From Takakia lepidozioides (Eukaryota > Plantae > Bryophyta), in the NCBI GenBank assembly GCA_030704615.1, contig CM060734.1:28954001-29018000 (forward strand): a stretch of DNA of 64,000 bases, in the 5' to 3' direction. Below the pieces are notes generated by a model, which did no database searches, was not told the DNA's origin, and saw only the letters and a list, made by a program, of their open reading frames with translations. Shown piece by piece: positions 1 through 64,000 of the stretch. The position numbers and the translations under genes are program-made. How positions within the stretch are numbered: the stretch's first letter is position 1; every line of letters begins with the position of its first letter.

Positions 1-3000
1 GCAGGGTATGAATTTACCTCTCTTGCCCAAACTGGTTGATAGCATATTCACAAAATCAGGACATGTGCAATTGGGGAAATTGGATACCGTGATGCCCTGT
101 CATGAACAGCAGATGTCGAAGTGATCATTGTGTACACCCGACCATATCCTGGATCGGGCACTTCCGTGGTGCTTGCAACACGAGCTTGGAGCATTCTTGC
201 GGACTCCACTTTGCCGAAGTGTTCAGTGGTTGGAGGGAAACGCCGAACCAGTTTTTCATCTCGTTTGGTTGGCCACAAGTGAGGATTTGTCGGAGGGACC
301 CGAGAGGACGCAGAAGTAGAAGCACATGCATGCAGTTGGGGTTGTCTCGAAAAAGAAAAGCCTGCCTCCTCCAGTATTGCAATCTCCTGACTTGTGAGAT
401 GTGTTCCCACCTTGACGGGCCAAACGGTTAGAGGAGCTGGCTTCATCACCACGGAAGGACGCATAGTTCCATGCACACATCTACCACAATCGTCTGCACA
501 GAACCAGAACTTGTGGTTCTTGGCTTCTGGTTGGCCGTGTGGACGCATCAAACCCGTGAAAGTCGGAGCAGGAGACCGGGCATCGCCTCTGGATATAGAT
601 GAAGTGCACTTTTCGAAATTAGTTGCCCTGATCGCTGTACATTTCACACGAGACCCTGCACTTGTGCGTTCTATGTGCCAAACGTGGTCGGGGCATGCGG
701 ACTCCAGCACATCAAGGGGGTAGTTTCTCTCCTGCACCATTTCAGTGGCACTGTTTGATGCTGGAGTCTGCCGTCGTGTCGGAGGTTCCTCCAGAATGGA
801 GGTTCCGGACAGGATCTGTCATGCAGGGGAACACGAGGCTTTGAGAAGTTATCACGGTCTGCCCTGTGCGAATCGGAATCCGAACCAGGTGGGGTGTTCA
901 ATTTCCTCTTACAGGAGCCGAATCTCTCCTCCCCTTCAAGATGTGGAACTCTAGAAACAAGTGGCGTTCCCTGGGCATACATGCTCACCGCCCGTGCTAT
1001 CTTGCTTGGATCCCCAGATCTGCTTGCAGCACGCAACATCAACTCCAGTTTGTTCGGACCCTTGCCACCAACCCCACCTCGCAAGAAATCACGGTATCTG
1101 GTTTGTTGTTGTAAGGCACATATCAGATCATCTATTGTTGCCACATACAAATCCCGACCTCGTTTCCCAGACTATTGCAACCATGCGTTGTGCACAGTCT
1201 CTGCCAAATTGCAAGATGGCATGTCCGTCATTTCCTCAATGGACATGTTCTGCAAAGTGGAGAACCACACTTCAGAACAGTGCACAAGGAACAACATAAA
1301 GAAAGCAAGGAGAGCAAAATTTGGAAAGTAAATATATGAATAAAGCAAGCAATAGAAGCCTCGTACCATTGTCATGGCTGATCCTCACTGTCTGTACCGG
1401 AAGTGCCAAAACGCCAGCCAATCTTCCAATGCTCTCATACTCTCAAGCTATGCAGCTCCAGAAGAGAACCACCAGGCATGAATTGTCTGGAACAAAGTGT
1501 CCGCCTCCTTCATTGTTCTAGCATCTTTGTACTCTTTGCACAATTTACAGTGTTGTGTCTGCATCTCTGGTTTGATGTCCAACTTTGTATGTTTCTCCAG
1601 AGATTGTGTCCAATGGAATAGACATGTACGCTCTCTTCCCAACATTGGCACTTTTGGGTTGCCTGATCCGAAGACAATTCGAACAGCATTGAAATTCGCC
1701 TAAGCACTATAACCAGTGAAATTTGGAGATGGCACCCCATGGCAGCCCATAACACGTATCAGGGAATTCCACATGAGTTTATGGGATTCCGTATCCTCGG
1801 ATTGCATGTCACAAACTACAATTGTCATAACTCATTGGTACACTGGATCATAAACATGGCAAGCCATTGTCGTCCAATCTTTCACTCGTTTCACATGATC
1901 AAACATAAGAAAACAATTTTGCAGGTCCCCACTCTTCTGCATCCGCTTCACGAGGCTAACCTCACTGCCCTCCCCAGCAGTCGACGTTTTGAAAAGAAAT
2001 ACTTTGATGGCACCTTGACCTGGAAAAACATTGTCTTGGATGTAGTCATACTTGCTCAGTCGTTTCAATTCCAAAATGTTGTCTATGTAGCCTCTGATCC
2101 CAGAGCCCATTCTCAATGCATTGATCTGATGCCGAATATTAGGTGAACTCAAAGTGGAGAAATGATCCATGACAATGTCCAATGCTGGACCGTCAAGTTT
2201 AGTCCCCACAGAATCCCCTTCATTCAAAATATGGCTTTCCAAGAAGGACTTGCTTGCGCCAAGAGCAATTGCAGATGTTGTTGCGAATGGGTTTATCTCG
2301 TACTCCTGTTTAATCAACCTCGATACTGTCTCAACACTCTCCCTGTAATCCCCCTTCGAGACAGGATGGTTATGGAAACCGAAATGCACACAAGCTCTTG
2401 TCATTGTTTTCAAACAGTGGACAACATAGTACATTCTTGCTCCACACAGCGCCAGGCAGGATGGTACAAGTTTGCAGAATTTGCAAACGAAAGTGATTGC
2501 CGGTGGAGGAGCAGTCCCAGGCTTAAATGGTTTTTCCGCGAGACCCTCCCACTCGCTTTGATTATGAACCCCAGACTGAAGAAAACGTCTACAATTCAAA
2601 TTATCACACCTAAGGTGTCCATTGCAAACTGTTCTCCTGAAAACAAGCTTGTCATCATTTTGAATATTGGATGTTTTTGTTCTGCACCATGGGTGCCCAT
2701 CGTGTTTCTTGTCCATTCCGTGCATCATGCTTGTTATACCTCCAACTCATGGAGGAGGAGGCAGCTCAAATAGGATATCCCCATCAAAAGTCTCTGGTAG
2801 GAACTTCACAGGCACCTGCTTCAAAGATTCCCAATCAATTCCCCGCAACTCACTTTTGAAACCTGCCATTTCTCCCATCGCTCGTAGTTTTGGAATGACA
2901 CTACAAATCTCTTCTTCATCCGCTTCCACAACTATAATACAAAGGACTGGAGTTGGAATTTCACTTATGTCATCATCAGACGAATCCGAAAGCTCAACGA

Positions 3001-3370
3001 TTGGAATGGAGGACGTATGTTCTTTTTTCACCACCACCTCCCTTTTGTCTTCAACGACTGAAGCAGCAGTCCCGGGGGTCACATATGATCCAAGGGACTT
3101 TCGCCGAGGCTCTCCAAGTACTATGTATCTACCAGGGCGCACTCTCCACTGGCTGACATGAGCCGTCTCATCACGGTTTTGGAAAGAGTATTTCAACAAC
3201 TTCCCGTCCAAATCGTACACCTCTTTCTCCAAGAAGATGGAGCCATTCTGAAGCTCAAACCGGGTAGCCAAGACATGTTTCAGAACAATTGCGAATCCAT
3301 TGTCAAGGGCTTCATTGGAGAACGGCACTAGTTTCTCATCAGAGAAGAACTCCGCTTCAGAGGAAGCCAT
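1..3370 (-). mobile_element. Decayed Mutator-like (MULE) transposase: Cys/His-rich WRKY/GCM-like DNA-binding region, MULE catalytic core, C-terminal SWIM zinc finger running off the window
   Basis: ORF 1832-2728 has C..C..C / CKFC..C..C / HFGFHNHP, then LMFDHVKR..TMACHVYD. Downstream frames give RERTCLFHWTQSL (the MULE CxxH motif). Bases ~100-1 on the minus strand read ITVSNFPNCTCPDFVNMLSTSLGKRGKFIPC (SWIM CxC...C). Several stops and frameshifts. Confidence 0.75.
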
Positions 3371-5103
3371 CTTGCCTCCTCTCGTACGAAGATCCCTTGC
3401 TATCGCAGCTCTTCAGTGAAATCTATTGACTGAGTCTCCAAAACACTGGTGAAGAATGAGCAGAGAATATCGCGGAGGAAGTACACACGATGATTGTGCA
3501 CATTTTGTTATTCCTTGCATCTGGCAAACTCTTCCAGACATGCAGCCGTCCATTTTAATTACTTTTTTTGTGGGCGTTGTGGACAGAGTATCCCTAGGAG
3601 CAATTTCGGTAGCTGTTAAACCTTTATTCAGAACGTCATCAATTAACATAATAACCAGCCGATCATGCGCACCTGGAAAGTCCAAACTTTGAAACGAACG
3701 TGGGGTGGGCTTACAAGGATGAATGTGTATGATATCCAGAAATTTGTCATCAAATACTCGTTCATTTACATATATTTGTCTGAGATTGTGCGCCTGATGG
3801 CCCCATATTTTTTATTCCATGGTGCCATGGTTATGATGGCATAGGCATTGTCTGAGTTTGAGCAGTCAGACCAACTAATTTTTTATTTGCAATGTTATAT
3901 TCATTTATAATATTTGTCGCTGTTATATTCAATTATTGAAACCCTTCAAATAAACGACACGCCGTTCATTTTGGGCGACACACGTCAGACTTCGATAACT
4001 ACATTGCAGATGAACAGCTGTCCACTAATGGCTAGCAAGTGCACTAATAAGGGAATGACATTTGTGTAACGGTCACGCGAGAGGGAATCCGATGCTTCTA
4101 GAGACAATCCCTAACGCACGCAACTCCGCAAGAAATCGAGAGTCAGTTTGTCTTTCTTGTTTCCGCACTTAGAGGGAGAGAGGTAGTCAAGTTGGAGAGG
4201 GTTCCTTCTACGATACGAAAGAGAAGGAAGTCACTTTATTTTACTTCCCTTAGAGAGAGACTCAGAGCAAGAGAGCAAATGACGAGGCGTCGTTTGATGG
4301 AGAACACAGGGCCACGGCAGCAGGTGAACGCGGAGACTGCAACACAAGTGCAGACCGAGAATGAGGCTGCAGCTGTCACACAACCAGAGGGAACAGTGAG
4401 CGTTGGAAACCAGACTGTGGAAGCAGAGATGATTCGCAAGGAAACTGAAGGAGGTGGAAGTCCGGGGAACGCAAAACCGGGAGAAGGTCTACAAACCCTA
4501 GACCAGACAGGAATTATGTGAAGGGGAAGAGGAAAGCTGCAGAAGGGGATCCGAACTCAAAACCGAAGAAGGCGCCAGTAAGTGTTCTCCACCCTTCCAT
4601 TTCCTGTTTACAGATGTACGAAGTGAGTGAGTGAAATGTCCTAGAAAGTGATGGTAGGTACCGACCATCACTATGAAGTCATGTTGATTTGCTTTGTATT
4701 CCTCTATTTCTGGTTTTTCATACCAGTTGTTTGTGACTGGCGGTACTGCCATTCACTGTTCTTCAGATGATAGAGTCAGTCTGATTGCTTTTCCAGCACT
4801 CTTTCTCTTTCTTTCTGTAGCAGGAACCTGTGATTGTCGGCAACGTCATGATTCTCTTTCATTTCAAAACTCTCATTATGATACAACAGAAAGTGAGTGT
4901 CGGTGCCGACAGTAACTATGATCCAGTATTGACTTACACCAAACGCAATGTTTTCCATTCTAGTGTAGTGTGAGTGTCGTTAACGCCATTCGATTCTCCT
5001 CGTGAGCTTCCTATACCTGCATGCGTGGAGAGAGAGTGATGGTCGGAGCTTCTTGTAGGGCCCACCCCCGAAAGGGGGCAGTAGCCGCAAGGTGAAGTGA
5101 CTC

Positions 5104-5345
5104 TTAGTTACGCCGGTCCACATAGGAGTCTTCTCTCTCTCTGGAAGCTTCTTTGAACTTGACTATTTCAAAAAAATATTTGGACATTTTTTCTCCCTGT
5201 GTAAACCAATTGATACCAGCCTGCAACTTGTATTTCTGTCCCCTCATTGTGGCAAAGGCCCCCAGGTTGTGACAGGCCTCCAAGTAAGTCTGAAATGTGG
5301 CGGGGTCATAATTGCCCCTTCCGATAGACTTTTGACAAATACCAG
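5104..5345 (-). mobile_element. LINE ORF2 fragment (linker between endonuclease and RT)
   Basis: CQKSI..TFQTYLEA..AGINWFTQGEKMSKYFFE matches the LINE at ~30310-30495 (CQKQI..TFHTYLEA..AGINWSAKGEKMSKYFFE). Confidence 0.8.
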
Positions 5346-5355
5346 CACTGTCTTG

Positions 5356-6030
5356 TACCACTGGCGGTCTCCTCACATTAATTAATTTTTTAAATTATGC
5401 GACCGTCGCTTCTAATTTATTTGTTTTTAAATGAAGCGACCGCCATTAAAAAACAAAATTGTTTTTTCTTAAATGAGGAGACCGCCACTGACGGTCTCCT
5501 CATATTAATTTATTTTTTAAATGAAGCGACCGCGTCTAATTTTTTTTAAAAAAAATGAAGCGACCGCCATTAAAAAATAAAATGGTTTTCTTAAATGACG
5601 GTCTCCTCATATTAATTTATTTTTTAAATGAAGCGACTGCCATTGGCGGTCGTTTATTTATTTATTTTAATAATTTAATTTAATTTAATTTAATGAAACG
5701 ACCTCGCTTCTAATTTTTCTTTTTAAATGAAAAGACCGCCACTGGCGGTCTCCTCATATTAATTAATTTTTTTTAAATGAAGCGACCGCCATTGGCGGTC
5801 GTTTTTAATTGTTTTTTTTTAATGAGGACGGTCTCTTCTAATTAATTTGTTTTTTTAAATTAAGCCACTGGTGGTCTTTTATAATTAGTTTTTTCTTAAT
5901 TAAGCGACCGCCAATGGCGGTCGCTTCTAATTAGATTTTTTTTTAATGAAGCGATCGCCATTATTGGCGGTTGTTTAAAAAATAATAAAAAATTGGAGCG
6001 ACCGCCAATATGGCGGTCGCTTCGAGAAGG
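5356..6030. repeat. AT-rich array of short GC-rich motifs (AAATGAAGCGACCGCCA; palindromic GACCGCCANTGGCGGTC), resembling DNA-transposon subterminal repeats
   Basis: More than ten copies of GCGACCGCC or its reverse complement, in both orientations, separated by poly-A/T tracts. Confidence 0.8.
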
Positions 6031-7578
6031 TTGCCCCTGTCATTATGACAACGTGCCCTGAAGAATGAGGGGGGGGGAAGAGGAGCATATAAGCCAATGG
6101 AGGTTCATTCTCCCCTCACTCCCTCTCCACACAACTTCAGTGTTCGTGGTATGTAACTATTCCACAACACGTAGTTACGTGGAGAATGAGGCCATTGGCT
6201 AAGTGGGGGCCGGTATTTTTTGCCACGATTTTTGTGAAGTCGTTGCAGAGAGTACTCCCATAGGCCCTCCTTTGGCTTGCATGATATTTTGATTCTAGAA
6301 AATTAGCTTTTGCTAACTATTCTGACATTTATTCGGGTGGAGGCACTACCTAGGCATGGTACCATTGTAGTTGGTAGGGCCAATAGTATTCTCTCTCCAT
6401 ATCGCCATGTGTTTAGCTGTCATTTAGTTCTTAGCCATTTCCACATTTGCTTAAGTGGTGTTTAACTTTCGTTTACTTGTTAGTAAATCTCGTTTAGGGT
6501 TGCTCCGATTGTTATAAAATGGCAGAGGGCCACGACGATGAGCGTCATGGAAGAGATGACCCCAATGAACATGGACTGCCCGCTAATAAAATGAAATGGT
6601 CAAGGCAGGACTTGAATTGGGGAGTATATGATGACCGTAGCACACTAGCAGAAGAGGGTTGGGAGGATTTTTCGTCCGAGTTAAGGTGGCCGATGTTGAG
6701 ATGCAAAAAAATTGTGAAATGGTATCATATCAACCGTTTCTGGCCTAAACATAGGCATGTCGTGCAAACCAAAAACAATTACGCAGAGTTCAAGTCTCGC
6801 ACGAACTTGCATTTCCAGCATAGGGCGGATGAGGTGCATCACACATTGTGAGGTGAACCGCTTTTAAAGGGCCAAATCCCATACAGCTTGGTAGCCATGT
6901 TGTACGTGGAGGTTATACTGTTGCGTCCAGTGGATTGGCAAATTGATAGCAGGATGAACGCCGTGATGCAATACATGTTCGTTGATATCCCGGACACGTT
7001 TGTGCCACCCCAGGCTATGATACTGGGCGTGTCCGAGGCATAGGTGCAACAAGTATCTCGAACGTTTGAAGAACAACCAGCGGAAAGAGACCAACGAATT
7101 GTGAGGACCTTGTCAAATGACAAAGAAAGCGCATAGCCAAGTTGGAGTGTAGATTTGAGAACACGCCTCCAAACAATGAAGGCACTATCTAGAAGGAGGG
7201 TTGTCCGAACAACGTGGACATGGTGGTGGAGTTTACAATACCTGATCTCAATCTTGACTGCATCATTAACAGAATTATGGATGTCCCTTTGCCTATCGCC
7301 GATGAAACCATGGTTGAGGAACAAGACTTGCGGATGAAAGAAGGAGAAAAGGAAAAGAACCAGTAATGGAGCTCGAAGAATATTCCAGGGTCGCAATTCA
7401 ATCCGATATGGTGTCTGATGTCGATTGCGTTGCAAGGGAGCAAGACATTGCTATGGCAACTGCATGGCGCTTGTCAAAAGCCTTGGAGATTCGGGCATGG
7501 GTGCCATTGAATGGCGATTGGGATAATTGGGTACAATGGGCGACCCACCTGGCCTCCAAAGAAACGTAGGTAGAGCAG

Positions 7579-8130
7579 GCACTGTCTTGCCCCCTGAAAT
7601 GGCCCAAGGACTCATAGTTCTCCTATACAAGAAATGAGACAAACAATTGATTTCCAACTATAGACCTATTACACTGCTAAATGTCTCTTACAAGATCATT
7701 GCTAAGACTCTGGCCCTCAGACTCCAACCACTATTACCATCCATCATCAGGCAGAACCAGACTGGTTTCATAAAAGGCAGGTACATTTTGGACAATATTT
7801 TCCTAGCCCAGGATGCCCCAGTCTTTGCTTCGGCCTCCAATCAAGCAATAGCCCTCCTTCTCCTTGATTTTGAGAAGGCATTTGATAAGGTTGAATGGCC
7901 CTTCCTATTAGATGTGTTTAAAATAAATAATAATAATAAAATGCCTCACTGATCATGACTACTGCCAATGGGTCTCCATCCTGCTCAACAATGCAATCAA
8001 CAGGGTCTCCATCAATGGATTTATCTCTAAACCATTTCCTCTTCAGGCAAGGCTGCCCACTGACGCCCTTCTTTTTTTTGCTGGCAGCAGACTCCCTAGG
8101 CTATTTACTTGAGGCAAATGAGGAAGTTGT
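7579..8130 (+). mobile_element. LINE reverse transcriptase fragment
   Basis: NYRPITLLNVSYKIIAK..QTGFIKGRYILDN..LLLDFEKAFDKVEW..RQGCPL. Confidence 0.9.
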
Positions 8131-8131
8131 G

Positions 8132-8857
8132 TGTCGCGGCCCTTTGCCTTGAGGGCAGGGGGGTCGGGACACAAGAGGGGCTGCCCCTGTGGTGGGCGTA
8201 GTGGCAACAATAGGTACGGGGGCTGAAGCACCCTTGAGTGCCCAATGCACTCAAGGAGGCGAATGCGCTCACTAGGTGGAGCCCCGCACACCGGGTTGCG
8301 GTGGGGGTGGTTCCACGAGGGGTGGTGGTAGCTTAGTGGGTCTTAGTGGGGTGGCATAGGACTCACCATGGGGCGGAGACCTTGTGGTGGGAGTCGTGGG
8401 GAGTCTTGGGACTCATCACGGTCCATTGGGGCCGTGGTGGGTGGGCCAAGACTCACCGCGACTCATCACCGGGAGTCAAGGGTCTTCGTGGTGGTTTGCC
8501 ATAAAAGGACGGTGTTGTTTGTGAAACCCCCGCTGAGAGTCACAGGAATATATGTAGGGGAGTAGTAACCCCGAGAACGGTGTAAGCCCATTGGTGACCA
8601 AAAACTAGTGAGTAAGCGTGCGAGCCGGAAAGCGACCAAGATGTGGGGAGCTGTTCCGGACTGCCAACAACGAAAGGGAATTTCCACTAGGCCCAGAGTG
8701 AGCGAGGGTCTTGTGGAGGAGCAAAGGGGGACCGTTATGTCCCGGTGAGCGGCCGAAGCTCCGAGTTGGCCCGGCGGCCAGTTTGGGAGTGAGGCGCGCG
8801 CATCAAAACGAGTAACTATGACGTGAAATGGAGCTTACCGAAGTGAGGTGCGCGACA
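8132..8857 (+). repeat. LTR of a chromovirus-type Ty3/gypsy family (5' LTR)
   Basis: TGTCGCG...CGCGACA inverted ends; followed by a PBS; homologous to 13142-13868 and to the reverse-strand copy ending at 18654. Confidence 0.9.
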
Positions 8858-8859
8858 CT

Positions 8860-8871
8860 TGATATCAGAGC
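8860..8871 (+). promoter_or_regulatory. Primer-binding site, tRNA-iMet type (TGaTATCAGAGC)
   Basis: One mismatch to the canonical TGGTATCAGAGC, 2 nt after the LTR end. Confidence 0.8.
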
Positions 8872-8911
8872 TTAGAGTTCAGTACGCGATCGTCCTTGAG
8901 ATCGGCCTCAT

Positions 8912-11845
8912 CATGGGGTCGGGCAAGACAAAGCGAAAGCGGAACGGCTCGAAAGATGATGATCCTGGTGAGCCCGGTGGGGGCGACGTGTCACCGAAGC
9001 GGCAATTGGAAGAGGCGATTCATGCTTATGAAAGCAAGGCCGCTCAAGAACGGGAGGAATTTTGGGAGTCGGAGCCCTAGGACTTCCCAGAGGCTCCGCC
9101 AGACCAACAGATGCCTCCCATGCCAGCAACCTTTTGGGAAGGGTTGTTGGTGCAGTTTGGCGGGACGTTGAAAAACGTGTTGAGGGCGGCTAATGCCACT
9201 TCCACTAAGGCAAAGTTTAAGGTGAAGCCTAAGGAACCCCGCACCTTCGAGGGCATCCAAAATCGGAAGGCACTCAACACCTGGCTCTTGGAGCTAGAGC
9301 AGTACTTCCGGGCGGCCAAGTTGAGTGATGAGGATCGGGTGGAAGTGGCTCCCACCTATTTGAGGGGCTATGCTCAACAATGGTGGCAGAAACACCTTTT
9401 GACCAAGGTCCAAACCCAGAAACCTTGAGCTGGAGTGGGTTCAAGGAACTTATGAAAAGACAGTTTGTGTCCTTCAACACGTCCTGGCTTCCCCAAGATA
9501 AGGAATTTGAAGCAAACGGATGACATTCGGGGATATGTTCAGGCTTTCAATGTGCTGTTGCTCGAAGTCACGGATATGGCAGAACCAGAACTGGTCATCA
9601 ACTTTGTGGCGGGACTGGCCCCATGGGCCGGGCAAAAGTTGGAGGAGAAGCCACCTAAGACATCGATGGAGTGGATCTCATTTTGGGGATGACATTTTTT
9701 AGCAAATCTGGAGCGGTCATAGATGGCCGCAAGAGAGTAGTCACGCTACCATGTGGGGATGGTGACAAAGTTTTACGGATGTCAGAAACGCCCAACCGAG
9801 TGGGAGGGCGAATAAACCTACTGACAACAAAGGAGTGGGCCGTGGAGGAGCCACACGAACCCCAGTTTTTGCTTTATGTAAGACAAGTGGAGGGAGAAGT
9901 CGATAGGGAGCCGAGCCCGGATTGGATCAAGGGGATCCTGGAGAAATACCAGGATGTGATGCCGGAGAATTTACCAAGCCGCTTGCCACCGCGAAAAGGA
10001 GTTGATCACAAGATAGAGGTGATACCGGGATCAGAGCCGCCTGCCAAGGCACTCTACCGGTTGAGCCACAGAGAGTTGGTTGAGCTGAAGGCCCAGCTCA
10101 AGGATCTAATGTCAAAGGGGTACATCTGGCCGAGTAAGTCATTTTACGGAGCCCCGGTGCTATTCGCAGACAAGAAGGATGGGACGCTGCGGATGTGTGT
10201 CGATTACAGGGCTCTGAATAAGGTGACTATAAAAAACCGGTACCCTTTGCCAAGGATCGACGACCTCTTCGATCGGTTGGCAGGAGCAAAGTATTTCAGC
10301 CGGATCGATTTGCGTTGAGGTTACCATCAAATCCGAGTGGCGGAAGGAGATGAGGAGAAGACCGTGTGCAGGACAAGATATGGTTCATATGAGTTCTTGG
10401 TGATGCCTTTTGGGCTCACCAACGCACCCGCGACCGTTAGCACGCTAATGAACAGCCTTTTCCAGGAGTGGTTGGATGACTTTGTGATCATGTACATCAA
10501 TGACATCTTGGTGTACTCGAAAACAAAGGAAGAGCACCTGGAGCACCTCAAAAGGTGTTCCAGAAATTGCGGGAAGGGAAGCTGTATGCCAAAGCTTCAA
10601 AGTGCAAATTCGGGGTCACAAAAGTGGAGTTCCTATGGCATGTGATTACACAGGATGGGATCAAAATGGATGACAGAAAAGTGAGGGCGATCTTGGACTG
10701 GGAGCCTCCGACTTCGGTCCCGGGAGTGCGATCCTTCTTAGGACTCGCCTCCTATTACCGAAAGTATGTGAGAAATTTCGCCAAGATCGCGGGGCCGATG
10801 TCACCTTCTGTGTAAGTCCAAGGTATGGGTATGGAACACCTTTTGTAGCCAAGCTTTTGCCGAGTTGAAGCAGCGGATGGCGGAAGCTCCAGTCCTGAAA
10901 ATCCCGGAGTTCGACTATCCATTTGAGATTCATACAGATGCGTCGAACTTCGCAATTGGGGGTGTGCTCATGCAGGATGGACGTCCAGTGGCTTACGAAA
11001 GTAAGAAACTGAATGAAGTGGAGCGACAATGGCCTACGCACGAGAAAGAAATGAAGGCGGTGGTACATTGCCTTGAGCTTTGGTGCCACTATGTTGGTTC
11101 CAACCCGGTGAAGGTGTTTACGAACAATGTCACGGTGAAGTATTTTGCCACACAGCCTAAGTTGTCCCCAAAACAACTTAGGTGGCAAGACACTTTGGCA
11201 GTGTTCGACGTGGATATCCAGTACAAACCGGGACGGGACAACGTGGTGGCTGATGCTTTAAGTAGAAAGCAGCAGTTCATGTTGGTGTACAGGGGCGAGA
11301 CGACGCTCCAAAGGAAGATCCGGAAGGCTTACCGGAAGGATGAGATGGCGAAGTCCGTGATGCAGGATTTGAGGTTGGGGGTTAAATCGCAGTTCCACTT
11401 GCACAATGGACTGCTCCGGTACAAGCAAAAGCGTCTCTACGTGTCAAAGGGAGGGATCAGAGATAGTCTCTTGAGAGAATGCCATGATGGCCCGCTTGCG
11501 GGCCACGGCGGAGCCAAGCGCACCGCGGCACTCTTAAAGAAAGAGTATTTCTGGCCCAACTGAGGGAGGAGGCCGAGGAGTATGTCAAGACATGCACCAC
11601 ATGCCAACAAAACCGGAGCGAGTACAAAAAGCAAGCGGGGCTGTTACAACCCTTGCCGATTCCAGAGGGGTCTTGGGAAAGTGTCTCGATGGATTTCATG
11701 ACTGCTTTGCCGCTGTCAAAAGGATTCGATGCAATCATGGTGGTGGTGGATAGGTTCAGTAAAATGGGTCATTTCATCCCCACCAAGGAGACAACAACAG
11801 CGCGGGAGACATGACGACTTTACTTCGCCCACGTCTTCAAGCGAA
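8912..11845 (+). pseudogene. Ty3/gypsy gag-pol remnant (gag, internal deletion, RT, RNase H, integrase truncated after Zn finger and start of core)
   Basis: gag EPRTFEG..WLLELEQYF; [31 protein letters not shown]; RNase H HTDASNFAIGGVLMQ..DALSR; integrase ECHDGPLAGHGG..C..C..WESVSMDF. Many stops and frameshifts. Confidence 0.92.
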
Positions 11846-13141
11846 GGCAAGCCCAAATAACACATTTGGACCAGATCTGCCTCTGGTGGATGTTAAGGAG
11901 GGATATGGGGTTGTGGGTAAAAGGGGGGGGGGGGGGGATGGATGGATGAAAGTAGGTGATGAGGAGAGTATGGGTGACTGTGGATGGATGTCAAAATGAC
12001 GGTTGGATATTATGTTTGGTATTTTGAATAGTTTTATAGGGCAATGAAGGGTACTGGATGAGACTGGGGGGTGGATGCGTGTGTGGTTTGGATTTGGATG
12101 GATGAAATTAGTTGTAAGGGCGTGGGTTAGAAAAGGGTAATGGATATAATGACAGTCGGACGGATGTACCGTGGAACTGGTCGGAGCCGGATGGATAAGT
12201 TGGTGGTGTGTGGCATAAGAAAGTATGGGGTGGTACGTGTTGCGCTGGGACTGGCAGAGAATGATGGGTGCGTGTCAGGTATTTTGTATTCAAAGTGAAG
12301 ATGATGGGGGCCGTTCTGATGTATGAGTGTGTGGGAGACGTCTCGAGTGCTGTGGAGTAGTACAGATCGACAATTGTGTAGCTGGCTGTGGTGAAGGTGG
12401 AGTCCCTGCATGTTGCCACAGGGGGCTCTGTAGCGTACTGAAAAGGACCTGCAGGGGTAGCTTTGAGGGGAGTGTTCTTGCGCGGTGGGTGAGGAACCTG
12501 GGAGGGAGACAAAGTGGGAAGGTGAGGTGTTGTGGTGTGGGTTGTTGTGGTGGTTGTTGGGGGTGGGTGGCGAGGTAGAAAAAAATGCGTGATGGAGCAG
12601 CGCTGGTTGTCTCGAGTGTGGATGATAATGCTGGATAATGTATGTGTTGATCGTGTCTGTGGAGGACTAGCAGTGCAGGGGGTTGGTTCCTTTGCGGGAG
12701 CGGCTGTTGCGCTTCCTCTGTGGATATGATGAACTTCGATTCTGTGCAGGTGTTATATGCGCATATCATGGGGCACACGGTTAGTTCAAGGTTATCGTCA
12801 TAGTCAAAGGGGTTCAAGGCGAACCCTTGCTCAAGGTGATGCCAAAAAGCGGCATCATGAGCGGTCGCAAGCAATATTGTTGCAGTAAGGCGATTCGATC
12901 CTCGGGGAGGATCGTACCTTGGCCATGAAGTGGGCTAAGAAGAGTGCACTGGGTGAGGCTTGGGAAGCTCCACCCTTGGCCGTGACTTAGGGGAGTCGGA
13001 CGAACTAGCTAGTGGGGGGTAGGAAGTTTGGTTCTTTGCCATGGGACGCCATGGCACGGGAACAAACTCCTTGGATGTTAGTTTCCACAAGTTGAAGGGA
13101 CAAGTCGATGAGGACATTGACTCCTTGTTGCTAGGGGTGTG

Positions 13142-13868
13142 TGTCGCGGCCCTTTGCCTTGAGGGCAGGGGGCCAAGACACAAGAGGGGCTGCCCCTATG
13201 GTGGGGGCAGCGGCAGCAAGTAGGAAAGGGGGCTGAAGCACCCTTGAGTGCTGAAGGCACTCAAGGAGGCGAAGGCGCTCACTAGGTGGAGCCCTGCAAA
13301 ACCGGGTTGCGGTGGGGGGGGGCCTCCACGTGGGGTGGTGGTAGCTTAGGGAATCGTAGTGGGGGTGGCATAGGACTCACCACGGGGCTGTGGCCTTGTG
13401 GTGGGAGTCGTGGGGAGTCTTGGGGCTCACCACGGTCCATTGGGGCCGTGGTGGGTGAGCCAAGACTCACCGTGACTCATCACAGGGAGTCGAGGGTCTT
13501 GGTGGTGGTTCACCAGAAAAGGACTTGGCTGTTTGTGAGACCCCCGCCGACACCTACAGAAGCATATATAGGGAGTAGTAACTCCGAGAACGGTGAAAGC
13601 CCGTTGAGCGACCAAAAGCTAGTGAGCAAGCAAGCGAGCCGGAAAGCGACCAAGGTGTGGGGAGCTATTCCGGACTGCCTACAACTAAAGGGAATTTCCA
13701 ATGGGCCCAATTGTTCGAGGGTCCAGTGGGGGAACAAGGGGGACCATTATGCCCAGGTGAGCAGCCGAAGCTCCGAGTTGGCCTGGCGGCCAGTTTGGGA
13801 GTTAGGTACGCGCATCAAAGCGAGCAACTATGACTTGAAGGGGAGTTTACCAACTGAGGTGCGCGACA
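13142..13868 (+). repeat. LTR of the same family (3'-type), preceded by ~350 bp of the element's 3' internal region
   Basis: TGTCGCG...CGCGACA ends; the upstream 12770-13141 is homologous to the reverse complement of 18655-19025. Confidence 0.88.
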
Positions 13869-14249
13869 GTTTGGCTTGCCTTCCTTGAACTCCCGACGAG
13901 ATGAATTCAAGGTCAGATGGTGGGGTCAGCTCCAACATACGTCGAATATCAGATGTCCTAAGTTAATGGACTTTATGTCTTGGAATCGGCATGGCCCTGT
14001 CAAACATGCTAAGTCTTAGCAGAAGAGAGTATAAGAGATTCTCAAGGATCAAAATCTTCTACATCCTCTGTTTGTTGCCAGGAAATTGTCCAATGGAAAT
14101 GAAGTTAGGCAGAAAACTTCCCTGAGCTTGTTCCCAGTCTGTGGCATGGGGGAGGACATCAGGGTAACCTCAAGGGTCCTAGAGGAAAGGGAGAGTGCAC
14201 ATGCCCGTTGTGTGGGCAACCTGAAGACAATATTCATTTTCTGATTCGG

Positions 14250-14457
14250 TGTCCAGGGTCCTGTCAGCAGAGAGACCTTCTCCTCAAATCTATCAAGGGA
14301 ATTGTGCCTGTAAGAATGAATGTACTCATAAGACGTTGTTTTCCGTAGCTTTGTGGCCATTGACCCTGTGCCCAGTTTGTTTGGTAAACAGAGGTATAGG
14401 CACAATTCCCTTGATAGATTTGAGGAGAGCGTCTCTCTGGTGAGAGAACCCCGGACA
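14250..14457. repeat. Long inverted repeat (~60-bp arms, ~88-bp spacer); MITE-like or hairpin RNA
   Basis: 14250-14309 pairs with the reverse complement of 14398-14457, including a perfect TCTCCTCAAATCTATCAAGGGAATTGTGCCT core. Confidence 0.85.
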
Positions 14458-15517
14458 ATTTAAATTTGTAAGAGAGGGGGGGAGACAGATGCAAAAACAA
14501 GCTTGTTCATGCTAATGCCTTCATCTATGGCAAAGTGTGCTATGCTAATTGCATTGAATATACCTGTGACAAATGTGCAGCGATTGACCTTTCATGCATT
14601 TACAGCTGCAGACCTTGCCCAATTTTTGGTAATCCTTGAGAACTTGCTCATGCTTGAAAAATGCCTCATCATAGTTAGCCTTTGTAAAATTTGTTGTCTC
14701 TGGGGCTGTATAAAGGCCGTGCTACAGGCACGTGCTGTGCCACAAACATATGGGCATCCACCTCAACCCCCAACATATAATGTGGGGACCTCCGGGAGGG
14801 TCATGGCAATGGCATGCGAACCAAGGAATGCACACTCTGCAGCAATGGCCGCACACACCAAACCTGTTGCATGCATGAAAATGTGTGCAGTCTCTCTTTT
14901 CTTTTGACTGTTGGAATGACCTCCTGGGTCTTCCCATGAACGATCCACCATCTATGTAGCTGGAGTTTCAACCAAGGCTTATACTTCTGCATATGGGCTC
15001 AGTGTCTCTCTGGCCAAAGGGGGTGGGGGGAAAACGACACCCAAGCTTGTTTTTTCTCATTTGTCACCTGAAGCTAACACCTTAACCAGACATCACACAA
15101 CTGCCATACATCACATATCATCACCTAAGGACAGGCTTTCACGCCCATAACATCATCGACAAATCGATATAGCAGTAGCAACCAAGTATTTTCATTGGTT
15201 TGAGCTGATGGCACCAATGAGTTGAAGGGGATAAAACCAATCATAATGAATAACAAATCATTTGACTCTTAAAGCTTCTACCAGTTCAAGCCAAGGCAAT
15301 CTCGCATCAGCTCAGGTTATGGGATTCAACCACTAACAACTTTGATCTTTTGAATTGTCAAGTGTCCATGCTGGCAACAAAAAACTTCAAGTGACTTCAA
15401 GCCATGGGGCTGGAGTTCAAGTTTCCGGTCTGTGGCACATTTTCTTAAACACACCCGGAGAAGTGTTGAACCAGGAGCTCCATCAGAAGGCTGTGATTAT
15501 GTGTACAACTCACCATG

Positions 15518-16510
15518 TCACAGAAGGCTCCGTTGCTTGAAAACTGCATGCATAGCTGCGCCAATCTGAGCAGGGGATTCAACCACTGTCACACCAGCAG
15601 CTTTGAGAGTCTTGATCTTATCTTGGGCAGTCCCCTTCCCTCCAGATATGATGGCTCCGGCATGACCCATGCGTCTGCCTGGAGGCGCAGTCAAACCTGC
15701 AATGAAGGATACTACAGGCTTGTCCGTTCCACTGTCTTTGATGAATTGCGCCGCATCTTCTTCTGCCGACCCCCCAATTTCTCCGATCAAAACTATACCC
15801 TCAGTTTGCGGATCTAAAACGAATTTCTCAAGACAATCCAAAAAGTTGGTCCCATTAAAAGGGTCGCCACCAATTCCTACACACGTTGACTGCCCGAGTC
15901 CCACAGCTGTAGTCTGGAAAACAGCTTCGTAAGTGAGAGTTCCGGATCGAGACACAATACCAATGCGGCCAGGCTTGTGGATATAACCAGGCATGATCCC
16001 AATCTTGCATTCTCCAGGCTTTATGATGCCTGGACAATTTGGCCCTATCAAACGTGTTCTCGATTGCGAGATCAACGCCGCTTTCACACGAACCATGTCG
16101 TGCTGTGGAATGCCCTCCGTAATGCACACTACCAGATCCAACTCAGTATCCAGAGCTTCCAGGATCGCAGACGCTGCCATCTTTGGCGGCACATAGATCA
16201 CTGAAGCATTTGCTTTTGTCTCTGCCTTTGCCTCCGCCACCGAGTTGAAAACCGGAAGACCCAAATGCTCAGTGCCCCCTTTATTTGGCGTCACCCCACC
16301 CACCATCTTGGTTCCATAGTCAATGGCCTGCTCCGTATGAAACGTTCCATTTTTCCCAGTAATGCCTTGGCAAATCACGCGCGTGTTCTTGTCCACGAAC
16401 ACTGCTGGTGCCGCAGACATGTGGCGAACGGCCTGCCCACTGGAAACCCACTCTGCCTCGCCCACACATCTTTGCGTAACGCGCACCAGGCTGCGCACCC
16501 CTCTCATCAT
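15518..16510 (-). CDS. SUCLG1: Succinyl-CoA ligase [ADP/GDP-forming] alpha subunit, mitochondrial precursor; intronless (sucD/SUCLG1 homologue)
   Basis: [54 protein letters not shown] and catalytic RMGHAGA are all present. Arg/Ser-rich presequence follows the ATG at 16510. Uninterrupted 330 codons. Confidence 0.97.
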
Positions 16511-17016
16511 TCTTTCCAATTCCTCTCCTCTCCACCAAAACACTCCAACCAAGCTCCGCAGCGCAGATCAGAATGCCAAAAAAGACGGGTCTCACTCACT
16601 TGTGAACCTGTCAGTCGATCTTGTCAGATGCTCACGCAGCTGATTAGCTGCTTGTCCGAATCCAGTGACAATCGATGAGAGAGAGAGTGTCTGTCTGTCT
16701 ACGTTTGACGCAACACTCACTCTCCTTTTAGGGTTCTAAACCCTAGACCCTGTAGACCTTCTTATACGGATGGTTACAGAGTAACCAGGGTTAACTGATA
16801 ACGGACCGATTATGCCAGAGCGGCAAAAGACTCTATCGGCCGATTTCAAAGGCTGAAGGAGGGACGATAAACGGCGCGCGTCTTCTTACAAGACATCCGT
16901 TCACATGCAAAGAAAATACCTATGTCGGTAAACAGACATCCATCTGCCGGCCGACGCCGAGCCGGCATTGGTTACTCTGTCAGAGCATCTGCTGAAAATA
17001 TTCCTATACTGCCAGG

Positions 17017-18235
17017 TTTTTTTTTTTTTTCCAAGAGGGGTCAAAACTTTATTTATAGGGGAAAAAATAAAACCCCGATAGAGCCATGAAGCAAACACGC
17101 TCCAAGCAGTGCTCGGGCGAACCCAAGAGAGGCAGAAATACCAGCCAAAGCTGCGAGAGGAAGCCATCGAGGCCCTTCTCCCAAGCAAAGCCTATCACGA
17201 GAAATGAAGGGCAAGCATATCTAAGAGCAATTAACATAGTGCAGGAAACACGCTGCAAGCAATGAGGGCGAACCCATGAGAGACAGAAATACCAGCCAAA
17301 GCTTACGGGATCAAGGGGAAGCCATCGAGGCCCTTCTCCTCAACGAAGCCTATCATGAGAAATGAAGGGCAAGCAAACCTAAGAGCTATTAACATAGTGG
17401 AGAAAACACGCTGCAAGCAGTGAGGCGAACCCAAGAGACAGAAATACCAGCCAAAGCTGCAGGGGTCAAAAGGAAGCCATCGAGGCCCTTCTCCAGAGCG
17501 AAGCCTATCACAAGCTAAGAGCGACTACCATAGTGGAAAAGGCCTGTGAGTTCCATAAATGCGTGGGATGAGCCACCCCGAGAGCAAGTGGCCAACGCCT
17601 AAACGATCGAAGCTAAGTCTTGTGACCGATTTGGGGTTGACATGGCGACTTTACCTCCTTGTCATAATCCGGGGAGAGAAAGTAAGATGGAGTTGAGACC
17701 CTGCCAGGCAGGGGGCGGGTGGGCAGACCAAATGCAGATGGCTGGCGAAGAACTTGAGCATAAGATTCCATCCCTTTCCCATGATGTTTGGAAATGTTCG
17801 TGGAGCTTATACTCATTCTCCAGAGATTTTCTGATGTCTGCAACCAATTTCAACTGGTCTTTCTCCCCTCAGTTTGCACATCATAGAATATGAGAGAAAG
17901 CAGCATGGATAGAGTGGAGTGAGTATTTGAAAGAGTCCACTGACAATGAGCTTTCCATATATTCCAGAGTGTAGCACCCCTGAGGGTCTCAAAGACAAGA
18001 CATTGACAGAAGATGTCTTTGGATAAGGTACAGTAATTAAGCAGTTGATGGATCGGTGTGACTAGTAGGGGGTTCCAAGTTTGTGTGATGTGAAGAACAC
18101 ACCAAGCTTGGAATTGAGCATTGCAGGAGGCAGTGTTCGATGTATTCAGCTAAGCCCAAATGGCAGCACTTGCATAGAAGTGCATCATGGAATTGGAGCC
18201 ATGCTCCTACCTTAAGTACTTTGTTGGCGATTTGT
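17017..18235 (-). mobile_element. LINE 3' end (zf-RVT region, 3' UTR, poly-A tail)
   Basis: VLKVGAWLQFHDALLCKCCHLGLAEYIEHCLLQC matches the other LINE C-termini in the window; T-run at ~17017-17030 on the plus strand. Confidence 0.75.
17117..17535. repeat. Three tandem ~150-157-bp units in the LINE 3' UTR
   Basis: GCGAACCCA.GAGA..CAGAAATACCAGCCAAAGCT...GGAAGCCATCGAGGCCCTTCTCC recurs at about 17117, 17268 and 17425. Confidence 0.85.
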
Positions 18236-18239
18236 ACTT

Positions 18240-19025
18240 CTGTGACTGTCCGCGGGGGTTTCACAAACAACACCGTCTTTTTATGGCGAACCACCACGAA
18301 GACCCTTGACTCCTGGTGATGAGTCGCGGTGAGTCTTGGCCCACCCACCACGGCCCCAATGGACCGTGATGAGTCCCAAGACTCCCCACGACTCCCACCA
18401 CAAGGTCTCCGCCCCATGGTGAGTCCTATGCCACCCCCACTAAGACCTCCTAAGCTACCACCACCCCTCGTGGAACCACCCCCACCGCAACCCCATGTGC
18501 GGGGCTCCACCTAGTAAGCGCCTTCGCCTCCTTGAGTGCCTTGGGCACTCAAGGGTGCTTCAGCCCCCGTACCTATTGTTGCCACTGCCCCCACCACAGG
18601 GGCAGCCCCTCTTGTGTCCCGACCCCCCTGCCTTCAAGGCAAAGGGCCGCGACACACACCCCTACCAACAGGGAGTCGATGTCCTCATCGACTTGTCAAT
18701 TTTGTAGAAACTAACATCCAAGTTGTGGCGTCCCACATCAAAGAGTTTGTTTCCGTACCATGGCGTCCCATGGCAAAGAACCAAACCCCCACTTGACTCT
18801 ACTCTCCACTAGCTAGTTCGGCCGACTTCCTCCAAGTCTCGGCCAAGGGTGGAGCCTCTCCAGCTCCACCCAGTGCACTCTTCTTGGCCCACTTCAAGGC
18901 CAAGGAACGATCCTCCCCGAGAATCGAATCGCCTTACTGCAACAACATTGCTTGCGATCGCTCATGATGCCGCTTTTTGGCATCACCTTGAGCAAGGGTT
19001 CACCTTGAACCAACCATGCGCCCCA
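18240..19025 (-). mobile_element. Truncated LTR (to 18654) plus 3' internal region of the 8132/13142 gypsy family
   Basis: Reverse complement of ~8132-8545 and of 12770-13141. Confidence 0.85.
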
Positions 19026-19099
19026 ACCACTACAATTGGGTCCGCCTTGGAATGTTGGCCTGAGGTACGGGAACACGCCGAAGCCGCACTACGACTTCG

Positions 19100-21690
19100 T
19101 CCCGAGGTTACACGATTCCACCCTAAGAACCCCCCCAAAAATACAACCCCTAACTGCTATAATGTTATGGTATGCCCATAAACCTAGACCTAATAACCTC
19201 CAATATATACCCTCCATCCACTCACTTGCCATCAGCTCTACAACTCCTCATACCCACCCCCAAACCACCAATCCTATATCCCACCCACACTATTCAAACC
19301 CTAACCTACTCATATCATTTAACCTAATATATTACAACTTAAAACGCCATCCACACCTCAATAAGTCTAAACACTATTATCATCACCCCCCTTTGCAAGA
19401 AAATGCATACCTAAACACCTTCACAACACTTATATTACTACGTTGTGGCGACATACACCCAAACCCAGGACCTCCCACCATCGCTGATATCACGAAACAA
19501 CTAGTACCCCGGGACCCCAGAGAACGATATATTCTCTACTTTCAGCCAGGCTCTATATCGCTCACGCATAACTAGCAACATATCTACGACCACTTCACTC
19601 ATTTTCTTCCCAATACACAACCCACCAACCCCCCACCCACACAACATATCTCCACTTTGGTCTTCCGACTTGTAAACATCCCGCACTCTCTCAGGCTACC
19701 CAAAAACTTGCTGCCTTTCCCACACAATATATCCTCTTCTCCCTCGTGATTCTCATCTCCCCCATCCTGGAGACATGTAACCAATACTTCTAATCCCACT
19801 CTGATTCCCACATCTTCTCCCTCCTACACAAACTCCAAGAACTACCTCCACACCCCCACAATTACTTAGCTCCCCCCCCCACTATCTATCCACACTCCAC
19901 TCATCTCTTAATCTGTTGCAATCCAACTCCGGTGTAGTACACAAAATCCTAGGAGACCACCTGGCCTCCGTAACCACCTCTGCCACGACCTTCATCCTAT
20001 CACTAATAAATTCCCTTTTCTCTCCAAAGACATCCTCTCTGCCACCCTTCTGGCTGTCAACCCCATCCCTGGGTATCAACCCCCACTCATACTTCCACCA
20101 CCCCTATCAACTACACCGATTCCTACCCAGACCGACACAAACGCGTCAGTTCTCTCTCCCAGCCATACTTCCATAAACTGCACTTACTCACTCAACATCA
20201 CTTCTTGGAAGTCGGATCCCTGGCCACCAGTATTCAAAGCCTTATCCACCTCCTGGCGGACTCCACCCCCCCACACATTATTCTATTACAAGAAACCAAG
20301 TTACACACCCACGATACTAATAGCTCCTACATAAATAGACTATTACTAGATTACTACCTACTCTATGGTACTCCTTTTACTGCCACACAATGCCTTATAC
20401 GGCGTTCTGCGCCATACAAACCCACCAGAGGCGGGGTTGCTTTAGGCATTCTACGTTCACACCACTCCCCTAGCACCACCACTAAAATCTCTATCCCCAT
20501 TCCTCTCCGATCTCATCTCCAAATTATCCAGCTACACCCACTAGATCTATGCCCCATTATCCTTATCCACATGTACATGCCATCTCACACAGATGACCTA
20601 CAGCTTATACCGGAAATATTAAACACAATTTCCAGCACAATCACCAACCCCGAACACCAGCATTACCATGTCATACTAGCAGGGGACTTTGATAGAGACA
20701 TCGCCCTCCTGGGCCACACATTCAACGATACACGCAAACCCCCTACCCCAATAGATCACGAACGGGGCTAAATTCACTTCACAACGTCAACTCAAATACA
20801 TCCCTACTCATCAACACTACTCCAGACAAGGCGGACTTAATTACTCTTCATTAAGCCTCGTAGACAGCTTCTATCTCAAAATCCGCGGGGAGATCCCCAC
20901 ATATCTTATGAGTCACATACACATTGACAGTTTATGTAACTCAAACCACTACCCCATATCCCTCTCTCTCCCCCCCTCACTCGTCCCCTTTTGACCCATC
21001 CCCGACGTACACACCCCACCCCCCCCCCCAGCCCAGAGTTCTCTCACCACTACCCTTACGCTGTATCGCCGCATTCCAAACTCACTTCCAGTCCACCGCC
21101 CCCACCCTAATACAAAAACTATCCCACGTCCTCTCCGACTCAAACCTCTCCCAGCACCTTGAATCTACCTGGCTCGAAGCAAGACTCCTCCTCACATCCA
21201 AATTACAATTGATGACAAAAAGTGTTGTAGCCACGTGCTGATCGGCCCCTCCCAACCTACCTCAAACCACACACTCAAAGCAGAACGGTGGCTACCTCAC
21301 CCGAACTCAAAAGAGAGAATGGACCTCCCACCTTGACATTTATCACACCATACGCCGCACTCTCACTACCATCCCAAACCCACCCACGACTTACCGTCAC
21401 GATAACTGGAGAACTGACCCCCGCATCGTGTGCTTAAACGCCTTACCTGCATGTCAACCACTATTACCCCCCCAGATGACCCCTCCACTCTTCCCACTTG
21501 GATTGCCTCCCTATCCAAGCTAGGTAGGGATGCCAAAAAAAGCCGCCCACACTATCACTAAACAAAAAGCCACAGCCAAGAAATTTGTTTCTTCTTTTGG
21601 GCAACTATTACATGACCATCCCAAAAGAGCCCACAGAGCCATCTTTAACCCAGCTGTAAACCCCACCATAGACTGCCTCAATCACCAACT
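19100..21690 (+). mobile_element. 5' part of a C-rich LINE: 2A-like peptide followed by an APE endonuclease; truncated before RT
   Basis: LILLRCGDIHPNPGP at 19429-19473; ORF 20205-20771 has IILLQETKL, RGGVAL, HMYMP and VILAGDFD. Confidence 0.75.
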
Positions 21691-21699
21691 TCGACAAAG

Positions 21700-24367
21700 G
21701 TGATGTCAGCTAAGAAGGATATCTATGGCAATTGGACAAAAAGAACGATGTGTGGGGACTATCGTCCTGTGAACTGTCAGACTAAGTCCGATAGATATGA
21801 CATGCCAACTCCAAGTGAGATCTTTGATGCCATTAGGCATGCAAAGGTGTTTAGCACATTGGACTTGCGATCCAGTTACCACCAGTTGCCAATCAAAGAG
21901 GCTGACAAGCAAAAGACGGCATTCTGGGGGATTGACAATATGGGAAAGATTGTTTGTACCAATGGCAGTTCTTACCGTTTGGGTTGAAGAATGCTCCTGC
22001 AGAGTTTCAGAGGGTCATGGATAAGATTCTCGCATGGCTAGACTTCGTCCGGTGCTAGATTGATGACATCATCATCTTTAGTGTTACGGGTGAGGAGCAT
22101 GAGAGACACCTTCAGGTGGTGGTTGAGCGCTTGAGATCGCACGGGTCGAAACTGCACCTCGGAAAGTACAAGTTCTTCCACAACCAGATTGAGTATCTGG
22201 ACCACATGATATATCCTGGAGGATTGGGTGTTCAACAGACAAAGGTGGAGGCCATTGCATGCATTCCACGCCCTATGGATGTGAACAGAGTTTGTGCTTT
22301 CATGGGATTGGCAAACTACTACCGCCGGTTTGTCAAGGGATTTTGCAACATTGCAAAGACTCTTACCAAGTTGACTAAGGTGGGTCAAGAGTGGCAGTGG
22401 GAGGAGGAGGAGGAGGAAGCCTTTGAGGAACTCAAGGCTCGATTGACTTTTGTACCTATTCTGAGGTGGTCTATTCGGGGGCGGCCTTTCCAACTACATA
22501 CGGATTGGAGTATGCTGGGGTTTAGAGTAGTGCTCACACAGCTGGATAATGAGGGAAGAGAGTTTGTAGTGGCATATGCTAGCCGCTCAAACAATGATGT
22601 CGAGGCGAAGTATAGCTCATATGAAGGAGAGTGTCTAGCTGCAGTATGGACAGTGGCACATTTCAGATGCTACCTCTATGACAATCTCTTCACCCTTGTC
22701 ACGGATCACTAACCATTGAAGTGGTTGATGGAGTCAGACAAGCTTACAGGGAAGCTTGCACGGTGGGCACTTATGCTTCAAGAGTACGACTTCCAGGTGG
22801 TGCATCGAGCCGATATTGTCAATCGGGATGCGGATGGGTTGAGTCGTAATCCATGCACGAGTGAGCATGATGATACTGGGGCTCGGTGGCATGGTGACAC
22901 AGATGAAGAGATGGTGCCAGGATGGCATGCATATATCTTTTTGTGCATTCTAGCAATGGGAGCTCAAGCTGGTCTATTCCATGCGATTGGTCATGTAGAT
23001 TGGGTGCATGATGATCCAGAGATCAGTGAAGAGCTTGGTGGTGCTAAGGATGTGCATGAAGATGCAGCAGTGTTGGCCTACCTTCGTACCGGAGAGACAG
23101 CAGCTAGTGTGACTGCTAAGGAGAGAGATCGGATCCTACAACGAGCCAAGAGGTTAAAGTGGGAGGGGACTCACCTGCTCCGAGTATGGGAGGATGGACG
23201 AATGAGGATTGTGCCTCATCCAACACAACGAGCGCGATCGGTACGCCATTCCCATGAGGAGTTGGGACATTTTGGGGTGCGGTGCACTCATAGTTTGCTG
23301 CAGGGACAGTATTGGTGGCGGGGCATGCACACGGATGTGCAACAATTAGTGGCAAGGTGCATGGTGTGTGATAGAGTGCGGGCTTCTTTCAACGCACCTA
23401 CTCCACAATTGCATCATTTACCCATTATGGGTTTGGGCTATCATTGGAGTCTTGACTTCGCTCGCCATAACAAGTATGTGCTGGTGATGGTGGAACACTT
23501 CTCCAAATGGATTGAACTGGTGGCATTGCCTGACAAGGCAAGTGAGAAGGCTGCGTATGCATTTTTAGATCGAGTGCTTAGCCAATTTGGTGCTCCAGCC
23601 GAGGTACTCACGGACCAGGGGAGAGAGTTCTTGGGGGAGTTTCAGGCTTTGTGTGAGCAAGCCGTGATAGATCACCACACTACTATGTAGCCTTGGGTAG
23701 CTATGGGCTATAGGTTCAGCAAACAAGCTTCACTTGCCTCATTTTCACTTTACTTTCTTCTCTTCGGCCGAGAGCCAGAATTGCCTGCATCTATTTACAT
23801 GGAGGCTGCAGTAGTCCTCAACCTTGATGATCCAGATGTGTGGACACAAGCATGTGCCCAACAGGCAGAGTTGTTCAAGAGAGTCATGCCTATGGCTTTT
23901 GAAAACCTTAATATTGCCCAACACTGAGACACATTGAGGTACGCCACTATACGTGGAGGGGGATATCGGCCAAGTGTTCGGTGTTTCCACCGTGGCGACT
24001 ATGTGTATCTGCAGCAGACAGCGCCTACGACCTTGGATGTCACAGCATGACGTGTGATTCTAAGGATCAGGGAGGTGTTGTCTTCAAGAGTATTGATTCT
24101 CGAGGGTCAAGATGGCCTGGTATGGAAGAACCATGTGCGCAATTGTGCACCCTGTCACCTTCCACATGTGGATGGGAGAATAGATCCCAACTTGCAATGG
24201 TATCTGCAGGGTTGCGTTACATGCTATGTGGGCATGCTGGTGGTGCCGCAACCATGTTAGTGTGTGACAAATGCTCAAGGGGGTGGCACATGGGATGCTT
24301 GACACAACAACTTGAGGAGGTTCTTAGCGGAGAATGGTTGTGTCCACGATGCCTTGGACAGAGGTAG
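21700..24367 (+). pseudogene. 5'-truncated, decayed Ty3/gypsy pol (RT-RNase H-integrase-PHD), same family as 43929-56125
   Basis: Closely similar in protein to 44892-47865 (MCGDYRPVN, HTDWSMLG, HEELGHFG, VLTDQGREF); C-terminal YMLC..CDKC..WHMGC..WLCPRC. Confidence 0.93.
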
Positions 24368-24603
24368 TGGGCATAACAATGGTGAGGTTGACAAGTGATC
24401 CAAGGTCTTGCTAGTGGGGCTTCAATGCCATAGATACTCGACTGAAGATCATGGATTGCATGAAGGCGACTAACGATGGGGCTACTTTTGCACCCGACCT
24501 CTTGATCTATCGACTTCAGACATTGGGACTTGTGCGATTGAAGACCAAGCGATGATCTTATTAGGGAGGATACTTGGGTGTTAGAGGGACCTAATCACCA
24601 GCT

Positions 24604-25083
24604 AGGGGGGCGTTTGTGGCATAGCTTTCTAGGACTATATGCTAGGAAGTGTGGTTGGACAGCGATGTATGTTGTGGCACGATGCTTAGGTGCACGACAG
24701 CTGTCATGGTTTTGTTTGTGATTAGTTAGAAATAGTTATTTCTAGCTAATTAGGACTTTATACATTTATATTTATATTTCGTAGGCATTGGGACTTCATT
24801 TGGTTCCATGTGCCAAGTGAGGTGGCGAACCTCACTTAGGATGTGGAGATGTTTATCTCCACATGATGTGCAGGAAAGATCGTCTTCTTCTAGTCAAGCC
24901 TTCCAAGGCCTCTCTCGCCGCCATAGCTCTAGTATTTGAGATGGAGAGTGGGTGAGATCTGTATGGTGGAGTCCTTTAGCAAAGGTGCCATTGGCTTGAC
25001 TTATATAACGTGGGGTTTCACCTCTTTTCACCATTTCCGTATCATTGTAGCATAGCTTTCTAGGACTATATGCTAGGAAGTGT
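24604..25083 (+). repeat. PPT plus split terminal repeats Y(24615-24699)-gc-X(24702-25044)-t-Y'(25046-25083, truncated)
   Basis: AGGGGGG PPT; TGT.GCATAGCTTTCTAGGACTATATGCTAGGAAGTGT occurs twice; GACAGCTGTC palindrome at the Y/X junction. Confidence 0.85.
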
Positions 25084-25980
25084 CATTTTTCCAAAATCGC
25101 TAGAGGGGCCACATGTGAATTCTACCCAGCGCCCATGTGGCGGGAATGACGAGGTGACAAGGTTAGAGAAGTGGCTACATAACAGGTGACACAGTTTAAC
25201 GGATCCACATAGGCGAAATCAGGCTCATGATTCTCAACTACTGGCGCTTTTCCGGCGAATTCTCATTTTTTTACCCCCCATAATTCCTTTGTACAAGTAG
25301 CTGACCCATTTCCAGGTCGAAATCTGACCGGAAGAAAAAACAATATCATGGGTTCAACTATTCTCCTCAATAATTTGGGTTTTGAAGACTAACGTTGGAT
25401 CCAGCCAGATCAACGGCCAGACATAGGATCATCATGAAAATCACGGGGACAGAAAGAGAACAATCTAACCCGGAATTCAGATCCGGGTTTGACACCACTT
25501 TCCTTCACTCTGGATAACAATCCCTCATCCGAGCACATCCATCCCTGCCAAGCTTAACTTAATGCTGCATCAAAACACTCATATTGCAGTCAGCTTCATC
25601 ATGTGTATGTTGCCAATCCTTTCTTTTTTGGCATCCTGCCAAGGAAGCTCCCACACATATCTACCCACCCTAAATATTTGGGTCCTTGGCCCATCCTCTG
25701 ACACCTTCACACTCAGGTCCTCACTGCACACATAACTTAGCCTTCTTTAGCAGGATTGTTATTAGGGTTCGTGTGTCCTAGGGTGTGCTGCCTCAGATCT
25801 ACAGTGGTGGACTCCCAAGCTCCAGTAGGCCTTGAAATTAGTGCATTCGTGTATTATGGGAGTGACTGACTGGATTGAGAGCAATTGTTTTTATGTTCTT
25901 TATGCATGGCATAGAAAAGGCTGTCGTACACCATCTCTGAGGACTCACTGCACCACACCCAACAGCGGCTTCCTATTTTT

Positions 25981-26780
25981 AAGGAAGATAATAGAAATGA
26001 GGTAAGAACTTAATGCACACGTGGCAACCTCTGATAGGATGGGTACACCGGTTTTTGGCATGTCAAATCTCCCCCACCCTCTCTTGAGAGTGACATGGAA
26101 CAGAAGGAGTGTAAACTCCAGTCAGGGCTACACTAGGTTATACGACGGGGTGTGTAACTCCACTTGGGGTTACACTACAAGGTATATAACTCCACTCAGG
26201 GTTACGCAGAATGGAGTGTAACTCCACTCGGTGTAACTCACACTTGGTCTCGAAATTTGACTAAGTCCAAATTTGACCAAGTCCAAATTTGGTTAAGTAT
26301 AAAAATATGAGAGACCGGGGTTATAGAGGGTTACACCAATTGGGGTACCCGAATTACACTACAATACTTAGTGGCTTCATATTTTTATGAAAAATAATAG
26401 AAATGAGATAAGAACTTAATGCACACGTGCAACCTCTAACAGGATGGTTTGCCGGTTTTTGGCATGTCAAATCTTCCCCACCCTCTCTTGAGAGTGACAT
26501 CGATCTGAAGGAGTATAAACTCCACTCGGGGTTACGCTGGGTTACATTGTTACACTTGGGGTTACACTAGGGGGTGTGTAACTCCACTACGCTATCCACC
26601 ATAGCATAATGCACTCTTAGATTCTTAAGTATTTAATAGTGGAACTGAGGTAAGAGGGGCTGAGGAGGATTTGACAAGCCCAGCCGGAGGAGCCCAAGCT
26701 CCCGGAATCCGGTGAAAGTACCGTAGATAGCACTGAGTGCATTAAGTTCTTACCTCATTCCTAGTGTCTTTCATTAAGGA
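25981..26780. mobile_element. MITE-like element(s) with terminal inverted repeats, a duplicated left half and internal GTGTAAC/GTTACAC repeats
   Basis: ATAGAAATGAG.TAAGAACTTAATGCAC at ~25991 and ~26397; reverse complement GTGCATTAAGTTCTTACCTCATT at ~26737. Confidence 0.6.
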
Positions 26781-27559
26781 AGTTAATATGGCATGAGGTT
26801 ACCTAAAGACTTCCATGTTTACAAATTCCAGTGGACAACTATATGCACTATATGGAAGAGTAAGGTGAATTGATGATATTTACTTGATTAATCTTCTTCT
26901 TTTTGGCTATAGGATTTTTTTATTTTATTTTATTTTACCACAAAGGGTATAGTATTGCACTTTCCAATATTGTACTTTCAATATCAATTACATATTTTCC
27001 AACTTTTATTTTTAAAACATTTTTAAGAAAAATGGATGATTCACATGGGTGGAGATACTTGGTGAGGCCACGATTCATGTGGATCCCATGTTTCCTCATC
27101 TGAGATTCATCAGAGGTTAAGTATATGAACCTCTCTAATCATGATCTGTGAGCTTCTCCAATTAGTTAACTCGTGTGTGAGGCTGCATCATGACATGAAC
27201 TATAAACAAACTTCAAACTTAAAAAAATGGGAGCAGTGCAAAATCCAGCACCACTCACGTGTGTGTCGCCTACAAGCACGACCTATAGTATTCAAATTTT
27301 TCCAACAAAAATAGAACTTTCAAAATTGAACGGAAATCGCGGTTTTGAAGGCCTCTCATTTTAGATTAATAGCGTCTTCAATGCACACACGTGAGGCCTA
27401 TGGGCCCCGCCACGTCCAAACAAGGGGTCACCATGGCCGGGTCCACGCCCCAGGGTCTACCGCTACAGCCCTAGGGTCTGCCGCTACTTATCAGGGCAGA
27501 CCCAGAGAGGGTCTGCTGCCTTTATCTCGGACTTAGAAATTTTTTAGAGATTTTATGAG

Positions 27560-29225
27560 TTTTTTTATTTGAGGGGAAAAAAATTAAAACCCTTTGATGC
27601 CCGAAGGCTGCCATAAGGCTTAACACACGGCAAGGCATGACGGATATCTCGATGAACTATGACTGTGCTGCAGAAATACAGTAGGAAACGGACTACGAAC
27701 CGGCGACTGAAACCAGTTCCGAGAAAACAGAAATAACGTGGGCCTAGCCCAATGCGCCTAGCCTTGAAGAGGCTCTGATGGTACGTTGTGCGAAATAGAC
27801 AAGCAAGGAGGGCCATCCACTCCTTGAAGAAGATTTTCCCTGCATAGAACCGTTGTAGAGAGCAAAGAAAAATCTAACTGCAGAGGAGGAGAGGAGGAGA
27901 GATCTATCTGTAGAGAAGCTTGGTCCTTGTATTAGTCTTCACATGCTTCCAGTTGACATCCGATTTGTCGAACTCAGGGGAAGCGGAAGAGGAGGGCTCT
28001 GTGGTGTTGCCATTGAGGGGGGATATCCCGAGGCCAGACACAATCTCCAGCTCCCGTGCATGTGCAGATGATGTCGTTTCTGCCCCAAGTGGCCTTGAAG
28101 GAACTGACGAGGGCATGCTGCCGATCTGGAAATTTGGCGATGCCTGCACGCACTTTTTCCCAAGCAAGTTTAGCTGCTATGGTAAGATCAAAAAATATCT
28201 TTGTGAGTATAGCAGTGGCAGTGGAGTTAACATTGTCCAAGGACCAGGAACATCTGGCTTTCCAGAGGTGCCAGAGGGTGTATCCTCTCAAGGCTTCATA
28301 GATCGGGCAATCAATGGCTATGGATTTTGTAGTCTTGTCATAGTTGAGGAGCAATACCACCTGGTTGGAGGGGAAAGCCTTCCATGATGCACTGTAGAAT
28401 GATTCAACAAATGGCCATATCAGACGGGGTGCTTGACAATGTATGAGGCAGTGTTCTAGTGTTTCAATGGTCCCTGATTGACAGCAGGAGCAGAGCAGGG
28501 CCTCAGGGAAATTCAGAAAGTGCCCGACCTTCAGCACCGTATTTGCTACCTGCCAGAGGAAGGCACTAATTTTTGCAGGCTTAGTTTTTTCCCATATCAG
28601 TTTCCAGATGTCCCCCCAATTTTCCTCATGGAAGTTTTCATGCTGCCATCTTGCATTCCATTTGCTCGGAAGGGATTTGGTGTTTGCAAGGGCCCTGTAT
28701 GCCCTCTTGGCTGAGTAGGAGAAGAATCCAAATTTGGTGTCACCAAATTTCCACCTCCACTCTCCAGGGTCTATCTGCAGGTCCTGAAGAGGCATGCCTC
28801 CAATCCAGGCAAAGGAGGCAGAGAGAAGCCACGAAAAAGGGGGTGTTCCCTCTGGGGCAGATGGGTTGAAATCTTTGGTAGGGGAGGACCACTGGCAGAT
28901 TCTTGCCGGCAAGGCATCCATGCAGCAGAGATTTTGGGTTGTGTGTCAGGAACCCGGAAAAAGTATCCACTTTGAATGCATAGCCGGTTAGTATGCCATG
29001 TTTCACCTTTGTAGTATACATTACTGAGTAGGGTTTGCCTGAAGTAACAACCCAGCAGTGAGGGGAATGCAGGGGTCGGCCGTTTCGGAGGATTAGTTTC
29101 CAGGAGTCTGGGATACTTCTAACAATGGAATCGATGCCGGATGTTAGCCTTCTTGTACCCAGGGCTGCTTGAATGGAGTTAGAGGAGCTTGCCCACAGGT
29201 GGGCAATCTGAGAGTATCCTGCTTC
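27560..29225 (-). mobile_element. LINE 3' segment (post-RT region, zf-RVT, 3' UTR)
   Basis: KPAKISAFLWQ..CSCCQSGTIETLEHCLIHC; T-rich tail near 27560. Confidence 0.88.
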
Positions 29226-29309
29226 CCTCCGACAAAAGAACAAAGTTCCACTACTCTCAAACCAGGCCATCAATTGAGAAATACCCTCTCAGCCTGTCCC
29301 TACCTCAAG

Positions 29310-32300
29310 ATGCAGGTTAGTATTCACTCGTGGAACATTAGGGGGATTGGCTCCAACCAGGCAAACTCCAAAAAAATCAAACTACGCACCTGGTTGGCAC
29401 CACTCCAGTGAACAGAGGGCATCGTGTTCATCCAAGAACACAAGCTCTGCCTGCGAAAAATCTGTAACCTCTCCGATCAACTCTGGCCAACATCTGCTGC
29501 CCTCTGGAAACCTTCCCATGCCGGTTCAAGGGGGGGTACCGCCATCCTCCTAGCACCCTCCCTAGTTCAATTCATCCTCCAGGAAGAAGTTTGGGAGCCA
29601 GGCCGGGTCCATTTCTGCTCTCTCAAACTTCCCAGCCAATCTGACCCTCTAGGTTTTGTTAACATATACGCTCCGAATTCTTACTTAGAATGCGCCGACC
29701 TCTGGGCCCTCATCAACCAAAAAATGTCCTCACAACCAAATGCCCACTCTTGGATTCTAACCGAAGATTTCAATATGGTGGAAAACAACCAAGATAGGCG
29801 GGGTTTGGCATCACCCCATCTTAACCCTGATGAGGAGGCCCCTTGGCTCTCTCTTCTCCAAACTCATAGCCTGTCAGAGATTGACTCAAACTCTAGCTAC
29901 CCAGGAAGGAATAACCCTTTCTTCACTTGGACAAACAACCGCACCCTCCAGGACCTCTGCATGGCCAGATTAGACAGAATATACATTTCAATCTCAATCT
30001 CTAATGGAGCAAGTCATCACCCGCAAGAACCCATAGCTCAAGGGTTCGATCATGCCATCGTTTCAGCCTCTCTCTCCATGCCCTATGAAAGTAGGAGAGA
30101 TAGAGGTATCTACAAGCTCAATACTTCACATCTCCTCATCCCCTCTTTCAAGTTAGGCCTGGAACTAGCATGGAAACAAACAGCCAACGATATAGCTTGC
30201 CCTGTTCTCAAATTTACCCTCAAACTTCAAGCTGCTAGTAAGGCGAGCCAGGACATAAGTAGAGACATATCTGCAGCCCAAAAGAAACGCATTCTGGCTC
30301 TCAAGAAATGCCTGGCAGTATGTCAGAAACAAATAGAAAACAACACCTGCGATGACCATACCTTCCATACTTACCTGGAAGCCCGTCAAAACCTCGACAA
30401 GTTCCAGCTCATGCAAGAGCAGAAAATGCGAATGTAAGCTGGCATCAACTGGTCGGCTAAAGGTGAGAAGATGTCTAAATACTTCTTCGAGAGGGTTCAC
30501 GAGCTATACTTGGACAACTAGGGCACTAAATCCTCTGACCCTAGGATTATGAGTGGGGCAGCATTCTCCCACTTTGCCAAGCTCTTCCAAGCAGATCCAA
30601 AGGAACCCCAGCATCGTGCTTATTTGGATGAAGTTCTCTCGCCGGTACCCCTCAAACTTCAGCCTCATCTTTCTCAAGATCTAGAAGCAGAGTTCACTCT
30701 TCTTGAGCTCGGGAAGGCCCTAGACAGAATGAATAACAAAAAAGCTCCGGGTATTGACGGCATGCCAATAGAGTTCTACAAGGCAATGTGGCCACACATT
30801 TCCCAAGACTTCTGTGCTATGGCCCATAGGATCAAATCTGAAGGGAGCATGCCCCCCTCCATGGCCCAAGGGTAATAACTCTCTTGTTCAAAAAGGGGGA
30901 CAAGGCTGACATCAACAACTATAGACCAATTACTCTCTTGAACATGGCCTATAAAATTATAGCCAAGGCTCTGGCTCTCCGTCTGCAACCTCTCCTTCCA
31001 ACTCTAATTAGAACGGGCCAGACAGGTTTCATAAAGGGGAGATACATCTTAGACAATGTACTGCTGGCTCATGAAGCCGCCTACTTTGCCACGGCGTTCG
31101 GACAGACCCTGGCGCTCTGGCTGTTGGACTTTGAAAAGGCCTTCGATAAAGTAGACTGGACCTTTCTTCTAGAGATTCTGGCTAGGGTCGGGCTGCCCCA
31201 AGCATTCCGTTGGGTCATGATCCTACTCCAACACTCAACCAGTAGGGTCATAGTTAACGGTCATCTCTCCAAGCCTTTTCAGCTTCACCGATCGGTAAGA
31301 CAAGGATGCCCACTTGCCCCATTTCTGTTCCTCTTCGTGGCCAACGGGCCCTGGGTTACCTATTTGATAGAAACTTAGCCATTCAAGGACTGCACATACG
31401 GAACCCCATGGCGCAAATTTCAATCCAAGTCAAGGACTCTATGTTTATTGACGACACCTTCTTGCTGTTGGATGCCACTCCATCTACACTTTAGGCAGCG
31501 GAAGAAACGATAGGGCAATTCTGCAAAGTATCCAGCTTTAGGGTGAATTGGTCTAAAACCAAAGCCCTTCTGGTGGGGGATACATCCAAATCCACCATAA
31601 GCTCAATCCCCACGTAGGGGAATGACACTGGCCTAGTATGGCTGAAGGAGAGAGAACCCACTACTCTCCTGGGCCACACTTTCGGAATCAACCTCACAAA
31701 CAAGCAGAGAATGGGCCCAACGTTGGCAGCTCTTAAAAGGCAGCTGGCTTACTGGGGCTCCCATTTTCTAACCATTACAGGCAAGGCTCTCATTGCAAAT
31801 CAGATCCTCCAGGCAGGGATATGGTATTTCGCAGCCATTTAGAGGCCTGGCTCTGAATTTCTGGAGGAGGTTAAGAGATGCATCAGAAACTTCATTTGGG
31901 GTGCCCAATCGACCACCTAGAATAAGAGGCCACAGGTCTCTTGGCAACAAATTTGTCTTCCTAAGAAAAAAGGACGCATGGGAGTGCTTGATCCAGCAAC
32001 TCAAATACAGGCACTCTTGGGGAAATGGTTACCAAGGTTCCTGGGGCCGGAGGGTGGCTAGTGGAAGCTACTGGTAGGGCAAGCCATCTCCCTCAACTCC
32101 CCACTACGACACACCCAATGGAGACCGTCTATGAGATGGATAACTCAAGGGTTTCGGCACAAATCCATAAGTTCACCCCTTTGGGTTTCAATCTAGTCAG
32201 CATGGAATAAATTTAGACCCTTCCTGGTCAAATCAGAACCTCCCTCTTTCTAGGAGACAATGAGGCAACACCCCTTTCTCAATGCAGCCACCTTATCTCC

Positions 32301-32340
32301 CTTAGAGCGCACTCAGGCCAAGAGGTGGGCAGAGTGGGAA
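29310..32340 (+). mobile_element. LINE ORF2 5' segment (APE endonuclease + RT), inverted relative to its 3' segment
   Basis: MQVSIHSWNIRG, FIQEHK, NIYAPN, DFN, RLDRIY, APGIDG, NYRPITLLN, DFEKAFD, RQGCPL, FIDD; stops and frameshifts. Confidence 0.92.
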
Positions 32341-33569
32341 ACCATCTGTAGTTGACAGGGGCTTTGGGTGCGGGGTTATGAAGCTGTATGAACAAGACCT
32401 GAGTGAAAGGGTTGATTGGGTGGTGGTTGTCGCGGGGAAGGGGCAAGAAACGAGCAGAGGATACTAAGTCTGTGTGGATATTTGTGGGGGCCTCAGAGAG
32501 AGCTGGAAGAAGAACTCAGAGAGGAGGATAAGGCTGAGGGAGGTTGGAGTTTCTGGAGGAAGGGACCCTACAGTCATTGACAAAGATAAATCATAGAGAT
32601 TGCCAGGGACCGTGATAGATGGCAAGACTTTGCTTGTAGAGCTGGCATCAGATTTAAGACAGAATTTTACACCTATCTGCTAGGTAGAGCAGGGAGAGAA
32701 GACTAAGAAGGGAATGGGGTGAAGGTAGATGCTTACATGAAGAGGGAATGACTGAGTGGGGAGGGGCGTGGGCGAGGGCAGTGGTAGCACATGCTGGACG
32801 AGGTGGCTTCTCAGCTGACGGGTGCTGCGATTCCGAGAGAGTGGATTTGATTGGCTCTCGGGGGAGTCACTCCCTATCACTTGTATAGGGCACCTGAGAT
32901 AAATGGGTATTTTGTAGGGGGGTATTACTTTACTTTGGGTATTTTTTAGTACCCTATAATTACATAATTTTGTAATATGCTGATTTTTTGGCATGCTATT
33001 TTAATTATAATTTTTTGTTTCAAACAAATATTAGGCACCCTATATTAATAATACAATAAAAGATTTTTTTTTTTACAAGACAAATGATTTTATTATTTGG
33101 TTGAAATAAATTCATTTAAAACATTCGCATCATCCGTATTCAAAGTATAAACGTTTTGCGCTCTATCGAAAGTCATAGTGACTGAACTAATAATTGAATC
33201 TACATCTACCCACTTGTTGTCGGTATGATCATTTGAATTTAAATTGTCCTCTAGATTTTGAGAAGTAGTTTAATAACACCATAACTGGTATGGTTGGTCT
33301 ATTTAGGAGATCAATAGGCTGTCGTGATATCCCCCACCTGCTCCCTGCCCTCCTTCTCATTTTTTGAATCCTACCTAGCCACTATTTTTTTGTAAGTATT
33401 AAGTTTTCCCCTAAGAGCATGTATATATTTTTGGATTTTTTCATAGATATTTATCTCAACCCTATATTAGTTTTAAGAAAAAATTAAAATCAGTCGTTAT
33501 TTTAGACCCTATATTAATTTAAATTCACCGATCACAATATAATGTACCCGCGAACCAAATGTCGGGAAA

Positions 33570-35303
33570 CATGTTACAGGGAGTCATCTCTTTGATTTAA
33601 AAAAAAGGAGACATGACATACTTGAGCAACTACAGGCCCATAACTCTCCTCAATGTTGCATATAATATTATAGCCAAAAGCCTGGCTCTACGTCTTCAGC
33701 CTCTCCTTCCTTCAATCATTAGACCTAGCCAATCGGGCTTTATTAAGGGGAGATACATCATGGATAACCTTCTTCTTGCACAAGAGCTTCCCCAGTACGC
33801 CCTTCAAACCCAGCAGGCTATTGCCCTAATCCTTCTAGACTTCGAGAAAGCGTTTGACAGAGTAGAATGGCCTTTCTTGATGGGCACCCTGGCCAAGATT
33901 GGTTTGCCTCCCTCCTTTTGTCAATGGGTGCGCATTTTGCTGAATGGGTCAACCAGCAGGGTAATCATCAACGGTTCAGTGTCAAAGCCATTCAACCTGT
34001 ATCAATCTGTCCGTCAAGGCTGCCCCTGGCTCCTTTCCTCTTCATTATTGCCGCCGACACGTTTGGATACATGCTACAAGCAGACAGACAGATTATGGGT
34101 CTTAGAATCACAAACTACATAACTAACCAGCCTGCCTACATCAGGGAATCCATGTATGTAGATGACACTTTCCTTATGCTTCAAGCAAGCCAAACCAACC
34201 TGGACAGAACTGCAGCAACTTTGGAGGCCTTCTGTGAAGCCTCTGGTTTCAAGGTCAACTGGAACAAAACTTGTGCCATCCTCGCTGGAGACACATCAAA
34301 ATCCCTTCTGGGACATGTGCCCTCTTGGGGCCAAGCCTTGGGCTCTCATGGCTGCAACCTAGCCAGACGACAACGTTGTTGGGGTTGGCTTGATATCACC
34401 GATGAGCAACGATTTGCACCCATTCTATCCAAGATCAAAATAAACCTCACTTTTTGGGGCTCTAAGTTCTTCTCAATCACAGGTCGGGCACTTGTGGCCA
34501 ACCAGATTCTCTCAGCTGGCCTATGGTTCTACGCAGCATCCCAGCGCCCTTCCAAAAGGCAAATCTGTGAATACAAAGCTTTATTGCGAAATTTTGTATG
34601 GGGAGCTAACAAAGCAGGCCAAAAGGTCAGGCCACAGGTCTCCTGGAGACAGATCTGCCAGCCAAAAAAACTGGGAGGCCTGGGGGTTCTGGACCCGGAG
34701 ATCCAAATCACAACACTCCTCGGGAAATGGCTGCCAAGATTCTTAGGCCCAGAAGGAGGCTGGTGGAAGTTTTTGGTGGTAGGAAATCTGATGATGGCAA
34801 GCCCCCTTAAGACCTCTAAATGGCACCCCTCCATTTGCTGGATCACACAGGGATTCAAGCACAAAATGGTGGGATCGTCCCTATGGAATGTCATCTGGAA
34901 AGCTTGGGCTGCACTGAGACCATTTCTCCGCAAAAAAAAACCAGAAACTTACGAGGAAACCCTCTGCCAGCACCTATTTTTGAACCAACGTGCCCACACC
35001 AACTGAAAAATCGTTGGCAAAAAAGTGGTCTGCCTAGGACAGCACGGGCATCAGTCAACTAAAAACACTTGTGGTCGCCTGCAGGCTTCCTGCATATTGA
35101 CACAATTAGCCCTATACTGGGGTCAATCAGAGCCAAAGCCGGGCTTCAGACGGTCATAAATTCTATACCTCAAACCTGGACCCTGTCTCTGCAGGCGGGA
35201 CCAATGACCCCCTCCACGAACTTCTGGACATTAGGAGTCATAAGCAACAGACTCACCATCCTACTGGTGATTTTTGCCACAGACACCCACTTCTCAGAGT
35301 TCG
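33570..35303 (+). mobile_element. 5'-truncated LINE, RT half; interrupted by the LTR element at 35304
   Basis: NYRPITLLN..DFEKAFD..RQGCP..YVDD..LGGLG. Confidence 0.9.
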
Positions 35304-36191
35304 TGTCGAACGGCTTTTACTCACCCATCCCTTCACTATCCGAGGTGGAAACTCCAAGATAGAAGAGTTGGATATCTCTAAGCACTCAGCCTGCTCAGTA
35401 CTATCAGTCATGACCTGCAGCTAGTGAATCATGGTTGTGCTTCCCATTTGTATTCCTTCTTGCCTTCATGTTATCAATTTACCTTATATGATACTGAAGC
35501 ATCAGATTGCTTCAGTATCTACTTAGTTCCAGTTAATCATGCATTCATTTACAACTTCACTCATGTCTCTCTACACAATGTGATTGTATCGAATAAGTAT
35601 CAGATTATGATTTATCAGGTATCAGGCCAATGCCATAGTGACTCTAATCTGCCCTACAGTATCACTACAGCTCTGCATGTAATAAGCATCTATTGTTCAT
35701 CTTTCCTCCTTCTCTGCGCTCTCCTTCTTGCTCTCCGCCCGATCTCCTCTTTTCATGACCAAGAAGCGCTCCCCGTGAAGTCTCCTTCTTTCCGTTGCCG
35801 CACTCCTTATCTGCCCGCAAGCTGTTCTAACCACCTAACTAACTAACCGTCATCCCTGAAGTAACACGTTCCCTCTGCAGATGTCGTTCCCTCACTATCG
35901 TTCCCTGTCAATGATAACTGTTCCCCATGTACTGTGACAGGCTGTGTCAAGCTGTGCCGAGCTGTGACTGGCTGTGTAAAGCTGTGCCGGGCTGTGACTG
36001 GTTGTGTCAGGTCGGGCTGTGCGAAGCTGTAGCGACTGTGACTGGCTGTGTAAAGCTGTGTCGAACTGTATAACCCCCCTAAAGCCTGCTACTGCCACCC
36101 CTAAAGCTCCTGTTGGTCTCAGTCTGCGCAAAAATTAAGGGTACCCCACAGATTTCGTAAAAGCGTCTAAGTCCCAAGCAGCCCTCTAATA
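35304..36191 (-). repeat. 3' LTR of the host gypsy; PPT (GAGAGGGGGAGGGG) immediately upstream at ~36195-36208
   Basis: Highly similar to 59606-60559; contains a short GCTGTG minisatellite. Confidence 0.93.
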
Positions 36192-36230
36192 TTTACCCCT
36201 CCCCCTCTCAAAAAGCCGTGTCCTCACGGT

Positions 36231-39200
36231 TTACTGTTTGGGATTAACAAACCTTTGTGAGCGAGCACCCTTCTGACGGTGAGAGTCTCGTGAAGGACTC
36301 TGTGTGCGAGCCCAAGTCCTGTCACTGGTTGACGGAGATGATTGAGCACTACCTGGAAATGTCTGACCCTCCTTTGGCTGATAACGAGGTAACCTCTCAG
36401 GCATAGGAGATCCCCGTCGTTTCTTCTCTGCCATCTGAAGTGCATAGTCCTCTGCCATGTCAAAAGAGTCCGCTGAAGAAACAGTAGTATCAGAATCCTC
36501 GTCTCCCCTTAGGTGTTTTAACGGCCAAACTTTAAGTGGAATCCTGTGTGGTATACAATGTGGTTCGACCATATCTGGAAGTTTAAATTGTACAACTTGT
36601 TGTAAGCGCTGGCAAGCAAAATTAGTGAACGTCCTCAACTCCTTATCTGTATAGGTAAGAGATGTGCCAATGACTTTGGAACAGTGTAAGTATTTCCATG
36701 CCTCATGTCCCTCAAAGAAAATATCCTCAGGGCCGAATTTCTGTGTTGTCAAATTGTTCCAAGCCGAATGAAACCATGAACGAAGTTGGGAATCCTTCTG
36801 CATCATAACTTTTGCATCATATAGGTACATATGAGGTGGCACTGAAGGTAAGACCCAATGATCCCCACTGGAATAACTCAGAAATCGGGATTGCATCCTC
36901 TGCTGCTCAATGTGATAACGTGCCAGAAAACAAGCAGCATAGTATAATCCACAGCCCATGACAATACTTGATACCTCCTTGGTCTTGGTATAAATGTACC
37001 CATGTACAACTTGGAAGGCAATTAATTCCTTCAACATGGTACCTGCTTCAGACCAGTACCTCACAAAGTGATGATCCTCAATGGGTCGATTGTTCGGAAG
37101 AACCTTAGTCCTAGTTGCCACTGGCAGCCAAATGTGCATGATCTGGTAGTAATGTGCCAACGACTGCGGAGGACTAAATTCCTTCCAAGCCAAATCCAAC
37201 ACAATGGGAATTTGGTTGAAGGGCACAATCATAGCCCGACTGTACTCCCGTGCAGTAGGAATCTTAGGTGGGTTAAAAACAGCATCCCCCCATACCTTAG
37301 GCTATGATGTGGCTGTAGTAACAACAGGGTCAGCTACCTGCACAGTCAATTGTTGTGGTATTGGTACCACTGGCCCTTCTACCACTGGCATCTCCTGCAC
37401 CCCTTGCGAAGAAGACTGAAAAATTAGAGTCCTGGCATGTAAATAAGTAGCCATCAGCTGCTCTTCAGGTACAAATACTCTCTTGTCAATATTTGAACTC
37501 AGGTCATCCATCTGAGTCTGCAGGCCTTCTACATCCTCCTGTAGCTCCGCTATTCTACTATAGACATTGTCTATAGTAGTTGTGGCAATGTTCTGCACCT
37601 GCAGTCTGAGCTCATTCATCTCGCCCTGGGTGAGCTTCCGTGGTGCTTTGCCTTCCACCGGCCCTTGTGCTAACCAGACCTGCATAAGGTGGTTATCCAC
37701 CAAGTCGTGTGTGGCACCCCTGAGAGTCTGCTCCTCCGCGAGTCTGTACACATCTAACTGCTGCTGTAAAGCCTCCATGCGCTTTGCATGAGGTTCAACC
37801 AGACTCGCATAGGCAGCAGCCAGATTATTGGCTTCCTTCCAAGCCTTGTTAGCCACAGAGAGTTCATTTCTATTGACCATGACTGTTTGTTGCAACTCCA
37901 GGATGTACCTCTCCTGGTCAGCCTCAACCTGTCTATATTGTTTGAAAGTATTCTCATTGCGACAGATTGTATTCTTCATATCAACAATGAGTTTCGTTTG
38001 CTCTATTATCTTTGCTTCTGCCTTCATACATCTCTCCCCTTGTCTGTTAACTTCTAATGCAGTTTGCTCAAGAGTAGTTGTGAGTGTAGCACATTGTATG
38101 GTCATCTTCTCATGTACTATCTGCAACTCTGTATGTAGTACATTCACTTCTTGCAACTTGCCCTCATGCTTCACCTGCATTTGGTATAACTGTTGCTTAT
38201 GTGCTTCATGCAACTGGTCCTGCTTGAGGCCTGCTTCAATCAAATGTCCCTTGGCCAACTGCAAAGCAGCCTTTGTGTCCTCCAACTCTTGCTGTAACTT
38301 GAGATTGACCTCCTCATCTACCTTATTAGCACACTCAGTGGCAATTCGAGCCTCAAACTGAGTTCCTCCCTCAAAGCTGCCAATTGGGTAGATGGAACAT
38401 GGGATTTCACATAAGTGCCCAACAAATTAAGTGTTCTGCTTATGGAACTCTTAAGCATGGCCTGCTGAGGGTCATCATGGTGAACTTGTTGCTATTCTCC
38501 CTGATCCTCCACAGTGTGATGCCTCACCAACCATTCAGGCCATTGCCCCACCAGATTCTCTTCCTGAACCACCTCATCCTCCACAGGTGCTGCAGTGTCT
38601 TGATATTCTACCCCTGGTACCTCCATCACAGGTGTGGGTATTACATGCATAGCAGGGTTTTCCCTGGACAACCGCTGCATCTCTAGAACCACTGATTCCC
38701 TTACCAAGCCAGAGTTTTCATAGAGAAGGTCACCCTTCTCAATTTCGGCCACGACCTGCTCTGTAGTAGGAATGTCCAACCTTTCTCCTTCCAGAGCAAT
38801 TGGGGGTGATGTCACAGCATGTACTAACTGTGGAACCTCCAAAACAACTGAGTCAATTGGTTGTGGTGGCTGTGGTATCGAATTGACTTCCTCTTCCCTC
38901 TCCGAAGGCCGTGCTTCCAATAATAACAGCCTTCGGTGCTGCTGTGCCCCATCCTGCACAAGAGCTTGGGAAACATCATCGTGCAGTTTCCGTGAAGCCA
39001 GTGGATCCGCCACTACAGTCATACCCCGCCTCTGTCTCTTAGACTGGTGTTGCCCTGCCAGTCCACCCTCAGTATGTGAAGAGCCATGTTCTTCAATTGC
39101 AGTGGTTTCTGCCTCAAACACTCCCATCTCCTTACATTCCCGAGTATCAAGTATGCAAGAATCGAGAATTATTTGGGCAATGACTGGACCAGACACAATG

Positions 39201-39770
39201 ATCGGAGACTTAGCAGCAGTGCCCTGTAACCTCTTCATCTTGTCCACCAGTCCATTGTACATTAACTCCGCCCAAGCGACATCCTCTCCCCTCAAAGCTT
39301 TCAGGATCTCCTCTGTGAATGACCTGCTCAAATACTGTTGGTTCTGTTTCATGGCAAACAGAACGTTCAATATTTGGCCAATTTCCCTAAGCCTTGGGTA
39401 CTCGGCTTTGGTACAAGCGTAACCTTGAGTTTTAAAGAAACTCCCTTCTTGGAACAAATTCCCTATCTGCAATCTTGCCCTGTGCTCATCCACATCCACA
39501 TGACCTGATGGCAAATCAAATTGCTGCAGGTACTGGGGAGTAATTTCTATATCTACTCCCCTCACCTGAGTAACTCCCGTCCGAGGCTCAAAGTTATGAA
39601 GAAATTGAATCATATACTGCCGATGATGCAAGGACCAGTCCTTGCGTAGCAGCCCCTCCAATCGCAACTCCCTTAGCAGCTGTACTGCTGCGGTGCTGCA
39701 ATTGTTTGCTTCTGCAGAATCGTGGTGCTCTTCACCTTGATATCCTCCATTCCCCTCACTCTCTTCATTC
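36231..39770 (-). pseudogene. Large additional sense ORF between pol and 3' LTR (env-like position), broken into three pieces
   Basis: ORFs 38492-39667, 37302-38285 (coiled-coil-like) and 36231-37232; the last two share a frame across a single TAG. N-terminal QFLHNF...VRGVDIEITP..FDLP resembles Athila-type extra ORFs. Confidence 0.7.
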
Positions 39771-40606
39771 TAGACAAACAAAAAGGCTTTGTTTGAAACA
39801 GCTGAAGAAAAGCTTGCAGGGCACAGAGCATGAAGGTATGGTTGGCACAGAATGGAACAGGTAAGTGCGTGTAAGCCTATGGGGCTTGCAAGTATCGAGT
39901 GAGAGAAAATGTACTCTCAATGCTTCCGTCCTTGCGCCACTGCGTGAGAAGTAAAGCGAGTGTGTAATCCGTTACATCTGCCATAGCTACAAAACTAGTG
40001 CTTTGATTGCCCCTTCCGTCGAGACCTTGGCTATTCAGAGCCACCCGACTCTTCCGCTCATAACACTTCATATTTCTTGTTCTTGTTTCTTGGAGGGAAC
40101 CACCTGCATGTAATTCGCACTCCTGATTGGCTGTGGACTGCTTAGGTAATTTCTTAATTCCACCCCCCTCCATGGACATTCCTGGCTGGAATGTCCAGTA
40201 GGATAGCACATGTGGCATAGGTTTCCATTTTCTATACTCGGAAAGGGTTCCGTTACCCTTACACTGAATGCATTAATGGGCCCACAATTAGTATTAGCTG
40301 CTGTACCGGGTAGGTATTTTGACGGCCCGATTTGTCCGTTTGCATGATGAAACCTTTTTTTGCAATTGATGCAGTGCGGTGTGCCACGCCTTAGTGGCCA
40401 CGTGTCCGTTTCTAAACATGCCCCCGACTTCCCCTCTCCGCGTGGCATATTCTCCAAGTTTGACTTCCAAACTTCCTCTTCACTCGATGGCCACTTTTCT
40501 AACGTTAATTCGCGTCCACCTGTCACTGACCCTATGGACTGTGTAATCTGTATGGGCTGTGTTGGGCTGTGACAGGCTGTGTGGCACTGTGGTGGGCTGT
40601 GATAGG

Positions 40607-43600
40607 CTATGTGACACTGTGATAGGCTGTGTCACGTTGTGATGGGCTGTGATAGGCTGTGTGACACTTGTACTTCCCGCCTTGGTCATACACGCTCGGC
40701 TTAACGACAAGTGCTCCATACTCCGTTGGTATCACTGGCGCAGCCCGTGACTGCTTTTGCGTTTCAACATGCAAATCGTGCTGCAATGGTTTGTCATGGA
40801 TACCACTGTACCCCTTCAACTTACTGGCATTGACTCTTCCCAGCATCTCTTTGTTAATGGTTTGTAACATGGCGGTGTTGTTATCATACATCTTCTGTAT
40901 GACATAAGGTCCTTTCCATGGTGATTTAAGCTTAGAAGCTTTAATCTTCCCCTTCTTCTGCAACCAGAAAACCAAATCTCCCGTCTTAAAAGTCTTTAAT
41001 TTGCCTTCATCAAACTGTTCCTTCCTCTTCATCTGAATTCTGGTCATGTTATCAGCTGCATCAGCACGTACTTCTTCCACATGGTATAATTCATGTTTCC
41101 TGACCTTAATTGAATCTTCCAATTCCATTCTCCTTCCCCATTCAGTTCTCATGGTAGGTAACAAGAATTCCACTGGAAGTAAAGCTTCCATACCATAAAC
41201 TAATTGGAATGGTGTATACTTAGTGGTGACTTTATATGAAGTCTTGTATGACCACAAAGCTGTCAGCAACTTTGTATCCCAATCCGTTCTGTTTGCATTG
41301 ACTATCTTAGCCAAGATAGTACATAGTATTTTGTTGGTAGCCTCTGCCTGCCCATTACCCTGTGGGTAATATGTTGTACTCTTCCTATGCACAATCATGA
41401 ACTCTTTAGTCAATAGTTCAATGGTCTCATTAATGAAGTGACTTCCCTGGTCACTGATAAATTCCAGGGGACAGCCAAATCGTGTAAGTATGTTCTCATA
41501 CAGGAACCTTGCTGTGGACTTGGCTGTGTTGTCCCTCAGAGCTTTAGCTTCCACCCACCGTAGTATAATCAGTGGTTGTAATTATGTACTTGTTTTGTGT
41601 ATTCCTGGCAGGTGGTCCAACAAAGTCTAGTCCTCATTTCTGAAATGGTTCAGTAGGCATCGTAGGATGCAAAGCCATCTTCCCAGATCTCTGCAAAGGT
41701 CCTAGCCTCTGACATTCATCACAACTCTGACAATACTTGTGTACATCTTTGAACAAAGTAGGCCACCAGTAACCTGCAAGTAGTATCTTCCTACTGGTAG
41801 TCTCTTCTCCAAAATGACCTCCAGCCACTCCTTTATGAACTTCCTCCAAAACTTTATTTACTTCATGGTGGTACAAGCATCGTTTAAGTACTTCCATCAG
41901 ATCCTAACGCTTATACATTGTCTGCCCCTACCATAATATAAGGTAAAAGCCTTGATAGCGATTCTCTTTTCTCTCTCTGCTCTTTAATCATAACTAGGTG
42001 GGCACTGACCATGATAAGGTATTATCTGATTGGCCACTGCCAATCTAACCATTCATCTGCACTTCCCTGCACCTCCATTGCAAATAAACTCGCATCAGTA
42101 ATTGGTCGTCTACTCTGTGGCGGGCTCACCTGTTGTTTAGGCGTGACAAATGATCTGCCACAATATGCAAACGGCAGGCTTGTAAACCAACTTCGAACTC
42201 AAACTCGTGCAAGATTATTAACCACCTTGCTATCCTTCCACTTATCAAAGGTTTGTTCACCAGATACATCAAAGCCTGGTGATCCACATAAAACATAAAC
42301 TTTCTCTTCCCAATAGGTAATGCCTGAATTTTTTTGACTGCATAAATCATTGCCAGTGCTTCTCTTTCAGTTGTGCTATAGTTCCTTTCAGCATTGTTCA
42401 TCAACCTGCTAGCATAGTACACATGTGAATCTATATTTCCTGTAATATTTTGGGCTAAACACGCTCCCAACGCTTCCCCTGAGGCAATCACAGTGAACAT
42501 GAATATCTACATGCCAGTGAGGGTTAATCAGCACAGGTGTAGTTGTTACCTGACAATGTAAGTTCCTCAAAAAGTCTGTTGACATTCAGCTGTCCATAGC
42601 AAACACTGCATCTTTCTTCAGAAGCTTGCTCAATGGTGCTGCTATCTGTGCATACCTTTTGACAATCTTCTGTAATAACTGGTTTGTCCAGGAATCTCCT
42701 TAGACTCTTAACATTACTGGTGGTGGAGAGGCTTTAATGGCCTCTGTCTTCCTGGGATCCACAAGAAGTCCCCTCTTACACACAATGTGTCCCAAAAGCA
42801 CCCTCTGAGTTCACACAAAAAGTACACACTTCTCTGGATTCAGGCCCAGACCTCATCTCCTGCATCTGGCCAAACATAACTCCAATTTATGCAAGTGCTC
42901 ATTCTTAGAGCTGTACACACTGAAATCATCCAGAACACGTGCATGAAATCATCCAGATACTCATGAAAATTCACTTATCACTCTCTGAAAGGTTGCTGGT
43001 GCATTACAAAGTCCAAAAGGCATGACTTTGTATGCATAAGCACCCCAGTCTGTGATGAAAGCTGTCTTTCCCTGGTCTTCTTTTGCCACTTGCACTTGAT
43101 TATAACCACTGAAGCCATCCATGAATGACATCTCATGGCCTGCCACAGTGTCCAATACCGCTTTTTGTGAATTGCAAGGGAAAAGGATCTTTCTTCGTGC
43201 AAGCATTCAACTTCTTATAGTTCACACACAACTCTCAGTTTACCATTCTTCTCGGGAACTATCACAATGGGTGACAACCAAGTTGTATACTCTATCGGTA
43301 TATAAACTTAGCGCCTCAGCCAACTTCTTTGATCTCTTCTCCAACCTTCTGTGCATAGTTGGGATTCATTCTGTACCTTGCATGTTTGATTGGTACTGAC
43401 CCTGGTTCCAGTTCAATCTTATGCTGACAGATCTCAGGTGGTATCCCTTTAGATCCTCTGTAGCTCCAAGCAAATACATCTCTGTATTTAATGAACAAAC
43501 TCCTAGCTTCCTCAAAGAATTCTGGCTCCAAATCGCCCCTACCTTCACCCATCCTCGGTTCCTCTCAGTTCCCACATTCACTTCTCTCACTGCTCATCAG

Positions 43601-43928
43601 CTGTGATTGTCCAAAAAGTCACCACTTCATCCTGTAAACTCATAGTGGCCGGTTCCTCTAGGATTTCCATTTCTCCCTCTCTTTCTTCATGAAATGTGGT
43701 GGGTAACTGCTTGTTTTCACACCTTCAATTGGTTTTGCGTCACTACACCACAGTAGATACATTTTAAACAACTTAGGCCTTCCAGCTGCATCTCTGCAAC
43801 CTGCTCCCACTCTAGGTGTGCAGAGAACAGGGTAGCTTCTTGCTCCTCATCAAGTCCTCCCCTCCAGTCATACTCCCTAACCCCTCGAGGTCTTCTCGTA
43901 GCAGGTAATCTACTAGATTTCTTAGTGG
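40607..43928 (-). pseudogene. Host gypsy pol (RT, RNase H, integrase) with many single-base frameshifts
   Basis: FMDGFSGYNQ..MPFGLCNAPATFQR; YYASR..NYSTTEREALA; EVHKGVAGGHFG..CQSCDEC; ISDQGSHF..GNGQAE. Confidence 0.93.
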
Positions 43929-44631
43929 TGTCGTGCGCATACATATCGCTACACAACTACATCGCTGTCCAAAACCACACAACACATGTGCACACCACAC
44001 ACTAGTATACCACTAGTCTACCACTAGTCCAGCCACTAGTCCAACCACTAGGCTACAACTAGTCAGTCACTAGGCTGCCACTACGCTGCCCACTATGGCA
44101 GTCACTAGTCCACACAATGATAAAGAAGAAGAATACAAGCACAAGCTCATGCGAGCTCACAAAGCTGAAGCATAAACTCATGCATATATAACCTCATCAC
44201 TCAAATACAAGTCAAGCCAAGTGCACCCCACGCCATGGGGAATCCACACTACGGCGCCATAGCTAGGCGCGGTGAGGCTCAACTCGAGAAAGATGAGCCT
44301 CCCGCGCTTGCCGTGAAGATAACCACTCCAGGGCCTAAATCTGCCTTGACCCCTGGATTGACACTTGGGCCAATCCCAAATGTCAATATGTAAAAGCTAG
44401 CTATTTCCTAGCTAGTTTCACACTAGTGGTAAAATAACTTGACAGCTGTCGTGCGCATATATCGCTACACAACTACATCGCTGTCCAAAACCACACAACA
44501 CATGTGCACACACACACTAGTATACCACTAGTCTACCACTAGTCCAGCCACTAGTCCAACCACTAGGCTACAACTAGTCAGTCACTAGGCTGCCACTATG
44601 CTGCCCACTATGGCAGTCACTAGTCCACACA
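43929..44631 (-). repeat. 3' terminal repeats: Y1 (44447-44631), X2 (44118-44444), Y2 (43929-44116); PPT AGGGGGG at 44636-44642
   Basis: The two Y copies differ at only a few positions; X2 matches 55799-56125; junction palindrome GACAGCTGTC at 44441-44450. Confidence 0.93.
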
Positions 44632-44891
44632 ATCGCCCCCCTAGCTGGTGCTTAGGTCCCTCTAAGTCCAGGTAGCCACAAGATGTGATAGTGACCATAG
44701 CCTCACTAAGTCCTCCACCACTATCCCTACTACACTCAAACTCGATAGATCAAGAGGCCGGGTGCAAGAGTTGCCCCATCGTTAGTCGCCGTCTTGCAAC
44801 CTGTGAACTTGAGCTTGGGATCTCATGTATTGACTCCTATGAGCTTGGCCTCCCATGTCTTGTTAGCTGCCTCCAGTCATGTCCACTGCCA

Positions 44892-45036
44892 CTATCCCAA
44901 GCAGTGTGGACACAACCAATCTCCGTCAGGAACCTTCTCAAGAGGTGGTGTCAAGCATCCCATATGCCAACCCCTTGAGCATCGATCACACACCAGCATG
45001 GTGGCTGCCCCTTTGGCAGACCCACAGAGCATGCAC
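44892..45036 (-). CDS. PHD finger (C4HC3) at the integrase C-terminus
   Basis: Manual translation: CMLCGSAKGAATMLVCDRCSRGWHMGCLTPPLEKVPDGDWLCPHCLG*; joined to INT via a one-base frameshift. Confidence 0.92.
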
Positions 45037-48000
45037 CTCAAACCTGCAGGTTACCACTGCCAAGTTTGGGTCAACTCTGCCATCGACATTGGGAAGGTGA
45101 CATGGCGCACAATTACGCACATGGTCTTTCCAAGTCATGCCATCCCGACCCTCTAAGATCAGGACCCCTGAGGGCAACACCTCTCGAACCCTCAGAATAA
45201 CACGCCCTGCAGTAACATCCAGAGTCGTAGGAGCAGTCTGCTGCAAATAAACATAGTCACCAGGGCTAAACCTCCGAACCCCAGGACGATATCCTCCACC
45301 ACGTATAGTGGCATACCTCAACGTATCACGGTGCTGTGCAATGGCAAGGTTCTCAAAAGCCATGGGCATGACTTTCTTGAACAACTCTGCACGCTGATCA
45401 CATGCACGTACCCACACGTCCGGATCGTCAAGGTTAAGGACTTGAGCAGTGTCCCTACGAATGGCTGCAGGCAAATCCGGCTCTCGGCCAAAGAGAAGGA
45501 AATATGGTGAGAAGGAGGCAAGTGATGCTTGTTTGCTGAACCTGTAGCCCATGGCTAACCAAGGAACCTGAAGATCCCAATCTCCTAGGTGTCCCTTCTG
45601 CAAGCCATACTTGCGCAAACCCCTCTTCACCGTCTGAACAACTCTCTCTGCTAAGCCATCGGCCTCAGGATGATCCCGAGAAGTGGTGCGGTGGTCTATC
45701 AAGGCTTTATCACACAAAGCCTGAAACTCCCCCAAGAACTCTCTCCCTTGTCCGTGAGTACCTCAGCTGGAGCACCAAATCGGCTAAGCACACGATCCAA
45801 ATGCATACGCAGCCCCCTCACTAGCCTTGTCAGGCAATGGAACCAACTCAATCCACTTGGAGAAGTGCTCCACCATCACCAACACATATCTGTGGTGGCG
45901 CATAGTCAGTGGCAACGGTCCTGCGAAGTCAAGACTCCACCTGTAGCCCAATCCCATGATAGGTAAAGGATGCAACTGTGGTGTAGGGGCGTTGAATGAA
46001 GCACGCACCCTGTCACACACCATGCACCTAGCCACAAACTGTTGCACCTCTGTATGCATACCACGCCACCAATACTGCCCCTGCAGTAAACTGTGAGTGC
46101 GTCGCACTCCAAAATGCCCCAACTCCTCATGGGCATGCCGCACTAACCGTGCACGCTGTGTGGGGTGAGGCACAATCCTCACCCGACCATCCTCCCACAC
46201 TCGAAGTAGGTGTATCCCCTCCCACTTGAACCTCTTGGCTCGTTGCAGGATCCGATCCCTCTCCCTGGCAGTCACAATGGCTGCCGTGTCTCCCGTGCGG
46301 AGGTAGTCCAACACAGCCGAATCCTCATGTATATCTCTGGCACCACCTAGCTCATCACTAGCCTCAGGGTCCTCAGACACTCCGTCTACAGTCATCCCTG
46401 TTGTAGGTCCAATCTGACCTCCCGATGCCAAGATACACAAAAATGCAGATGCGTGCCATCCCGGCACCATCTCCTCGTCCGTCTCACCATGCCACCGAGC
46501 TCCAGTGTCATCCTGCTGGCTCATGCATGGATTGCGACTCAATCCATCCGCATCCCGATTGACCAAACCCGGTCGATGCACAACCTGAAAGTCATACTCC
46601 TGGAGTATAAGTGCCCACCGTGCAAGCTTCCCCGTAAGCTTGTCTGACTCCATCAACCACTTGAGTGGCTGGTGATCCGTGACAAGGGTGAAAAGATTGC
46701 CGTATAGATAGCACCTGAAGTGTGCCACGGCCCACACTGCAGCTAAGCACTCTCCCTCATATGAGCTGTACTTAGCCTCTGCAGCGTTGTTCGAGCGGCT
46801 AGCGTAAGCCACTACGAACTCTCTTCCCTCATCATCCACCTGTGTGAGCACCGCTCCAAGCCCCAGCATGCTCCAATCCGTATGCAGCTGAAAGGGACGC
46901 CCCCTGATAGGTCGTCTCAAGATAGGCGCCGAGGTCAACCTCGCCTTGAGCTCTTGAAAAGCTCGTTCCTGCTCATCTTCCCACTGCCACTCCTGGTCCA
47001 CCTTGGTCAGCTTGGTTAGAGCCTTTGCAATGGTACTAAATCCCTTGACAAACCGTCTATAATAGTTTGCCAACCCCATGAAAGCTCGAACTCGGCTCAC
47101 ATCCGTGGGGCGTGGAATTTGTGCAATGGCCTCTACCTTAGTCTGCTGTACCCCCAATCCTCCAGGATATATCATGTGACCCAGATACTCAATCTGGTTG
47201 TGGAAAAACTTGCACTTCCCCGGATGCAACTTCAATCCGTGCGCTCTCAAGCGCTCCAATACCACCTGAAGGTGTCTCTCATGCTCCTCCATCGTAACAC
47301 TAAAGATGATGATGTCATCTATGTAGCACCGAGCAAAGTCCACCCCTGCTAGAATCCTATCCATGACTCTCTGAAACTCTGCAGGAGCATTCTTAAGCCC
47401 AAATGGTAAGAACCGCCACTGATATAGGCAATCCTTGCCGTGCTCATTGATCCCCCAGAATGCCGTCTTCTGCTTGTCCGCCTCCTTGATTGGCAACTGG
47501 TGATATCCGGATCGTAAATCCAAAGTGCTAAAGGCCTTAGCATGCCCGATGGCATCAAAGATCTCCTCTGGTGTTGGCATGGCATACTTATCGGACTTGG
47601 TCTGACGATTTACAGGCCGGTAATCACCGCACATACGTCTCTCCGTCCAATTGCCATAGACATCCTTCTTGGCTGGCATCACTGTGGCTGAAGCATACTC
47701 TCCACCAGAGAGCTCCACCAAACCTGCCTCCCAGAGATCTTGAGTCCTCATCTGAATCAAAGACCTCTCCATGTCACTGTATCTATAGGGTCTCCGAAAG
47801 ATTGGCGTGTCAGTGGCCAACTCAATACGGATCTCTTGACCCTTCAGTGCTCCCAAGTCCTTCAAACTGAAGGCAAAGCAATTCCTGTAAGCCCTCAGGA
47901 ACCGCCGTATACGTCGTCTCTCTCCTCCGGTGACAATGGGTCCAATGTCAGGCTCCCAATTGTCCTCCGTAACTACAACCTTAAGTCCAGTGGGCTTAGA

Positions 48001-48140
48001 GGTAGAGGACGCGTCCCGTGGTTGCTATGCTGCAACCTCTTGAGCAGTACTCCCTACCTGCTCAGTCAATGACAAGGCATCATCCTGCCCCATCATCTCA
48101 TCCTTGAGGACCTCCTCAACCGAGAAGAATCCCCAACCTC
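44986..48140 (-). CDS. Pol: RT (YIDD), RNase H, DDE integrase (HHCC, D..D..E)
   Basis: 693-aa ORF 45784-47865 plus 44986-45735; HEELGH..CMVC, WSLDFAGP, HPEADGLAER. Confidence 0.95.
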
Positions 48141-48319
48141 ATCCATCACAGCCGCCTTGGCTGCCAACTCCCTCTGAACCTCGAGCACCTCCCACGTGTG
48201 CCATGGATGCATGCACCCCGTGGTCCTCACATGCTCGCCCCCACTCTGCCTGTACCGTCTCGGTAGGCAGAGAGACCATTGAGGGAAGTGTATTCCGCAC
48301 TCTGCGTTGCTCAGCTAGA

Positions 48320-49270
48320 GCCAAGCTGATAATCCAGGTCAAGCAATTGAGATCCATTGCTTGCCCCAACACTTGACGACGTGATGCCTCAGAAAGAGAC
48401 GACACCGCCGTGGTACCAGTGGTAAAACCCATTGCCCGCTCACGCTCGTCAGCATTAGGCTCCACTAACTGCTGCAACTGAGCATCCCACAGGAGGCCAG
48501 GTCCACTATCCCGGAAAGCATGCGATCCTGGGAAGCTGAGCAGTGTAGGTAATGCTGCTCGTGGTTGACCCACCTTGTTGACCACTGCCAAAGGCGAACG
48601 GTCATCGTGTCTCACACGTTGAGACTGCCTCCCTGTGTCCAGAATGTTATCCACTGTGAGATGTGCTGGCCGCTGCACCCCATCAAATGCACGCTTGAGC
48701 AGTGCGGGTGCATCATGTTAGTCCACCATAGCCGTGGACGATGAGCCCGTGACCCCACTGTAGCTGCATCTAGCAACACTGCTGACCCAAGCCACGACCG
48801 GACTTGATGCACACTGGCCATCACCCTGGCCCGAGAATCGCCCATCAGTGGCACATTCTCCAAGATGTATGCTGGAGATACAGCTTGATGAAGCTGCAAG
48901 TGGCGCAAAACCCGCACCATCTCCCAAAACAGACCCGACCTCGAGTCTCGCAATCCATTGCCATGCCCGGCTGATGAATGCCCTTGGCAGGGCCAACCTG
49001 CCACTACCAGATCAATGGAGCCAACCCGCTCCAAATCCTGCGCCCCCAGCAACGAAATGTCTGCTGGCAAGGCCTGCTGATATCCACGAATTGCAGACAC
49101 CGACAACAACTCAGGGTACCGCTGCACAAACTGAGCAACATGGCGAAGTGAAACGCGTCGTGCAGTCTCATCCCTCTCCACATACAGGTAACGCCGAACT
49201 CGTACACCTGCCTGTAACACAGCAGCCAATCCGGTGCTGATCCCGCCAAACAAGTCCAGAAGACAAATGC
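48320..49270 (-). CDS. C5 cytosine DNA methyltransferase domain (DNMT3/DRM-like), one frameshift near 48705
   Basis: Motif I LDLFGGISTG, II YVE, III ADI, IV DLVVAGWPCQG, VI ILENV, VIII AHRPRLWW, IX ERERAMGF, X RRQVLGQAM, all in canonical order. Confidence 0.93.
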
Positions 49271-49499
49271 CTTCATCCGGAGACTGCCACACAATAGGTG
49301 TGGTGTCCAATGGAGACAATTGAGGTGGTCCTGGTGCAATCCCCACACTCTCCTCCTCTCCTGACGGTACAAAAGCCTCCACCCAGGCTTGTTGCACCCG
49401 TCGATCAGCATCCCGCTGCAAATCCTTGCTCGTGCCCCACAATGGAGTCTGAGCAACCATGGTAGGCAACTCCGCCATACCATACATGTCATCCTGCTC

Positions 49500-50554
49500 T
49501 CCCGAGGTGGTACATCCTCTGAATGAGCATTGCCCTCAAGCAACTCTCTAGGCCAACTCACTGCCGCTGTGAATGCTGCTAGTGTCGGCATCTTGCCTCG
49601 CTGGGCAACCGCAACTCCTCCTATGAACGTCACAGGGAGCTGCACACGCCGGCCCTCCCCTGACTGCCATGCAGGCCTATAGGAAGCTGACTCCTCCCAA
49701 AAATCCAGGGTGAAGCCCATGGGGTACAACACTGCCCCACCAACCAGGACATCGTATGAGACTGCGTCTGTCACAATGGCCTTGGCTCGCATCACTGAGC
49801 CATCTGTAGGGTGATCCGGCCGTAGTCTGATAGCCAACTCATGCCGTGTCATGCCCCGAGCCTGCTCCGATCCTCCCAGAGACGTCTGTATCTGGAAAGG
49901 ACAAGGCTCCATATCCGCCTCCGTGAGGCCCAAGCCTGCAATAGCAGCTCTGCCCAGCATCAGTGGCTGAGCTCCCGAGTCCAACAAGACTCGCAGTGGC
50001 CGGTACCTCTTGCCTGCCGGTCCACTCAAACAGAAAATGCCATCCTGGTTGTCTAACATGACAACTCCAGGTGTCACCATGGCGCGCTCAATGGCTGGCC
50101 TAGCTGGCAGCTCCATCAACCTGGCAGCTGCAGCTTGCCATGGCGCCGCCGTGGCAGTCTTGACCCTCAAATCCGAGGATCCCTCCGGCACTACACCTCC
50201 CACTATCTCCGCAGAAGATGAAGTAACCTCCCCACTCTCACAGAGTGTAGCTGCCAGCCTGAACACCTCAGCTGGTCTTACCCCCGGCGTCGCAATCATG
50301 GTAGCCGAGAACAATGGAGCCTGGCACACAGATGTGGCCGCTCCTAGCAGCACACTAGCTGCCGTAGCCTTGGCAACACTAGGTAGTGGTGCTACCCGTG
50401 TAGCTCTCCCCAATGGCATAGTAACCTCCGCCTCGGTAACAGTCGGGCGAGAACTAGGTGCCATGGATGGCGTCGACACTGTCTCCGCCAATGTGAATGA
50501 CTGAGGAAGCCTAGCCTGACGGCTTGCCTCCCCACGCTGTGGATCCAACTCCAC
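49500..50554 (-). CDS. Retroviral-type aspartic protease region
   Basis: RVLLDSGAQ...YDVLVG. Confidence 0.85.
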
Positions 50555-50559
50555 CTCTG

Positions 50560-52160
50560 CACCTCGTGGCTCAGGAAACTCGTGCTGCTCCTCGAGTCAC
50601 GGCTGCAGCAGACTCCACCTGCACTAGTGGTAGTGCTGCTCCACACATGAATCCCATGCCTCCCATATCTCCTCCCTCAGGAGCAGGAGGTGGACCATCC
50701 GGCCTTAGAGCCGGTACCACCTGAGCTGTAGCCATGGCAGCAGCGAGCCTCTGCTCTAGCTGCTGAAGCCGGTTGGCCATGCCTTGGTCAACACCCTGAC
50801 CTCCGCGTCCTTGGCCACGTTGAGCTTGCCCTTGGCCTGCACCTCGTGGCTGGCCACCTCGTCCTCTCTGGGCTGCTCCACCTCGCCCCCGGCCACCATT
50901 GTTCCCTTGGAACTGGCCTGGGCGCAACTCAGGATGCAAACCATAACACTGGCCTCTCCATGCCCGTGTTTTGCCACAATGCCCACACTGTAACTGTGCA
51001 GGCTGTGCATGTGCCGACCCTTTGCCTCCCTCTGGACAATCCTTCTTGACATGGGGTCCTCCACATGTCCAGCACACCACATCCGCCCGTTGTTGGCCAG
51101 CAAATGAAGGGAGAGACCCCTGCATTGAGGTCCTCTCTGCCCTTCCCTGCTTCACCTGAGCCCCCTTGTTGCCTTGAGCACGTTGAGGTAGTGGTTGGCT
51201 AGGAGCACCACTACCCCGTGGTGTCTCCTTAGCAAATCCCACCATGACCACTTCGTTCCTCCACCATGTTGAGCTCTATCCGCTCTGCCAGCAAAAACAC
51301 ATTTGCTAAGGTGGGTTGGGCCGCTTGTAGGAGAGTTGCATCCCGCACCCTTCTCCTCAGCTCCTTGTCCAATATCCCATACCAGAATTGGACTGCCTGA
51401 GCTTCCGTAACCCCTTGGGTTACATTTATCAAGCGCCTCATGCGAGTGAAGCCTCCCTCAAGCTCGGTCGGCTTCCGTTGGAACTCTTGCAAGCTCCGCA
51501 ACTTCTCTGTCCTCACCCCTTGGTAGTTCCCTCTCAACTCTTCGAAGAACTCCACAACAGGGTTGAAGGCAGGCACGGGTGCTAGTGCTGGTGCGGTAGT
51601 GGCTTGGGTGGACGTCGTAGCTACTGTACCACCAGTCCCACTGCTGCTTGCTGAAGCTGCCGGTGCAGCGGCAGGTGTAGCCACTGCCCTCGTGGCTCTA
51701 GTGCCCCTAGTGATGGAGACATAGTCGGGTGACCAGTACATCCTCCACTCCTCGATCTCAACCTCATGCCCCCGCCTGAACTCATGGTAATCATCCATAG
51801 GCGGCCCCTCAAGGTGCTGAAACAGCCCCTTCCATGCCATGAAAGGCGTAAATAGTTGTGGATTGCGCATTTGCTGCAAATCACACCAACTATCAAACTC
51901 TTGGATAAAATCATCCAACTCGATGGTGCCCACCGCCCCAGAGTACCTTCGTGGCCCCTTGGTAGCTCCATACATCTCCTCCATTGTGTCCCACAACAAT
52001 GGCAAAGAAAACAACTTGCACCCGGTATGAGTCCTCCTGATTCAATCCGAATCAGAACCTTCCGTGGAAGACACAGGAGGTGAAGGTGGCCTAAACCGCA
52101 CACCTCGTCTCGTGTACCCACTAGTATCGCTAGTGCTCGAACCGGCACTGTCCCCAGCAA
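50560..52160 (-). CDS. Gag with two CCHC zinc knuckles and an RGG-rich segment (frameshifted pieces)
   Basis: ELDDFIQEFDSWC..LQEFQRKP; CWTCGGPHVKKDC; CGHCGK(H)GHGEASC. Confidence 0.85.
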
Positions 52161-52914
52161 CTAGTGGCACCTCCGTGTTGACACTCAACCGGTCATGAAC
52201 ATGTCCCTAACCCCCTCTCACAAGGTAACCGGGTAGAGAACCTGTTGCGGCTTATGGTTTGGAATACTAAGTTCCTAACATAGCCTACACCTGTACCTGC
52301 ATCCACCGCAAGCACTCCTATGGTTGGCTGGTCATCACCTCCAACCTCACCACAGGAGAAACAATGATGGTCTGGCTGGTCATCACCCCAGCCTCACCAT
52401 CGACAGCATGCTCTAGGACTGGCCGGTGATCAAATCCGGACCAATCACCTATAAAAACAAGCGCCCACACAAAACTAGCATGGCGCACAGTCAAGCATGC
52501 AGGTATGGAGGGGATCCAAACACAAGAAATCAGAACGACAACTCCCCCACACCAAAAACAACTCCACGGTGTTGCTCCTGCAAGGACACCCAGCCCAAAC
52601 CCGGACTGACTCTTGCCTCCACCTACGGAAAGGTCTTGGCCTAATGAGAGGGTGGAAACTACGAGGAAGAGAAGCTAAAGCAATGCCTAACCCCAGCATG
52701 CTCTCATCCCAACACTCTGCCTCTCCTCTCTATCCTCACTTGCATGACCATGGGAATATCATGAAGATACTCCTCAAACCGCCCTCCACGAGCTTCAAAA
52801 TTCGGCCTTCCAGACCACATGCCAGTCCTTAGGCAGTCCACCAGTGCCTCCACGAGTCAGCACAGGCCGTCCACAGGTCAACACGGGCCACCACAGACCA
52901 GCACAGGCCCACAC

Positions 52915-54262
52915 AGCTCACTGGTCACAGCCCGTCACAGCCCCATAGGCCTCAGGGCACAGCCTGTCACAGCCCCGCACAGCCCGTCACAGCCCCAAAG
53001 GCCACTGGACACAGCCTGTCACAGCCTGACACAGCCCGTCACAGCCCCACAGGGCACAGGGCACACCCTGTCACAGCCCATCACAGCCCATCACAGCCGG
53101 TCACAGCTTGCCACAGCCTGTCACAGCCTGTCACAGCCCCACAGGCCACTGGGCACAGCCTGTCACAGCCCGTCACAGCCCGTCACAGCTCGCCACAGCC
53201 TGACACAGCCCGTCACAGCCCCACAGGGCACAGGGCACAGCCTGTCACAGCCCCTCACAGCCCGTCACAGCCCCAAAGGCCTCAGGCACGGCCTGTCACA
53301 GCCCGTCACAGCCCCAAAGGCCACTGGGCACAGCCTGTCACAGCCTCGCACAGCCCGTCACAGCCCAAAGGCCACTGGGCACAGCCTGTCACAGCCTGAC
53401 ACAGCCCGTCACAGCCCCACAGGGCACAGGGCACACCCTGTCACAGCCCATCACAGCCGGTCACAGCTTGCCACAGCCTGTCACAGCCCGTCACAGCCCG
53501 TCACAGCTCGCCACAGCCTGACACAGCCCGTCACAGCCCCACAGGGCACAGGGCACAGCCTGTCACAGCCCCTCACAGCCCGTCACAGCCCCAAAGGCCT
53601 CAGGCACGGCCTGTCATAGCCCATCACAGCCCCAAAGGCCACTGGGCACAGCCTGTCACAGCCTGACACAGCCCGTCACAGCCCCACAGGGCACAGGGCA
53701 CAGCCTGTCACAGCCCATCACAGCCCATCACAGCCTGTCACAGCTTGCCACAGCCTGTCACAGCCCGTCACAGCCCCACAGGCCACTGGGCACAGCCTGT
53801 CACAGCTCGCCACAGCCCGTCACAGCCCCACAGCCTCAGGGCACAGCCTGTCACAGCCCCGCACAGCCCGTCACAGCTCGCCACAGCCTGACACAGCCCG
53901 TCACAGCCCCACAGGGCACAGGGCACAGCATGTCACAGCCCCTCACCAGCCCGTCACAGCCCCAAAGGCCTCAGGCACAGCCTGTCACAGCCGTCACAGC
54001 CCCACAGGGCACAGGGCACAGCCTGTCACAGCCCATCACAGCCCATCACAGCTTGTCACAGCCCGTCACAGCCCACAGGCCACTGGGCACAGCCTGTCAC
54101 AGCCCGTCACAGCCCCACAGGCCTCAGGGCACAGCCCGTCACAGCCCGTCACAGCCCCAAAGGCCACTGGCACAGCCCGTCACAGCCTGACACAGCTCAT
54201 CACAGCCTGTCACAGCTTGCCACAGCCCGTCACAGCTTGCCACAGCCTGTCACAGCCCCACA
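52915..54262. repeat. ~1.35-kb minisatellite of ~10-bp units (GCCTGTCACA / GCCCGTCACA) with higher-order blocks, in the 5' leader of the DNMT element
   Basis: CACAGC recurs with ~10-bp period; larger blocks are reiterated. Confidence 0.97.
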
Positions 54263-55798
54263 CATGGCCGCTCTGGCAGTTTAGCCATTTCTCCAAGGGG
54301 TTTAGCCACGCCAAGCTAGGGTTTGTGTCTCTTGGACTCTAGGCTTCTTTCCACCGAGCTATGGTGGCTGTGAGGAAATCAGCAAGGTATCCTTGCTCTT
54401 TCGGCTCCCACACACCACCATAGTAGCCCTAAGCCATGAGGTGGTTGCCACAAACCAAGCCTTCTTTCTCACTTAGCCTCCCCAAACACGCCACTAAACT
54501 CAATGGCAAACAACCAAGCCCTGCTGGTTCCCAGCCCTTGTGAGCACTCATTCAAGCACTCCCCTCATTGGCCATAGCATCTGTCTTAGAGCCTATTCCA
54601 GCCCTCTACAACCTGTTGCTTCAAGAGTTGCGCTCCTTCAAGCTTGAAGTTGAAACCCCAACTCACATAGGCCCTACAAGTGCTGTTCTTTCACTCCAAG
54701 TGGAAACCAGCCCTAGACCTTCCGTTCTAGCTCTCTAAGGCTTGAAAACAAGAGCCTCAATGGGCTGAAGGCATGCTCCACACATGCCCCACTCTCACCA
54801 TAAGAGAATCAGCTCCTTTGCTTCATTTCTTGCACCCACAAACCTGAAAAATACAAGCTTCAGCAGGCTGAAAGCATGCTCTACATGCCCTACAGGGAAA
54901 CCAGCCCCTTCCTTCATTCCTTGCACTCCCACACCTAAAAGTGCAAGCCTTCACCAGGCTGATAGCATGCTCCACACATGCATTGCCCTCACATAAGGGA
55001 AGTTAGCCCTTCCCACTTCCTTGCTTGCCCTCCAAGCTTGAAGATGGAAGCTTCAATGAGTTGAATACATGCTCCACACATGCAACCTCTTCACACAAGA
55101 GATATCAGCCCCCTATCTTGGCTCCTTGGCTCCTTGATGCTCTCTAAGACAAGACTAAGCACTCCATAGCCTTTGCCAAGCTCCTGAAACCCTAAGGCTT
55201 ACATTTCCAGCCACAAGACACTTCTCTTGTGGTGCAAGAGCTCTTCTTCCAAGCTCTGAAACCCTAGGTGCACATTCCATGGCCTTGCCGCACCTCTTAG
55301 CTCCTGTTCCAGCCCTGCTCTTGCCATGACAAGAGCCCTCTCAATGCTGAAGCTCGAGATTGAAACCCAATCTCACCATACTCCACAAAGTGCACTGATT
55401 TGCCCCAAGCCAAATCAGCCCTTTCGCTTGGTCTTGCAATCCTTCACACAATGACAGCTCGCATTCCCAAGTCCAGTTCTCAGCTTTGCCACCAAAGCCA
55501 CTATAACCTGCTCTTGACTGGTCCTCTTCCCAATCGTGCTTGCTCATGCATGTACACAATCTGGAACCATCAAGGTGCTCTGGAATTACCTGCAGCATGG
55601 TGCTTTCATCTCTGAAGCTGAAGATCGAATGCCAAGGTCTACCACCTCGTAACCCACATCGCCTCCGCTTCTAACAACTAAGAGCTCCACGGTGCTCCTT
55701 GCATAACAACTTGGTTTCTCTCATTCTCAAGCAAAAACCACAAGTGCTACAACTAACTCGTATCTGGCACTCACAGATACGAGCTGATCTTTCTCGAG

Positions 55799-56125
55799 TG
55801 ATAAAGAAGAAGAATACAAGCACAAGCTCATGCGAGCTCACAAAGCTGAAGCATAAACTCATGCATATATAACCTCATCACTCAAATACAAGTCAAGCCA
55901 AGTGCACCCCACGCCATGGGGAATCCACACTACGGCGCCATAGCTAGGCGCGGTGAGGCTCAACTCGAGAAAGATGAGCCTCCCGCGCTTGCCGTGAAGA
56001 TAACCACTCCAGGGCCTAAATCTGCCTTGACCCCTGGATTGACACTTGGGCCAATCCCAAATGTCAATATGTAAAAGATAGCTATTTCCTAGCTAGTTTC
56101 ACACTAGTGGTAAAATAACTTGACA
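55799..56125 (-). repeat. 5' terminal repeat X1 (327 bp) of the DNMT element
   Basis: Essentially identical to 44118-44444 (one substitution noticed by eye); no Y copy at this end. Confidence 0.93.
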
Positions 56126-56199
56126 GTGGTAATTTGTATCTTGTGCATCCCATCATGCACAGTTAGTAACTGGGAATTCCAGTCATGGAATACCTTGGC

Positions 56200-58998
56200 C
56201 TATTTCAGCCACGGACGTCCCAACAATAAGGAGTAAGCTTCCATGACTTCATCCATTTTCAACACAGTTACTGTGATCATAAAGATCATTTTTTGAATCT
56301 GTATCTTAACTCCTCTTATCAATCCCAATGGCTGTACACTTCTTTGATCTGCCATTGTTACTGTAAATGGGGCTGGTTTCATGATACTTAGACCAAGCTT
56401 CTGCCTTAATTGGTCTGTCATGATATTCACTCCAGAGCCTCCATCTATCAGTACATCAGTTAGTTCTGTGCTTCCAATTCTCAATTGGATTACTGGCATA
56501 GAATCATCAAAGTCTATGACTGTTTCTCGCCCTTCCGGCTTCACATTATAACTGGTCACCTTGATGTTCAGGTCTGTATTCCATGTCACATGGGCAATTC
56601 GATTGATTGCTTGATACAGCCTGTGTCTACAATAAGGTGCCACAGCCAATAGCTGTCCAATGGTAATCTCCGCTTTGGACTGGCATATTACTTCAGCCAA
56701 AGTTCCTTCATTACTCTGCATGTCTGCAACTTCTTTCTTCCCTTCATCCTCACTCCCTTCCTCTTCTCTTTCAGAATCAGAGGAATCTGCCATAGGAATA
56801 TCAGTACTCTTCTGCATTTCCCTTATGGTATCTGCCACTTCCTTGTGCAGTTCCTTCTCATCTCTCCAAGCCTCATCATCTTCAAGCACATCACTCCCAT
56901 CTCCATTATCATCACCTTCCTCATCTACTGGAGGTATTATTTTGGCTTTGCTTCTCGTTACTATCATTGTACTTACTTCTGGTACAACACATGGCCTAAC
57001 CATGTGAGCTGCCACCACTGGCCCCTCATCCACAGGAGCTCTCATCTCATTCTGGTGTCTGATCCAGAATGGACAGGCTGCCTTGCGATATCCTGCCTGA
57101 TTACAATAGTAACACAGTTCTTCCCCACTAGGTCCTCGCCCCTCGTCTGTTCTGGGATTGTTTCTGTAGTCCTGATTCCCTGGCTGGTAATTCCCCCTTG
57201 GATTACCCTGATAGTTACCTCTGGAATTTCCTCGGTAATTCCCTCTTGGATTACCTCTCCCTTCCATGCCATTGTTATAACCACCAGGCCTACCATAGTG
57301 GTCCTGATCACTGTTTCTTCTTGGCTGGGGCTGCACTTGATGCACCCTTACTTGCCTAGGTTCTCTAGCTGCTGTCCTTCTGTTGTAGTAACAATTCTCA
57401 GTAGAATGATTATCCATTTTACAGATAGTACAGTGTTTCTCCTTCATGTGGCATTCAGTGGTGGTATGGCCTTCATTCTGGCATTTTGCACACCAAACAC
57501 CCTTCCTCCAATGTGTTGCAGCCTCTGTGGCATACTTCTTCAAGATTTCTTCTAATCTTTTCTCATAGTTATTCCTCTTTAACTTCTCCTTCCTCTTACT
57601 TTTCCTTTTCAGCTCTTGCTCTTCTTCCTCATCTGACTCATCCTCAGAGTCCTCATCATCCATTTTCTCTCTTCTGAGCATTCCCAATTGCTCAATTATG
57701 TTCGCTGTTTCAAATGCCTTCTCCACTGTATTATGGGGTAACATATCCACTTTCTTTTGCAACTCTGGTCTTAGTCCACTCACAAACCAAGTCTTCTGTA
57801 AACCTGGTGCTGGTACAACAACCAGCTTTTTCATCATCAATTCCATCTTTTCCATATACTCCTCAACAGTTTCATGCTTCTTTTGCTTTAACTGTTGTAA
57901 ACTTCCATACACTTCATCCTCAGTTTTACTTGTCCTGAACCTATTTCGGAATGTTGTATTCAAGCCATTCCAGGTTAGGAAATGATTATCAGGGAATCTT
58001 GCATACCATTCACTTGCTTTCTTTATAAGTGAACAAGGAAACAGTCTCATCTTGGCATCATCGTCATTCTCATTGTTCACAATACACATGTGCTCAAATT
58101 GGCTAATGTGTACATCAGGATCCCATTTTCCTGAATATATTGGAAAAGGTGGTTTTGCCCGTGTTGGTTGTAACGCCATCTGTGGCCCTACCTTCTGCCC
58201 ATTGACAAATTTTGGCCCCCTTGCTGGTGCTGGTCCTTGAGGACCTGTTGTAGTTGTGGTGGAACTTCCACCAAGTGCTGGCCCCTGAGCACTCCCTGCT
58301 ACTGGCCCCACTATATTCACAGTATTCCCAGCTCCAGTTGCACTACTTCCCACACTCCATGTCCCCCCAGAGCCAGATCCAGGCTGCCCGCCTGATCCCC
58401 CTTCGTTGGCTTGTGATCCAAGTGCTCCACTTGATCCAGGTCCAACGGGTTGGGATGTCCTGGTTGTAGTCTCAACCTCAGCTGTTGGGTCTACTTCTTC
58501 ATACTCTTCCTCTTCCAATTTCTTCTCTCTGTTTTCATCCTCCAAGTTCTGCCCTTGGGTTTCTTCTTCACTCATATAACTCAACTGCAATGGTGTTGGA
58601 GAGTCTGAACTCTCCGTTGGCTCTGCCACATCCTCTCCTCCTTCTTCATCTTCCGTCTCAGAAACTGGAGTTCCTGCTTTTGGTGTTCCATGCCAACTCT
58701 TATCAAATCTTTCTGTCAAATCTTTTATCCAAGGATGTACCTTAGATCTTTCATCTCGTGGTTGATCTTCTTCCTGTACCAATTCCCTTAATCTTTCTTG
58801 CAAAGAAAAAGAAGGAGTGGCATCCAACTCTAGTTCTTCCGGTATGGGTGATGTACTCTCTGATCTTAATGGTGTGAGAGGTCCAGATGATTCCCCTATG
58901 TCTATTCCTCTCTCCCAAAGATATGGATAATTAGCTTTCAGATAACTTTCTCTTTTTGCTGAATATCTCTGGAGTCTAGCTTCTCTTTCATCACTCAT
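56200..58998 (-). CDS. Host gypsy Gag-protease (932 aa to an in-frame TAG)
   Basis: Retrotrans_gag-like core (DPDVHISQFE..LFPCSL..WY), CCHC-type knuckles (CAKCQNEGHTTTEC, CTICKMDNHSTENC), protease VLIDGGS..LLGRPWL. Confidence 0.93.
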   Translation of the reverse strand: MSDEREARLQRYSAKRESYLKANYPYLWERGIDIGESSGPLTPLRSESTSPIPEELELDATPSFSLQERLRELVQEEDQPRDERSKVHPWIKDLTERFDKSWHGTPKAGTPVSETEDEEGGEDVAEPTESSDSPTPLQLSYMSEEETQGQNLEDENREKKLEEEEYEEVDPTAEVETTTRTSQPVGPGSSGALGSQANEGGSGGQPGSGSGGTWSVGSSATGAGNTVNIVGPVAGSAQGPALGGSSTTTTTGPQGPAPARGPKFVNGQKVGPQMALQPTRAKPPFPIYSGKWDPDVHISQFEHMCIVNNENDDDAKMRLFPCSLIKKASEWYARFPDNHFLTWNGLNTTFRNRFRTSKTEDEVYGSLQQLKQKKHETVEEYMEKMELMMKKLVVVPAPGLQKTWFVSGLRPELQKKVDMLPHNTVEKAFETANIIEQLGMLRREKMDDEDSEDESDEEEEQELKRKSKRKEKLKRNNYEKRLEEILKKYATEAATHWRKGVWCAKCQNEGHTTTECHMKEKHCTICKMDNHSTENCYYNRRTAAREPRQVRVHQVQPQPRRNSDQDHYGRPGGYNNGMEGRGNPRGNYRGNSRGNYQGNPRGNYQPGNQDYRNNPRTDEGRGPSGEELCYYCNQAGYRKAACPFWIRHQNEMRAPVDEGPVVAAHMVRPCVVPEVSTMIVTRSKAKIIPPVDEEGDDNGDGSDVLEDDEAWRDEKELHKEVADTIREMQKSTDIPMADSSDSEREEEGSEDEGKKEVADMQSNEGTLAEVICQSKAEITIGQLLAVAPYCRHRLYQAINRIAHVTWNTDLNIKVTSYNVKPEGRETVIDFDDSMPVIQLRIGSTELTDVLIDGGSGVNIMTDQLRQKLGLSIMKPAPFTVTMADQRSVQPLGLIRGVKIQIQKMIFMITVTVLKMDEVMEAYSLLLGRPWLK

Positions 58999-59585
58999 GT
59001 CCCATGTCTTTCATTTCTTTAATGTGGCAATAACCAAAACTCTCTTCTGTAGTATCTCTCGTATATGCCTAAGTTTCTTTCAAGCTTCAATGCACCCTTG
59101 GCTATACTAGAAGTCTCCGTTACCATATAACCATATGGCAAACAAGTCTGGAAAGCTGTTCTTGGTGTGAGTTTGATCCACATAATATCCTTTGGAATCC
59201 AATTCTTTACCAATACAAGCTCCTCATGCATATGAGTATAAACATTCACCTTCCTTTCCTCCCAGCCTTCAAACTCTACTCGCTTAATGGATAGCAATGC
59301 TATCACATAAACCAGTGTTGGTACCAACGTGCTCTTCCGCTACAGGCCACCTGATAAATCTTTATCACTCCTTTCTCCAGACCCCACTCAGGGTCAGCAT
59401 CATGCACCCTCTTAAGAATGTTTTCTTTACAACCGTCTGGCAATTCCAAGAACCTCTGAAAGAATTGTTTGGACAATCTTTCCTTCTCAGTTTCACAGGG
59501 AATTTGATTCACATCAAATTCTTTAATTCTCCAACCACCATGATCCCACCAGATGCCTGTCACATCTGGTTGTTCATGACCAAGG

Positions 59586-59603
59586 TCCCCAGTATGGTCA
59601 CCA
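59586..59603 (-). promoter_or_regulatory. Primer-binding site TGGTGACCATACTGGGGA (resembles the tRNA-Arg-type PBS of Tat/Ogre elements)
   Basis: Begins with TGG 2 nt after the 5' LTR; the tRNA identity is inferred from resemblance only. Confidence 0.7.
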
Positions 59604-59605
59604 AA

Positions 59606-60559
59606 TGTCGAACGGCTTTTACTCACCCATCCCTTCGCTATCCGAGGTGGAAACGCCAAGATAGAAGAGTTGGATATCTCTAAGCACTCAGCCCGCTCAG
59701 TACTATCAGTCATGACCTGCAGCTAGTGAATCATGGTTGTGCTTCCCATTTGTATTCCTTCTTGCCTTCATGTTATCAATTTACCTTATCTGATACTGAA
59801 GCATCAGATTGCTTCAGTATCTACTTAGTTCCAGTTAATCATGCATTCATTTCACAGCTTCACTCATGTCTCTCTACACAGTGTGATTGTATCGAATAAA
59901 TATCAGATTATGATTTATCAGGTATCAGGCCAATGCCATGGTAACTCTAATCTACCCTACAGTATCACTACAGCTCTGCATGTAATAAGCATCTACTGTT
60001 CATCTTTCCTCCTTCTCTGCGCTCTCCTTCTTGCTCTCCGCCTGATCTCCTCTTTTCATGACCAAGAAGCGCTCCCCGTGAAGTCCCCTTCTTTCCGTTG
60101 CCGCTCTCCTTATCTACCCGCAAGCTGTTCTAACCACCTAACTAACTAACTGTCATCCCTGAAGTAACACGTTCCCTCTGCAGATGTCGTTCCCTCACAG
60201 TCGTTCCCTGTCAATGATAACTGTTCCCCATGTACTGTGACAGGCTGTGTCAAGCTGTGCCGAGCTGTGACTGGCTGTGTAAAGCTGTGTCGGGCTGTGA
60301 TTGGCTGTGCGAAGCTGTGGCGGGCTGTGACTGGCTGTGTAAAGCTGTGTCGGGCTGTGACTGACTGTGTTAGGCTGTGTCGGGCTGTGCAAAGCTGTAG
60401 CGGCTGTGACTGGCTGTGTAAAACTGTGTCGGGCTATATAACCCCCCTAAAGCCTGCTGCTGCCACCCCTAAAGCTCCTGTTGGTCTCAGTCTGCGCAAA
60501 AATTAAGGGTACCCCACAGATTTCGTAAAAGCTTCTAAGTCCCAAGCAGCCCTCTAACA
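59606..60559 (-). repeat. 5' LTR of the host gypsy
   Basis: TG...CA ends; longer than the 3' LTR because it has more GCTGTG units. Confidence 0.93.
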
Positions 60560-60564
60560 GTTCG

Positions 60565-61880
60565 CTTACCATATCAACCCCAAAACTCTAGTTCTGATCT
60601 TGGTTTCTCAATCCCAAACCCTCTTCCCTCGTTTCAATCATACCCCGGTGAGAATATGCAATTGGTTATCTAAGTTCAAAGAGTTTGATCCCCAACCACC
60701 TCTTACCGTACCTGTCTTGTCCTGGGTTAATGCCTCCACATTCGTGTGGATCCTGGGAAGACCTCTGGCGGACCTCCAGCTGGACCCCAAAGAATGGGAA
60801 TGGGCCTTTGGCCGCACTGCAACACTACACCCCCAAGAAGGCTTATAGGGCTCTTAACATCCAGCCATCCCTCTCCACTAAGTGCAATAGCAAATGGAGT
60901 CACTTTGGATTCTTGAATGAGAACTGGTCAGCAATCTGGTCTTCTATCTGGCTAAAAATTAGGCCTGCCAAGATCTCGGCGTTTTTATGGCAAGTAGTGA
61001 ACAGAGCCCTAAAAGAGGGAGAATGGTTGCAATTCCTTGAAGCTTTACTGTGTCGATGCTGCTCCTCGGGTATCATTGAAACTCATGAGCACTGCCTTCT
61101 TGCCTGTATAGCTCTAGCCAAAATCTGGCCCTTCATCAAGGTCTTCTACAGACATTGGAGCCTCTCGGCCATTGGCCCTCTGGATCTGCTACTTAATTAC
61201 AACAAAACAGCCAGGGCCCGATCCTTTCCATGTCCGGTCTTCGAGACTCTTTGCGTATCTACGCTATAGCACTTATGGCGTGCTAGGTGTAAAAAGACCT
61301 TTAGCAAGGAGACAATCAGTACCTCCGCTTTGTTGGCAATGGTGTACAAAGACCTTTTAACGGAGTCGAAAAAAACTTGGGCAAAATGTGTTGCAGATTG
61401 TCACATAACCCCCAGGCATGCGCCAACAATCCATGCAACATTCAAAGCGACATGGGCCTGCCATGGCATCATTTATCAAAGCGACGAGCAAGAACACTGT
61501 GTTTGGAACGCTCTCCCCCCTCAGCGCTGGAGAGACCTTAGAGCTCCACTCCACGGCCTCGCCGGAATTTGAGAGAGACGTGAACTGGAAACACGTCAAG
61601 CACCCCGCCACTACTTCCAGGCTAAATTTCCATTAAAGCGTAGCTATAGATTAGCTCCTCAGTAATCTCAGCTGTAAGCTTAGACATTTTTTGGAAGTCT
61701 CTCAGACAGGGCTAAGCTGTTTCGAGAGGTCCTCTCTCTATGAGCACACTGCTGCACTTTAGCAGCAGGTATTTGATCACCCTTCACTGACTACAGTGTG
61801 TAGCCCTCATGGCGCAAAAAGGGGTTTTATTACTTTCCCCATAATTTTGGAATAAATGCAATATTTCTTTTTTTAATTAA
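60565..61880 (+). mobile_element. 3' continuation of the LINE interrupted at 35303 (zf-RVT, 3' UTR)
   Basis: RPAKISAFLWQ..CRCCSSGIIETHEHCLLAC; homologous to 27974-28921. Confidence 0.88.
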
Positions 61881-62639
61881 AAAATGTACCCTTTATTACT
61901 TTTAAATGTTTTCTAATTTTTATCTTTTGTGAATAAATTGCACCCTATATTTTTTTGCACGTCGGTTGGAAATTTTTGGAAGTGACCTCCCTGGGGATTG
62001 GCTTGCTGAGGACAGGTGTGCCCGAGTGGGGAGCAGTCGCGCTTCCGGAGAAGATGAGGGAGGGTCGGGGCCGATGGGGTTGTAAGAAGGCTGGTGCTGA
62101 TCTGTGAGCCTTCAGAGCTCGATGGCCTCGTTCTGTTCATGTACCTCGGCTTCCAGTGTCGCATGGAGGAGAGTAAATGAAGAATGAATAGTGTCCCTTG
62201 CCCAAATGGTTGCCAAGTTGGTGGTGGGGGGCTGGTCGTAGTGGGGAAGATGAATCCAGAGGCCCTTGCCTTCAGGGTGATTTCCGAGCAACGCTTTTTC
62301 CTCGATTAGTGCTAGAATCTGGGTAGATGGAGTAAGATCCGAAACCAGGCCTGGATACTGTTCAATGTAGGCTCCCCAGGTGATGACTGTGTGGGCCTGC
62401 AATGTATAGCAGGGATGCCTTGGCGTGAGCCTGGTCGCGTGAGCGCAGCTGCGCTCACGCCATGTCACCTTGTGCCCACGCCACATCACCAATCTCACTC
62501 CACGTCATCACGCTTAAACGCCACGTCACCGCGCGCCAAGGAAGAAGTGGAGTGTATTTCCGTGGAAGAGCACCCTTAACCGTGGTAACAAGTTGGACGA
62601 CATAATAAAAGGATGTGGTCATTCCCACATGAAAGCAAC

Positions 62640-63000
62640 AGATGAATGCGGTATGGATGCATGTAGCGTGGATGAAACATTGATGGATGGGTGCGAACAA
62701 TGCATATAGATGGATGAGATTTCAATGGATGAATGTATGATTGATGAATGTACAATGGATGTTGAACAATGGAAAACATTCATGAATGGAGGATGCATTC
62801 ATACACAGTACATGAATGCACAATGTATATGACATGAGTGTGTGGGGTTTGTAAGATGGATTCGAGAGTGCAGTGGATGAATGTACAATGGATGTTGAAT
62901 AATGGAAAACATTTATGAATGGAGGATGCATGAATACAGTGTACATGAATGCACAATGGATTTGACATGAGGTTGTGGTGTTTTTGGGATGGATTCATGA
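62640..63000. repeat. Degenerate tandem repeat (~130-bp units built from ATGAATG/ATGGATG)
   Basis: GATGAATGTACAATGGATGTTGAA.AATGGAAAACATT.ATGAATGGAGGATGCAT occurs twice, at about 62743 and 62876. Confidence 0.8.
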
Positions 63001-63459
63001 AGATTGCCATTTCATTCTGAGTGGATTCTTTGCTCCTTTTTCTTTCTGCCGGAACATCTGCAATAAAGTAGGGGAATTCAATCTTTTACGGAGAGGATGA
63101 GAACTGAACACTAAAAATGCGTAGTTCAGAGTCAGTACAATGTATCCCCGCGTCCTCTGCATCCAAGTCCAAGTATTTTAGAACTCCGGATCTACGATGG
63201 CTACACCTGCGGTCGGGCAATAAAAAGTCAGGGGAGAGAGCCTCGGCCATTTGAAGTGCCATTGCTTTGGCATACACAGGAAGCACAAAAGTGGAAAGGG
63301 GGCTGTCGAAAACAGTCTCGCCACAAATGGGGGTGTCTCCTGAAGATCCACCGCTGCCTTTCCTGCATGTCACAACAAGAAATAAGTTATTACTGCAAAT
63401 TTGATGTCTGCGATTGAAAAGGGCACCCAAAGTGGAATGACAATTCCATTGCAGACTTA

Positions 63460-64000
63460 CTCACATGAAAAATCGTTGTGGGCCTGCTTATCCTCGTGAT
63501 CCTCATCATTTCGGATTTGAATCGTTTCAGTTTGTGTGCCTTTTGTAGAGCCAGACAAAAGGGGGAGGAGCACAGTCTTGTATAGGTCAGAGTCACCCTC
63601 CATGCCAAAAAGGGATCTTCCGCCTGCCTTGCACACATGGTAAGCTCCTCCTGCAACAGACAGGAGGACATGAACAGCTTGTAGGGGGGGGATTAACGAA
63701 GATGAAAATGGTGAAAGAAAACCAAATCTGAAGGGAGAAAACGAACCTGTGGATACCGAGAGGTCGACCACCCGTGCAGAATGGTGGCTGCATGACTCCA
63801 GCAGTGTCTGCATGAACGCTGGGGTTTTCTCCTTTGCACCTCTCCAGGGAGTGCCATCTGGTCTTTTGAGAGTTTGACTGGGCTGCATGAAGTTGTACAA
63901 AATGTCATCAATATGCGGCTCATACGGGGGATTGATGAAACACCCTTGATCAGAAATCTTGAAGCTGCGGACGGAGGATGGTGTCTTTGAGGTGCGAATC
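63460..64000 (-). CDS. C-terminal part of an N6-adenine/N4-cytosine (beta-class) DNA methyltransferase-like protein with a predicted 96-nt intron (63651-63746); 5' part lies outside the window
   Basis: The spliced EKTPAFMQTLLESCSHHSARVVDLSVSTG|GAYHVCKAGGRSLFGMEGDSDLY aligns without gaps to the N6_N4_Mtase pattern QKP..LL..LI...S..GD.VLDPF.GSGTT..AA...GR..IG.E.D..Y; GT...TTGCAG intron is pyrimidine-rich. Confidence 0.6.

Follow-up and report, generated by a model that had tools for sequence, protein, structure and literature searches.

Within the window, by which we mean the whole stretch of 64,000 nt that was analysed, a reading of the sequence alone had drawn attention to a site which directly adjoins a repeat, lacks a TGG start and is complementary to a stretch inside that repeat. 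This raises the question whether the locus harbors a retroelement that primes reverse transcription with the 5′ end of its own RNA, as fission yeast Tf1 does, and how such an element would be organized and inserted. Our analysis places the site in a Ty3/Gypsy element with a permuted LTR (A-body-B-A-B), and it is probable that it serves as the primer-binding site (PBS) for Tf1-like self-priming in this element and that replication follows the cycle proposed below.

Layout of the element and its relatives

The element spans positions 56125-43929 on the minus strand (12,197 nt), begins with TG, ends with CA and is flanked by a 4-bp target site duplication (TSD). Another Ty3/Gypsy element carries it within its pol region, and empty-site joints in contigs of three runs skip 12,201 nt. 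Its parts follow each other in the order A1 - PBS - body - PPT - B1 - GC - A2 - B2, with these features outside the priming region:

56126-56129, minus strand: left 4-bp TSD (CCAC), in the pol region of the host element
55799-56125, minus strand: repeat A1, 327 nt, begins with TGTCA; predicted promoter, R and U5
52890-54300, minus strand: array of 10-bp units, long 5′ leader
50574-52041, minus strand: gag-like region, frameshifted, no Pfam match, 67-79% identical to related loci
49607-50086, minus strand: aspartic-protease-like region with LLDSGA motif, no Pfam match
48636-49280, minus strand: C5 cytosine DNA methyltransferase (DNMT) domain (PF00145, E 2.5e-13), between protease and RT
44989-48024, minus strand: RT, RNase H and DDE integrase, with a frameshift inside the integrase core
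44895-45050, minus strand: PHD finger (PF00628, E 1.5e-12) following the integrase
44633-44642, minus strand: polypurine tract (PPT), flush with the start of B1
44447-44632, minus strand: repeat B1, 186 nt, ends with CACGACA
44441-44450, no strand assigned: palindromic junction GACA-GC-TGTC with 2-nt spacer, predicted integrase cut site
44118-44444, minus strand: repeat A2, with the second copy of the 12-mer described below at 44294-44283
43929-44117, minus strand: repeat B2, flush with the end of A2, terminates the element with GACA
43925-43928, minus strand: right 4-bp TSD (CCAC)
21700-25085, plus strand: diverged relative, 3′ part, with a PPT-B-GC-A-B end; pol 77-82% identical at the DNA level

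A1 and A2 are identical except for one of 327 sites, and B1 agrees with B2 in 97.9% of 190 columns. The 327-nt repeat, which the sequence-only reading had taken for the terminal repeat, is thus real but does not represent a whole LTR: it is the A half only, and B flanks its 3′ copy. At B1|A2 both end motifs of the element stand head to head and form the palindrome GACA-GC-TGTC, and at the A2|B2 seam the PBS edge of A meets the PPT edge of B. The diverged relative at 21700-25085 lacks the 5′ end and most of B2.

The coding order is gag-PR-DNMT-RT-RH-IN-PHD, with frames broken in several places. The order PR-RT-RH-IN and the Ty3-type RT are those of Ty3/Gypsy elements, the best solved relative of pol is Ty3 Gag-Pol (E 1.3e-143), and TG..CA ends, a short TSD, a PBS and a PPT are likewise present; the one complete LTR that Ty3/Gypsy elements carry at each end is, however, replaced by the layout A-body-B-A-B. 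None of the 59 frames of at least 70 aa matches a tyrosine recombinase or chromodomain family. Membership in the DIRS order was rejected, because no recombinase is found in these 59 frames and a DDE integrase and a TSD are present.

Relatives were collected by a scan of metagenome contigs covering 9 of the 64 parts of the collection, which gave 79 loci corresponding to the best 80 of 555 confirmed; L019 and L034 were removed as duplicates of L018 and L033. Viral contigs contributed four distant loci, none of them in the clade of the element. The same-clade loci comprise the window family (family 1) and families 2, 3 and 4 and share the order protease-DNMT-RT-integrase-PHD, and the RTs of the compared families are 42-78% identical to that of the window element. 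In an RT-RNase H tree (FastTree, 111 rows of at least 200 aa, best single match per locus, with no named Tf1 or Tcn1 row among them) they form one clade with proteins from Tetraselmis, Klebsormidium, Closterium and liverworts (support 0.958). By RT, the closest named relatives come from liverworts (76%), followed by Klebsormidium and Closterium, which points to a non-seed land plant as the likely host; the K. nitens RT proteins that group with the window element are three database entries and may not be the published copies.

A1 followed by a PBS is available from 15 copies, namely the window element, three of family 2 and 11 of family 3, and in none of these 15 does B stand upstream of the PBS-adjacent A. 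All six complete copies possess a 4-bp TSD, one of them with a mismatch. At the 3′ end, 15 copies read B-A-B, two read B-A up to the contig end or into unresolved sequence, two (L022 and L048) show B alone followed by flank, and six have no recognisable end. The junction motif CACGACA-NN-TGTCA is common to the families, with the spacer being GC in 8 of 15 copies, one transition away from GC in six and AA in one. The PPT is flush with B1 in four families, and the A2|B2 seam, judged by eye with family 4 left out, is flush in 9 of 13 copies and carries indels in the other four. A one-off rearrangement was rejected as its origin, given that four families share the layout and have TSDs.

Two side observations concern the ends. 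L022 (at about 8190) and L048 (at about 2255), both loci without 5′ ends, terminate at B1 without A2-B2, and insertions of 1-LTR circles, B1-B2 recombinants or the missing alternative permutation are candidate explanations. Moreover, the CG in the B end motif (window 44453-44447) is conserved in all families and could, speculatively, be a target of the element's own methyltransferase.

Pairing between the primer-binding site and repeat A

The pairing involves the following features:

55994-56003, minus strand: TTATCT motif where relatives have TATAAA, non-canonical as a TATA box
55964-55975, minus strand: predicted self-primer, the first ~12 nt of an RNA with a putative start at 55975
55787-55798, minus strand: primer-binding site, complement of 55975-55964, flush with the end of A1
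55757-55783, minus strand: 10-bp hairpin after the PBS, loop-closing pair variable on both sides

The site consists of the 12-mer CTCGAGAAAGAT at 55798-55787 (minus strand), which starts right after the last base of A1 (55799), and its partner inside A1 is ATCTTTCTCGAG at 55975-55964 (minus strand). The exact 12-nt complementarity between both, on which the sequence-only reading had been built, was reproduced, and a perfect complement of at least 12 nt whose start falls within the site's first 4 nt is found in only 2 of 20,000 dinucleotide shuffles of A1. The absence of a TGG start, likewise borne out by the sequence, excludes the mature 3′ end of a tRNA as the primer. Also present are the extension to 17 positions (55979-55963 / 55783-55799), with one C.C mismatch at 55786/55976 and then a G.U, and the hairpin that had been noticed 3′ of the site, a 10-bp stem (55783-55774 / 55766-55757) with a loop of 7 nt.

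Contigs from three DNA runs and two samples (X1 and X2 derive from the same sample) inform on variation among copies. At 55786 the base that would pair accounts for 74% (X1), 80% (X2) and 57% (X6) of the summed contig depth, so that the mismatch at 55786/55976 represents a minority state of the copies. Neither 12-mer carries a variant above 0.1% among the variants listed for the DNA runs, and adjoining positions do vary. The loop-closing pair of the PBS-side hairpin shows variants of 15% and 13% on its two sides (X1, unphased), and two further changes in the stem, at ~13% each, have no listed partner change. Contig depth over A is about twice that on the PBS side, which fits two A per element and is not a measure of copy number.

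The covariation of both 12-mers across families, which the sequence-only reading had named as a check of its claim, bears the pairing out. The PBS sequence is family-specific, and in three families each PBS pairs at a constant place in its own repeat, with compensatory changes between families. When scored over 12 nt, 12 of the 15 A1 copies reach 10.5-12 of 12 pairs, a value matched by 0-6 of 150 shuffles, and L014 (1-nt slip), L024 and L035 fail the test as scored. By contrast, the primer of one family forms merely 4-6 of 12 pairs with the PBS of another (8 copies compared). A MAFFT alignment of the window element and family 2, on which the structure was placed by hand, contains 13 pairs with 100% of 52 cells paired, compared to 35-46% in slid controls, and 6 of these 13 primer-PBS pairs are changed on both sides between the window family and family 2, all six double changes falling on one branch. 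The duplex energy is better than that of 200 of 200 shuffles in families 1 and 2 and weak in the AU-rich old copies of family 3, for which 5-96 of 200 shuffles are as good.

Three local peculiarities accompany the sites. In L024 (2421-2437) and L035 (1087-1103), both of family 3, 17 nt from the end of A1 are duplicated ahead of the PBS, which shifts the site. In family 2, the primer region and the PBS region are each an almost perfect inverted repeat of 10 bp around a 3-nt loop (L002:1826-1860 and 2018-2040). In families 1 and 3, unlike family 2, the first 6 nt of the PBS are palindromic (55798-55793; L012:4584-4589), a possible dimer contact.

Source of the primer

A TATA-like hexamer is located 30-33 nt upstream of the partner site in 12 of the 15 copies and is visible in all ten A2 copies printed. 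In families 2 and 3 a start predicted from its spacing coincides with the partner's first base, and the placement of a TATA box 30-33 nt upstream of the partner in two families makes Tf1-like self-priming likely. The window family shows TTATCT, without a canonical TATA, at the expected place, and TATATATG is found farther downstream in the window A1 (55871-55864). The partner site begins at a pyrimidine-purine step, toward which plant start sites tend. When folded from 55975, the RNA has its 5′ end paired with the PBS in the best as well as in the centroid structure, and the RNA 5′ end likewise pairs with the PBS in the fold of L002, whereas the primer-PBS stem is absent if the whole of A1 is folded from its first base. 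Run X12, which we guess to be RNA, yielded seven diverged contigs, and a transcription start cannot be read from contigs.

Given upstream transcript, as in A2, an 8-bp hairpin (55982-55975 / 55962-55955) encloses the primer site in its loop. In families 1 and 2 the 5′ arm of this enclosing hairpin precedes the predicted start. The hairpin would therefore be expected in the A2 copy alone, where it may prevent the site from competing. Pairing with the PBS continues upstream beyond the predicted start, by 4-5 nt in family 1 and by ~8 nt in family 2, so the true start may sit a few bases earlier; a primer with its first base at 55975 has no need of these additional pairs. One might also take them as a trace of self-priming by a different stretch of RNA, that is by the A2 copy or by a longer 5′ leader starting well upstream of 55975, and RNase H cutting of the duplex would in both cases still leave a 3′ end at the A boundary. 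In favor of such sources are the identical 12-mer in A2 (44294-44283), the pairing of families 1 and 2 beyond the predicted start and the missing canonical TATA of family 1. Family 3, however, has no upstream extension and places its TATA box 31-33 nt before the site, upstream sequence shuts the site in a hairpin in the A2 RNA of families 1 and 2, and a cut in A2 would be expected to detach the acceptor of the first strand transfer. We thus consider it unlikely that the primer stems from either of these sources.

A different reading is that the pairing builds a structural long-range stem, involved in packaging, dimer formation or translation control, and that a host tRNA fragment or another RNA acts as the primer. 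The 6-nt palindrome at the start of the site in families 1 and 3 is of a kind that dimer signals can have, but family 2 does without it. A structural role also fits poorly with three families having three sites that each follow their own repeat, with a pairing that begins at the very base defining the end of A, as the 3′ end of a primer fixes it, and with a site that lacks a TGG start. No Rfam match was obtained for 55500-56200 at E 1, and ARAGORN called no tRNA in the window and a single doubtful one in the 83 loci plus window. This reading appears very improbable to us.

Priming by the 5′ end of the element's own RNA is hence the reading we prefer, and we hold it to be highly probable. Its Tf1-like character, as originally suggested from the sequence, is supported by the covariation, the position at the repeat boundary and the TATA spacing in two families, while the locus does not contain a two-LTR element of the Tf1 type; that suggestion was incomplete because the repeats are permuted and a PHD finger replaces the chromodomain.

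Proposed replication cycle and comparison to known systems

In the cycle that we propose, transcription would begin at 55975 or a few bases before, the 5′ end of the RNA would anneal to the PBS, and RNase H cutting after about base 12 would free the primer, as in Tf1. Ordinary strand transfers would then produce a linear cDNA bounded by the PPT edge and the PBS edge, and from these two edges a normal BA-body-BA molecule is predicted. Joining of the cDNA ends would create the A2|B2 seam, and the integrase would nick after CA on both strands of the B-GC-A palindrome in the left LTR, which would free both processed ends with 2-nt overhangs for an insertion with 4-bp duplication. A circular permutation of BA-body-BA that was opened at B|A of the left LTR and lost the 2-nt spacer would give the inserted form. 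The ends could be joined before integration, as a 2-LTR circle, or after it by host repair, and both fit the data. That an internal integrase cut is combined with end joining seems probable. A symmetric circle would also be expected to give rise to A-B-A-body-B copies, none of which occurs among 15 5′ ends; their absence means that the asymmetry needs an extra assumption, and we speculate that the left junction may be used because it is the first to become double-stranded.

With regard to integration only, the element might alternatively follow a route like that of PAT and Ngaro, in which the RNA extends through B2, B2 is copied from RNA, the internal B-A junction splints both ends into a circle and the integrase cuts this circle. 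Such a route directly accounts for A-body-B-A-B as the sole form seen, the layout is shared with PAT, Ngaro and VIPER (PMC6681497), and a B2 longer than B1, as in L008 and L014 whose B1 lacks one 15-nt unit present in their own B2, would be in line with it. It leaves, however, no role for a PPT flush with B1 and a PBS flush with A1, and the indels at the A2|B2 seam in 4 of 13 copies are as in joined ends. Also, in five of seven family-3 copies B1 groups with its own B2 and thus by copy rather than by position (within-copy 0.088, between copies 0.114-0.128); family 2 shows no copy-specific B signal. In old copies the divergence of the A pair (7.7-10.9%) and of the B pair (5.6-13.4%) is similar within a copy. 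Altogether, we regard the PAT/Ngaro-like route as rather unlikely and retain integrase cutting inside the LTR together with joining of the cDNA ends.

Self-priming as such is already known from Tf1, Tcn1 and TAR, and it is the combination with a permuted LTR that appears to be new. In Tf1 the RNA's initial 11 bases pair with the PBS and RNase H cuts between bases 11 and 12 (PMC7175516), for Tj1 self-priming has been proposed (PMC4600332), and in plants it has been predicted for 12% of elements, mainly Tcn1 and TAR (PMC6317226). According to these accounts, fission yeast Tf1/Tf2 and Tj1, the Tcn1 chromoviruses of plants and TAR of the Copia group likewise possess a PBS that directly adjoins the LTR and complements the predicted 5′ end of the RNA, and the primer length is similar, with 11 nt in Tf1 and 12-13 nt in the window element. 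These elements are described with two full LTRs and with integrase ends at the termini of the cDNA, in contrast to the permuted LTR and the internal motifs found here, and Tcn1 carries a chromodomain where the window element carries a PHD finger after the integrase. When compared to the Tf1/sushi group, the window element thus shares a PBS complementary to its own LTR and not to the CCA end of a tRNA, but no chromodomain follows its integrase among the frames of at least 70 aa and the PHD region that were scanned. The priming step likely works like that of Tf1, whereas the element itself belongs with the Gypsy-DNMT3 elements.

Of the latter, KnitGypsy-Dnmt3 from Klebsormidium nitens has Gypsy domains, a DNMT of the Dnmt3 type and A-coding-B-A-B repeats like those of DIRS elements (de Mendoza et al. 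2018, PMC5890265). Its DNMT inside a Gypsy pol, its repeat order and its integrase agree with the window element; a PHD finger (0 occurrences of the term) and liverwort or fern copies do not feature in the available text of that account, which also gives no priming or integration mechanism. Streptophyte Gypsy-DNMT3 elements are mentioned in a 2026 preprint (10.64898/2026.05.21.726589), without a priming or integration route in its available text. Split direct repeats in the order A1-body-B1-A2-B2, as in the window element, are also described for PAT, Ngaro and VIPER (PMC6681497), which employ a tyrosine recombinase and differ in this from the window element with its DDE integrase, TG..CA ends, 4-bp TSD, PBS and PPT. 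Overall, we found no account of priming or integration in the clade in a literature of which our coverage is incomplete, so an earlier description is possible.

REM1 is a green-lineage Gypsy element with a PHD finger. Gypsy-7a_cRei from Chlamydomonas reinhardtii is likewise a PHD-bearing Gypsy of the green lineage whose LTR is drawn in subparts, but its description lists left and right LTRs, unlike the permuted layout of the window element (PMC9940879).

The integrase of foamy virus is reported to cut an LTR-LTR junction that is palindromic (PMC1180852). In that case the cDNA ends create the palindrome as they form the seam, whereas the palindrome of the window element is templated within the LTR and does not coincide with the seam. 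We lean slightly toward the view that the green-lineage Ty3/Gypsy clade follows a cycle not described so far, which would consist of self-priming, integrase sites moved inside the LTR and an obligatory joining of the cDNA ends, in a 2-LTR circle or an equivalent form. At circle junctions of the IS3/IS30 type, a DDE enzyme cuts the palindrome of two head-to-head end motifs. 2-LTR circles are usually regarded as dead ends, and the head-to-head junction as a normal substrate of the integrase is disputed for retroviruses. If the proposed cycle is true, a retroviral-type integrase would act like a circle-junction transposase, and the clade would present a natural case in which the integrase must use a head-to-head junction, with a defined substrate of 10 bp. 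Self-priming would then have arisen outside the chromoviruses and would extend to a PHD-bearing lineage, and the DIRS-like repeats of Gypsy-DNMT3 elements would be provided with a priming route and a full model. For annotation, the clade is a warning that finders relying on two LTRs mis-delimit such elements, which are abundant in genomes of non-seed plants.

Several further observations were made in the surroundings of the element. The LTRs of the host Ty3/Gypsy element (35304-36063 and 59606-60352) are 95% alike, and its RT falls far outside the clade. A common 10-bp tandem unit occurs in the leader of the window element (52890-54300) and in LTRs and interior of the unrelated host Gypsy (35932-36060, 40548-40661 and 60235-60435). 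A further LTR element with LTRs that are 87% alike lies at 8128-13868, with an inverted related repeat copy at 18237-19011. Among these retroelements, an unbroken frame of 349 aa on the minus strand (15518-16567) contains CoA_binding and Ligase_CoA domains of the succinyl-CoA ligase alpha type and is possibly a retrocopy or a transferred gene.
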